DNA of 64,000 nt, from contig CM060731.1 of NCBI GenBank assembly GCA_030704615.1, positions 95,790,001-95,854,000 on the forward strand, in the 5' to 3' direction. Each line of letters starts with the position of its first letter. The first letter of the stretch is position 1. Positions 1 through 64,000 of this stretch are shown in pieces. The position numbers and the translations under genes were made by a program. The stretch is from Takakia lepidozioides (taxonomy: Eukaryota > Plantae > Bryophyta). The notes below the pieces were generated by a model. It saw only the letters and a program-made list of their open reading frames with translations, had not been told where the DNA came from and searched no databases.

Positions 1-5
1 TCGAC

Positions 6-862
6 TTGCGCTCCGGCTATCACCAAATTCGGTTGGCGGAAGGAGATGAGGAGAAGACCGCGTGCAGGACAAGGTATGGTTCATATGAGTTCTTGGTGAT
101 GCCTTTTGGGCTCACCAATGCACCTGCGACCTTTAGCACGCTGATGAACAGCCTTTTCCAGGAGTGGTTGGATGACTTTGTGATCGTGTACATCGACGAC
201 ATCTTGGTGTACTCGAAAACAAAAGAGGAGCACCTGGAGCACCTCAAAAGGGTGTTCCAAAAGTTGCGGGAAGGGAAGCTATACGCCAAAGCTTCAAAGT
301 GCGAATTCGGGGTCACGAAAGTGGAGTTCTTGGGGCATGTGATTACACAGGATGGGATCAAAATGGATGACAGAAAGGTGAGGGCGATCTTGGACTGGGA
401 GCCTCCGACTTCGGTCCCGGGAGTGCGATCCTTCCTAGGACTCGCCTCCTATTACCGGAAGTATGTGAGAAATTTTGCCAAGATTGCGGGGCCGCTGTCA
501 GACCTTCTGTGTAAATCTAAAGTTTGGGCATGGAACACCTTTTGTGGCCAAGCTTTTGCTGAATTGAAGCAGCGGATGGCGGAAGCTCTAGTCTTGAAAA
601 TCCCGGAGTTCGATCGTCCGTTTGAGATACATACAGATGCATCGGACTTCGCGATTGGGGGTGTACTGATGCAAGATGGACGTCCAATGGCTTACGAAAG
701 TAAGAAACTGAATAAAGTGGAGCGACGGTGGCCGACGCACGAGAAAGAGATGAAGGCGGTGGTGCATTGTCTTGAGCTTTGGCGCCACTATGTTGGTTCC
801 AACCCAGTGAAGGAATGTCATGGTGAAGTATTTTGCCACGCAACCCAAGTTGTCCCCAAAAC
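6..862 (+). pseudogene. RT-RNase H fragment of chromovirus pol
   Basis: Colinear with ORF 60849..63980 up to QPKLSPK; small deletion/frameshift near 813; homology stops at about 862. Confidence 0.92.
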
Positions 863-1122
863 AACATCGTCTAATCTCTGTATTTGCGAGTTTAGCTGCA
901 TAACTAGGAAGGGAGTAGTCCTTCACCGGGCTCGTCATGAAGTCGGCCCTCGCAAAGAACGGGACATTCTTCCTGGCAGGAAGTGTAGACCTTACATGTT
1001 TCGACCCGGATCCTCCAATCCTGCATATAACAATCACCAACGAGACCAATGAGAACCACAGTCCGGATATGCGTTTGACAAAAAATCACACAGAAGGCTT
1101 TGCAAACTTACAATGTTTGCAC

Positions 1123-4100
1123 TCACTCGTATTCCGGGTTCTCCTCGGCATCAATGTCCACTGTCTCTTCCTCCGACTCCGACGAATCCGAGGAGTCTTT
1201 GACTTCGATGGGAGCCTTCACATTCCGTTGCAGCCCTTCCAGATGGGATCCCCAGACGCCTGTGTCCTCCTCGTAGGCAAAGAGGTGCCGGTCGGAAAAC
1301 CGCCCAGCCCACATTGAGGCACCTGTTACAATGCCATCCACACATTATGACATGGCCCTTCAGATGTTGCGAATGAAAGCATAACGAGAGTTTGCATAAA
1401 AGCATACAACAAGATTCTGCATACCTGTCCCACAGATGAGGTCGAGCATTGTGCCCTCCACGTCAGTGCATGTCTCCATAATTGTCTGAATGAAGGCAGG
1501 GCTCCAAGTGCGTGAATACCGCAGGGGTTCAGTTGAAGTGAGGCTATGAGGGAGAAGTTCCGTGGGAACGTTGTTGAACAGGACGTCGTAATCGATGGGG
1601 TCGGAGTTCGGGTCAACCAACAATCCCTCCTTCCGGAAAGCAAAGGTGGAGTTCTCATTCACAAAGCAGTATGCATCGAACTGCTTCGTCTGCATACACA
1701 GTGGGGAACGATTAGAAATCGAATGCGGCACCGCATTTCAAGACTCCTAAGAAAATGAAAGGACGAGTGCCAAGGTCGTAATTACCTTCTTCCCTTCCGA
1801 CCGAAGGCCCAATGTGTTGATGCACGTCCACTTCTTCTTCAGAATTGGGACGGCGCTCTTGCGGGTCCACTTCGCAATTCCTGTCTGCGTGTTTTTGCCT
1901 CTGCTCGCCAGGACAACCACACAGCCTCTGCCGTCCAACACCATGCGGGCGAGCCCGAATCCTTTCTTCCAAAAGTCCTCGGAGTACCTGTTCCAAGATG
2001 GCAAAGCTTGCAGTCCTTCCACAGGCTCTCCGTCTGGAATATCCAAGATGATCATATCGCAAGACCAATCGGTGGCATTTCTGCCCCTCCTGCAATCCTT
2101 GTCTGCACACACCCTCTCAAAGAACGAGACCATCTTCAGAAACCCGGGGGTGTCGGAAGGCTCTTCGGCAGCCGCCTTCTTCAGTGCTCTGCCCTTCAGA
2201 CCCTCCATGGTCTTCATGTATGCCAACTCGGCTGCCCGTCCATCCAAAGCCGCCAAGAAACTCTCATTCACACACTGGACTACTGTATCGGGATCCACTT
2301 TCGGCCTCTTCATTTCCACCAGCTCGAAAGGGTGCCCCCCCGGGGGGTTGAAGAGTGCCTTCTTTGCCGAGCCAGTTCTCGTCCCTCTCGTGACAACGGT
2401 GGGCACAGGGGATTTCGGCTGTGTCTCGGGGGGTGGGCTGGTTGCAAAGTCTCCATCGGAGTCCTCTTCCTCACCCTCTACTGCACTATCTGTTTCTGCT
2501 TCTTCGTTTTCTTGGGTGTCACAACTGCTGCTCCTTGCTGGCAAGTCCGCTTCTTCGACCCCTTCTGTTGAGCCTGCACAGCTGCATCCACCGTCTTCTG
2601 TGCCATCTCAGCTGCCTTTTTGGATTGTTCCAGAGCAGCAGCTTCCTTTGCCGACTCTGGCCGAGCAGGGACACGTCTTTCCTTTCTCTTCTCTTCTGCT
2701 TTCGCGTGCAGATCTTTCTCAGACTCGTCAACAATTCCGCCAAACATGTCCAGGTACCACGGGCATCCAACCAGATGCGCGGCATGCCATTGTTTCTGCA
2801 GCTCGGGTGTGTAGACACAGCTTGGGCCCGCCACGGTCCAAGCCATGAAGAACGGGGGCTCTTGAGCCAGGGCCCCTGTCTGAAGAAGCACGTATTTCAT
2901 ATACCTGCAGGGCAGTCAGCATGCGTGAGCAAAAGTTGAGACCAACGTACTCGCAGAGTGCAACCTAAACATAAAATGCGAATGCGGTGCCGCATTTCCC
3001 AGACAAACCTCATTACCAAGCTTTGCATACAAGGACAGCTGGGCTTCACCTGTAAACAATTCGCATTGCAGCTTTTCCCGCTCCCTCCTGATGTGTAAAC
3101 TCCACGCTCCTTCTTGCTGTCTGTAGCTCCCTGGCGAAGAGGTTGTCCTTGTAAGCACATCTGAAACGTGTCACGTAGTCTTCCAATGTCCGTGTTCCAT
3201 CCCATTTGACGTACAAGCCGAATGAATTTGTATGCATTACGATTTGCTCCTTCGCATTTGTCATTACCTGCGATTCCCACATGCATTGTCACGTAGTAGT
3301 TCAGGGAATTCATTTCAGAAAAGCAACTCTGGGGAAGTACCTTGAATTACCTGGAACCACCAAGTCATGCGGTTGAGCCACACATCCACTGCAGGGTCGG
3401 AAACTTCGAGTGGAAAAGACCACATTGTCCTTATACTCTCCGATGCATTCCAGATCGACAGCCACCGTGTCTGCCATTTCCGATCCAATGTCAGGAGCAG
3501 GAAGAAGAGTGGCTATTGCTAGGAAGGAGCTTCAGTGAATTGAAACATCACCTTCTCTTTCGCTTCAACACATGCCGTTGAGAGGTGATGCAGTTTCTCC
3601 AATTGCATGGTCGGCTGCATGGCCTGAGAATAGTGTTTTGCAATCTCGGGGATGAAGTCCTTTCCAAGTGCCGGATCTGCAATGGCCACCAGCTTCACAA
3701 GCTTTGACTTGTATTTCGTTCTGGACTTGACCCCGGCTTCCTTCAAGTGCTCAGTCAATGACTGCAACGTTTTGACCTGTCCCTCACTTTCCATGAAGAA
3801 GCGTTTGGCATGGGCCAAATCCAGCTTGATGTTTGACTGCCAACAAAAAACATGCAGAAGCGTTACATTTGATTCATGTGGAAAGATTACCGGAAATTGG
3901 GGAAGGATGAGCAGAGGGAAATGGAGGACGACTTACTTCGTATATCACCTCCACCATCCATCCATAGTGAGACGATACCATGTCCGGTCAGTTTTTGCCA
4001 CGGCTTTCTGAATGAGCTCGGGCTCCAGCATTTCCGCGAACATTGTGCGGATCAGTGAGACCAGTTTTCCTCACCCTGTACAGCATATGTGCCATGTGGG

Positions 4101-5201
4101 TATGCACATACGCATTTTCAGTGACCCTGCAAGGCACACTCTCCAGTTCAGTCCACGAAAGCACGGAAACAAAACAGATTGGAAACCGAAATGCGGCACC
4201 GCATTTCGAACGTGCTTGGGAGGGTATGATTATCTTACGAGTTGAGGTCCACCATGGCATTCTTGAGCAGGGAGGAGTCTGCCGCCTTCACCTTGAGGAT
4301 GACACACTCCACCATGTAATGCCAGCCAATGTGCTTGGCATGGTTCTGCTTGATGTACTCCCACCAGGCGAGAAGTCGGTGATTCCCGTCCCACACAAAG
4401 AACATTTTACCCGACATATGGCCGAAGTCGGGATCACCCTTCAGGGTTGCCTCGAATTCGTCGTTGCGAGTGTGCCAGTGGGGTATCCCATGTTGACAAT
4501 TCCTCCGCAGTGGGTCCACGAGATTCGCCGTCCTCATTCTCAAGGGAAACGTAGAAGGCTGGCAAACCTAGACAGTACCCTTCTCGAAATGCGAACTTGA
4601 GCTTATCCACATCTCCGGGAAGTGCCTGCCTGACGATGGGAAGGGAGACCATGCGACAGAGTGGGATTCGAAGAGTCCTCTGGAATACCCTGCTGCCCAG
4701 AACTCTGCCAATGCTACTATGTGTCTCCTCCAACATTGTATCCGCTGCACTTTGGAATCCCTCCGGAGACATTTCTGCTGGTGGCGGCAGGGGCTGAGCA
4801 GCTTGAGCATCCCCAACTGGAGCTGCACTCTGGGGAATCTTTGCGGACAATTGTGCAATTGCAGAGGCCTCCTCCGGGCCTTCAGTGGTCAGGTCTTCCT
4901 CAACTGTGGTCAGGTCTTGCTGAGAACGTTGAGAGGCAGCACCCTCCTCCGGTACCAGATTGACGGTCGATCCCATTGGCTTTGTTGCAGCAGGTTGGAA
5001 ATCAAGCAGGAACTGGGCTTCAGCTCGTGGAATCGGTTTTGCGGGAGACTGCTCCGCCTCCCCCCTGATTGCCTTGTGCTTCCTCATTCTTGCAGGTGAA
5101 GGTGTCTGCTGCAATTGAATCTGCTTCATTTGCCTGGGTGGGGGGGAAACGGCCTGGTCCGGTTCAGAGCTTGAACCAAGTTCATTCAATGGGTCATTCA
5201 A
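1123..5201 (-). pseudogene. Multi-exon gene: ParB/Sulfiredoxin-like domain fused to a C-terminal beta-class amino-(N4C/N6A) DNA methyltransferase-like domain (paralogue 1, frameshifted)
   Basis: IPLCRMV..VR..D.DKLK..F..GY and VWDGNHRLLAW (about 4680-4360); DMIILDIPDG (about 2055-2030) precedes SPAFIQTIMETCTDVEGTMLDLICGT|GASMWAG..RHLFAYEED (about 1500-1265); GT-AG introns at the same positions as in paralogue 24431-28260. Confidence 0.75.
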
Positions 5202-5590
5202 GTGTTGAACGCATCTACGTGTTTTAGAGACGGAAAACTGCGTTTCATCTGCACATGATTCTTTTTTTAAATTTGTTCTTAAACCATATGCTTAATGACA
5301 GCATATGCAATGTGTGTGCAAAATTTGAGAGTGAATAAAAGTCATTTGGACCCATAACCATATTTTCTTCCCTCATTTGCACTCCAAAGTTGAGTTGTCT
5401 TCAATTTCATGCACTCTTCAAAAAGAGTTCTGCAATAGTGAACAAAGATTTTTTTTATAAAAATTTTAAATTTAATTTTATTGTTTTTGGGTCTAATCTT
5501 TTGCACGGATGTAGTGGTGCAAAGGGTTGAATTCACGAAACAAAATACAGCCAAAAAAAAAAAAAAAAAAAACCATTCGTAGTGGAAATC

Positions 5591-6471
5591 TTGTCTCGGA
5601 CCGCGATCCAAAGTTTACAAGTAAATTTTGGAGGGCACTTTGGAAGAAGATAGGGACGAGGCTCAAGATGAGTACGGCCTTCCGACCTACAACGGACGGC
5701 CAAATGGAAAGAGTGAATTCCGTGGTGAAGCAGATCTTGCGGAATTATGTGTCGGCAGACCAGTCAGACTGGGTGGAGGACTTGGATGCGGCAGAGTTTT
5801 GTTATAATAACACAAAACACTCCGCAACGGGAGTTTCCCCTTTCGTATTGGTCTATGGAAAAGCACCTCTGGTGCCGACAAATTGGGTCGCTCATGACGT
5901 TGAGGAACAAACAGCAGCAGCGGTGTTGGAAGAATTGGAGCTCGCAAAGTACTACATTGCCAAAGCTAGGAAACGGTATGAACGGCAGGCAAATCGAAAG
6001 CAGAAGGAAGTTAAGTTTGAGGCAAACAGGGAGATCTGGTTGAACATCAAGAATTTTCGACTACCTCCGGAAATGAGTCCAAAGTTTGTACCTCCGTATG
6101 CGGGGCCCTTTCGCATCCGGAAGGTTATGAATGAGGATGTGTATGAATTGGAGCTGCCGGCAAACAGCAAGGTGCATCCGGTATTTCACGTTTCCCTTTT
6201 GAAGCCTTACTTCAAAGATGAAGCGCGTCCGAATCGGCATCAAGTGTTGCGTCCGCCACCTGTGCTGTTGGATCATGAAAATGAACCTGAGTACAAGGTG
6301 GAGGCAGTGCTTAAGTCGAGGAGGTTCAAGAATCGAGAAACAGAGTATCTCGTGAAATGGAAGGGCTATCATCAAGTGGAGGCAACTTGGGTGCGTGCCT
6401 CAGAAATGGGAAACGCATCCGAGGTGGTTGCAGCTTTCGAAGGGCGGCCTCAAAAGCGGAAGAAGCGTTGA
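5591..6471 (+). pseudogene. Integrase C-terminal half plus chromodomain of chromovirus copy 1
   Basis: [22 protein letters not shown] motif, chromodomain; matches 60075-60967 on the minus strand. Confidence 0.92.
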
Positions 6472-6505
6472 TGGGGACATCAACCTTGGATCGTGGGGGA
6501 GGAAA

Positions 6506-8105
6506 TGCATGCTTAGTCCGGCTTAGCTAGCTCAGGAATCCGATTACAAAAAAACTTGTGTTGTACAAATTTTGTTTGTAAATGAAATGGTTTCCAAATG
6601 TTGTGCTTCCTATTTTGTTTGGAATGGTGATGCATGGTATGGTTGGCTAGTGTGTAAGAATGCATGCTAGCTTACAAAAGTGGGAGAGGTAAATTGGATT
6701 AATCGTGTGTTTGCGCAGTGCCAAAATCGAGTGACTTCCATCCAAGAGGCAAGGAAACTTGCGCCTTCTTTGGGAGTTCACGTGCTAGTGCGCACCTGGC
6801 GCGTGCGCGTACTATAACTGCGCTACTGAGGGGGTTGTCTTGTAGTGCGGGCTAACGCGGAAACTACGTGCTTCCGTTCACGTACTATAATCGTGTAACC
6901 TCAGGATGAAGTCATAGTGCGGCTTCGGCGTGTTCCCGTACCTCAGGCCAGCATTCCAAGGCGGACCCAATTGTAGTGATTGGGGTGCACGGTTGGTTCA
7001 AGGTTATCTTCCTAGTCGAAAAAGGGTTCAAGGTGAGCCCTTGCTCAAGGTGATGCCAAAAAGCGGCATCATGAGCGGTCGCAAGCAATGTTGTTGTAGT
7101 AAGGCGATTCAATCCTCAGGGAGGATCGTCCCTTGGCCTGAAGTGGGCCTAGAAGAATGCACTGGGTGGAGCTGGAGAGGCTCCACCCTTGGCCGGGACT
7201 TGGAGGAAGTTGGCCAAACTAGCTAGTGTGGGGGTTTGGTTCTTTGTCATGGGACGCCATGGTACAGAAACAAACTCCTTGATGTGGAACACCACAACTT
7301 GGATGTTAGTTTCTACAAAATGGACAAGTCGATGAGGACATCGCCTCCATCTTGGTAGGGGTGTGTATCACGGCCCTTTGCCTTGAGGGCAAGGGGTCGG
7401 GAAACAAAGAGGGGCTGCCCCTGTGGTGGGGGCAGTGGCAACAATAGGTACGGGGGCTGAAGCACCCTTGAGTGCCCAAGGCACTCAAGGAGGCGGACGT
7501 GCTCACTAGGTGGAGCCCCACACACCGGGTTGTGGTGGGGGTGGTTCCACGAAGGGTGGTGGTAGCTTAGTGGATCTTAGTGGGGGTGACATATGACTCA
7601 CCATGGGGCGGAGACCTTGTGGTGGGAGTCGTGGGGAGTCTTGGGACTCATCACGGTCCATTGGGGCCATGGTGGGTGGGCCAAGACTCACCGCGACTTA
7701 TCACCGGGAGTCAAGGGTCTTCGTGGTGGTTCGCCATAAAAGGACGGTGTTGTTTGTGAAACCCCCGCAGACAATCAGAGAAGTATATATAGGGAGTAGT
7801 AACCCCGAGAACGGTGCAAGCCCCTTGGTGACCAAAAACTAGCGAGTAAGCATGCGAGCCGGAAAGCGACCAAGGTATGGGGAGTTGTTCCAAACTGCAA
7901 ACAACCAAAGGGAATTTCCACTAGGCCCAAAGTGAGCGAGGGTCTTGTGGAGGAGCAAAGGGGGACCGTTATGTCCCGGTGAGCAGTCGAAGCTCCGAGT
8001 TGGCCAAGCGGCCAGTTTGGGAGTTAGGCGCGCGTATCAAAGCGAGTAACTATGACGTGAAGGGGAGCTTACCGAAGTGAGGTGCGCGACATTTCATATC
8101 ATGCA
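6506..8105 (+). repeat. 3' LTR of chromovirus copy 1
   Basis: Follows PPT GGGGGAGGAAA (6495-6505); TGCATG...CATGCA inverted termini (alternative end GCGACA at 8091); first 1 kb is homologous to 59034-60041. Confidence 0.75.
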
Positions 8106-8757
8106 TCTTGCAGCCCCATCTTGATGTCCAAGCTCGCAATTTATTTGCTGAAGAGGCATACCGATGCGGGTTTCTTCCTTCTTACGAGCCCCACCCCGTT
8201 CCGGATGTGAATTTTTTTTTCTCGCAACATGACGTAGATGCAGTTTGTGAGATAGCGGGGTACAATGTGTGTTTTTCTATTTTTGGGCACCGGGCCAGGC
8301 GCTTGCCACCTACACACACACATTTGTCATCCTCGACATCGACACCCCCATCATCACCATCATCTGCATCGTCCGTTTCTCCTATTGTACATGGTCTTTC
8401 CTCATCACCATTGTCATCTGAGGTCCCTCATACCGATCAGCTACGTGTCCCTTCCCCTCCATTGCCGAGACCACAGCCGCCACCGAGTCCGAGTTTGTCA
8501 TCCTTGACATCGGCACCCCCATCATCACCATCATCCACATCGTCCGTTCCTCCTATTGTACATGTTATTTCCTCATCACATCGCCGTCCCGGCCATCTTG
8601 GCCGGTACTACCTCCACGCGAGATCCCCCAGATGGATCCCACCACCTTTGGGGACTGTGTATGACTAGGACCGATGGATCACTAGGTTCGGGCACTCCGG
8701 GAGGAGGGCCCCCGAAGTGATGGACGGTCGCCGCCCCCTAGGAGAGGTGGACCAAAG

Positions 8758-9390
8758 TTGTTTTGCACGGTTGGTCCGCGCCGTCGCCGGCTTGATGACG
8801 GCACCATACGTCATCGTGGTGCTAGGGAGCTATTCACGATGGGAGTCCAACCCCATTTCTACCAATGTCTTGTGCCTTGTCCAGTTCCAATTCCCGAGGG
8901 TGAGCCCTTTCTTTTTTGGGGTCGCATGTATTGCGTGATGGAGGCAATGGACCCTAGTATGGGTCGTGGACTTTTTTTTATGGAGGATGTAGTTTTGGGG
9001 AGAGGAGAGGATTCTGTGGATTTGTTCCCCTATTTTGGGCCGAGGTATTATTGCAGACAATTATTGCAATTATTGCAGACACACGGCCTTGGGTCCTTGA
9101 TCCATCCTTACATCCTTGTTGTGAACGACAATGATGTAAGGGCAAGAAATTTGGGCAGCAAAGCCCAGATTTATTGTGACGGAAACCCCGATGTGTATGG
9201 CAACGTGGCTGGGCTCATCAACAGTTCAGTTACCTTACCGCCGGGCCACACCGCCAACGTGTTTTGGGATGAGCGCCATGACGGGGATAGTAGATTGGAC
9301 CCTAACATCACCACTTTTGTGATGACATGTGCGAGGAGGACCATTAGGGCTGGAGAGGAGTTGTTTGCAGGGTATGACTTTAAGCGTTAG
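8758..9390 (+). CDS. Intronless SET-domain protein (putative lysine methyltransferase); true start uncertain
   Basis: MGRGLFF, PYFG, YCDG...GNVAGLINSS and ARRTIRAGEELFAGY correspond to SET motifs GxGLF, EYxG, ID..GN.ARFINHS and GEELxxxY. Confidence 0.8.
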   Translation: MFCTVGPRRRRLDDGTIRHRGARELFTMGVQPHFYQCLVPCPVPIPEGEPFLFWGRMYCVMEAMDPSMGRGLFFMEDVVLGRGEDSVDLFPYFGPRYYCRQLLQLLQTHGLGSLIHPYILVVNDNDVRARNLGSKAQIYCDGNPDVYGNVAGLINSSVTLPPGHTANVFWDERHDGDSRLDPNITTFVMTCARRTIRAGEELFAGYDFKR

Positions 9391-9487
9391 TCGAGTTTCA
9401 TCATATGTAGATGGACGTAGGAAGACATTTTGTAGCTTGAGGTGGCTTCCTCCACCGTGTATATATATACATAGGCATTGATGTGTA

Positions 9488-9908
9488 TGTCATGGTCTTA
9501 GTCATGGTTATCTAGAATTACCTACTTCTAGTTAACTAGGACATTTTAGATATTTATATTTATATTTTGTGTGTTGGGACTTCATTTGGTCTCACATGCC
9601 AAGTGAGGTGTCGAGCCTCACTTGAGACATGGAGATAGGTTTTCCCATTGTGAGTGTTGAGGAGGCTCATCTTCTTGTAGTTGAGCCTCCATGAGCTTCT
9701 CTCACCTCCATAGCTCTAGGTATTGAGAGAGTGTGTGTTGAGGGCTTTGTAGGGTGGATTCCTTTAGCAAAGGTGCCCTTGGCTTGACTTAGTTTATGTG
9801 ATAGAGTGGATTTCACTTGGAAGGACTAGGGCTTGTTCTTCATGTGATTGTTTCATGCTTTGAGAGCTTTCATTGTCTTCTACTTCTCTCATTTCTCATC
9901 TCTTATCA
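9488..9908 (+). repeat. Terminal repeat A1 (421 bp)
   Basis: Matches 19983-20403 with 2 mismatches by eye. Confidence 0.95.
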
Positions 9909-11214
9909 CTACAAGAAGATCACCTTATGCTTGTGAGTGCGGAGTGTAAGGATTAGTTTTGCACTTGTATTTTAAAGAGGTTGAGAGCTAGGAGAATTTA
10001 GCTCTTGTATCACAAGGCTTGCAAGGGGTATCAAGGAAAGGTGCTCGAGTATTGCATGCACCAAGGAGTTGGAGAGCTTGAGAAGAAAGCTCTTGAGTCA
10101 CAAGATTTTGCAAGGATTGTAAGGAGGAAGTCTTGTGTGTGTGGAAGCATGGATTCTAGGGTTTGAGAATCCTTTGTATGCATTATGGAGTCGATGGTGT
10201 GCGCCATGGCTTGTGGAGAGTTACTAAAGGCTTGTTAGTGCTCATTTCACTATCAAGCTAGGGTTAAGCAAGTTCAAAGTGTGGATGTTGTGGAAGAGAA
10301 GCCAAGGAGCTATATATGCTTGGGCTTGAAGACAACAAGGGCAAGCACTTGGAGAGCACTAAGAAGCTCAAGAGGTTTTGAAAGGGAGCATGTGAAGAAA
10401 TCTTCTAATCATGGTGGTGTGGAGCCAAGCTTAGGGTGCCATTGGAAGGGCTTGGAGAACATGTGGTGGGAAATCCTTGAAGGGAAATCATCATTCAATG
10501 TATCATAGCTTCACCCTAACTATGTAATGTGACAAGAGGGGGAGGCAATACTTGGCTATTCATGCTCTTGGTAGTGCGAGCTTTGTGGTGGATAGTTGAC
10601 CAAGCAAGTGGTGCATGTGTGGAGCATGCTCGCTTGAGTTTGTAAGTTCAAGTTTGAGAAGGGGAGCTCTTGAACTAGCAAGAGGTGAAGGCCTTTGAGA
10701 TCCATTTGTGTGTGAAGTGGAGAGGTGTTGATTCATGTTATGATGAAGGAGAGCAACACATAGGCCAAGAGGTCATGAAACATGCATTCAAATGACCACG
10801 GGGAGCACATGGATGATGGATTGGTGCAAGACCCCAAATGAGGCATATGGCGTGAGAGTGGGATCCAAGGCGGATTGCTTGGGAGCATTATTGTAAGTGA
10901 CAAGCATTGCTCCTACACATTGAGATAATTTGTGTTGATTTGGAGCAATTTTCAAGTGATGAGGAGACAAATGCATGATTGCTCGGCAATGGAGATATGT
11001 AGTTTGCAATCAAATCCCAAGGACTAGAAGGGGGATTGATTTGGTGGACAATGACTTGCAAGTTGAGTTGGACCACTCTTGGTTGCACATTGGGGTGGAA
11101 GAGAGCAAGAAGATGCCTCTTATGACCACCTAGAGACCATATTTTTGCTTGAGTAGAAGCATAGAAGTCAAGGACTTGCATTCTAGCTCTTCATTACAAA
11201 CCCTAGTAGTGTAT

Positions 11215-11608
11215 GCTCAGACTATACCTCTGTTAGTATACCAAACAGGAGCTTGTCCCTTTGACTATACCTCTGTTGAGGTATCACCATATGTGAACCC
11301 TAATGTGAGACTATACCTCTGTTAGTATACCAAACAGGAGCTTGTCCATTTTACTATACCTCTATTGAGGTATCACCATATGTGAACCCTAATCAGCTCA
11401 GACTATACCTCTGTTAGTATACCAAACAGGAGCTTGTCCCTTTTACTATACCTCTGTTGAGGTATCACCATATGTGGACCCTAATCAGCTCAGACTATAC
11501 CTCTGTTAGTATACCAAACAGAACCCTCATTTTCAGACTATACCTCTGTAAAGGTATCATCAACATAAGGGACCCTAGCAACCTCAGACTATACCTCTGT
11601 TAAGGTAT
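11215..11608 (+). repeat. About 92-bp tandem repeat (about 4 units) in the 5' leader
   Basis: ACTATACCTCTGTT recurs about every 45 bp; units contain AACCCTAAT. Confidence 0.9.
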
Positions 11609-11639
11609 CAACAGTGAAAGGACTTAGTGAAATTTAAGG

Positions 11640-11765
11640 GCCTTTGGAGGATTGTTTGGAAGATATTTGAGGGCCCTTGGAGGAGTATTTGGAGGATCTT
11701 TGGGGTCCTTGGAGGAGTGTTTGGAGGATCTTTGGGGTCCTTGGAGGACCCTTCGAGGAGCTTTG
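11640..11765 (+). repeat. Short 11/33-bp tandem repeat
   Basis: TTTGGAGGATCTTTGGGGTCCTTGGAGGA repeated. Confidence 0.8.
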
Positions 11766-12486
11766 GTGGACAATGTAGTTCTTGAAGGATTGATTGAGGG
11801 ATATTGAAGGATACTTGCCACGGCCATACAAGCGAGTGGATAGAGACAGGAGGGAGAGTGGTGGGATGAGAGCATTCTGGGGTTAGGAATTGCTTTAGTT
11901 TCTCTTCTCCATAGTCTTTCACCCTCTCTGTAGGCCAAAACCTTTCCGTAGGTGGAGGCAAGAGTCAGTCCGGGTTTGGGCTGGGGTGTCCTTGCAGGAG
12001 CGACACTGTGGAGTGTTTTTGGTGTGGGGAGTTGTTGTCTTGATTTTCTTGTGTTTGGATCCCCTCCACACCTGCATGCTTGATTGTGCGCCATGTTAGC
12101 TTTGTGTGGGCGCTTGTTTCATAGGAGGTTGGTCCGGATTTGATCACCGGCCAATCCTAGAGTATGCTGTCGGTGGTGAGGCTGGAGTGATGACCAGCAA
12201 GACCACCAGTGTTTCTTCTATGGTGAGGCTGGGTTGATGACCAGCAGACCATAGGAGTGCTTGCGGTGGATGCAGGTGCAGGTACAGGTCTACGTTAGAA
12301 ACCTATTATTCCTGCTTGAACCAGTAGCCGCAACAGGTTCTTTACCCGGTTACCTTGTAGAAAGTGGGGATTAGAGACAGGTTGACAACCGGTTGGGTTG
12401 TGAGTTTTCATCACGGAGGTGCCACCAGCTGCTGAGGGAGTGCCGGTACAAGCACCAGCGATACTAGTGGGTACACAAGACAAGGT

Positions 12487-15322
12487 GTGCGGTTTAGGCC
12501 ACTTTCACCTTCAGTGTCTTCTGAGGAAGGTTCAGACTCGGAGTCAGGAGGATTCTCGCCGAGGGTGCAAGTCATTTCCGTGCCATTGTTGTGGGACACG
12601 ATGGAGGAGATGTATGGAGCTACCAAGGGGCCACGTAGGTACTCTGGAGCTGTGGGCACCATCGAGCTTGATGACTTTATACAAGAGTTTGACAGTTGGT
12701 GTGATTTGCAGCAAATGCGCAATCCACAACTGTTTACGCCCTTTATGGCGTGGAAGGGGCTATTCCAGCACCTTGAGGGGCCGCCCATGGATGATTACCA
12801 TGAATTTAGGCGGGGACATGCGGTGGAGATTGAGGAGTGGCGAGAGTATTGGTCACCTAACTATGTCTCAATCACTAGAGGCACAAGGGCAGCGGTGACA
12901 CCAGCAGCTACACAAACATCTCCAACTACAAGCACTAGTAGTGGAACAAGTAGTGCCGGCACTTCTGCAGGTGGTACCAGTTCAAAAGGTGCTACTACTC
13001 TCCTCCTGCAATTACAACACATGTGCCTAGATTCAACCCGGTGGTGGAGTTCTTCCAGGAGTTGCGGAGGAACTACCAAGGTGTACGGACAGAGAAGCTG
13101 CAAGTTTGCAAGACTTCCAGCGCAAATCCAGTGAGAGCTTGCGAGAGGCCTACACTCGTATGAGGCGCTTGATAAGTGTGACCCAAGGGGTTACTGAAGC
13201 TCAGGCAGTCCAGTTCTGGTATGGAATTTTGGACAAGGAGCTCAAGAGAAGGGTGCGGGATGCAACCCTGTTACAAGCGGCCCAACCCACATTAGCGGAT
13301 GTGTTTTTGCTGGCTGAGCGGATTGAGCTCAACATGGTGGAGGAGCGAGTTGTTACCATTGGATTTGGCAAGGACATGCCTGCACGAGGTGCAGCTGCCA
13401 GCCAACAGGTACAAGGGACTGCCCAACAGCGTGGTCAGGGGGGCAAGGTTGCCCAACCCAAGTTCCATGGAGCTTACAGGGGACCTCAGGTGCAGAGGCC
13501 CGTGGCATCTTTTGCAGGCCAACAGCAACCAGGGGTGATATGTTGGACATGTGGAGGACCCCATGTCAAGAGAGATTGCCCAGAGAGTGGCAGAAGGCCG
13601 GCACAAGCACAGCCTGCACAGTTGCAGTGTGGGCATTGTGGCAAGTATGGGCATGGAGATGCCCAGTGTTATGACTTGCACCCTGAGTTGCGCCCAGGCC
13701 AGTTCCAAGGGAACAATGGTGGCCGGGGGCGAGGTGGACCAGCCCAGAGAGGACGAGGTGGTCGGGCACGAGGTGCAGGCCAAGGGCAAGCTCAACATGG
13801 CCAAGGACGCGGAGGTCAGGGTGTTGACCAAGACATGGCCAACCGGCTTCAGCAGCTAGAGCAGAGGCTCGCTGCCATGGCTACAGCTCAGGTGGTACCG
13901 GCTCCCAGGCGGGATGGTCCACCTCCTGCTCCTGAGGGAGGACATATGGGAGGCATGGGATTCATGTGCGGAGCAGCACTACCACTAGTGCAGGTGGAGT
14001 CTGTTGCAGCCGTGACTCGAGGAGCAGCACGAGGTGCAGAGGTGGAATTGGATTCACAGCGTGGGGAGGCAAGCCGTCAGGCGAGGCTTCCTCAGTCATT
14101 CACATTGGCGGAGACAGTGTCGACGCCATCCATGGCACCTAGTTCTCGCCCGACTGTTACCGAGGCGGAGGTTACTATGCCATTGGGGAGAGCTACACGT
14201 GCAGCACTGACACCTGCTACCAAGGCTAGTGCAGCCGGTGTGTTATTGGGGGCAGCCACCTCTGTGTGTCAAGCCCCACTGTTCTCGGCAACCATGATTG
14301 TGACGTCGGGGGTAAGACCAGCTGCAGTGTTCAGACTAGCAGCAACACTCTGCGAGAGTGGGGAGGTCACTTCATCTTCTGCGGAGTTACTGGAAGGTGT
14401 AGTGGCAGAGGGATCCTCGGATTTGAGGGTCAAGACTGCCACGGCTGCGCCATGGCAAGCTGCAGCTACCAGGTTGACGGAGCTGCCAGCTAGGCCAGCC
14501 TTTGAGCGCGCCATGGTGACACCTGGAGTTGTCTTGTTAGACAACCAGGGAGGCATTTTCACTTTGAGTGGACCGGCAGGCAAGAAGTACTGGCCACTGC
14601 GGGTCTTGTTGGACTCAGGAGCTCAGCCACTGATGTTGGGCAGAGCTGCTATTGCAGGTTTGGGCCTCATGGAGGCGGATATGGAGCCTTGTCCTTTCCA
14701 GATACAGACATCTCTGGGAGGATCAGAGCAGGCTCGGGGCATGACACGGCGTGAGTTGGCCATTGGACTACAACCAGATCATTCTATAGATGGCTCAGTG
14801 ATGCGAGCCAAGGCCATTGTGACAGACGCAGTCTCTTACGATGTCCTTGTTGGTGGGGCAGTGTTATATCCCATGGGCTTCACCCTGGACTTTTGGGAGG
14901 AGTCAGCATCCTACAGGCCTGGATGGCAGTCAGGGGATGGTCGTCATGCACAGCTCCCTGTGACATTCATTAGGGGTATTGCGGCTGCCCAGCGGGGCAA
15001 GCTGCCAACACTAGCCGCCTTTACAGCTGCAGTTAGTTGCCCTGGAGAGTTGCTGGAATGCAATGCCCATGCAGAGGATGTGCCACCTCCAGCAGAGCAG
15101 GATGACATGCATGGTACGGCGGAGTTGCCTGCCATGGTTGCTCACACTCCATTATGGGGTACGAGCAAGGATTTGCAGCAGGCTGCTGATGGACGGGTAC
15201 AACAAGCCTGGGTAGAGGCCTTCGTACCGTCAGGAGAAGAGGAGAGTGCGGTGATTGCACCAGGACCACCTCAGTTGTCGCCATTGGACACCACACCTCT
15301 TGTGTGGCAGTGCCCGGATGAA
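12487..15322 (+). pseudogene. Gag (two zinc knuckles) and aspartic protease; frameshift near 13000-13100
   Basis: CWTCGGPHVKRDC, CGHCGKYGHGDAQC, VLLDSGAQ. Confidence 0.85.
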
Positions 15323-16290
15323 GGCATATGCCTTCTGGACTTGTTTGGCGGGATCAGCACTGGATTGGCTGCAGTACTGCAGGCAGGTGTACGAGTTTGA
15401 CGTTACCTGTATGTGGAGAGGGATGAGACTGCATGACGCGTCTCACTGCACCATGTTGCTCAGTTGGTACAGCAGTACCCTGATTTGTTGCCAGTGTCTG
15501 CAGTTCGTGGATACCAACAAGCCTTGCCAGCAGACATTTCGTTGTTGGGGGCGCAGGATTTGGAGCGGGTTGGCTCCATTGATCTGGTAGTGGCAGGTTG
15601 GCCCTGCCAAGGGCATTCATCAGCCGGGCATGGCAATGGATTGCGAGACTCGAGGACGGGTCTGTTTTGGGAGATGGTGCGGATTTTGCGCCACTTGCAG
15701 CTTCATCAAGCTGTATCTCCAGCATACATCTTGGAGAATGTGCCACTGATGGGTGATTCTCGGGCCAGGGTGATGGCCAGTGTGCATCAAGTCTGGTCAT
15801 GGCTTGGGTCAGCAGTGTTGCTGGATGCAGCAACAGTGGGGTCATGGGCTCATCGTCCACGGCTATGGTGGACTAACTTGATGCCACCCGCACTGCTCAA
15901 GCGTGCATTTGATGGGGTGCAGCGGCCAGCACACCTCACAGTGGATAGCATTTTGGACACAGGGAGGCAGTCTCAACGTGTGAGACACGATGACCATTCG
16001 CCTTTGGTAGTGGTCAACAGGGTGGGTCAACCACGAGCAGCATTACCTACACTGCTCAGCTTCCTAGGATCCCATGCTTTTCGGGATGGTGGACCTGGCC
16101 TCTTGTGGGATAGCCAGTTGCAACAATTAGTGGAGCCCAATGCTGACGAGCGCGAGCGGGCGATGGGTTTTACCACAGGTACCACGGCGGTGCCATCTCT
16201 TTCTGAGGCATCACCTCATCAGGTGTTGGGGCAAGCAATGGATCTCAATTGCTTGACCTGGATTATCAGCTTGGCTATGGCTGAGCAGCG
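15323..16290 (+). pseudogene. C5 cytosine DNA methyltransferase domain in frame within pol, with two in-frame TGA stops
   Basis: Motif I LDLFGGIS, IV AGWPCQG, VI YILENV, VIII AHRPRLWW, X LGQAM; stops at 15398 and 15434. Confidence 0.92.
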
Positions 16291-16702
16291 CAGAGTACGG
16301 AGTACACTTCCCTTCATGGTCTCCCTGCCTACCGAGACGGTATAGGTAGCGAGTGGGGGTGAGCAGGTGAGGACCACGAGGTGCAAGCCGCATCCATGGC
16401 ACACGTGGGAGGTGCTCGAGGTTCAGAAGGAGTTGGCAGCCAAGGCGGCGGTGATGGATCAGGTTGGGGATTTTTCTCGGATTGAGGAGGTCCTCAAGGA
16501 TGGGATGATGGGGCAGGATGAGACATTGTCACTGACAGAGGAGGCAGTGGTCACTGCTCAAGAGGTTGCAGCATAGCAACCACAGGACGCGTCTTCTACC
16601 TCTAAGCCTGCTGGACTCAAGGTTGCAGTCACGGAGGACAACTGGGAGCCTGATGTTGGACCTATAGTCACCGGAGGAGAGAGACGACGTATACGGCGGT
16701 TC

Positions 16703-18184
16703 TTGAGGGCTTACAGGAACTGCTTTGCCTTCAGTTTGAAGGACTTAGGAGCACTGAAGGGTCAAGAGATTCGCATTGAATTGGCTACTGACACGCCAAT
16801 CTTTCGGAGACCCTATAGATACAGTGACATGGAGAGGTCCTTGATTCAGATGAGAACTCAGGACCTTTGGGAGGCTGGTTTGGTGGAGCTATCTGGGGGA
16901 GAGTATGCTTCAGCCACAGTGATGCCAGCCAAGAAGGATGTCTTTGGCAATTGGACGGAGAGACGTATGTGCGGTGATTACCGGCCTGTAAATCGTCAGA
17001 CCAAGTCCGATAGGTATGCCATGCCAACACCAGAGGAGATCTTTGATGCCATTGGGCATGCCAAGGTCTTTAGCATGTTGGATTTACGATCCGGATATCA
17101 CCAGTTGCCGATCAAGGAGGCGGATAAGCAAAAGACGGCATTCTGGGGGATCAATGAGCACGGGAAGGATTGCCTATACCAGTGGCGGTTCTTACCATTT
17201 GGGCTTAAGAACGCTCCGGCAGAGTTTCAGAGAGTCATGGACAGGATTCTAGCAGGGGTGGAGTTTGCTCGGTGCTACATAGATGACATCATCATCTTTA
17301 GTGCTACGGTGGAAGAGCATGAGAGACACCTTCAGGGGGTATTTGAGCGCTTGAGGGCGCACGGATTGAAGTTACATCCGGGAAAGTGCAAGTTTTTCCA
17401 CAACCAGATTGAGTATCTGGGTCACATGATATATCCTGGAGGATTGGGGGTACAGCAGACTAAGGTAGAGTCCATTGCACAGGTTCCACGCCCCACGGAT
17501 ATGAGCCGAGTTCGAGCTTTCATGGGGTTAGCAAACTATATACGGTTTGTTAAGGGATTTAGTGCCATTGCAAAGGCTCTAACCAAGCTGACCAAGGTGG
17601 ACCAGGAGTGGCAGTGGGAAGATGAGCAAGAACAAGCTTTTCAAGAGCTCAAGGCGAGGTTGACCTCGGCGCCCATCTTGAGACGACCTATCAGGGGGCG
17701 TCCTTTTCAGCTACATACAGATTGGAGCATGCTGGGGCTTGGAGCGGTGCTCACACAGGTGGATGATGAGGGAAGAGAGTTCGTAGTGGCTTATGCTAGC
17801 CGCTCGAACAACGTTGCAGAGTCTAAGTATAGCTCATATGAGGGAGAATGCTTAGCTGCAGTGTGGGCCGTGGCACACTTCAGGTGCTATCTATACGGCA
17901 ATCTCTTCACCCTTGTCACGAATCACCAACCACTCAAGTGGTTGATGGAGTCAGACAAGCTTACGGGGAAGCTTGCACGGTGGGCACTCATCCTTCAAGA
18001 GTATGACTTTCAGGTGGTGCACCGACCGGGTTTGGTCAATCGCAATGCAGATGGGTTGAGTCGCAATCCATGCACGAGCCAGCAGGATGACACTGGAGCT
18101 CGGTGGCATGGTGAGACGGACGAGGAGATGGTGCCCGGATGGCATGCATCTGCATTTCTGTGTATCTTGGCAGCGGAAGGCTAG
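16703..18184 (+). pseudogene. Reverse transcriptase and RNase H
   Basis: CGDYRPVN, PFGLKNAP, YIDD, LHTDWS, AYASRSNN..E. Confidence 0.93.
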
Positions 18185-18202
18185 GTTGGACCTGCAACAG
18201 GG

Positions 18203-19372
18203 ATGACTGTAGATCAAGTGTCTGAGGACCCTGAGGCCAGCAATGAGCAAGGTGGCGCCAAATATATACATGAGGATTCAGTTGTGTTGGACTACCTCCG
18301 CACTGGAGACACTGCAGCCACTGTGACTGCCAAGGAGACGGATCGGATCCTACAACGAGCCAAGAGGTTCAAGTGGGAGGGGACACACCTGCTCCGAGTG
18401 TGGGAGGATGATCGAGTGAGGATTGTGCCTCACCCAACACAGCGGGCACGGTTAGTGCGGCATGCCCATGAGGAGTTGGGGCATTTTGGGGTGCGACGCA
18501 CTCATAGTCTACTGCAGGGGCAGTATTGGTGGCGTGGTATGCACACAGAGGTGCAACAATTTGTGGCTAGGTGCATGGTGTGTTACAGGGTGCGTGCTTC
18601 ATTCAACGCCCCTACTCCACAATTGCACCCTCTTCCGATCATGGGATTGGGCTACAGGTGGAGTCTTGACTTCGCAGGGCCGTTGCCACTGACCATGCGC
18701 CACAACAAGTACGTGTTGGTGATGGTGGAGCACTTCTCCAAGTGGATTGAATTGCTTCCATTGCCTGATAAGGCTAGTGAGGGAGCTGCGTATGCATTCT
18801 TGGATTGTGTGCTTAGCCGATTCGGTGCTCCAGCTGAGGTACTCACGGACCAAGGGAGAGAGTTCTTGGGGGAGTTTCAGGCTTTGTGTGACAAGGCCTT
18901 AATAGACCACCGCACCACTTCTCGGGATCATCCTGAGGCCGATGGCTTGGCAGAGAGAGTTGTTCAGACAGTAAAGAGGGGTTTGCGCAAGTATGGCTTG
19001 CAGAAGGGACACCTAGGAGATTGGGACCTTCAGTTACCCTGGTTAGCCATGGGCTACAGGTTTAGCAAGCAAGCATCACTTGCCTCCTTCTCACCATACT
19101 TTCTTCTCTTTGGCCGAGAGCCGGATTTGCCTACATCCATTCGCAGAGAAGCTGCTACAGTTCTTAACCTTGACGATCCGGACGTGTGGGCACGTGCATG
19201 TGAGCAGCGTGCAGAGTTGTTCAAGAAAGTCATGCCCATGGCTTTCGAGAACCTTGTCATTGCACAACATCGTGATACGTTGAGATATGCTACCATACGT
19301 GGTGGGGGCTATCGTCCTGGGGTTCGGAGATTCAACCAAGGGTTCGAGAGGTATTGCCCTCAGGAGTCCTGA
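18203..19372 (+). pseudogene. DDE integrase
   Basis: H-H-C-C zinc finger (HEELGH..CMVC), LDFAGP, TDQGREF, GLAER. Confidence 0.93.
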
Positions 19373-19638
19373 TCTTGGAGGGTCGGGATGGCATGATTTG
19401 GAAGGACCATGTGCGTAATTGCGCGCCATGTCACCTTCCAAATGTTGATGGAAGGGTTGACCCAAACCTGGCAGTGGTACCTGCAAGTTTGAGGTGCATG
19501 TTGTGTGGGTCTGCTAGAGGGGCAGCCACCATGCTGGTGTGTGATCAATGCTCTAGAGGTTGGCATATGGGATGCTTGACTCCACCTCTTGAGATGGTTC
19601 CTGATGGGGATTGGTTATGTCCGCATTGCATTGGATAG
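19354..19638 (+). pseudogene. Integrase C-terminal extension with PHD finger
   Basis: CMLC..MLVCDQCSRGWHMGCLTPPL..VPDGDWLCPHC (C4HC3). Confidence 0.9.
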
Positions 19639-19897
19639 TGGAAGTGGATACAACCATGGAAGGCTAACAATAAATGCAAGGCCAAGCTACTAGGAGACCA
19701 ACACACGAGATCCTGACTCAAGTTCACAGATTGCAAGACGGCAACTAACGATGGGGTTGCTCTTGTACCCGGCCTCTTGGTCTATAGAGTTTGAGTACAA
19801 TAGGGACAGTGATAGAGGACTTAGTACGGCTGTGGCTATTACATCTTGTAGCTATCTGGAGTTAGAGGGACCTAACCACCAGCTAGGGGGGCGATTC

Positions 19898-19980
19898 TGA
19901 TATAGCTTTCTAGGATTGTGTGCTTAGATTGTGTGGTGGACAGCGATGTATGTTGTGGCACGATGCTTAGGTGCACGACA
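19898..19980 (+). repeat. Repeat B1 (83 bp), preceded by PPT-like AGGGGGGCGA
   Basis: Matches 20407-20489 with 2 mismatches. Confidence 0.93.
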
Positions 19981-19982
19981 GC

Positions 19983-20403
19983 TGTCATGGTTTTAGTCAT
20001 GGTTATCTAGAATTACCTACTTCTAGTTAACTAGGACATTTTAGATATTTATATTTATATTTTGTGTGTTGGGACTTCATTTGGTCTCACATGCCAAGTG
20101 AGGTGTCGAGCCTCACTTGAGACATGGAGATAGGTTTTCCCCTTGTGAGTGTTGAGGAGGCTCATCTTCTTGTAGTTGAGCCTCCATGAGCTTCTCTCAC
20201 CTCCATAGCTCTAGGTATTGAGAGAGTGTGTGTTGAGGGCTTTGTAGGGTGGATTCCTTTAGCAAAGGTGCCCTTGGCTTGACTTAGTTTATGTGATAGA
20301 GTGGATTTCACTTGGAAGGACTAGGGCTTGTTCTTCATGTGATTGTTTCATGCTTTGAGAGCTTTCATTGTCTTCTACTTCTCTCATTTCTCATCTCTTA
20401 TCA
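19983..20403 (+). repeat. Repeat A2 (internal copy of the 5' terminus)
   Basis: Matches 9488-9908. Confidence 0.95.
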
Positions 20404-20406
20404 TTG

Positions 20407-20489
20407 TGGTATAGCTTTCTAGGATTGTGTGCTTAGATTGTGTGGTGGACAGCGATGTATGTTGTGGCACGATGCTTAGGTGCACAACA
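20407..20489 (+). repeat. Terminal repeat B2
   Basis: Matches 19898-19980; ends in CA, followed by the TSD. Confidence 0.93.
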
Positions 20490-20739
20490 TGTATTTGGAG
20501 GTTTGCTATTTCATGAGCATGAGCGGCATGAGCGGCATGAGCAGAGTAGTAACACTATCGGTTTTCATGAGCAGAAGTACAAATTTCGAAAATAAAAAAC
20601 AATAAAAAACAATAATTTAATGCAATGTGTCAGAAAAAACAAATATATTATTCGGCCCCTTGAAGGGAAAATTGCAGTTTTGACAGTTGTGCTCATGATA
20701 TTTCGTCTTCCGCTCATGCCAATTCCCAGCGACATGTGC

Positions 20740-23660
20740 AAATATGGCGCCGAATTTCGCGGTAATAGGGTCCGTAACCTGAAAAAACGGCGACGTATTT
20801 CGCGGCAATAGGTCTCTCTGGCGAAAAATGATGCCGAATTCCGCGGCTATAGGTCCCCTCATGACAGGTAATTCGGCGCCATTTTTCCAGTGCATGTTCG
20901 GACTTAGCCAGTTTTCGGCGCAAAATAGGGAAATTCGGCGCCATTTTTCCAGACACTGTACCAGTGCATGTTGGGACTTAGCCAGTTTTCGGCCCAAAAA
21001 AGAGAAATTCGGCGCCATTTTTCCAGACACGGTACGAGTGCATGTTGGGACTTAGCCAGTTTTCGGCCCCAAAAAGAGAAATTCGGCGCCATTTTCCCAA
21101 ACACAGGTACCAGTGCATGTTGGGACTTAGCGAGTTTTCGGCCCCAAAAAGAGAAATTCGGCGCCATTTTTCCAGAAATGGCCCCACAACTGCTTCTGTT
21201 GGATCTCAGTTTGAATGGAATATTGTTGAACCTTGTCTCCGGAATGCGGCCCCTCGTCTTTGCGCAATAACTGCCAACGGTATGCAGTCAGAAAGTGGGG
21301 GGCCGTCCGGATGATGACGGCTGAAGGGGAGAAGCCGGCACCGTGCCGTCACATTACTACCCCCGAATGGAAATTCGGCACCCAATATCCAACAGAGGAA
21401 GCCCGGATTAAGTCGCCTCGGGCGCAGAGGCCGGAGTGTGTGCGACAGAGAACATCCCCTGGATGGAGATTCGGCGCCGAATTTCCATCCGGGCCCCCCC
21501 AAAGGGAGTCGTGTCGGGGGGTCAGGCCGAAAACTGGACGGCATAAAAACATCCCCAGATGGAAAAACGGCGCCGAATTTCCATCCGGGGCGGTTCGGAT
21601 GCAGTCGGGGAGGGGGGAGTGGCCTGCACTTGGCCGTCACATTTCAACCCCCGGACGGAAATTCGGCACCGAATATCGAACAGGGGACGCCCGGATGAAG
21701 TCGCCTCGGGCGCAGAGGCCGACAAGTGTGCGACAGAGAACATCCCCTGGATGGAGATTCGGCGCCGAATTTCCATCCGGGTCCCCCCCAAAGGAAGTCT
21801 TGTCGGGGGGTCAGACCGAAAACTGGCCGACATAAAAACCTCCCCAGATGGGAAAACGGCGCCGAATTTCAATTCGGGGCCATTCCAATGCAGTCGGGAA
21901 GAAGGGAGAGGTCGGCACCTGGCCGTCATATTTCAACCCCCGGGACGGAAATTCGGCACCGAATATCCAACAGAGCGGCGGAGAGGCGGCACCTCTCCGA
22001 CAGAGACCATCCCCCGGATGGAAATTCGGCGCCGAATTTCCATCCAGCAGGTAAGTGGAATCCCGGATGGATGGAGATTCGGCGCCGAATTTCCATCCTG
22101 CAGGTAATTCGAATACCGGATGGATGGAAATTCGGCGCCGAATTTCCATCCAGCAGGTAAGTGGAATCCCGGATGGATGGAAATTCGGCGCCGAATTTCC
22201 ATCCTGCAGGTAATTGATATCCCGGATGGATGGAAATTCGGCGCCGAATTTCCATCCAGCAGGTAAGTGGAATCCCGGATGGATGGAGATTCGGCGCCAA
22301 ATTTCCATTGATCCGGGATTCCACTTACCGGATCAATGGAAATTCGGTGCCGAATTTCCATCTAGCAGGTAAGTCGGATCGGTGGCGTATGGATATTCGG
22401 CGCCGAATTTCCATTCGCCATGTATTTCATCGCTCAGAATTACCTTCCTGCAGGTAATTCCCAGATGAGAATTACCTTCGTGCAGGTAATTTCCAGATGA
22501 GAATTACCTTCGTGCAGGTAATTCCAATCGATGCCGGTAGGATGTTAATTCCTCGTCCAGAATTACCTGCACGAAGGTAATTCTGATCGACGAATTACCT
22601 GCAGGAAGGTAATTCTCATCTGGGAATTACCTGCACGAAGGTAATTCCTCGCTCAGAAATACTTGGCGAATGGAAATTCGGCGTCGAATATCCATACGGC
22701 ACCGATCCGACTTACCTGCTGGATGGAAATTCGGCGCCGAATTTCCATTCATCCGGGATTCGAATCACCTGCTGGACGGAAATTCGGCGCCGAATTTCCA
22801 TTCATCCGGTATTCGAATTACCTGCAGGATGGAAATTTGGCGCCGAATTTTCATTTATCCGGGATTCCACTTACCTGCAGGATGGAAATTCGGCACCGAA
22901 TTACCTGCGTGAGGGAAATTCGGCGCGCCGCCCTACCTTCGCGGATGGAAATTCGGCGCCGGATTTCCATCCGAGCGCTTCCGAATTACCTGCTTGAGGG
23001 AAATTTCCAGCACGCCCTACCTGGCTGGATGGAAATTCGGCGCCGGATTTCCATCCGCGCGCGCTTCCGAATTACCTGCTTCAGGGAAATTTCCAGCGCC
23101 GCACTACCTGGTTGGATGGAAATTCGGCGCCGGATTTCCATCCGAGCGCTTCCGAATTACCTGCTTGAGGGAAATTTCCAGCGCCGCCCTACCGGGCTGG
23201 ATGGAAATTCGGCGCCGGATTTCCATCCGAGCGCTTCCGAATTACCTGCTTGAGGGAAATTTCCAGCGCCGCCCTACCGGGCTGGATGGAAATTCGGCGC
23301 CGGATTTCCATCCGAGCGCTTCCGAATTATCTGCGTGAGGGAAATTTCCAGCGCCGCCCTACCTGGCTGGATGGAAATTCGGCGCCGGATTTCCATCCGC
23401 GCGCTTCCGAATTACCTGCGTGAGGGAAATTTCCAGCGCCGCCCTACCTGGCTGGATGGAAATTTGTCGCCGGATTTCCATCCGCGTGCTTCCGAATTAC
23501 CTGCGTGAGGGAAATTTCCAGCGCCGCCCTTCCTCCGCGGATGGAAATTTGGCGCCGGATATCCATCCTGCTGCGCTCCGAATTACCTGCAGGATGGAAA
23601 TCCGGCGCCGGAATTCCATCGTGCAGCGCTCCGAATTACCTCTACGTTGGAAATTCCGGG
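20740..23660. repeat. Composite array of more than 30 copies of the palindrome GAAATTCGGCGCCGAATTTC (sub-arrays with 74, 96, 53 and 85-bp periods)
   Basis: Read directly; the perfect 30-bp form GGATGGAAATTCGGCGCCGAATTTCCATCC occurs at e.g. 22016-22045. Confidence 0.95.
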
Positions 23661-24430
23661 ACTGTTTACGTCGATTTTCATCCGACGTGGAGGGCTTCAT
23701 CCGACATTTAATTGCGTAGTTGGGCAATAAATGTCGACGGCCGTCGGTTATTATTCGGGCTGGCGACGCATGGCTTCCTGGACACGTACCCTAAATCTCA
23801 TGCTAAACTTGGCTTAACATGGTATTCCAGGCATGTACCCCAAAAAAAGAGATCTTTTTGGCTGGGACTTATGCCGCCTGAAGGGCGTGGCTCTCCTGAG
23901 AGAGACCTCACATCCAGACCGCGGCGGAAGTTGAAAGCTCTGTACTACGGACGACGGCCAATCTCTCGCATGGCCAAACTGAAGCTCCAGCAGGAGATTC
24001 CAGTGTCTTGCTCACAACCTGCGCCAACTGAAGCCGAGTACTCTCAGGCAAGCCACTTCTGCTTTCGGTTTGTTCGATTTATTTTTTGCTTTCGCTTTGT
24101 TACCTCGCTTTGTTTTTGCATCTTCATCCTGGCTTTGCTGTATGAGTGAACTTTAGATAGTTGAGTGAACCTTAGATTGTTTGCAATGCGTGTGCAAATC
24201 CGGCAGCTCTGGAGAAGGCTGCTTGTGCATGTCATTCTTAGGCAATGGTTGCATTTGTTTTCATTGTTGTTGCATGGCTCTCCATACTTCCTAAACTTGT
24301 TATGTTTTCATTTTTGCTACATGATTGTTGCTATGGTGGTTGCGCTGCTCGTTGCGATGCTGCTTTTTGCACCGATGTTGGTTTTCACGATTTTTGTCAA
24401 TGACAGAGTGACGACGAGCCCGGCACGCTG

Positions 24431-27400
24431 GTGGTATCATCGACAGCTCCAACTCATCGCATGTTTGAATCGCCCAACTTGGTGCGAGAGGGCAAACTTA
24501 AACCTTTTGTTGGTGGACGGGAGGACTTGCAACGAGATTACGACAGAGTAGGCATTGGGGAGGTTGGTGCAGGCGGCATGGCAGGTGAAGGGCGTGAGGA
24601 CATGAGGACAGCAGATCCGGCAATGGAGGTTGTTCATGCACATGCAGTAGGGCCCGCCCACGCAAAGAAAAAGAAGAAAGCTAAGCACATGCAATCCCCG
24701 GCGAGAGAGCAGTCACGGGCTGCGGAGGGGGGAGTGAGCAGTGCGCGCGAGGGTGTCAGTTCGCCTCAATCAAAGGTGGTCGTCCTGGAGGGCTCCCCTG
24801 CTGCTAGCCCTAGTAAGAAACAGAAAGCCCGTGAGAGGGCAAAAGAGAGGGCAAAAGAACAGACGAGACAGAATGCTAGCCAGGAGGAAAGACAAAAGGC
24901 AGCTGAAGAGGCCAGGGGTGCCCAAATGACAGATGCCAATGTAAGCGAGGGACCCACAGAGACGGTGGATCCCTACAAGACACCACAGAGAGGCAGTAGC
25001 ACACCGGTTAGACCATCGCGGGCAAGAGCAGCCCCCGCAATTACCCATACGGTGGAGAGTGGAGGAGAGGAAAGAACACCTGAAAGAGCACGGATTGTGC
25101 AAGTTCGAGGTGAAGCCAGGGAGAGGGCAGTAGAGACGACGAGAGTGCTGGAGGTGGTTTCGCAGGTGGCTGACCCTGTTGAGGAGGACGACATGGAGGT
25201 TTCTGACCAGGATGACATCCTCCCGGACATCCCCAGGCCCCAAACCCGGAGCATACAGGCTGGATTTGGCGGTCCTGGTGGGCTGCCGGAAAACCCCTCT
25301 GCAGCAGACGTCATGTCTGAGGCGGATATGAAGTTGGCCGCTGCCAAGATGTTGGAGGCAACCCACAGCAACATTGGCAGGGTGCTGGGGGGCATGGTGT
25401 ACCCGGCCAAGCTTCGAATTCCCCTTTGCCGCTTGGTGTCATTGCAGGTGGTGAGACCTACCCTCCCAGGCGATATCGACAAGCTGAAATTCTCTTTCCG
25501 GGATGGATATCGAATGGGGTCTGCCGCCTTTTACGTTTCCATTGAGAACGACCACGGAGCTTCCCGTGCCCACACTTCCGATGAGGTGGACAAATGGGGT
25601 CCCCATTGGCAAACGCGAAATGAGGAGTTCCAGAGATCGATTGCTAGTGATCCTCTTTTCCAGCACATGTCCGGTAAGATGTTCTACGTGTGGGATGGCA
25701 ATCATCGCCTCCTGGCATGGATGGAGCACATTGCCCAAGCCCACCCCAACGATCTCGATTGGCATTTCGCCGTCGATTGTGTTGTGCTGAAGGTTGCGGG
25801 GCCCAAAGATCGCAGTCTTCTCAAAGCTGCAATGGCCGACATCAACTCGTAAGCTACAACCCCTCTCGCTTTTGGACTTTGAATTTGGAAGTCATTTCAT
25901 TGCGAATCCTCATATATGATGAAAATTCCCATTTCAGTATTGTTTGATGGAAATGTGGCACTGCAGGGTGACTGAGAATGCCTTCATTGCCACCAACTTG
26001 TCCCATATGCTCTTCCGAGTGAAGGATGTCGGGAAGCAGGGGGTGCAAGAGTTTGCCAATTCCCTCAGTGCCGACCTCCTGCGCAAGTCGGAGGCAAAGG
26101 CAGACAGAACGTGGTATAGGCTGAGCGTCGACGCCATGGTGGACTACATATTTCGGGTAAAGCTCCTGACAGTTTTGTTGAGCTAATCTGTCTCTCCTCC
26201 CCCAATAGAAGAAATTGTGTTGAGCAGGATCTCTAATCTTATGTGCGCATTCTTGACAGACGAAAATACAGCAGGATTTGGCACATGCGCGGAGGTTCTA
26301 CATGGAGTCAGAGGAGAAGAATCCAACCCTCCCGGAACTCGAATCGTATGTCAAAGCTGCGGAGGTGAGGGCCCGCATAAAGTACAAGTCGTGGATGGTA
26401 AAGTACGTGGCCATAGCTGATCCCGCCCTTGGTGCCGATTTTCTGGTGGAGGTGGGGAAGCACTACTCTCGCGCTCTAAAGCCCATGATGACATTGGAGA
26501 AGCTCCATCGTCTAGCCACATCCTGTGTGGATGCAACAGAAAAGGTGATACATTCTTAACAAAATTGTGGTGGCAACAACTCCTTTTTGTGGTGTTTGGC
26601 GCTTACGAATATGCTGGGTGGTTGGACAGACCCGGTGGCTCCAAATCTGGAATGGTTCCCAAAGTACCAGGGACATGTGGAGCTTCCCCAAACCGGACAA
26701 ACTCTCTGACCCCACATTCGACATGTGGATGAACCGCATGACATGGTGGTTTCAGGTACTTCCCCACGCTTCGTTTGGGGCTTCTACTCTAGTAGGGGGT
26801 GGATTCATTGTATTTTTTGAGGAAAGCGATCTGATGGACAATCTCCACAGGTGACGACAAATGCGCAAGAGCAGCTGGACACACAAGCACATCAGTTCAA
26901 GATGGAGATATCTCCTGCAGCAGAGAGCCTACGTGACTATGTGACGAGGTACTTTCTGCTCTACAAAACCAACCTACTCTTTCGGGAGATAGCAGATGCT
27001 CGCCGGAGCCACGAGTTCACCGACCAGCCGAACGCGGACAAAGCAGCAATGCGCCTTCTGTACAGGTACATACGCGCTGCCTTTCTTTCAAGTCCTGGCA
27101 TTTCAGGATGTTAGAGGCCTCAAGTGGTGTTAGGGAAAATGGCGCCGAATTTCCAGTCAGGGCTCCGAAAATGGCTAGGTCCCTAGACTGGCTGGCCCGG
27201 AACTGGAAATACGGCGCCATTTTCCAGTTCCAGGCCCTATTGCCGTTCAGGGACTTAGCCATTTTCGGCCTAAGTCCCTAGACTGGCTGGCCCTGAAGTG
27301 GAAATTCGGCGCCATATTCCAGTTTTAGGCCCTATTGCCGTTCAGGGACTTAGCCATTTTCGGCCTAAGTCCCTAGAGTGGCTGGCCCGGAACTGGAAAT

Positions 27401-28260
27401 TCGGCGTCGTTTTCCAGTTCTAGGCCCTATTGCCGTCCAGGGACTTAGCCATTTTCGGGCTAAGTCCCTAGACTGGCTGGCCCTGAACTGGAAATTCGGC
27501 GCCATTTTCCAGTTCCAGGCCCTATTGCCGTTCAGGGACTTAGCCATTTTCGGGCTAAGTCCCTAGACTGGCTGGCCCTGAAGTGGAAATTCGGCGCCAT
27601 ATTCCAGTTTTAGGCCCTATTGCCGTTCAGGGACTTAGCCATTTTCGGGCTAAGTCCCTAGACTGGGTGGCCCTGAACTGGAAATTTGGCGCCATTTTCC
27701 AGTTCCAGGCCGTATTGCCGTTCAGGGACTTAGCCATTTTCGGGCTAAGTCCCTAGATTGGGTGGCCCTGAACTGGAAATTCGGCGCCATATTCCAGTTG
27801 TAGGCCCTATTGCCGTTCAGGGACTTAGCCATTTTCGGACCTCATTGTGTTTTTCATGAATGCAGGTACTGTAAGTTCTCCCTTTTGGAGAAAGGTCATC
27901 TGTCTTTCGAGCCACCATTCTTCCTGGCATGGAGGAACCCTGGGGCTGACTCCATGTACACTGACGATATTGTGAAGGAGTGGCATCTGGAACATTTGCG
28001 TGATTGCCCTTGGTATGTGGACCTTCCGCCCGGCTCGCTCGACCCATCCGAGTTTCAATTGAAGCTGGATGCTGAATTCCGACGAAACCGGGCTCCGCTG
28101 CCTCCGTTGGGTGCAAAAGAGGCAAAAGCGCTTGCGAACTCCAGGAAAGCGGCAGAGCTTGCTCAGGCAGGAATTCAGGAGAAATTGCATGAGAAGAGTA
28201 AAGGTCAAAGGAAAAGGACAAGGAAACAGGTGACTGTAGTAACACCCAAAAAGAAGAAAA
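24431..28260 (+). CDS. Multi-exon ParB/Srx-like domain gene (paralogue 2); 3'-truncated, no methyltransferase domain visible
   Basis: VWDGNHRLLAW; exons approximately 24407-25848, 25967-26156, 26260-26544, 26630-26755, 26852-27065, 27866-28260, all homologous to paralogue 1; possible upstream exon from about 23871. Confidence 0.78.
27130..27838. repeat. Intronic 95-bp tandem repeat (about 7 units), each with two hairpins and a GAAATTCGGCGCC site
   Basis: GGGACTTAGCC recurs at 27250, 27345, 27440, 27535, 27630, 27725, 27820. Confidence 0.95.
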
Positions 28261-28347
28261 CCATCCAAAATATGGACTTTTGTACTAACAAATGCATATG
28301 TGTCATGTTTGGAACCACCACATTGCATGTCTGTTTGTAATGCCAAG

Positions 28348-29365
28348 TGTTAGAGGACTGTAGGGGACTTAGACACTTATACGGGATCTGTAGGGTACCC
28401 TTAAATTTTGCACAGACTGAGACCAACAGGAGCCTTAGGGGTGACAGCAGCGCACTGTAGAGGGGGGTTACACAGTCGTCACAGCCCACACAGCCGTCAC
28501 AGTCGTCACAGCCAACACAGCCGTCACAGTCCACACAGCCAACACAGCCAACACAGCCCGTCACAGTCGTCACAGTCGTCACAGCCAACACAGCCGACAC
28601 AGCCAACACAGCCCGGCACAGCCACACAGCCAGTCACAGCCCGACACAGCCAAACACAGTCGCACAGCCAGTCACAGCCCGTCACAGTTTCACACAGCCA
28701 GTCACAGCTTGACACAGCTGTCACGATCATAGGGAACGAAGAGTAGGACAGAGAACGACTGTGGGGAACAACACCTGCGAAGGGAACATGTTAGTTCACA
28801 GACGACGGTTAGTGAGGGAAACGGTTAGAACTGCGGATAGGAAGATAAAAGGGAAAACGGGGAATGAAGAGGGGATATAGATTTTTATCATTCTTCAGAG
28901 GAGGACTTCTTAGTCAGGCTGGAGCGGAGATCGGAAGCAAAAGATGGAGAGCACGGTGAAGGAGGAAAGAGGATTAGTAGATGCTTGTTATATGCAAAGC
29001 TGTAGTGATATTGTAGAGCAGATTAGAGACATAATGGCTTCGGCCTGATACCTGATAAATCATAATCTGATACTTATACGATACAATCACACTGTGTAGA
29101 GAGATCTGAGTGAAGCTGTGGATTGAATGGATGAGTGAAGGAAACCGATAGATTGATGAAGCAAACTGATATTTAATTATCAATGGTAAGGTAGCTAAGA
29201 TGAATGCGGAAAGGGAAACAAATAGGAAACACCCCCATGATACACTAGCTGTAGGTCATGACTGATTGTTCTGCGCGGGCTGAGTACTTAGAGATTTCCA
29301 ACTCTTCTATCTTGGAGTTTCCGCCTCGGATAGCGAAGGGATGGATGAGTAAAAGCCGCGCGACA
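28348..29365 (+). repeat. 5' LTR, containing an ACACAGCC/GTCACA-rich minisatellite
   Basis: Direct repeat of 39732-40791. Confidence 0.95.
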
Positions 29366-29953
29366 TTTGGCGACCATACTGGGGACCTGGGACATGAACA
29401 ACCAGATGTGACAGGCATCTGGTGGGATCATGGTGGTTGGACCATTAAAGAATTTGAAGTGAATCAAATTCCCTGTGGAACGAAGGAAGAAAGATTGTCC
29501 AAACGATTCTTTCAAAGGTTCTTGGAATTGCCAGACGGTTGTAAAGAAAATATTCTTAAACGAGTGCATGATGCTGATCCAGAATGGGGTCTGGAGAAAG
29601 GAGTGATAAAGATTTATCAGGTAGCCTGTAGAGGAAGAGCACGTTGGTTACCAACATTGGTTTATGTGATAGCATTGCTATCCATTAAACGAGTAGAGTT
29701 TGAAGGCTGGGAAGAAAGAAAGGTGAATGTTTATACTCATATGCATGAAGAGCTTGTACTGGTAAAGAATTGGATTCCAAAGGATATTTTGTGGATCAAA
29801 CTCACACCAAGAACAGCTTTTCAGACTTGTTTGCCATATGGTTATATGGTAACGGAGACTTCAAGTATAGCCAAGGGTGCATTGAAGCTTGAAAGAAACC
29901 CAGGCATATACGAGAGATATTACAGAAGAGAGTTTTGGTTATTGCCACATTAA
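29258..29953 (+). CDS. Extra ORF upstream of gag, function unknown
   Basis: 231-aa ORF; same sequence present in copy 2 at 47029-47360. Confidence 0.5.
   Translation: MTDCSARAEYLEISNSSILEFPPRIAKGWMSKSRATFGDHTGDLGHEQPDVTGIWWDHGGWTIKEFEVNQIPCGTKEERLSKRFFQRFLELPDGCKENILKRVHDADPEWGLEKGVIKIYQVACRGRARWLPTLVYVIALLSIKRVEFEGWEERKVNVYTHMHEELVLVKNWIPKDILWIKLTPRTAFQTCLPYGYMVTETSSIAKGALKLERNPGIYERYYRREFWLLPH
29368..29385 (+). promoter_or_regulatory. Primer-binding site, probably tRNA-Arg
   Basis: TGGCGACCATACTGGGGA begins 2 nt after the LTR end. Confidence 0.7.
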
Positions 29954-29974
29954 AATAAATGAAAGACATGGGAC

Positions 29975-30985
29975 ATGAGTGATGAAAGAGAAGCTAGACG
30001 ACAGAGATATTCAGCAAAAAAAGAAAGCTATCTGAAAGCTAATTATCCATATCTTTGGGAGAGAGGAATAGACATAGGGGAATCATCTGGACCTCTCACA
30101 CCATCAAGATCAAAGAGTGCATCACCTATACCGGAAGAACTAGAGTTGGATGCCACTCCTTCTGTTTCTTTGCAAGAAAGATTAAGGGAATTGGTACAGG
30201 AAGAAGATCAATCACGAGGTGAAAGATCTGAGGTACATCCTTGGATAAAAGACTTGACAGAAATCTTTGATAAGAGTTGGCATGGAACACCAAAAGCAGG
30301 AACTCCAGTTTCTGAAGCAGAAGATGAAGAAGGAGAAGAGGATGTGGCAGAGCCAACGGAGAGTTCAGACTCTCCAACACCATTACAGTTGAGTTACATG
30401 AGTGAAGAAGAAACCCAAGGGCAGAACTTGGAGGATGAAAACAAAGAGAAGAAATTAGAAGAGGAAGAATATGAAGAAGTAGACCCAACAGCTGAGGTTG
30501 AGACTACAACCAGGACATCCCAACCCGTTGGACCTGGATCAAGTGGAGCACTTGGATCACAGGCCAACGAAGGTGTCGGCTCAGGGGGATCAGGCGGGCT
30601 GCCTGGATCTGGCTCTGGGGGGACAGGGAGTGTGGGAAGTAGTGCAACTGAAGCTGGGAATACTGTGAATATCGTGGGACCAGAAGCAAGGAGTGCTCAA
30701 GGGCCACCACTTGGTGGAAGATCCACCACAAAAACAACAGGTCCAGAAGGACCAGCACCAGCAAGGGTGCCAGCACCTGTCAGTGGGCAGAAGGTAGGGC
30801 CACAGATGGCGTTACAACCAACACGGGCAAAACCACCCTTTCCAGTATATTCAGGGAAAGGGGATCCCGATGTACACATTAGCCAATTTGAGCACATGTG
30901 TATAGTGAACAATGAGAATGGCGATGATGCCAAGATGAGACTGTTTCCTTGTTCACTTATCAACAGAGCTATGTTACTATTGTAA
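29975..30985 (+). pseudogene. Gag, internally deleted
   Basis: YSGKGDPDVHISQFE..KMRLFPCSL, then a jump; about 900 bp present in copy 2 (48362-49260) is missing. Confidence 0.88.
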
Positions 30986-31040
30986 TCAGCCAGGACATCG
31001 CAAGGCAGCCTGTTCATTCTGGATAAGACACCAGAATGAG

Positions 31041-34000
31041 ATGAGAGCTCCTGTGAATGAGGGCCCAGTGGTGGCAGCTCACATGGTTAGGCCATGTGCT
31101 GTACCAGAAGTAAGTACAATGATAGTAACAAGAAGTAAAGCCAAACTAATACCTCCAGTAGAAGAGGAAGAAGATGAGACTGGAAGTGGCAATGATATGC
31201 CTGAAGATGAAGAGACTTGGAAAGATGAGAAGGAACTGCACAAGGAAGTGGCAGATACTATAAGGGAAATGCAAAAGAGTACTGATATTCCTGTGGCAGA
31301 TTCCTCTGATTCGGATGGAGAAAAAGAAGGGAGTGAGGAAGAAAGGAAAAAAGAAGATGCAGACATGCAAAGTAATGAAGAGACTTTGGCTGCAGTAATA
31401 TGTCAGACCAAAGCAGAAATTACCATTGGACAGCTATTAGCTGTGGCACCTTATTGTAGGCACAGGCTGTATCAGGCAATCAATCGAATTGCCCAAGAGA
31501 CAGGAAACACAGACCTGAACAGCAAGGTGACCAGTTATAATATGAAGCCAGAAGGGCGAGAACCAGTCATGGACTTTGATGATTCTATGCCAGTAATCCA
31601 ATTGAGAATTGGAAGCACAGAACTAACTGATGTACTGATAGATGGTGGTTCTGGAGTAAATATCATGACAAACCAATTAAGGAAGAAGCTTGGTCTAAGT
31701 AACATGCAACCAGCCCCATTTACAGTAACAATGGCAGATCAAAGAAGTGTGCAGCCATTGGGATTAATAAGAGGAGTTAAGATACAGATACAGAAAATGA
31801 TCTTTATGATCACAGTAACTGTATTAAAAATGGATGAAGTCATGGAGGCTTACTCCTTATTATTGGGACGTCCGTGGCTGAAACAGGCCAGGGTATTCCA
31901 TGACTGGAATTCTCAGTTATTAACCGTGCATAATGGGATACACGAGATACAAATTACCACAAAGAAATCTAGTAGATTACCTGCTACAAGAAGACCTCGA
32001 GGAGTCAGAGAGTATGACTGGAGAGGAGGACTGGATGAGGAGCAGGAAGCTACCCTATTTGCTGCACACCCAGAGTGGGAGCAGGTTGCAGAGATGCGGC
32101 TGGAAAGCCTAAGTTGTTTGAGAGGTATCTGCTGTGGTGTAGTGACAGCAACACCAACTGAAGAGGAAACTAGCATTTACCCATCACATTTCTATGAAGA
32201 GAGAGAAGGAGAAATAGAAATCCTAGAAGAACCAGCCACTGTGAGCTTACAGGATGAAGTGGTGACTGGTTGGACAATCACAGCTGATGAGCAGGTGAGA
32301 GAAGTAAATGTGGGAACTCAGGAGGAACCGAGGATGGTGAAAGTAGGAGCTGATTTGGAGCCGGAATTCTTCGAAGAAGCTAAAAGCTTGTTCATCAAAT
32401 ACAGAGATGTATTTGCTTGGAGCTATGAGGATCTAAAAGGGATACCACCTGAAGTCTGTCAGCATCAGATTGAACTGGAACCAGGGTCAGTACCAATCAA
32501 GCAGGCGAGGTATAGAATGAATCCCAACTACACACAGAAGGTTGGAGAAGAGATAAAGAAGTTGGCTGAGGCTAAGTTTATATACCCAATAGAGTATACA
32601 ACTTGGTTGTCACCCATTGTTATAGTTCCCAAGAAGAATGGCAAACTAAGAGTATGTGTAAACTATAAGAAGCTAAATGCTTGTACGAAGAAAGATCCTT
32701 TTCCTTTGCCATTCACAGAAGCAGTATTAGACACTGTGGCAGGCCATGAGATGTACTCATTCATGGATGGCTTCAGTGGTTATAATCAAGTGCAAGTGGC
32801 AGAAGAAGACCAAGGGAAAACAGCTTTCATCACAGACTGGGGGGCTTATGCATACAAAGTCATGCCCTTTGGACTTTGTAATGCACCAGCGACCTTTCAG
32901 AGAGTGATAAGTGAATCTTTTCATGAGTATCTGGATGATTTCATGCAGGTATTCTTGGATGATTTCAGTGTGTACAGCTCTAAGAGTGAGCACTTGCATA
33001 AATTGGAGTTATGTTTGGCCAGATGCAGGATGAGAGGTCTGGGCCTGAATCCAGAGAAGTGTACTTTCTGTGTGAACTCAGGGGTGCTTCTGGGACACAT
33101 TGTGTGTAAGAAGGGACTCCTTGTGGATCCCAGGAAGACAGAGTCCATTAAAGCCTCTCCACCCCCAGTGAATGCTAAAAGTCTACGAAGATTCCTTGGG
33201 CAAACCAGTTATTACAGAAGATTTGTCAAAAGGTATGCACAAATAGCAGCACCATTGAGCAAGCTTCTGAAGAAAGATGCAGTGTTTGCCTGGACAGCTG
33301 AATGTCAACAGGCGTTTGAGGAACTTACACTGTCAGTAACAACTACACCTGTGCTGATTAACCCTCACTGGCATGTAGTATTTCATGTTCACTGCGATGC
33401 ATCAGGAGAAGCGTTGGGTGCGGTGTTAGCCCAGAATGTTACAGGGAATATAGATTCACCTGTGTACTATGCTAGCCGGTTGATGAACAGTGCTGAGAGG
33501 AACTATAGTACAACGGAAAGAGAAGCATTGGCAATGATTTATGCAGTCAAGAAATTCAGGCATTACCTATTGGGAAGAAAGTTTATGTTTTATGTGGATC
33601 ACCAGGCTCTGATATATCTGGTGAACAAACCTTTGATAAGTGGAAGGATAGCGAGGTGGTTAATAATCTTGCATGAGTTTGAGTTCGAGGTTATTTACAA
33701 GCCTGGCCGTTTGCATCTTGTGGCAGATCATTTGTCACGACAAACAACAGGAGAGGCCGCCACAGGAGTGGACGATCAGTTACCTGATGCAAGTTTATTT
33801 GTAATGGAGGTGCAAGGAAGTGCAGATGAATGGTTAGATTGGCAGTGGCCAATCAGATACTACCTTGCTCATGGTCAGTGCCCACCTAGTTATGGTAAGG
33901 AGCAGAGGAAGAGAATTGCTATCAAAGCTTTACCTTATACTATGGTAGGAAGCAGAATGTATAAGTTAGGACCTGATGGAGTACTAAAACGATGCTTGTA

Positions 34001-35420
34001 CCACCATGAAGTAAATAAAGTCTTGGAGGAAGTTCATAAAGGAGTGGCTGGAGGTCATTTTGGAGAAGAGACTACCAGTAGAAAGATACTACTCGCAGGA
34101 TACTGGTGGCCTACTTTGTTCAAAGATGTACACGAGTATTGTCAGAAGTGTGATGAATGTCAGAGGCTAGGACCTTTGCAGAGATCTGGAAGGATGGCCT
34201 TGCATCCTACAATGCCTACGGAACCATTTCAGAAATGGGGACTAGACTTTGTTGGACCAATTAATCCACCATCCAAGAATACACGAAACAGGTACATAAT
34301 TACAGCCACTGATTATACTACAAAGTGGGTGGAAGCTAAAGCTTTGAGGGACAACACAGCCAAGTCCACAGCAAGGTTCCTGTACGAGAACATACTTACA
34401 CGATTTGGCTGTCCCTTAGAATTTATCAGTGATCAAGGAAGTCACTTCATGAATGAGACCATTGAGTTGTTGACTAAAGAGTTTATGATTGTGCATAGAA
34501 AGAGTACAACATATTACCCGCAGGGTAATGGGCAGGCAGAGGCTACCAACAAAATACTATGTACTATCTTGGCTAAGATAGTCAATGCAAACAGAACGGA
34601 TTGGGATACAAAGCTGCTGACAGCTTTATGGTCATACAAGACTTCATATAAAGTCACCACTAAGTATACACCATTCCAATTAGTTTATGGTATGGAAGCC
34701 TTACTTCCAGTGGAATTCCTGTTACCTACCATGAGAACGGAGTGGGGAAAAAGAATGGAATTGCAAGACTCCATCAAGGTCAGGAAACATGAATTATACC
34801 ATGTGGAAGAAGTACGTGCTGATGCAGCTGATAATATGACCAGAATTCAGATGAAGCGAAAGGAACAGTTTGATGAAGGCAAGTTAAAGACTTTTAAGAC
34901 GGGGGATTTGGTTCTATGGTTGCAGAAGAAAGGAAAGATTCAAGCTTCTAAGCTTAAATCACCGTGGAAAGGACCTTATATCATACAAAAGATGTATGAT
35001 AACAACACCGCCATGTTACAAACCATTAACAAAGAAATGCTGGGAAGAGTCAACGCAAATAAGTTGAAGGGGTACAGTGGTATCCATGACAAACCCCTGC
35101 AGCATGATTTGCATGTTGAACCGCAAGAGCAGTCACGGGCTGCCCAGTGTTACGAACGGAGTATGGAACACTTGTCGCTAGGCCCAGCATATATGACCAG
35201 GGCGGGCAAAACAAACGTGACACAGCCAACCACAGCCCCTCACGACGTGACACAGCCTATCACAGCCCATCACGACGTGACACAGCCTATCACAGCCCGG
35301 CAAGGCACAACACAGCCTATCACAGCCCAGCACGGCGCAACACAACCTATAACAACCTACCACAGCGTGTCACAGCCTATCACAGCTTACCACAGTGCAT
35401 CACAGCCTATCACAGTGTAA
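31041..35420 (+). CDS. pol: Pol polyprotein (PR-RT-RNase H-integrase)
   Basis: LIDGGS, FLDD, HCDASG, WGLDFVGP, SDQGSHF, NGQAE, WKGPY. Confidence 0.95.
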   Translation: MRAPVNEGPVVAAHMVRPCAVPEVSTMIVTRSKAKLIPPVEEEEDETGSGNDMPEDEETWKDEKELHKEVADTIREMQKSTDIPVADSSDSDGEKEGSEEERKKEDADMQSNEETLAAVICQTKAEITIGQLLAVAPYCRHRLYQAINRIAQETGNTDLNSKVTSYNMKPEGREPVMDFDDSMPVIQLRIGSTELTDVLIDGGSGVNIMTNQLRKKLGLSNMQPAPFTVTMADQRSVQPLGLIRGVKIQIQKMIFMITVTVLKMDEVMEAYSLLLGRPWLKQARVFHDWNSQLLTVHNGIHEIQITTKKSSRLPATRRPRGVREYDWRGGLDEEQEATLFAAHPEWEQVAEMRLESLSCLRGICCGVVTATPTEEETSIYPSHFYEEREGEIEILEEPATVSLQDEVVTGWTITADEQVREVNVGTQEEPRMVKVGADLEPEFFEEAKSLFIKYRDVFAWSYEDLKGIPPEVCQHQIELEPGSVPIKQARYRMNPNYTQKVGEEIKKLAEAKFIYPIEYTTWLSPIVIVPKKNGKLRVCVNYKKLNACTKKDPFPLPFTEAVLDTVAGHEMYSFMDGFSGYNQVQVAEEDQGKTAFITDWGAYAYKVMPFGLCNAPATFQRVISESFHEYLDDFMQVFLDDFSVYSSKSEHLHKLELCLARCRMRGLGLNPEKCTFCVNSGVLLGHIVCKKGLLVDPRKTESIKASPPPVNAKSLRRFLGQTSYYRRFVKRYAQIAAPLSKLLKKDAVFAWTAECQQAFEELTLSVTTTPVLINPHWHVVFHVHCDASGEALGAVLAQNVTGNIDSPVYYASRLMNSAERNYSTTEREALAMIYAVKKFRHYLLGRKFMFYVDHQALIYLVNKPLISGRIARWLIILHEFEFEVIYKPGRLHLVADHLSRQTTGEAATGVDDQLPDASLFVMEVQGSADEWLDWQWPIRYYLAHGQCPPSYGKEQRKRIAIKALPYTMVGSRMYKLGPDGVLKRCLYHHEVNKVLEEVHKGVAGGHFGEETTSRKILLAGYWWPTLFKDVHEYCQKCDECQRLGPLQRSGRMALHPTMPTEPFQKWGLDFVGPINPPSKNTRNRYIITATDYTTKWVEAKALRDNTAKSTARFLYENILTRFGCPLEFISDQGSHFMNETIELLTKEFMIVHRKSTTYYPQGNGQAEATNKILCTILAKIVNANRTDWDTKLLTALWSYKTSYKVTTKYTPFQLVYGMEALLPVEFLLPTMRTEWGKRMELQDSIKVRKHELYHVEEVRADAADNMTRIQMKRKEQFDEGKLKTFKTGDLVLWLQKKGKIQASKLKSPWKGPYIIQKMYDNNTAMLQTINKEMLGRVNANKLKGYSGIHDKPLQHDLHVEPQEQSRAAQCYERSMEHLSLGPAYMTRAGKTNVTQPTTAPHDVTQPITAHHDVTQPITARQGTTQPITAQHGATQPITTYHSVSQPITAYHSASQPITV

Positions 35421-35460
35421 CACAGTATGACACAGCCTGTCACAGCTCAACACAGCCTAC
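35215..35460 (+). repeat. 30-bp tandem repeat at the 3' end of pol
   Basis: ACACAGCCTATCACAGCCC units; also at 53510-53810. Confidence 0.9.
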
Positions 35461-36020
35461 TAAAGTTACACCATCCATAGAATCAGTGACAAGTGGACAT
35501 ATAATAACTTCAGGAAAATGGATGACGGAAGAGGAAACGGAAATTACTTTAAAAATAGACACGTGGAGGTCAGGGCGCGACACACAGCAGACAATGAAGT
35601 GCAAGGACAGGTGTCAAAAAGAAAGAAGACAAGAACGGCCGTCAAAAGGGATGAAAGCCAGGCCCATTAATGAGTACGGAAAAAGGGAAACGGAACGAAC
35701 GGCAAGTACAGAAAAGCCGAATTCTTGTCACATGTGTGATCCTAGTGGACTATCCAAGAGGGAAAGTCCACTAAAGAAGATAAAATTTAAAATCCAGTCA
35801 CAGCAGATACAGCCAATAGAAAACCAGAGAAAGGATCAAGAAAATGGAGGGAAATTGAGCGCAAGAGGCGGCGTCGTTCTGAGTAACGGGCGTCTCGACA
35901 GGACAGGCCATAAATGCTATAACTTGGAAACTATGGAGGAACTAACAGACTATACGCTCGCAATATTACTTACGCAGTGGCATAGACACGAAAGGACAGA
36001 GCTTTTCTCTTGAGCAATGC

Positions 36021-39000
36021 TTGCAAGCCCCGCAGGCTTACAAGAAATTACCCATAGCTTTCTGCGGCAACCATACGTTTATGCTTTGTGCACTACAGGC
36101 ATTCCTGCAGTTGTTACAGCCAAAGCAGTTCTGTGAGTCTAAAATGAAGAGAGTGAGAGGAATGGAGGAAATCAGGGTGAAGAGCACCACAATTCTGCAG
36201 AAACAAACGATGGCTACCCCACAGGCGATAAAGATACTGGAGGAGCTGAGATTGGAAGGATTGCAAAGCCTAGATTGGACACTACACCATAGACAGTACA
36301 TGTTACAATTTTTGCAGAACTTTGAGCCAAGGACAGGAACAACAACGGTGAAGGGAGTTGAATTAATGATTACTCCCCTATACCTCCAGCAATTGTTTCG
36401 ATTGCCAGCAGGTCAGGTGCATGTGGAGGAACACAGGGCAAGACTGCAAATAGGGGACTTATTCCAAGAAGGGAGTTTCTTTAAAACTCAGGGTTATGCT
36501 TGTACCAAAGCTGTGTACCCAGGGTTAAAAGAGATAGGCCAGGTATTGAACGTTCTGATTGCCCTGAAACAGAACCAACAATATTTGAGCAGATCCTTCA
36601 TAGAGGAAATACTCAAAGGCCTGAAGGGACAAGAGGTACAATGGGCGGACATAATGTACAACGCACTAGTAGAGGAGATGAAAAGATTACAAGGTACTAC
36701 CGCAAAGTCTCCTATCATTGTGTCTGGCCCAATCATTGCTCAAATAATCCTTAATTCTGGCATATTTAATGCACAAGAAAGGAAGGAAATGGGAGTGTTT
36801 GAGCCAGAACAACTGCAATGGAAGAGCAAGGCTCTTCACACAGTGAGGGTGGACTAGCAGCACAACCCGAGACTAAGAGGCAGAGAAGGGGAAAGACTGT
36901 AGTGGCGGATCCACTGGCTTCACGGATTCCGCATGATAATGTTTCCCAAGCTCATGGCCAGGAAGGGGCACAGCAGCACAGACAAATGCTATTACTGGAA
37001 GCAGGACCTTCAGAGAGGGAGGAGGAAGTTACTTCTGCATCACAACCATCACAGCCACTTGAACGACTTGTCACAAGGTCACAAGTTATCCATGCAGCTC
37101 AACCCGAAATAATTGATTTGGAAAGTGAAGGCATAGATATTCCAACTACAGAACAGATAGTGGCAGAAATAGAGAAAGGGGACCTTCTCTATGAATATTC
37201 TGGTCTGGTCAAGGAGACAGAAATCCCAGAGGTGCAACAGTTGCCCAAGGGAAATCCTGAGGTGCATATAATACACACACCTGTGTCGGAGGTACCACAG
37301 GCGGAAGGTCATGACACTGTAGCACCGGTGATAGATGAAGTAGTTCAGGAAGAAAATCCGGTGGGACAATGGCCTGAATGGTTAGTGAGACATCATACTG
37401 TTGAAGATCAGGAGGAACAGCAGCAACCTCACCATGATGACCCTCAACAGGCAATGCTGATGAGTTCCATAGGCAGGACACTTAATTTGTTGGGGACTTA
37501 TGTCAAATCCCATGTTCCAATTACCCAATTGACAGCCTTGAAAGAGGAACTCAGGAAGGAGTTTGAGGCTCGACTTGCCACTGAGTGTGCAAACAAGGTC
37601 GATGAAGAGGTCACTCTCAAGATGAAGCAGGACTTGGGCAATACAGAAATGGCTTTGCAATTGGCCAAGCAACAATTGATTGAGGCAGGCCTCGCGCAAG
37701 ACCAGTTGCACGAAGCACATAAGCAACAGCTATACCAAATGCAGGTGCAGCATGAAAGCAAGTTGCAAGAACTGAATGCACTACATACGGAGTTGCAGAC
37801 AGTGCATAACAGGATGGCGATACAATGTGCTACATTTACAACTATGCTTGACCAATCAACAAAAGAAATAAACAGTCAAGCGGAAAAATGTACGAAGGCA
37901 GAAGAAGAGAATGTTGAGCAAATGAAGCTCATTGTCGATATGAAGAATACAATCTGTCGCAATGAAGATACTTTCAAGCAATACAGGCAGATGGAAGCTG
38001 ATCAAGAGAAACACATCGTGGAGTTGCAACAAACCATCGTGGCCAATAGAAATGAAATCGCGGTCAGTAACAAGGCTTGGAAGGAAGCCAATAATCTACT
38101 TGCTGCTTATGCGCAATTGGTTGAGCCACAGGCGAAGCGCATGGAGGCTTTACAACAGCAGTTGGAATTGTACAAGCTAAGAGAGGAGCAAACTCTCAGG
38201 GGAACCACAAGCAGCTTGGTGGATAACAGCCTTATGCAGGTCTGGTTAGCACAAGGGCCAGTAGAGGGCAAAGCCCCACGGAAGCTCACCCAAAGCGAGA
38301 TGAATGAGCTCAGGCTGCAGGTGCAGAACATTGCCACAACTACTATAGACAATGTCTATAGTAGGATAGCAGAGTTACAAGAGGATGTAGACGGACTCCA
38401 GACTCAAGTGGAAGACCTCACTTCAAACATCGACCAAAGAGTCTATATCCCTCAGGAACAGCTAATGGCTTCTTATTTACAAGCCAGAACTTTGGCTTTT
38501 CAGTCTTCACAGGAGGTGCAGGAGATGCCAATGATACAGGAGCCAGTACCACCACCACCACAACAGGTCAGTGTACCAGTAGCTGAACCTGTGGTTACTA
38601 CAACCACACCACAGCCACCACAGCCGGAGGTATGGGGCAATGCCGCTTTTAACCCACCTAAAACTCCAGCTGCAAGGGAGTACAGCAGGGCTATGCTTAT
38701 GCCCTTCAACCAAATTCCCATCATGTTGGATTTGGCTTGGAAAGAATTTAGTCCTCCGCAGTCATTCGCACATTACTACCAAATCATGCGTATTTGGCTG
38801 CCAGTGGCAACTAGGACTAAAGTTCTTCCAAACAATCGACATATTGAAGATCATCACTTTGCACAATACTGGCACGAGGCAGGTACCATGTTGAGGGAAT
38901 TGGTTGCTTTCCAGGTTGTACATGGACTCATTTATACCAAGACCAAGGAGATAGCAAGTATTGTCATGGGGTGCGGGCTATACTACGCTGCTTGTTTTCT

Positions 39001-39693
39001 GGTACGTTACCACATTGAGCAACAAAAGATGCAAACACGCTTTCAAAGTTACTCCAGTGGAATCATTGGGTATTACCTTCGGTGCCACCTCATATGTACC
39101 TATATGACCCAAAAGTTATGATGCAAAAGGATTCTCAAATTCGTTCATGGTTTCAAGCAGCCTGCAACCATTTGTCAACACAGAAATTCGGACTTGATGA
39201 CATTTTCTATAAGGGACATGTGGCATGGAAGTACTTGCACGCTGCACCAGTAATTGGTACCCCACTCACCTGGACAGACAAGGAGCTCAGTGTCTACACC
39301 AATTTTGCTGTTCAGCGGTTACACCAAGTTGTAAAATGCAAACTTCCAGACATGGTAGGACAGCATTGTATGCCCCAGATGATTCCACAAAAGGTTCGAA
39401 AATTAAAACATCTGAGAGGTGATGAGGATTCTGATACAACTGTTTCTTCACAGAATTCTTTTGACATGGGAGAAGACTATGCAATTCAGATGGCAGAAAA
39501 GAAGCGACGGGGGTCTCCTATGCCGGAAAGGTTACCTCGATATCAGCCTCCAGAGGGCCTCACTTATCCAGGTAGTGATCAACCATCTCCGTCAACCAGA
39601 GACAGACCTCGGGCTCGTACACACAGTCCGCCACGAAACTCTCAACGTCAACAAGGTGCTCACTCACAAAGGTTTGCTACTCGGAAACAGTAA
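36021..39693 (+). pseudogene. Large 3' extra ORF (env-position), split by two frameshifts
   Basis: Three ORF pieces colinear with the intact 1224-aa ORF 54376..58050. Confidence 0.85.
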
Positions 39694-39731
39694 ACCGTGA
39701 GGACACGGCTTTTTGAGGGGGGAAGGGGTAA

Positions 39732-40791
39732 TGTTAGAGGACTGTAGGGGACTTAGACACTTATACGGGATCTGTAGGGTACCCTTAAATTTTGCACAGA
39801 CTGAGACCAACAGGAGCCTTAGGGGTGACAGCAGCGCACTGTAGAGGGGGGTTACACAGTCGTCACAGCCCACACAGCCGTCACAGTCCACACAGCCAAC
39901 ACAGCCAACACAGCCCGTCACAGTCGTCACAGCCAACACAGCCGTCACAGTCCACACAGCCAACACAGCCAACACAGCCCGTCACAGTCGTCACAGCCAA
40001 CACAGCCGACACAGCCACACAGCCGACACAGCCGACACAGCCCGGCACAGCCACACAGCCAGTCACAGCCCGACACAGCCAAACACAGTCGCACAGCCAG
40101 TCACAGCCCGTCACAGTTTCACACAGCCAGTCACAGCTTGACACAGCTGTCACGATCATAGGGAACGAAGAGTAGGACAGGGAACGACTGTGGGGAACAA
40201 CACCTGCGAAGGGAACATGTTAGTTCACAGACGACGGTTAGTGAGGGAAACGGTTAGAACTGCGGATAGGAAGATAAAGGGAAAACGGGGAATGAAGAGG
40301 GGATAGATTTTTATCATTCTTCAGAGGAGGACTTCTTAGTCAGGCTGGAGCGGAGATCGGAAGCAAAAGATGGAGAGCACGGTGAAGGAGGAAAGAGGAT
40401 TAGTAGATGCTTGTTATATGCAAAGCTGTAGTGATATTGTAGAGCAGATTAGAGACATAATGGCTTCGGCCTGATACCTGATAAATCATAATCTGATACT
40501 TATACGATACAATCACACTGTGTAGAGAGATCTGAGTGAAGCTGTGGATTGAATGGATGAGTGAAGGAAACCGATAGATTGATGAAGCAAACTGATACTT
40601 AATTATCAATGGTAAGGTAGCTAAGATGAATGCGGAAAGGGAAACAAATAGGAAACACCCCCATGATACACTAGCTGTAGGTCATGACTGATTGTTCTGC
40701 GCGGGCTGAGTACTTAGAGATTTCCAACTCTTCTATCTTGGAGTTTCCGCCTCGGATAGCGAAGGGATGGGTGAGTAAAAGCCGCGCGACA
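39732..40791 (+). repeat. 3' LTR
   Basis: Follows PPT GAGGGGGGAAGGGG; repeat of the 5' LTR. Confidence 0.95.
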
Positions 40792-40991
40792 CCAAGCAGT
40801 TCTATAATTTGAAAACTTGTATGACAGGTACACAAGTTCCATTTTAACCAAAATAGGAACTTCTGTACTAACAAATGTTATGTGTCATGTTTGGAATAAT
40901 AAGAGTAGTAACAAGATATAATTACATGTCACATGCCATGAAAATGAACGGCACACGTTAGAGGTTCTTTTTTTGTGCATTTCATGTGTCA

Positions 40992-43900
40992 CTAAGAAGT
41001 TGAACTAGGGTCCTTCTTTAGCATAGCCCTAACCTCTAACTGGCTAAGGGAAGGTTGGTGGATCTCATAAGCCCCGGCGCATCCTAGATGCACGTTGTAC
41101 ATGAAGTACATGTGCTTACAAGGTAGATATGTTTGTTTTTTCTTCTTGACAGATAGCTCATCAAAGTCGGGACAATCACAAGATGGAAACTGACCAATGT
41201 ATACATTGTAAACCAATCCTGCTCTGGTAGATCCCTCTGTTTGTAGCTGGTAAATTCTCCCAAACCTGGCTGAGGCACGTTTCTGAATCCACGAACCTCA
41301 ACAATAAGAGTCTCCGCTGACTCTTGGCGACTCAAGTGTTGAGGAGTCGGATCCCGACGCCGAATGCGCACCCCATAGCGTGTAGTGGGATACTTACCCA
41401 CATGAAGGACAACACCTTGATGAATATGTTGTCCACTGCAAGTGGTCCCACAGGAAAGTTCGGATCAGGAACGTTGGGAGGATGGATTAGTCGAAAACCT
41501 GCAAGGGTCAAGTTGTCCAACTCTTCTTGTGTAAGGTTGGTTCCAACCTTCACAGGCCACACGTTAGGTATACCCAATTTCCCAAGCAATAGGATGGCAC
41601 GGTCCCTCCAACACACGACAAACATCTGTGGGGCAAAACCAAAAAACTTTCAGTTTTGGTTATTTCATGTTCGGTGCTAGTAACTGCCAGTGAAGCAAGG
41701 TGCAGGACTTTCCTTTACCTTCCTGATGAGCGCTTTGCATTTATCTTTGGAAACTCCAACCAAGGCAGAACAACGAACCATGGAAGCAGGACCTGTCCGC
41801 TGAATCCTGAACAATGCATCGGAAAAGTCTTGTGTCTCTCTCACTGGATTTCCCCATTGCATTGGCTGAGGAGGGATAGCCGACCGTGTCTCACAGAAAG
41901 TCGAAGAACCAGGAATGTCATGACTTGATTTGGAGTTGACAAACCTAGATGGCTGGTGTGGACTGGGCATCCCAGTGGCGCGCACTAGAACAGTCTTTAC
42001 ATTCATATCACACCTCCAAGATTCGTTTGGCCCACCATGCTCATCGCCTAACTTGCGTTTGACTGGAATAGTGCGATTGTCTCCCTCCAATTGAACCCCC
42101 CTTGTGTGCATGGGTGTTCCAGGCTACTATGCCACGTACAACCTTACCCATTTTGTTGGGCTATTAGATCTAGCTGCTTGACGCAAAATGAGCTCCTCTT
42201 TGTCGGGCCCCGTCCCCCATGTCTTTCGTGGGTGTTGCCTGTTTTTGTTTAAAATGTTGTCTGCTGAAAAAGAGCTCGTGACATGTCATGCATGGTGGCC
42301 TCAATAGATCCACCTTCATTTTTTTCCCATTTGCCTGTTGTCTTGCCACCAAGAAGGAATGGACTGCCTCAGAAAATAGTGGTAGGCATAATGCATCTGC
42401 CTCCACATCCATGTCCTCTTATCCATTGGCCCCACATTCGATATCTGTAGTGCCACCATGCAAGCATGAATCCAGTTTTGGCAGACTTTTTCTGGAATGC
42501 TCCTGAAGAGAGCACAAAGTTCCCAGACTTGCAATTGTAATTGTGGTTTTTGTAAGCATCCTCAAAGGTTCGCACTACTTTCCAGTCATAAACAGAGCGA
42601 GGTGCCTTTCAGGGACAAGTCCGACCCAAGATTATAGTCGTGGGTCTTCGGAGGCTTTCACGCCCAATGAATATAAACATGTTCTTTCTTTACCTTCCAT
42701 TGGGACATTGGGATTAGATCCATAAACCCTCGAAGAGCAGCCAATTCGCTCCTGCTGCATCCGCCATGAAGCCAGCAAAATTTGGTTTGTTCAAGCCAGC
42801 AAGTTTTGCTTGTTCATTGATCATCTCCCAGAATAACACCTGAGCATCTGCATCCTCTGTTTTCATATCGCAAATGGCAATGGTCATCATTCGCTTGACA
42901 TATGGTTCATAGACATGACACGCAAGAGTTGTCCAATCCTTGATGCGTTTGACATGGTCAAATACTACCCAACTTGTGCGTACACCCCCTCATTCATGCG
43001 ACGCACAAGATCAACACCACTGCGGGACCAGCAATAGACATCTTGAAAACATGGGGGAGATGAGAAGTATGCTGGCCTGGAAGGAGATTGCTGTGAATGA
43101 GAATGGTATGTACTCAGACGCTTCAACTCCAATATGGACATGATGGAATTGACACGTGCAGATGCGACCTTGTTTTTCACATTGGGGCTACAAACATAGG
43201 CAAACTCTTCAAGAATATCTTCCAAAGCCTCTCCCTCAAGACGTACTGTCTCTGTGCCATCAGCCACAAGAACTCGATCAATCAAGAAGCTTGGGCCATG
43301 GGCCATTGACAAGGAAATAGCTCCCGGGTCGACCATGGCTTCATCTTAACGTGCTCTTGAATCATGTTTGATGCATTTTCCGCAGCCTCTCTATTCTCGC
43401 CCTTGGCACATGGATGGTTATGAAAACCCAACGTGAACTGCAACACGTGTATATGTTGGAAGGGAACTTGTGACATAGTACATTCTTGCCCCACAATGCG
43501 CCTCACAGAAAGGTCTTTCTTTGCAGAAACTACACTTGAACTGGTTGAATGGAACTTGGGCTCCTGCAAAGAACACCTTGTCTGCATTGCCTTCCCAATA
43601 GCGGTCATTCCGTTCTCCTTCTTTCTTGAAGAAGGGGCAAGTGCTGCTTTGACATATGAGCTTTCCAACACAAAGAACCTTACTACATTTCACATGATCT
43701 GGAACACCAGACATATTGTAGGTATTGGTCTTTGCACCAATGATGACCATAAACTTGCGGTCCATGCCTTGGAGGGACTATGAACCACGGTCCGTATGTA
43801 GTTTGACCACGGGGGGGAGTTCGTGTATCACTTTCCATCAAAAGCTGAGGAAGACACCGAACACGATGCACTGAAATGTGACTATAGTCCAAGGTAGAAA

Positions 43901-44346
43901 GCTCTCCTTTTGATCCATTCCTCGAGCAGTGGCCAAGATACTCAAAATGGACAACACACCGGAAGGAAATGCAGATGTAGCCTCCCCTGCTAGTCGTGGA
44001 GATGAAGATAAACCCCTCGCAGATTCGCAACAATCAGACGTGGTGTTGTCCAATGGAGTTTTCCGAGGCTTCATGTCGTGAAGCAAGACCGTATGAGCAG
44101 ATGAGGAAGGTTGAGATCCACAAAATACACTCTTAGAAACCTCAACACAATCCGAATTATGAGACCCCAAGCTTGCCGAATTGCAACCTCCTCCTTCAAT
44201 TTACAACTCCCATTTGTTGCTAGCTTGATCGTTCTTTCTTGCAATAGAAGTGTGCCTCTCATCATGTGACTGTGTATAGCTCGTACCTGTGACACGGTAC
44301 TTGGAGAAAGTGTCTGGAAACAACTCCCATTGCTTTTGGCCGTCAT
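40992..44346 (-). pseudogene. Mutator-like (MULE) DDE transposase with N-terminal WRKY/GCM-type zinc domain and C-terminal SWIM finger; many frameshifts
   Basis: Manual translation: FDHVKRIKDWTTLACHVY..FAGFMADAAGANW (about 42965-42740), KERTC..HW, SEAVHS, SWIM CDCPDF..CKH (about 41190-41110), C/H cluster ending HVGFHNHP. Confidence 0.75.
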
Positions 44347-45231
44347 TGAAAACTTGAAAGCAACACTATGGATGCATCATTCTCCATCATCCTCCAAAAA
44401 AACTGAAACCCGGAACAAGTTTGAATCTATTGCATAACCAAGGTTCTGGGATAATGCACTTGTTTCCATTGCAAGGATAACGAACCACTTTGCATCAGGT
44501 GGACATGAAAGCAATGCATATTTGGGTGTAGACATTTGGCAATGCCTCAAAGTTGAGGAGAAGATGCAAAATGATGAAAGCGCACATCTTGCAAGACTTA
44601 TGCAAATACATTAAATGGCTTACATTACTTATGTGTATCATCAATCCATAAGGTCCAAATTTTTTGAGGCATGTGCTCCATCCATATTATTCTCTGATAG
44701 AAACAACTAAATGGACTATCCCCTATTTTTAAGACGACGACGCCGTTGTTGAGATCTTAGAATCCAATGTACTGCCTTCTTCTTATGAGCATATGAAACA
44801 TAAATGCTCTGCATGTTTCCATTTATTTTATAAACAATCGTTGATTAATCGTCCAACTATGAACTGACACACTAGATGACACAATTTATTTACAATCAAA
44901 TCCCATGACATGTATGTTGATTTGTTCTTTGATTACTCATGTATGAGTAATGAGTACAAGTATTTGTGCGACAATTGACTCTAAAACCAATAAATTGATT
45001 AAGACACCCATAACAAAATATTTAGTTACTTTATCACTTACTTTATATTGTATTATGAAGACGCCGCCACAAAGTAACATGTCAATCGTACAACCATATT
45101 CTGAGGATCCACGTGTAACCCATGTAGTCCAAAAAGCACTAACGCCAGAGTGTATAAAAAAGGTTCACATTTCATATTTGGCCAATTTGGCTTTTAAGGC
45201 CTTAGCCCTCCCCCCTTTCCCCCCGCTTCCT

Positions 45232-45300
45232 TGGCGGGGCAGGTTTGAACCCGCAACCTAGTGGAAAATACACACAACCTTAACCAACAAGCCATGCTCT
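45232..45300 (-). pseudogene. Degenerate tRNA-like sequence or SINE head
   Basis: A-box-like TGGCTTGTTGG, B-box GGTTCAAACC, ends ...CCCCGCCA; poor acceptor-stem pairing. Confidence 0.35.
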
Positions 45301-45859
45301 ATTCAATGAAACAATGTCTACTTTTTTGTTAATAAACTGTTTCTATTCAGTTAAACTTGTTGCCATTACTACACTAACGTAGTCGTATACTTGAACATTA
45401 TCCCTTGCCACTCCCCCAAACAACACACACACAAACTACACAAGCACTTAACACGTCTCTTGTCTCTACACCCTGGATACTCCCGGTGCAAAGAGGAGAC
45501 GGAGGCGCCGCATCTTGGCATTATACTATACCACCCCGAGGCAATGAGCTGTTGCAGCGATGGGGAGGAAGAAGGAAACTCGAGGGGGAGGCGTTGGTGG
45601 GGGTGGTGGTGGTAGAGGCAAGCTGCGGACGAGAGAAGGTAAGCTGTAGTGTTGTTGTTTTTCATGACCTGCACTTAGGGCATATGCGTCATCGCATAAG
45701 CCCCACCAGCTGCTCCTAATCTAGCACCTCCGCCGGCCAGAGATTGCCCTAAGTCACTTCAACTCTCACAAGTTTGCGAATCTCCACATATACACACAAC
45801 CGTCTCTCCACCGGCGGGGAGACAGCTCATCCCCTTGGTTTTTTCTGATGCTTGGAAGG

Positions 45860-46528
45860 GCTGGGGCTGCCACCTCCGCCGGCCGCATACCGTTGGAGCT
45901 GGGAGGGCGCACCACACAGGTTTTAGGAAGTGCTCCTCTACTCCTATCCCGTTTATTTTTTTGCATGCTCATACGTTGCTGTGCTCGAGCGGGTTGGGCT
46001 GGCGTATCCGCCGGCGCATACCTGTGCAGCAGGGCCTGCTCAATGTTTCAGGAAGTTCTCCCCTTTTTCCATCTCCCTTGTTTTTCCGCATATGCTCAAA
46101 AAGTTGCTGATGCTCCGAGTGGGCTGCGTGGCAATCCGCCGGCGCATAACCATTGAGTACATTCTTTTTTGCTCAGCTCGTAGGTTTTTCAAGAACATCT
46201 GCAAGCGTCTCCGCCGGCGGAGACACTTGGAGCTTGGTTTTTTTTGCATATTCAGTGGGTTACGGAAGCTACAAAGCGCAAGGTGCCACCTCTGTCAACG
46301 CAGACCCGTGCAGCAGGGCTGTAACCTATTCAGGGAAGGTTCTCCCCCATTCCATTCTTTTGTTTCTCCGCATTCTCACAAGTTGTTGATGCTCCGCGTG
46401 GGGCTGGGCTGCCATATCCGCCGGCGCATACCCATTGAGCACAATCTTTTTTTGCTTAGCTCCTAGGTTTCAGGAACCTCATGCAAGCACTCCCGGGGGA
46501 GATGCTTGGAGCTTGGTTTTGTTGCTAT
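45860..46528. repeat. Degenerate direct repeats with CCGCCGGCGCATA motif (about 283-bp duplication)
   Basis: 46020-46245 resembles 46305-46528. Confidence 0.7.
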
Positions 46529-47028
46529 NNNNNNNNNNNNNNNNNNNNNNNNNNNNNNNNNNNNNNNNNNNNNNNNNNNNNNNNNNNNNNNNNNNNNNNN
46601 NNNNNNNNNNNNNNNNNNNNNNNNNNNNNNNNNNNNNNNNNNNNNNNNNNNNNNNNNNNNNNNNNNNNNNNNNNNNNNNNNNNNNNNNNNNNNNNNNNNN
46701 NNNNNNNNNNNNNNNNNNNNNNNNNNNNNNNNNNNNNNNNNNNNNNNNNNNNNNNNNNNNNNNNNNNNNNNNNNNNNNNNNNNNNNNNNNNNNNNNNNNN
46801 NNNNNNNNNNNNNNNNNNNNNNNNNNNNNNNNNNNNNNNNNNNNNNNNNNNNNNNNNNNNNNNNNNNNNNNNNNNNNNNNNNNNNNNNNNNNNNNNNNNN
46901 NNNNNNNNNNNNNNNNNNNNNNNNNNNNNNNNNNNNNNNNNNNNNNNNNNNNNNNNNNNNNNNNNNNNNNNNNNNNNNNNNNNNNNNNNNNNNNNNNNNN
47001 NNNNNNNNNNNNNNNNNNNNNNNNNNNN
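46529..47028. other. Assembly gap (500 N)
   Basis: Run of N. Confidence 1.
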
Positions 47029-47382
47029 AGGTAGCCGTAGAGGAAGAGCACGTTGGTTACCAACAGGAGTTTAATTGTGATAGCGTTGCTATCCATTAAA
47101 CGAGTAGAGTTTGAAGGTTGGGAAGAAAGAAAGGTGAATGTTTATACTCATATGCATAGGCGCTGTACTGGTAAAGAATTGGATTCAAAGGATATGTGTT
47201 GGGATCAAACTCACACCAAGAACAGCTTTTCAGACTTTGTTTGCCTATGGCTATAATGGTAACGGAGACTTCAATATAGCCACGGGTGCATTGAAGCTGA
47301 AAAAATCCAGGCATATACGAGAGATATTACAGAAGAGAGTTTTGGTTATTGCCAAATTAAAAGAAATGAAAGACATGGGACA

Positions 47383-50300
47383 TGATGATGAAAGAGAAAG
47401 CTAGACGACCAAAGATATTCATCAAAAAAGAGAAAGCTATCTGAAAGCTAATTATCCATATCTTTGGGGAGAGGAATAGACTATGGGAATCATTGGACCT
47501 CTCACACCATCAAGATCAAAAAGTGCATCACCTATACCGTAAGAACTAGAGTTGGATGCCACTCCTTCTGTTTCTTTGCAAGAAAGATTAAGGGAATTGG
47601 TCAGGAAGAAGATCAATCACGAGGTGAAAGATCTGAGGTACATCCTTGGATAAAAGACTTGACAGAAATCTTTGATAAGAGTTGGCATGGAACACCAAAA
47701 GCAGGAACTCCAGTTTCTGAAGCAGAAGATGAAGAAGGAGATGAGGATGTGGCAGAGCCAACGGAGAGTTCAGACTCTCCAACACCATTACAGTTGAGTT
47801 ACATGAGTGAGAAGAAAACCAAGGGCAGAACTTGGAGGATGAAAACAGAGAGAAGAAATGGAAGAGGAAGAATATGGAAGAAGTAGACCCAACAGCTGAG
47901 GTTGAGACTACAACCAGGACATCCCAACCCGTGGACCTGGATCAAGTGGAGCACTTGGATCACAGGCCAACGAAGGTGTCGGCTCAGGGGGATCAGGCGG
48001 GCTGCCTGGATCTGGCTCTGGGGGACAGGGAGTGTGGGAAGTAGTGCAACTGAAGCTGGGAATACTGTGAATATCGTGGGGCCAGAAGCAGGGAGTGCTC
48101 AAGGGCCACCACTGGGGGAAGATCCACCACAAAAACAACAGGTCCAGAAGGACCAGCACCAGCAAGGGTGCCAGCACCTGTCAGTGGGCAGAAGGTAGGG
48201 CCACAGATGGCGTTACAACCAACACGGGCAAACCACCCTTTCCAATATATTCAGGAAAAGGGGATCCCGATGTACACATTAGCCAATTTGAGCACATGTA
48301 TAGTGAACAATGAGAATGGCGATGATGCCAAGATGAGACTGTTTCCTTGTTCACTTATCAAGAAAGCAAGTGAATGGTATGCAAGATTCCATGATAATCA
48401 ATTCCTAACCTGGAATGGCTTGAATACAGCATTTCGAAATAGGTTCAGGACAAGTAAAACTGAGGATGAAGTGTATGGAAGTTTACAACAGCTGAAGCAG
48501 AAGAAGCATGAAACTGTTGAAGAGTTATATGGAGAAGATGGAATTGATGATGAAAAAGCTGGCTGCAGTACCAGCACCCGGTTTACAGAAGACTTGGTTT
48601 GTGAGTGGACTAAGACCAGAGTTGCAGAAGAAAGTGGATATGTTACCCCATAATACAGTGAGGAGGCATTTGAAACTGCAAACAGAATTGAGCAATTGGG
48701 AATGTCAGGAGAGAGAAAAGGAAGATGAGGACTATGAAGATGAGTCAGATGAAGAAGAAGAGCAAGAACTAAAAAGAAAGAGTAAGAGAAAAGAAAAGTT
48801 GAGAGGGGATAAACTATGAGAAAAGATTGGAAGAAATCTTGAAGAAGTATGCCACAGAGGCTTGCAACACATTGGAGGAAGGGTGTATGGTGTGCAAAGT
48901 GCCAGAATGAAGGCCATACCACTACAGAATGCCACATGAAGGAGAAACACTGTACTATCTGTAAAATGGATAACCATTCTACTGAGAATTGTTACTACAA
49001 CAGAAGGACAGCTGCAAGAGAACCTAGGCAAGTGAGGGTGCATCAGGTGCAGCCCCAGCCAAGAAGAAGCAATGATCAGGACCACTATGGTAGGTCTGGT
49101 GGTTATAACAATGGCATGGAAGGGAGAGGTAATTCAAGAGGGAATTACCAAGGAAATTCCAGAGGCAACTATCAGGGTAATCCAAGGGGGAATTACCAGC
49201 CCGGGAATCAGGATTATAGAAATAATCCAAGACCAGACCAAGGGCGAGGACCAATGGTGAAGAGCTATGTTACTATTGTAATCAGCCAGGACATCGCAAG
49301 GCAGCCTGTTCATTTCTGGATAAGACACCAGAATGAGATGAGAGCTCCTGTGAATGAGGGCCCAGTGGTGGCAGCTCACATGGTTAGGCCATGTGTTGTA
49401 CCAGAAGTAAGTACAATGATAGTAACAGAAGTAAAGCCAAACTAATACCTCCAGTAGAAGAGGAAGAAGATGAGACTGGAAGTGGCAATGATATGCCTGA
49501 AGATGAAGAGACTTGGAAAGATGAGAAGGAACTGCACAAGGAAGTGGCAGATACTATAGGGAAATGCAAAAGAGTACTGATATTCCTGTGGCAGATTCCT
49601 CTGATTCGGATGGAGAAAAAGAGGGGAGTGAGGAAGAAAGGAAAAAGAAGATGCAGACATGCAAAGTAATGAAGAGACTTTGGCTGAAGTAATATGTCAG
49701 ACCAAAGCAGAAATTACCATTGGACAGCTATTAGCTGTGGCACCTTATTGTAGGCACAGGCTGTATCAGCAATCAATCGAATTGCCCAAGAGACAGGAAA
49801 CACAGACCTGAACAGCAAGGTGACCAGTTATAATGTGAAGCCGGAGGGCGAGAACCAGTCATGGACTTTGATGATTCTATGCCAGTAATCCAATTGAGAA
49901 TTGGAAGCACAGAACTAACTGATGTACTGATAGATGGTGGTTCTGGAGTAAATATCATGACAGACCAATAAGGAAGAAGCTTGGTCTAAGTAACATGAAA
50001 CCAGCCCCATTTACAGTAACAATGGCAGATCAAAGAAGTGTACAGCCATTGGGATTAATAAGAGGAGTTAAGATACAGATACAGAAAATGATCTTTATGA
50101 TCACAGTAACTGTATTAAAAATGGATGAAGTCATGGAGGCTTACTCCTTATTATTGGGACGTCCGTGGCTGAAACAGGCCAGGGTATTCCATGACTGGAA
50201 TTCTCAGTTACTAACTGTGCATAATGGGATGCACGAGATACAATTACCACAAAGAAATCTAGTAGATTACCTGCTACAAGAAGACCTCGAGGAGTCAGAG

Positions 50301-53300
50301 AGTATGACTGGAAGGGAGGACTGGATGAGGAGCAGGAAGCTACCCTATTTGCTGCACACCCAGAATGGGAGCAGGTTGCAGAGATGCGGCTGGAAAGCCT
50401 AAGTTGTTTGAGAGGTATCTGCGTGGTGTAGTGTATGACAGCAACACCAACTGAAGAAGAAACCAGCATTACCCATCACATTTCTATGAAGAAAGAGAAG
50501 GAGAAATAGAAATCCTAGAAGAACCAGCCACTGTGAGCTTACAGGATGAAGTGGTGACTGGTTGGACAATCACAGCTGATGAGCAGGTGAGAGAAGTAAA
50601 TGTGGGAACTCAGGAGGAACCGAGGAATGGTGAAAGTAGGAGCTGATTTGGAGCCGGAATTCTTCGAAGAAGCTAAAAGCTTGTTCATCAAATACAGAGA
50701 TGTATTTGCTTGGAGCTATGAGGATCTAAAAGGGATACCACCTGAAGTCTGTCAGCATAAAATTGAACTGGAACCAGGGTCAGTACCAATCAAGCAGGCG
50801 AGTATAGAATGAATCCCAACTACGCACAGAAGGTTGGAGAAGAGATAAAGAAGTTGGCTGAGGCTAAGTTTATATACCCAATAGAGTATACAACTTGGTT
50901 GTCACCATTGTTATAGTTCCCAAGAAGAATGGCAACTAAGAGTATGTGTGAACTATAAGAAGCTGAATGCTTGTACGAAGAAAGATCCTTTCCCTTTGCC
51001 ATTCACAGAAGCAGTATTAGACACTGTGGCAGGCCATGAGATGTACTCATTCATGGATGGCTTCAGTGGTTATAATCAAGTGCAAGTGGCAGAAGAAGAC
51101 CAAGGGAAAACAGCTTTCATCACAGACTGGGGGGCTTATGCATACAAAGTCATGCCCTTTGGACTTTGTAATGCACCAGCGACCTTTCAGAGAGTGATAA
51201 TGAATCTTTTCAAGAGTATCTGGATGATTTCATGCAGGTGTTTTTGGATGATTTCAGTGTGTACAGCTCTAAGAATGAGCACTTGCATAAATTGGAGTTA
51301 TGCCTGGCCAGATGCAGGATGAGAGGTCTGGGCTTGAATCCAGAGAAGTGTACTTTCTGTGTGAACTCAGGGGTGCTTCTGGGACACATTGTGTGTAAGA
51401 AGGGACTCCTTGTGGATCCCAGGAAGACAGAGTCCATTAAAGCCTCTCCACCACCAGTGAATGTTAAGAGTTTAAGGAGATTCCTTGGGCAAACCAGTTA
51501 TTACAGAAGATTTGTCAAAAGGTATGCACAAATAGCAGCACCATTGAGCAAGCTTCTGAAGAAAGATGCAGTGTTTGCATGGACAGCTGAATGTCAACAG
51601 GCGTTTGAGGAACTTACACTGTCAGTAACAACTACACCTGTGCTGATTAACCCTCACTGGCATGTAGTATTTCATGTTCACTGCGATGCATCAGGAGAAG
51701 CGTTGGGAGCGGTGTTAGCCCAGAATGTTACAGGGAATATAGATTCACCTGTGTACTATGCTAGCCGGTTGATGAACAGTGCTGAGAGGAACTATAGCAC
51801 AACGGAAAGAGAAGCATTGGCAATGATCTATGCAGTGAAGAAATTCAGGCATTACCTATTGGGAAGAAAGTTTATGTTTTATGTGGATCACCAGGCTCTG
51901 ATATATCTGGTGAACAAACCTTTGATAAGTGGAAGGATAGCGAGGTGGTTAATAATCTTGCATGAGTTTGAGTTCGAGGTTATTTACAAGCCTGGCCGTT
52001 TGCATCTTGTGGCAGATCATTTGTCACGACTAACAACAGGAGAGGCCGCCACAGGAGTGGACGATCAGTTACCTGATGCGAGTTTATTTGTAATGGAGGT
52101 GCAAGGAAGTGCAGATGAATGGTTAGATTGGCAGTGGCCAATCAGATACTACCTTGCTCATGGTCAGTGCCCACCTAGTTATGGTGTAAGGAGCAGAGGA
52201 AGAGAATTGCTATCAGAGCTTTACCTTATACTATGGTAGGAAGCAGAATGTATAAGTTAGGACCTGATGGAGTACTAAAACGATGCTTGTACCACCATGA
52301 AGTAAATAAAGTCTTGGAGGAAGTTCATAAAGGAGTGGCTGGAGGTCATTTTGGAGAAGAGACTACCAGTAGAAAGATACTACTCGCAGGATACTGGTGG
52401 CCTACTTTGTTCAAAGATGTACATGAGTATTGTCAGAAGTGTGATGAATGTCAGAGGCTAGGACCTTTGCAGAGATCTGGAAGAATGGCCTTGCATCCTA
52501 CAATGCCTACGGAACCATTTCAGAAATGGGGACTAGACTTTGTTGGACCAATTAATCCACCATCCAAGAATACACAAAACAGGTACATAATTACAGCCAC
52601 TGATTATACTACAAAGTGGGTGGAAGCTAAAGCTTTGAGGGACAACACAGCCAAGTCCACAGCAAGGTTCCTGTACGAGAACATACTTACACGATTTGGA
52701 TGTCCCTTAGAATTTATCAGTGATCAAGGAAGTCACTTCATGAATGAGACCATTGAGTTATTGACTAAAGAGTTTATGATTGTGCATAGAAAGAGTACAA
52801 CATATTACCCACAGGGTAATGGACAGGCAGAGGCTACCAACAAAATACTATGTACTATCTTGGCTAAGATAGTCAATGCAAACAGAACGGATTGGGATAC
52901 AAAGCTGCTGACAGCTTTATGGTCATACAGGACTTCGTATAAAGTCACCACAAAGTATACACCATTCCAATTAGTTTATGGTATGGAAGCCTTACTTCCA
53001 GTGGAATTCCTGTTACCTACCATGAGAACGGAGTGGGGAAAAAGAATGGAATTGCAAGACTCCATCAAGGTCAGGAAACATGAATTATACCATGTGGAAG
53101 AAGTACGTGCTGATGCAGCGGATAATATGACCAGAATTCAGATGAAGCGAAAGGAACAGTTTGATGAAGGCAAATTAAAGACTTTTAAGACGGGGGATTT
53201 GGTTCTATGGTTGCAGAAGAAAGGAAAGATTCAAGCTTCTAAGCTTAAATCACCATGGAAAGGACCTTATGTCATACAAAAGATGTATGATAACAACACA

Positions 53301-53771
53301 GCCATGTTACAAACCATTAACAAAGAAATGCTGGGAAGAGTCAATGCAAATAAGTTGAAGGGGTACAGTGGTATCCATGACAAACCCCTGCAGCATGATT
53401 TGCATGTTGAACCGCAAGAGCAGTCACGGGCTGCACCAGTGTTACGAACGGAGTATGGAACACTTGTCGCTAGGCCCAGTATATATGACCGGGGTGGGCA
53501 AAACAAACGTGACACAGCCTATCACAGCCCATCACGGCGTGATACAGCCTATCACAGCCCACACGGCGTGACACAGCCTATCACAGCCCAGCAAGGCGCA
53601 ACACAGCCTATCACAGCCCATCACGGCGTCACACAGCCTATCACAGCCCATCACGGCGTGACACAGCCTATCACAGCCCGTCACGACGTGACACAGCCTA
53701 TCACAACCTACCGCAGCGTGTCACAGCCTATCACAGCTTACCACAGGGCAACACAGCCTATCACAGCGTAA
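47383..53771 (+). pseudogene. gag-pol of copy 2 (complete gag with zinc knuckles; many 1-bp indels)
   Basis: WCAKCQNEGHTTTEC, CTICKMDNHSTENC; pol fragments match 31041..35420. Confidence 0.88.
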
Positions 53772-54375
53772 CACAGTATGACACAGCCTGTCACAGCTCA
53801 ACACAGCCTACTAAAGTTACACGATCCATAGAATCAGTGACAAGTGGACACATAAAAACTTCAGGAAAATGGCTGAAGGAAGAAGAAACGGAAATTAATT
53901 TAAAAATAGACACGTGGAGGTCAGGGTGCGACACACAGCAGAGAATGAAGTGCAAGGACAGGTGTCAAAAAGAAAGAGGACAAGAACGGCCGTCAAAAGG
54001 GATGAAAGGCGGGCCCATTAATGAATACGGAAAAAGGGAAACAGAACGAACGGCAAGTACAGAAAAACTGAATTCATGTCGCATGTGTGATCCTAGTGGA
54101 CTATCCAACAGGGAAAGTCCACTAAAGAAGATAAAAGTTAAAATCCAGTCACAGCGGATACAGCCAATAGAAAACCAGAGAAATGATCAAGAAAATGGAG
54201 GGAAATTAAGCGCAAGAGGCGGCGTCGTTCTGAGTAACGGGCGTCTCGACAGGACAGGCCATAAATGCTATAACTTGGAAACTATGGAGGAACTAACAGA
54301 CTATACGCTCGCAATATTATTACGCAATGGCAGAGACACGAAACGAAAGAGCAGAGCTTTTCTCTTGAACAATGC

Positions 54376-57300
54376 TTGCAAGCCCCGCAGGCTTACAAGA
54401 GATTACCCATAGCTTTCTGCGGCAACCATACGTTTCTGCTTTGTGCACTACAGGCATTCCTGCAGTTGTTACAGCCAAAGCAGTTCTGTGAGTCTAAGAT
54501 GAAGAGAGTGAGAGGAATGGAGGAAATCAGGGTGAAGAGCACCACAATTCTGCAGAAACAAACGATGGCTACCCCACAGGCGATAAAGATACTGAAGGAG
54601 CTGAGATTGGAAGGATTGCAAAGCATGGATTGGACACTACACCATAGACAGTACATGTTACAATTTTTGCAGAACTTTGAGCCAAAGACAGGAACAACAA
54701 CGGTGAAGGGAGTTGAATTAATGATTACTCCCCTATACCTCCAGCAATTGTTTCGATTGCCAGAAGGTCATGTGTATGTGGAGGAACACAGAGAAAGACT
54801 GCAAATAGGGGATTTATTCCAAGAAGGGAGTTTCTTTAAAACTCAGGGTTATGCTTGTACCAAAGCTGTGTACCCAGGGTTAAAAGACATAGGCCAAGTA
54901 TTGAACGTTCTGATTGCCCTGAAACAGAACCAACAATATTTGAGCAGATCCTTCACAGAGGAAATCCTCAAAGGCTTGAAGGGACAAGAGGTACCATGGG
55001 CGGACATAATGTACAACGCACTGGTAGAGGAGATGAAAAGATTACAAGGTACTACCGCAAAATCTCCTATCATAGTGTCTGGCCCAATCATTGCTCAAAT
55101 AATCCTTAGTTCTGGCATACTTAATGCACAAGAAAGGAAGGAAATGGGAGTGTTTGAGCCAGAAACAACTGCAATGGAAGAGCAAGGCTCTTCACACAGT
55201 GAGGGTGGACTAGCAGCACAACCCGAGACTAAGAGGCAGAGAAGGGGAAAGACTGTAGTGGCGGATCCACTGGCTTCACGGATTCCGCATGATAATGTTT
55301 CCCAAGCTCATGACCAGGGAGGGGCACAGCAGCACAAAAGAATGTTATTACTGGAAGCAGGACCTTCAGAGAGGGAGGAAGAAGTTACTTCTGCATCACA
55401 ACCAACACAGCCACTTGAACGACTTGTCACAAGGTCACAAGTTATCCATGCAGCTCAACCCGAAATAATAGATTTGGAAAGTGAAGGGATAGATATTCCA
55501 ACTACAGAACAGATAGTGGCGGAAATAGAGAAAGGGGACCTTCTCTATGAATATTCTGGTCTGGTCAAGCAGACAGAAATCCCAGAGGTGCAACAGTTGC
55601 CCAAGAGAAATCCTGAGGTACATATAATGCACACACCTGTGTCGGAGGTACCACAGGCGGAAGGCCATGACACTGTAGCACCGGTCATAAATGAAGTAGT
55701 TCAGGAAGAAAATCCGGTGGGACAATGGTCTGAATGGTTAGTGAGACATCATACTGTTGAAGATCGGGAGGAACAGCAGCAACCTCACCATGATGACCCT
55801 CAACAGGCAATGCTGATGAATTCCATAGGCAGGACACTTAATTTGTTGGGGACTTATGTCAAAACCCATGTTCCAATTACCCAATTGACAGCCTTGAAAG
55901 AAGAACTCAGGAAGGAGTTTGAGGCTCGACTTGCCACTGAGTGTTCAAACAAGGTCGATGAAGAGGTCACTCTCAAGATGAAGCAGGACTTGGCCAATAC
56001 AGAAATGGCTTTGCAATTGGCCAAGCAACAATTGATTGAGGCAGGCCTCGCGCAAGACCAGTTGCACGAAGCACATAAGCAACAGCTATACCAAATGCAG
56101 GTGCAGCATGAAAGCAAGTTGCAAGAACTGAATGCACTACATACGGAGTTGCAGACAGTGCATAACAGGATGGCGATACAATGTGCTACATTTACAACTA
56201 TGCTTGACCAATCAACAAAAGAAATAAACAGTCAAGCGGAAAAATGTACGAAGGCAGAAGAAGAGAATGTGGAACACATGAAGCTCATTGTCGATATGAA
56301 GAATACAATCTGTCGCAATGAAGATACTTTCAAGCAATACAGGCAGATGGAAGCTGAGAATGAGAAATACATCGTGGAGTTGCAACAAACCATCGTGGCC
56401 AATAGAAATGAAATCGCGGTCAGTAACAAGGCTTCGAAAGAAGCCAATAATCTACTTGCTGCCTATGCGCAATTGGTTGAGCCACAGGCGAAGCGCATGA
56501 AGGCTTTACAACAGCAGTTGGAATTGTATAAGCTAAGAGAGGAGCAAACTCTCAGGGGAACCACAAGCAGCTTGGTGGATAACAGCCTTATGCAGGTCTG
56601 GTTAGCACAAGGGCCAGTAGAGGGCAAAAGCCCACGGAAGCTCACCCAAAGCGAGATGAATGAGCTCAGACTGCAGGTGCAGAACATTGCCACAACTACT
56701 ATAGACAATGTCTATAGTAGGATAGCAGAGTTACAAGAGGATGTAGACGGACTCCAGACTCAAGTGGAAGACCTCACTTCAAACATCGACCAAAGAGTCT
56801 ATATCCCTCAGGAACAGCTAATGGCTTCTTATTTGCAAGCCAGAACTCTGGCTTTTCAGTCTTCACAGGAGGTGCAGGAGATGCCAATGGTACAGGAACC
56901 AGTACCACCACCACCACAACAGGTCAGTGTACCAGTAGCTGAACCTGTGGTTACTACAACCACACCACAGCCACCACAGCCGGAGGTATGGGGCAATGCA
57001 GCTTTTAACCCACCTAAAACTCCAGCTGCCAGGGAGTACAGTAGGGCTATGATTATGCCCTTCAACCAAATTCCCATCATGTTGGATTTGGCTTGGAAAG
57101 AATTTAGTCCTCCGCAGTCATTCGCACATTACTACCAAATCATGCGTATTTGGCTGCCAGTGGCAACCAGGACTAAAGTTCTTCCAAACAATCGACATAT
57201 TGAAGATCATCACTTTGCACAATACTGGCACGAGGCAGGTACCATGTTGAGGGAATTGGTTGCTTTCCAGGTTGTACATGGACTCATTTATACCAAGACC

Positions 57301-58050
57301 AAGGAGATAGCAAGTATTGTCATGGGGTGCGGGCTATACTACGCTGCTTGTTTCCTGATACGTTACCACATAGAGCAACAAAAGATGCAAGCACGCTTTC
57401 AAAGTTACTCCAGTGGAGATCATTGGGTATTACCTTCGGTGCCACCTCATATGTACCTATATGACCCAAAAGTTATGATACAAAAGGATTCTCAAATTCG
57501 TTCATGGTTTCAAGCAGCCTGCAACAATTTGTCAACACAGAAATTCGGACTTGATGACATTTTCTATAAGGGACATATCGCATGGAAATACTTGCACGCG
57601 GCACCAGTAATTGGTACCCCACTCATCTGGACAGACAAGGAGCTCAGTGTCTACACCAATTTTGCTGTTCAACGGTTACACCAGGTTGTAAAATGCAAAC
57701 TTCCAGACATGGTAGGACAGCATTGTATGCCCCAGATGATTCCACAAAAAGTTCGAAAATTAAAACACCTGAGAGGCGATGAGGATTCTGATACAACTGT
57801 TTCTTCACAAAATTCTTTTGACATGGGAGAAGACTATGCAATTCAGATGGAAGAGAAGAAACAAAGGGGATCTCCTATGCCGGAAAGATTACCTCGATAT
57901 CAACCTCCAGAAGGCCTCACTTATCCAGGTAGTGATCAACCATCTCCATCAACCAGAGACAGACCTCGGGCTCGTACACACAGCCCACCACGAAACTCTC
58001 AACGTCAACAAGGTGCTCACTCACAAAGGGTTGCTACTCGGAAACAGTAA
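54376..58050 (+). CDS. Intact 1224-aa 3' extra ORF: Athila/plant-transposon-type N-terminal domain, long coiled coil, unknown C-terminal domain
   Basis: Long ORF between integrase and PPT; QFLQNF...TVKGVELMITP..L..LF.LP pattern; heptad-rich middle. Confidence 0.8.
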   Translation: MQAPQAYKRLPIAFCGNHTFLLCALQAFLQLLQPKQFCESKMKRVRGMEEIRVKSTTILQKQTMATPQAIKILKELRLEGLQSMDWTLHHRQYMLQFLQNFEPKTGTTTVKGVELMITPLYLQQLFRLPEGHVYVEEHRERLQIGDLFQEGSFFKTQGYACTKAVYPGLKDIGQVLNVLIALKQNQQYLSRSFTEEILKGLKGQEVPWADIMYNALVEEMKRLQGTTAKSPIIVSGPIIAQIILSSGILNAQERKEMGVFEPETTAMEEQGSSHSEGGLAAQPETKRQRRGKTVVADPLASRIPHDNVSQAHDQGGAQQHKRMLLLEAGPSEREEEVTSASQPTQPLERLVTRSQVIHAAQPEIIDLESEGIDIPTTEQIVAEIEKGDLLYEYSGLVKQTEIPEVQQLPKRNPEVHIMHTPVSEVPQAEGHDTVAPVINEVVQEENPVGQWSEWLVRHHTVEDREEQQQPHHDDPQQAMLMNSIGRTLNLLGTYVKTHVPITQLTALKEELRKEFEARLATECSNKVDEEVTLKMKQDLANTEMALQLAKQQLIEAGLAQDQLHEAHKQQLYQMQVQHESKLQELNALHTELQTVHNRMAIQCATFTTMLDQSTKEINSQAEKCTKAEEENVEHMKLIVDMKNTICRNEDTFKQYRQMEAENEKYIVELQQTIVANRNEIAVSNKASKEANNLLAAYAQLVEPQAKRMKALQQQLELYKLREEQTLRGTTSSLVDNSLMQVWLAQGPVEGKSPRKLTQSEMNELRLQVQNIATTTIDNVYSRIAELQEDVDGLQTQVEDLTSNIDQRVYIPQEQLMASYLQARTLAFQSSQEVQEMPMVQEPVPPPPQQVSVPVAEPVVTTTTPQPPQPEVWGNAAFNPPKTPAAREYSRAMIMPFNQIPIMLDLAWKEFSPPQSFAHYYQIMRIWLPVATRTKVLPNNRHIEDHHFAQYWHEAGTMLRELVAFQVVHGLIYTKTKEIASIVMGCGLYYAACFLIRYHIEQQKMQARFQSYSSGDHWVLPSVPPHMYLYDPKVMIQKDSQIRSWFQAACNNLSTQKFGLDDIFYKGHIAWKYLHAAPVIGTPLIWTDKELSVYTNFAVQRLHQVVKCKLPDMVGQHCMPQMIPQKVRKLKHLRGDEDSDTTVSSQNSFDMGEDYAIQMEEKKQRGSPMPERLPRYQPPEGLTYPGSDQPSPSTRDRPRARTHSPPRNSQRQQGAHSQRVATRKQ

Positions 58051-58088
58051 ACCGTGAGGACACGGCTTTTTGAGGGGGGAAGGGGTAA

Positions 58089-59033
58089 TGTTAGAGGACT
58101 GTAGGGGACTTAGACACTTATACGGGATCTGTAGGGTACCCTTAATTTTTGCACAGACTGAGACAAACAGGAACCTTAGGGGTGACAGCAGCGCACTGTA
58201 GAGGGGGGTTACATAGCCCACACAGCCGACACAGCAGTCACAGCCCACACAGCCAACACAGCCCGTCACAGTCGTCACAGCCCACACAGCCGTCACAGTC
58301 GTCACAGCCCACACAGCCCACACAGCCCGTCACAGTCGTCACAGCAGACACAGCCCACACAGCCAGTCACAGCCCGACACAGCCAAACACAGCCAGTCGC
58401 CGCTTGACACAGCTGTCACGATAATAGGGAACGAAGAGTAGGACAGGGAACGACTGTGGGGAACAACACCAGTGAAGGGAACATGTTAGTTCACATACGA
58501 CGGTTAGAGAGGGAAACGGTTAGAACCGCGGATAGGAGGATAAAGGGAAGAACGGGGAATAGGAAGGGGATCATTATTGGGGAGGACTTCGGAGACAGGC
58601 GGGAGCGGAGATCAGAGAGCACGATGAAGGAGAAAAGAGGATTAGTAGATGCTTGTCATATGCAAAGCTAGAGTGATATTGTAGAGCAGATTAGAGACAT
58701 AATGGCTTCGGCCTGATACCTGATAAATCATAATCTGATACTTATACGATACAATCACACTGTGTAGAGAGATCTGAGTGAAGCTGTGGATTGAATGGAG
58801 GAGTTAAGGAAACCGATAAATTGATGAAGCAAACTGATACTTAATTATCAATGGTAAGGTAGCTAAGATGAATGCGGAAAAGGAAACAAATAGGAAACAC
58901 CCCCATGATACACTAGCTGTAGGTCATGACTGATTGTTCTGCGCGGGCTGAGTACTTAGAGATTTCCAACTCTTCTATCTTGGAGTTTCCGCCTCGGATA
59001 GCGAAGGGATGGGTGAGTAAAAGCCGCGCGACA
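58089..59033 (+). repeat. 3' LTR of Athila-like copy 2
   Basis: TGTTAGAGG...GCGACA after the PPT. Confidence 0.93.
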
Positions 59034-60041
59034 GCCTCCGCCTCCTTGAGTGCCTTGGGCACTCAAGGGTGCTTCAGCCCCCCGTATCTATCGCTGCCGC
59101 TGCCCCCACCACAGGGGCAGCCCCTCATGTGTCCCGACCCCCCCTGCCCTCAAGGCAAAGGGCCGCGACACACACCCCTACCAATAGGAAGTCGATGTCC
59201 TCATCGACTTGTCCATTTTGTAGAAACGAACATCCAAGTTGTGGCGTCCCACATCAAGGAGTTTGTTTCCGTACCATGGCGTCCCATGGCAAAGAACCAA
59301 ACCCCACACTTGACTCTACTCTCCACTAGCTAGTTCGGTCGACTTCCTCCAAGTCCCGGCCAAGGGTGGAGCCTCTCCAGCTCCTCCCAGTGCACTCTTC
59401 TTGGCCTACTTCAAGGCCAAGGAACGATCCTCCCCGAGGATCGAATCGCCTTACTGCAACAACATTGCTTGCGACCGCTCATGATGCCGCTTTTGGCATC
59501 ACCTTGAGCAAGGGTTCCCTGGAACCCTCTTTGACTAGGAAGATAACCTTGAACCAACCGTGCGCCCCAATCACTACAATTGGGTCCGCCTTGGAATGCT
59601 GGCCTGAGGTACGGGAACACGTCGAAGCCGCACTACGACTTTGTCCCGAGGCTACACGATTATAGTACGTGAACGGAAGCACGTAGCTTCCGCGTTAGCC
59701 TGCACTACAAGGCAACCCCCTCGGTAGCGCAGTTATAGTACGCGCACGCGCCAGGTGCGCACTAGCACGTGAACTCCCAAGTAAGGCGCAAGTTTCCTTG
59801 CCCCTTGGATGGGGGTCACCCGATTTCGGCACTACGCAAACACACGATTAACCCAATTTACCTCTCCCACTTTTATAAGCTAGCATGCATTCTACACACT
59901 AGCCAACCATACCATGCATCACCATTCCAAACAAAATAGGACGCACAACATTTGGAATCCATTTCATTTATAATAAATTTTTGTACAATACAAGTTTTTG
60001 TAATCGGATTCCTAAGCTAGCTAAGCCGGGCTAAGCATGCA
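59034..60041 (-). repeat. 3' LTR of chromovirus copy 2, cut by the Athila-like insertion
   Basis: Reverse complement of about 6506-7500. Confidence 0.88.
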
Positions 60042-60074
60042 TTTCCTCCCCACGCTCCAAGGTTGATGTCCCCA

Positions 60075-63000
60075 TCAACGTCTCTTCCGCTTTTGAGGTC
60101 GCCCTTCGAAAGCTGCAACCGCCTCGGATGCGTTTCCCATTTCTGAGGCACGCACCCAAGATGCCTCCACATGATGATAGCCCTTCCATTTGACGAGATA
60201 CTCCGTTTCTCGGTTCTTGAACCTCCTCGACTTAAGTATTGCCTCCACCTCGTACTCAGGTTCATTTTCATGATCCAACAGCATAGGTGGCGGACGCAAC
60301 ACTTGATGCCGATTCGGACGCGCTTCATCTTTGAAGTAAGGCTTCAAAAGGGAGACATGGAATACTGGGTGCACCTTGCTGTTTGCCGGCAGCTCCAATT
60401 CATACACATCCTCATTCATAACCTTCCGAATGCGAAAGGGTCCCGCATACGGAGGTACGAACTTCGGACTCACTTCCGGAGGTAGTCGGAAATTCTTGAT
60501 GTTCAACCAGACCTCTGTGCCTGCCTCAAACTTCACTTCCCTTTGCTTCCGATTCGCCTGCCTTTCATACCGTTTCCTAGCTTTGGCAATGTTGTACTTT
60601 GCGAGCTTCAACAAACGCTCGCGTTCTTCCAGTATCGCCGCTACTGCCGGTTCCTCAACGTCCTGGGCGGCCCAACTTGTCGGCACCAGGGGTGCTTTTC
60701 CATAGACCAATACAAAAGGGGAAACTCCCGTTGAGGAGTGTTCTGTGTTATTATAACAGAACTCTGCCGCGTCTAAGTGTTCCACCCAGTCTGTTTGGTC
60801 TGCCGACACGTAATTCCGTAGGATCTGTTTCACTACGGAATTCACTCTTTATGTTTGGCCGTCGGTCGTAGGTTGGAAGGCGGTGCTCATCTTCAGCCTC
60901 GTCCCCATCTTCTTCCAAAGTGCCCTCCAAAATTTACTGGTAAACTTTGGATCGCGGTCCGAAACAATATCCTTCGGGATTCCATGATGCTTTAAGACGT
61001 GGGCGAAGTAAAGTCGCCCTGTTTCCTGTGCCGTTGCTGTCTCCTTGGTGGGGATGAAATGACCCATTTTACTGAACCTATCCACCACCACCATGATTGC
61101 ATCGAATCCTTTTGACAGCGGCATAGCAGTCATGAAATCCATCGAGACGCTTTCCCAAGTCCCCTCTGGAATCGGCAAGGGTTGTAACAGCCCCGCTTGC
61201 TTTTTGTACTCACTCCGGTTTTGTTGGCATGTGGTGCATGTCTTGACATACTCCTCTGCCTCCTCCCTCAGTTTGGGCCAGAAATACTCTTTCTTCAAGA
61301 GTGCCGCAGTGCGCTTGGCTCCGCCGTGGCCCGCAAGCGGGCTATCATGGCATTCTCTCAAGAGGCTATCTCTGATCCCTCCCTTCGGCACGTAGAGACG
61401 CTTTTGCTTATACCGGAGCAGTCCATTTTGCAAGTGGAACTGCGATTTAACCCCCATCCTCAAGTCCTGCATCACGGACTTCGCCAGCTCATCCTTCCGG
61501 ATCTTCCTTTGGAGCGCCATCTCGCCCTTGTACACCAACAAGAGCTGCTGCTTTCTACTTAAAGCATCGGCCACCACGTTGTCTCGTCCCGGTTTGTACT
61601 GGATATCCACGTCGAACACCGCCAAAGTATCTTGCCACCTAAGTAGTTTTGGGGATAACTTGGGCTGCGTGGAAAAATACTTCACCGTGACATTGTCCGT
61701 GAACACCTTCACTGGGTTGGAACCAACATAGTGGCGCCAAAGCTTAAGACAGTGCACCACCGCCTTCATCTCTTTTTCGTGCGTCGGCCACCGTCGCTCC
61801 ACTTCATTCAGTTTCTTACTTTCGTAAGCCACTGGACGTTCATCTTGCATAAGTACACCACCAATCGCGAAGTCCGACGCATCTGTATGAATCTCAAATG
61901 GACGATCGAACTCTGGGATTTTCAAGACTGGAGCTTCCGCCATCCGCTGCTTCAATTCAGCAAAAGCTTGGCCACAAAATGTGTTCCATACCCAGACTTT
62001 GGATTTACACAGAAGGTCTGACAGCGGCCCCGCAATCTTGGCGAAATTTCTCACATACTTCCGGTAATAGGAGGCGAGTCCTAGGAAGGATCGCACTCCC
62101 GGGACCGAAGTCGGAGGCTCCCAGTCCAAGATCGCCCTCACCTTTCTGTCATCCATTTTGATCCCATCCTGTGTAATCACATGCCCCAAGAACTCCACTT
62201 TTGTGACCCCGAATTCGCACTTTGAAGCTTTGGCATACAGCTTCCCTTCCTGCAATTTTTGGAACACCCTTTTGAGGTGCTCCAGGTGCTCCTCCTTTGT
62301 TTTCGAGTACACCAAGATGTCGTCGATGTACACGATCACAAAGTCATCCAACCACTCCTGGAAAAGGCTGTTCATCAGCATGCTAAATGTCGTTGGTGCA
62401 TTGGTGAGCCCAAAAGGCATCACCAAAAACTCATATGAACCATACCTTGTCCTGCACGCGGTCTTCTCCTCATCTCCTTCCGCCACCCGAATTTGATGAT
62501 AGCCGGAGCGCAAGTCGATCCGGCTGAAATACTTCGCTCCTGCCAACCGATCGAAGAGGTCGTCGATCCTTGGCAAAGGGTACCGGTTTTTGATAGTCAC
62601 CTTATTCAGAGCCCTGTAATCGACACACATCCGCAGCGTCCCATCCTTCTTGTCTGCAAATAGCACCGGGGCTCCGTAAGGTGACTTACTCGGCCGGATG
62701 TACCCCTTTGACATTAGATCCTTGAGCTGAGTCTTCAGCTCGACCAACTCTCTGTGGCTCAACCGGTAGGGCGCCTTGGCAGGCGGTTCCAATCCCGGTA
62801 TCACCTCAATCTTGTGGTCAACTCTTCTTCGCGGTGGCAAGCCGCTTGGTAAATCCTCCGGCATCACATCCTGGTATTTCTCCAAAATCCCCTTGATCCA
62901 ATCTGGGCTCGGCTCCCCATCGCCTTCTCCTTTCACTTCTCTAATGTAAAGCAAAAACTGGGGCTCGTGTGCCTCCTCCACGGCCCACTCCCTTGCTGAC

Positions 63001-63980
63001 AGAAGGTTTATTCGCCCTCCCACGGATTTGGGCATTTCCGACACTCGTAAAACCTCGCCACCATTCCCACATGGCTGCGTGACCACTCTCTTGCGGCCAT
63101 CTATGACCGCTCCGGATTTGCTCAAAAAGGTCATCCCCAAAATGAGATCCACTCCATCGATCTCGCAGACGGTGAAGTTCTCACGTCCCTCCCAACTCCC
63201 CAGTTGAAGAGGAACATCAAACGCCAACCTTGTCGCCAACTGTGGTTCTCCTTTGGCAGAGCGCACCTCAATAGAGGCCCCCACGTCACTTGTCGGGAGT
63301 CCCAACTTTCGCACCGTCGCCGGCGTCATGAAGGAGTGCGATGCTCTTGTGTCCACCAACAACGACACGTTAGTTCCGGATATTATCCCATCCACGAACA
63401 ATAACTGACTCCCTTTACGCAGGGCGCCAGTTTCCTGATACAACTCACAAGAATAGTTGCCTACCTTGCAAGTCCTGGCGACCACCGCTTCCACCAAGCG
63501 ACTGATGGTATCTTCCGACAGCTCCGTGGTTGCCCGAGTCATGTTCAATTGACGAGGTTTTGTGCACTTCTTGGCCATGTGCCCGGGCTCCCCGCAATTG
63601 AAACACACTCTATCAAAGGTCGCCTTCTGTCCGCCATAAGCCGCTCCACCCGCTTTTTCTTTCGAAGCACCGGGTGCCGCCTTGACGTGTGAAGGCCCTC
63701 CCTTTGATTTCCACGTGCCATTGTCGCCGCGTGGCCTATCCCACTTCTTTTCCGGTCGGAAGGAGTCACCTTCCCGCCGGGTCTTCTTGTGGTTCAGCTC
63801 CGTACGGCCTTGTCTCTCACCCCTAGGGACATCCGAGAAACATTCAGCCCTCTCAATTGCCTCGTTCAAAGTCTTGGGTGGCTTCTCCTCCAACTTCCGC
63901 CTGGCCCATGGGGCCAGCCCCGCCACAAAGTTGAAGACCATTTCCGGTTCTGCCATGTCCGCGACTTCGAGCAACAACAC
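60075..63980 (-). pseudogene. gag-pol with a single in-frame stop (60849-60851) and a mutated protease site (DTRA)
   Basis: ORFs 60849..63980 and 60075..60845 are in the same frame; GQT* replaces GQxE. Confidence 0.92.
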
Positions 63981-64000
63981 ATTGAAAGCCTGGACATATC

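What the first reader, a model, noticed from the sequence alone, without database searches (positions are those of the whole stretch)
20740..23660. parS/iteron-like array with helical phasing directly upstream of the ParB gene
Seen: more than 30 copies of one palindrome sit in different repeat units with periods of 74 bp (20930, 21004, 21078), 96 bp (21370-21948, as a 288-bp trimer), 53 bp (22021, 22074, 22127, 22180...) and 85 bp (23119, 23204, 23289, 23374); the intronic array is 95 bp. These equal about 7.0, 9.1, 5.0, 8.1 and 9.0 turns at 10.5 bp per turn. Inference: independent amplifications all kept the sites on one helical face, as expected for a cooperative protein-loading platform. 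A ParB-like clamp could load here and spread a mark, or block silencing, along the element. The array also stays very CpG-rich amid decayed retroelements.
Basis: partly seen in the sequence, partly recalled or inferred. Interest (0 to 1): 0.88.

Follow-up and report, generated by a model that had tools for sequence, protein, structure and literature searches.

The report
Helically phased ParB sites, plant transposon
A repeated element in a plant genome, likely a jumping gene, carries 44 copies of one palindrome spaced almost always at whole DNA turns in front of and inside a gene whose product is predicted to have the fold of bacterial ParB proteins; the palindromes are likely landing sites for that protein, which would then mark or shield the element's own DNA.

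Summary
Confirmed. There are 36 palindrome copies upstream and 8 in intron 6 of an open, spliced 969-codon gene whose domain is predicted to have the ParB/Srx fold. All neighbour spacings under 100 bp form a ladder (43, 53, 62-63, 72-75, 84-87, 95-97; best pitch 10.57 bp; P 0.002 to 2e-5). The units are related, but they differ by whole-turn indels (21, 22, 32 bp).

The same 12-bp core is enriched at 56 related gene loci from other plant DNA (18 versus 0-2 expected). Spacings there lean to whole turns (P about 0.006; 0.002-0.08 across variants), with exceptions; motif-free repeats do not. A paralog in the window has its own variant palindrome in three introns.

The element looks high-copy. This copy is cut at 28265, before the N4/N6-methyltransferase tail seen in the paralog and in Riccia relatives. 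Its transposase is unassigned.

Best reading: a sopC-like same-face platform for the element's own ParB-methyltransferase. Binding, nucleotide use, sliding and anti-silencing are untested. ParB genes beside inverted-repeat arrays are published for red-algal transposons, and this scan noted similar elements on other DNA. I found the land-plant core and the phasing in no paper searched.

The parts
20498..20549 (.). Probable left end of the element (possible terminal inverted repeat of about 45-50 bp)
   Evidence: Contigs of runs X5 and X7 (two studies) both stop at 20498, and contigs of X1, X5 and X7 leave the window sequence at 20542. No second copy in the window. Inferred.
20738..21173 (.). 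First 7 palindrome sites, including the 74-bp array (7.0 turns)
21369..21968 (.). 96-bp units (9.1 turns) in a 288-bp trimer; spacers only about 62% alike, yet length kept within 1 bp
22020..22905 (.). Two 53-bp arrays (5.0 turns) facing each other as one mirror centred at 22542
   Evidence: (I5, I6)
22436..22647 (.). Six copies of a second palindrome in 32-bp units (3.0 turns), 47, 79 and 111 bp (half-integer turns) from the nearest first-type site
22947..23617 (.). 85-bp array (53 + 32; 8.0 turns) and last 53-bp step
23871..28344 (+). ParB-fold gene 2: 7 predicted exons (first intron GC-AG), open for 969 codons; family sequence ends at about codon 945
   Evidence: exon borders inferred from sequence and from the paralog, no RNA evidence
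25400..25848 (+). ParB/Srx-fold domain
   Evidence: model pLDDT 93.6; all 8 chains with Z >= 5 among 48,161 are ParB/Srx-type, best KorB Z 8.0, rmsd 2.4, 90 aligned; Foldseek top rows PadC, Noc, Srx, ParB, none at E <= 0.001
27133..27838 (.). Intron-6 array: 8 sites, 95-bp unit (74 + 21; 9.0 turns)
28265..28347 (.). Junction: foreign sequence replaces the gene's end, so this copy lacks the methyltransferase tail
   Evidence: 28265-28314 is a 90% copy of 40848-40896; one X7 contig leaves the window at 28265 and X1 depth at 28296 is about 1,000
1000..5200 (-). Paralog gene 1 (45-67% identical per exon, frameshifted, same intron layout) with a C-terminal N4/N6-methyltransferase-like region; bounds approximate
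   Evidence: the region at 1795-2088 matches relatives' tails, and the Riccia ones hit PF01555 just under its cut-off
1719..1740 (.). Variant palindrome in a late intron of gene 1
2978..2999 (.). Variant palindrome in intron 6 of gene 1, the intron that holds the 95-bp array in gene 2
4187..4208 (.). Variant palindrome in intron 2 of gene 1

Best explanation
The array is likely a same-face binding platform for the ParB-fold protein encoded just behind it, in a repeat family that is likely a DNA transposon of a seed-free plant. Shown: the palindromes, their whole-turn spacing, the open spliced gene, and the enrichment of the same core at related genes elsewhere. Predicted: the ParB/Srx fold. 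Inferred: a dimer reads each palindrome; neighbouring dimers touch or bend the DNA on one face, as proposed for SopB on the 43-bp sopC repeats; and selection for that contact lets only whole-turn unit lengths and indels survive amplification. Also inferred: full-length family members carry the N4/N6-methyltransferase tail, so the loaded protein would keep the promoter and introns free of host CG methylation and possibly write its own mark, as VANC does for VANDAL elements by other means. My odds by step: the protein binds the palindrome 0.8; phasing is selected for protein geometry 0.7; the outcome is anti-silencing or self-marking 0.55; the protein closes as a nucleotide-dependent sliding clamp 0.3.
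For: Phasing in the window: P 0.0016 to 2e-5; best pitch 10.57, and mean cosine only 0.05 at 10.2. Related units differ by 21, 22 and 32 bp, and diverged 96-bp spacers keep their length.

Core TTYGGYRCCRAA: 18 exact hits at 56 non-redundant loci (415 kb) against 0-2 in five random sets, densest within 2 kb upstream and 2-3 kb downstream of the domain start. It is absent from the window's retroelements and from the SWIM gene.

Spacings at other loci with a matrix trained on window sites only: 127, 127, 75, 106, 105.5, 51, 51, 110; mean cosine 0.61, P = 0.006 at 10.6. The two 127-bp units share no blastn match. 52 motif-free tandem periods show no phase (P = 0.97).

The arms outside the core differ between families but tend to stay symmetric (15 of 28 pairs, P = 0.004). 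The paralog has its own variant in three introns.

CpG transitions between array units: 6 of 135 sites, against 45 of 272 in retroelement pairs (P = 0.0004).

Precedents: sopC (PMC3177203), PAG3, VANC.
Against: No binding, methylation or expression data. No helix-turn-helix could be placed in a relative's model.

The outside test weakens with choices: P = 0.018 at 10.5, 0.019-0.063 with 110 kept apart, 0.03-0.04 with units of 124, 93 and 118 added, and 0.076 in the first four-value test. 51, 93, 110 and 124 bp are off phase. The matrix threshold was chosen after seeing the null counts (76 hits against 18-33).

Only 8 of 56 loci have an exact core, and two loci supply 12 of the 18 hits. Gaps of 217 and 281 bp break phase. 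A sliding clamp has no obvious need for phased sites.

Two of five retroelement control pairs also lack a CpG excess, and purifying selection on sites would lower CpG change without hypomethylation. The gene body's CpG ratio is ordinary. This copy lacks the methyltransferase, and no transposase is assigned to the family.
Confidence: 0.6

Rival explanations
1. The phased palindromes are bound by another element protein (the transposase or a second accessory factor), as with subterminal repeats, and the ParB-fold gene is only a neighbour.
For: The array starts about 240 bp from the probable left end. The family's transposase is unknown. A SWIM-finger, Mutator-like gene lies head-to-head upstream in 4 of 16 loci with at least 7 kb held upstream. 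Transposases themselves can bind and activate their elements (preprint 10.64898/2026.08.24.746577, passages).
Against: Sites also lie inside introns of both paralogs, 6.6 kb from the end in gene 2. Site density peaks around the ParB domain in other loci, and the window's SWIM gene has none. The variant tracks the paralog.
Confidence: 0.15
2. Neutral amplification: palindromes seed fold-back and slippage events, a few founder lengths happened to be whole turns, and all others derive from them.
For: Units are related. 22020-22905 is one large mirror that folds as a hairpin. Only about three periods are independent (P = 0.018 at 10.5). Off-phase units exist in other loci.
Against: The indels between related units are themselves whole turns. 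The six non-amplified spacings under 100 bp are phased too (P = 0.003). Unrelated units in two other loci both measure 127 bp. Motif-free repeats are not phased. The core is conserved where its surroundings are not.
Confidence: 0.12
3. The spacing serves intrinsic DNA shape: phased A/T tracts bend the DNA or set nucleosomes around the promoter, with no specific protein partner.
For: Each window site has AAATT/AATTT arms. The array lies where a promoter is expected and is CpG-rich.
Against: The part conserved across loci is the GC-rich core, while the arms vary. The pitch is 10.57, with no signal at 10.2; that nucleosomal DNA averages nearer 10.2 is recalled knowledge.
Confidence: 0.08
4. The mirror and palindromes act as RNA or single-stranded DNA hairpins (small-RNA source or cruciform).
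For: Very stable fold, z = -28.8; symmetric arms.
Against: Any palindrome array folds this way. Hairpins give no reason for whole-turn spacing. No Rfam match. CpG retention is not what a silencing-RNA target would be expected to show (inference).
Confidence: 0.05

Closest known systems
PAG3 of red-algal Plavaka transposons (Petroll et al., bioRxiv 10.1101/2025.02.11.637652; passages read; supplements not seen)
   Same: Transposon accessory gene with an N-terminal ParB-like domain; tandem arrays of inverted repeats next to it; proposed to bind and modify its own element.
   Different: PAG3 carries a 2OG-oxygenase, whereas this family carries an N4/N6-methyltransferase-like tail. Host here is a land plant. 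The preprint's main text does not contain 'helical' or 'period'; unit lengths may stand in the unseen supplements.
ParB plus N4/N6-methyltransferase accessory gene of Sola1-1_Ec32, Ectocarpus (PMC12477816; passages)
   Same: Same two-domain layout as gene 1 and Riccia P0154; proposed self-binding and self-modification.
   Different: No array is described in the passages I saw. No Sola transposase is identified here. This copy is cut before the methyltransferase.
F-plasmid sopC/SopB (PMC3177203; passages)
   Same: Palindromic ParB sites in tandem direct repeats at whole helical turns (43 bp, about 4 turns), read by the authors as a same-face platform.
   Different: One fixed period there, a ladder of 4 to 9 turns here. 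No ParA was found. Eukaryotic, spliced gene; no segregation role expected.
VANDAL/VANC anti-silencing, Arabidopsis (PMC5735166; passages)
   Same: [quoted passage not shown]
   Different: VANC motifs are short and not palindromic. The protein here has a predicted ParB/Srx fold. Demethylation is shown for VANC and only hinted at here.

Membership tests
Bacterial ParB/parS (ParABS) | ParB/Srx-fold N-terminal domain | tested here: met
   Predicted model; (best Z 8.0; all 8 rows with Z >= 5 are of this fold family)
Bacterial ParB/parS (ParABS) | CTP-binding and hydrolysis residues (C. crescentus R60, R103/R104, N136; Q58, E102, E135 per PMC8367383 passages) | tested here: inconclusive
   R48 (51 of 56), G129-N130-H131-R132 (51, 56, 53, 49 of 56) and N178 (48 of 53) are conserved. 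Equivalents are assigned by motif position only. N and H stand where ParB has E and R, and no conserved Q or E is evident.
Bacterial ParB/parS (ParABS) | Helix-turn-helix DNA-binding domain after the N-terminal domain | tested here: inconclusive
   Riccia relative P0088: all-helical region; KorB aligns over residues 114-448 at Z 7.1, rmsd 6.6, 180 aligned, tied with unrelated helical bundles
Bacterial ParB/parS (ParABS) | Palindromic site near the gene, in whole-turn repeats as in sopC | tested here: met
Bacterial ParB/parS (ParABS) | Cognate ParA ATPase gene | tested here: inconclusive
   No ParA family among the window ORFs scanned (a selection of the 168 ORFs listed); the element is incomplete here
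Bacterial ParB/parS (ParABS) | CTP-dependent clamp closure and sliding | not testable with these tools
   needs biochemistry
Plasmid iterons (features recalled) | Non-palindromic direct repeats | tested here: not met
   the repeated site is a palindrome
Plasmid iterons (features recalled) | Adjacent Rep initiator gene | tested here: not met
   the adjacent gene has a predicted ParB/Srx fold; no Rep family
PAG3-type transposon accessory gene | ParB-like domain with adjacent tandem inverted repeats | tested here: met
PAG3-type transposon accessory gene | C-terminal 2OG-oxygenase | tested here: not met
   relatives and the paralog have a methyltransferase-like tail instead
ParB-N4/N6-methyltransferase transposon accessory genes | Fusion to an N4/N6-methyltransferase domain | tested here: inconclusive
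   Present in Riccia P0154 (PF01555 E 5e-5, under the cut-off) and by similarity in gene 1; absent from this copy, which is cut at 28265
ParB-N4/N6-methyltransferase transposon accessory genes | Carried by a DNA transposon with transposase, terminal repeats and target duplication | tested here: inconclusive
   High contig depth and one probable end. The neighbouring SWIM gene has about 50-fold lower depth in X1. No right end or target duplication found.
VANDAL/VANC | [quoted passage not shown] | tested here: met
   (sites only upstream and in introns)
VANDAL/VANC | VANC-family protein | not tested
   no direct comparison made
VANDAL/VANC | Sequence-specific loss of DNA methylation | tested here: inconclusive
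   only indirect: CpG ratio and substitution pattern

The most novel reading that the evidence does not exclude
Transposons of mosses, liverworts and ferns use a captured bacterial-type ParB as a nucleotide-switched sliding clamp. It is loaded cooperatively on helically phased parS-like arrays and carries its fused methyltransferase along the element, writing adenine or N4-cytosine methylation that keeps host silencing off. This would be a eukaryotic load-and-spread epigenetic writer with a conserved core and family-specific arms.
Probability: 0.28. Interest if true: 0.92.

Novelty: new variant of a known kind. Interest (0 to 1): 0.66.

Why it matters
How transposons recognise and protect kilobases of their own DNA is understood in few systems, with VANC the best studied. 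Here a candidate protein, an exact 12-bp core, family-specific arms and a spacing rule are all in hand. That makes the published guess about ParB-like accessory proteins directly testable with short oligonucleotides. If the protein loads and slides, it would extend CTP-type clamp biology to eukaryotic chromatin and could give a sequence-targeted epigenetic writer. The phasing is also sequence evidence that these arrays are under selection.

Tried and rejected
No whole genome is held, so the genome-wide spacing test could not be run.

The domain has no Pfam, NCBIfam or PDB sequence match. The word-based protein search among longer proteins found nothing; the full HMMER search found 606 relatives.

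Dimer prediction for a Riccia relative returned no answer (score 0.00, alignment not used). It is no evidence either way.

No RNA holder was listed, which says nothing about expression.

No relatives and no motif were found in viral contigs. Prokaryotic genomes gave 5 isolated exact matches to the 20-bp motif, each a single site with no family gene nearby.

I first took the SWIM-finger gene at 40995-44700 as the element's transposase. I rejected it as a constant part: X1 depth is 61-552 there against 5,600-29,600 in 29 of 30 bins over array and gene (one bin 555). The tool warns that summed contig depth is no copy number. Its 'Mutator-like' label is my recall from the SWIM finger and was not confirmed.

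The SET-like ORF (8686-9390) is probably outside the element, if 20498 is the end; this was not tested by depth.

No terminal inverted repeat partner was found in the window. The third array (45.7-46.5 kb) has another palindrome and is not phased. No Rfam match.

Rows dropped: 24 of 80 loci as near-duplicates; five spacing classes over 140 bp; and the 127-bp unit of L008, left out of both test and control because it has no scored site and I took it to be a sister of the L009 unit.

Literature searches that found no paper on phased ParB sites in eukaryotic transposons or on this land-plant family. The library lacks most subscription journals; Iyer et al. 2011, cited in PMC12477816, was not seen.
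Full report
Setting. The window is eukaryotic: it has spliceosomal introns, several Ty3/gypsy elements and a 500-N gap. No whole genome is held. Named relatives of the gene come from the liverwort Riccia sorocarpa and the ferns Adiantum nelumboides and A. capillus-veneris (8 of the 10 proteins looked up), so the host is likely a seed-free plant. Unchecked notes of this scan call it a likely moss.

The observation. A 22-bp palindrome occurs 36 times between 20738 and 23617 and 8 times between 27133 and 27796, at up to 6 mismatches. Random sequence of the same dinucleotide make-up gives 0.07 on average. The periods 74, 96, 53, 85 and 95 are right. All 40 neighbour spacings under 100 bp lie on a ladder: 43, 53, 62-63, 72-75, 84-87, 95-97. 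None lies at a half turn. The remaining 2 of 42 (217, 281) are half-integer at 10.6. The best pitch is 10.57 bp, and the signal vanishes at 10.2.

Is the phasing more than chance? With random periods of 40-100 bp and the pitch fixed at 10.5, P is 0.0016 for the five listed periods, 0.003 for the six non-amplified spacings alone, 2e-5 for ten classes and 0.0007 with the two long gaps added. The units are related, though. The 95-bp unit is the 74-bp unit plus 21 bp; the 85-bp unit is the 53-bp unit plus 32 bp, and the 63-bp step is 85 minus 22. Counting only 53, 74 and 96 gives P = 0.018. Counting the indels of 21 and 32 bp as the independent events gives 0.0006. The three 96-bp subunits are about 62% alike yet keep their length within 1 bp. 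The 32-bp piece also exists as its own array of a second palindrome, set at half-integer distances (47, 79, 111 bp) from the first type, around a mirror centred at 22542.

The gene. A seven-exon model from 23871 is open for 969 codons; the exon borders are inferred. Sequence libraries do not name it, but HMMER finds 606 relatives at E <= 0.001. The model of the exon-2 domain (pLDDT 93.6) matches ParB/Srx folds: all 8 chains with Z >= 5 among 48,161 are KorB, PadC, sulfiredoxins, SerK, a ParB-N domain, Atu1540 or SbnI, and the next row drops to 2.9. The pocket keeps an early arginine, G-N-H-R and a late asparagine. These sit where CTP-binding residues of C. crescentus ParB are expected by motif position (PMC8367383, passages), but the residues tied to hydrolysis are not evidently kept. 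Nucleotide binding is plausible; CTP clamp behaviour is open. A DNA-binding helix-turn-helix could not be placed in a relative's model.

A cut copy and its paralog. A second, frameshifted paralog lies at about 1000-5200 on the minus strand. It continues into a region similar to relatives' C-terminal tails, which in Riccia hit the N6/N4-methyltransferase family just under its cut-off. The Atlas's nearest named clusters for Riccia P0154 are methyltransferases, several fused to ParB, from mostly viral members, at scores of 0.82-0.83, a lead only. Gene 2 lacks this tail. At 28265 it joins sequence that repeats 40848-40896, one X7 contig departs at the same base, and X1 depth falls to about 1,000 by 28296. 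I infer that intact members are ParB-methyltransferase fusions. The paralog has three copies of a variant palindrome, each inside an intron, one of them in the intron that holds the 95-bp array in gene 2.

What carries it. Run X1 lays 60,307 contigs on 20400-28400, with summed depth of 5,600-29,600 in 29 of 30 bins, and two very small runs also assemble parts of it. Array and gene therefore look like one abundant, diverged family; the tool warns that this depth is no copy number. Contigs of two studies stop at 20498, a probable end. The SWIM-finger gene at 40995-44700 has X1 depth of 61-552 and is not a constant part. Similar genes lie head-to-head upstream of ParB-fold genes in 4 of 16 long loci. 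The transposase and superfamily remain unassigned, and 'DNA transposon' is an inference.

Test on other DNA. A metagenome scan gave 80 loci, 56 after removing near-duplicates. They are 28-45% identical in the domain and 29-48% GC, so they are other families and probably other species. The core TTYGGYRCCRAA has 18 exact hits against 0-2 in five random sets, densest just upstream and 2-3 kb downstream of the domain start. The hits come from 8 loci, 12 of them from two. In L024 the sites repeat at 127-128 and 75 bp, and in L009 at 126-129 bp; these two 127-bp units share no blastn match. With a matrix trained only on window sites and the pitch fixed from the window, the eight spacing classes up to 140 bp give P = 0.006 at 10.6 and 0.018 at 10.5. 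Merging probable homologues gives 0.002; keeping 110 apart gives 0.019; adding motif-bearing units of 124, 93 and 118 gives 0.028. An earlier four-value test gave 0.076. Units of 51, 93, 110 and 124 bp are off phase, all in AT-rich loci with decayed sites. The 52 motif-free tandem periods in the same loci show no phase (P = 0.97). The arms beside the core differ between families but tend to stay symmetric. The rule is real in the window and likely, not proven, elsewhere.

Methylation. The CpG ratio is 1.18, or 0.99 without the sites, against about 0.4 in three gypsy elements, 0.85 in the chromodomain one and 0.66 in the gene. Neighbouring upstream units differ by a CpG transition at 6 of 135 sites; five retroelement pairs pooled do so at 45 of 272 (P = 0.0004), although two of the five show no excess. 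This fits a locally unmethylated array, or selection on sites. It gives no sign of spreading into the gene.

Mechanism. The simplest account is that dimers of the element's ParB-fold protein bind each palindrome and contact each other on one face of the helix, which filters unit lengths as the array amplifies. The authors of PMC3177203 read the 43-bp sopC period the same way (passages). The loaded protein would keep promoter and introns open and, in intact copies, bring its methyltransferase to the element. I put this at 0.6 overall and the sliding-clamp version at about 0.3. Rivals are another element protein (0.15), neutral amplification (0.12), DNA shape (0.08) and hairpins (0.05).

Comparison and novelty. 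ParB-like accessory genes beside tandem inverted repeats are described for red-algal Plavaka elements (passages; supplements not seen, and they may give unit lengths). A ParB-methyltransferase accessory gene is described for Ectocarpus (passages). PMC4738411 mentions ParB-type HTH fusions to methyltransferases in chlorophytes and chytrids (passages). VANC shows the logic of amplified self-target motifs (passages). This scan has noted similar elements on other DNA, one with four-turn spacing; these are unchecked notes and not independent support. My searches found no paper on this land-plant family, its conserved core or whole-turn phasing in a eukaryotic ParB-type array. Verdict: a real feature and a new variant of a known kind; it works like sopC in geometry and probably like VANC in purpose, and is a member of neither family. 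Interest 0.66.

Noticed in passing
window 9488-20489: Gypsy element carrying a C5 DNA methyltransferase, with a 4-bp target duplication and permuted end repeats: 9488-9908 recurs at 19983-20403, and 19894-19980 recurs at 20403-20489. The scan has noted this family several times.
   Followed up: partly
window 8686-9390 (+): Intronless ORF with a weak SET-domain match (E 0.0026, under cut-off), just left of the gypsy insertion. Red-algal elements carry SET accessory genes, but linkage here was not tested.
   Followed up: partly
window 40995-44700 (-): Decayed gene with a Cys-rich start and a C-terminal SWIM finger, probably a Mutator-like transposase; relatives lie head-to-head with ParB-fold genes in L027, L030, L046 and L050.
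   Followed up: partly
window 45728-46501: Third array, of a different GC-rich palindrome, upstream of the SWIM gene and running into the N gap; spacings 78, 68, 132, 128, 75, 207, 72, not consistently phased.
   Followed up: partly
window 22436-22647: Second palindrome in 32-bp units, on the opposite helical face from the first type; it could be a site for a second protein.
   Followed up: partly
window 23770-23817 (+): Short upstream ORF of 15 codons before the inferred start of gene 2.
   Followed up: no
window 866-5587: The paralog segment interrupts a chromodomain gypsy element; about 670 bp present in the sister copy at 60970-61643 are missing at the junction.
   Followed up: no
window 28348-40791 and 47029-59033: Two 96%-identical gypsy copies, each with a long extra ORF of no Pfam family (36803-39121, 54274-58050) and CACAGC-rich repeats in the end repeats.
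   Followed up: no
run X8 contig laid at window 22011-22044: A contig from another organism label holds the extended palindrome with different flanks, a hint that the site occurs in a further species.
   Followed up: no
L014 12483-12585, L080 9579-9630: AT-rich loci carry the core in 51-bp units (4.8 turns at 10.6), with stepwise CpG decay of the site.
   Followed up: partly
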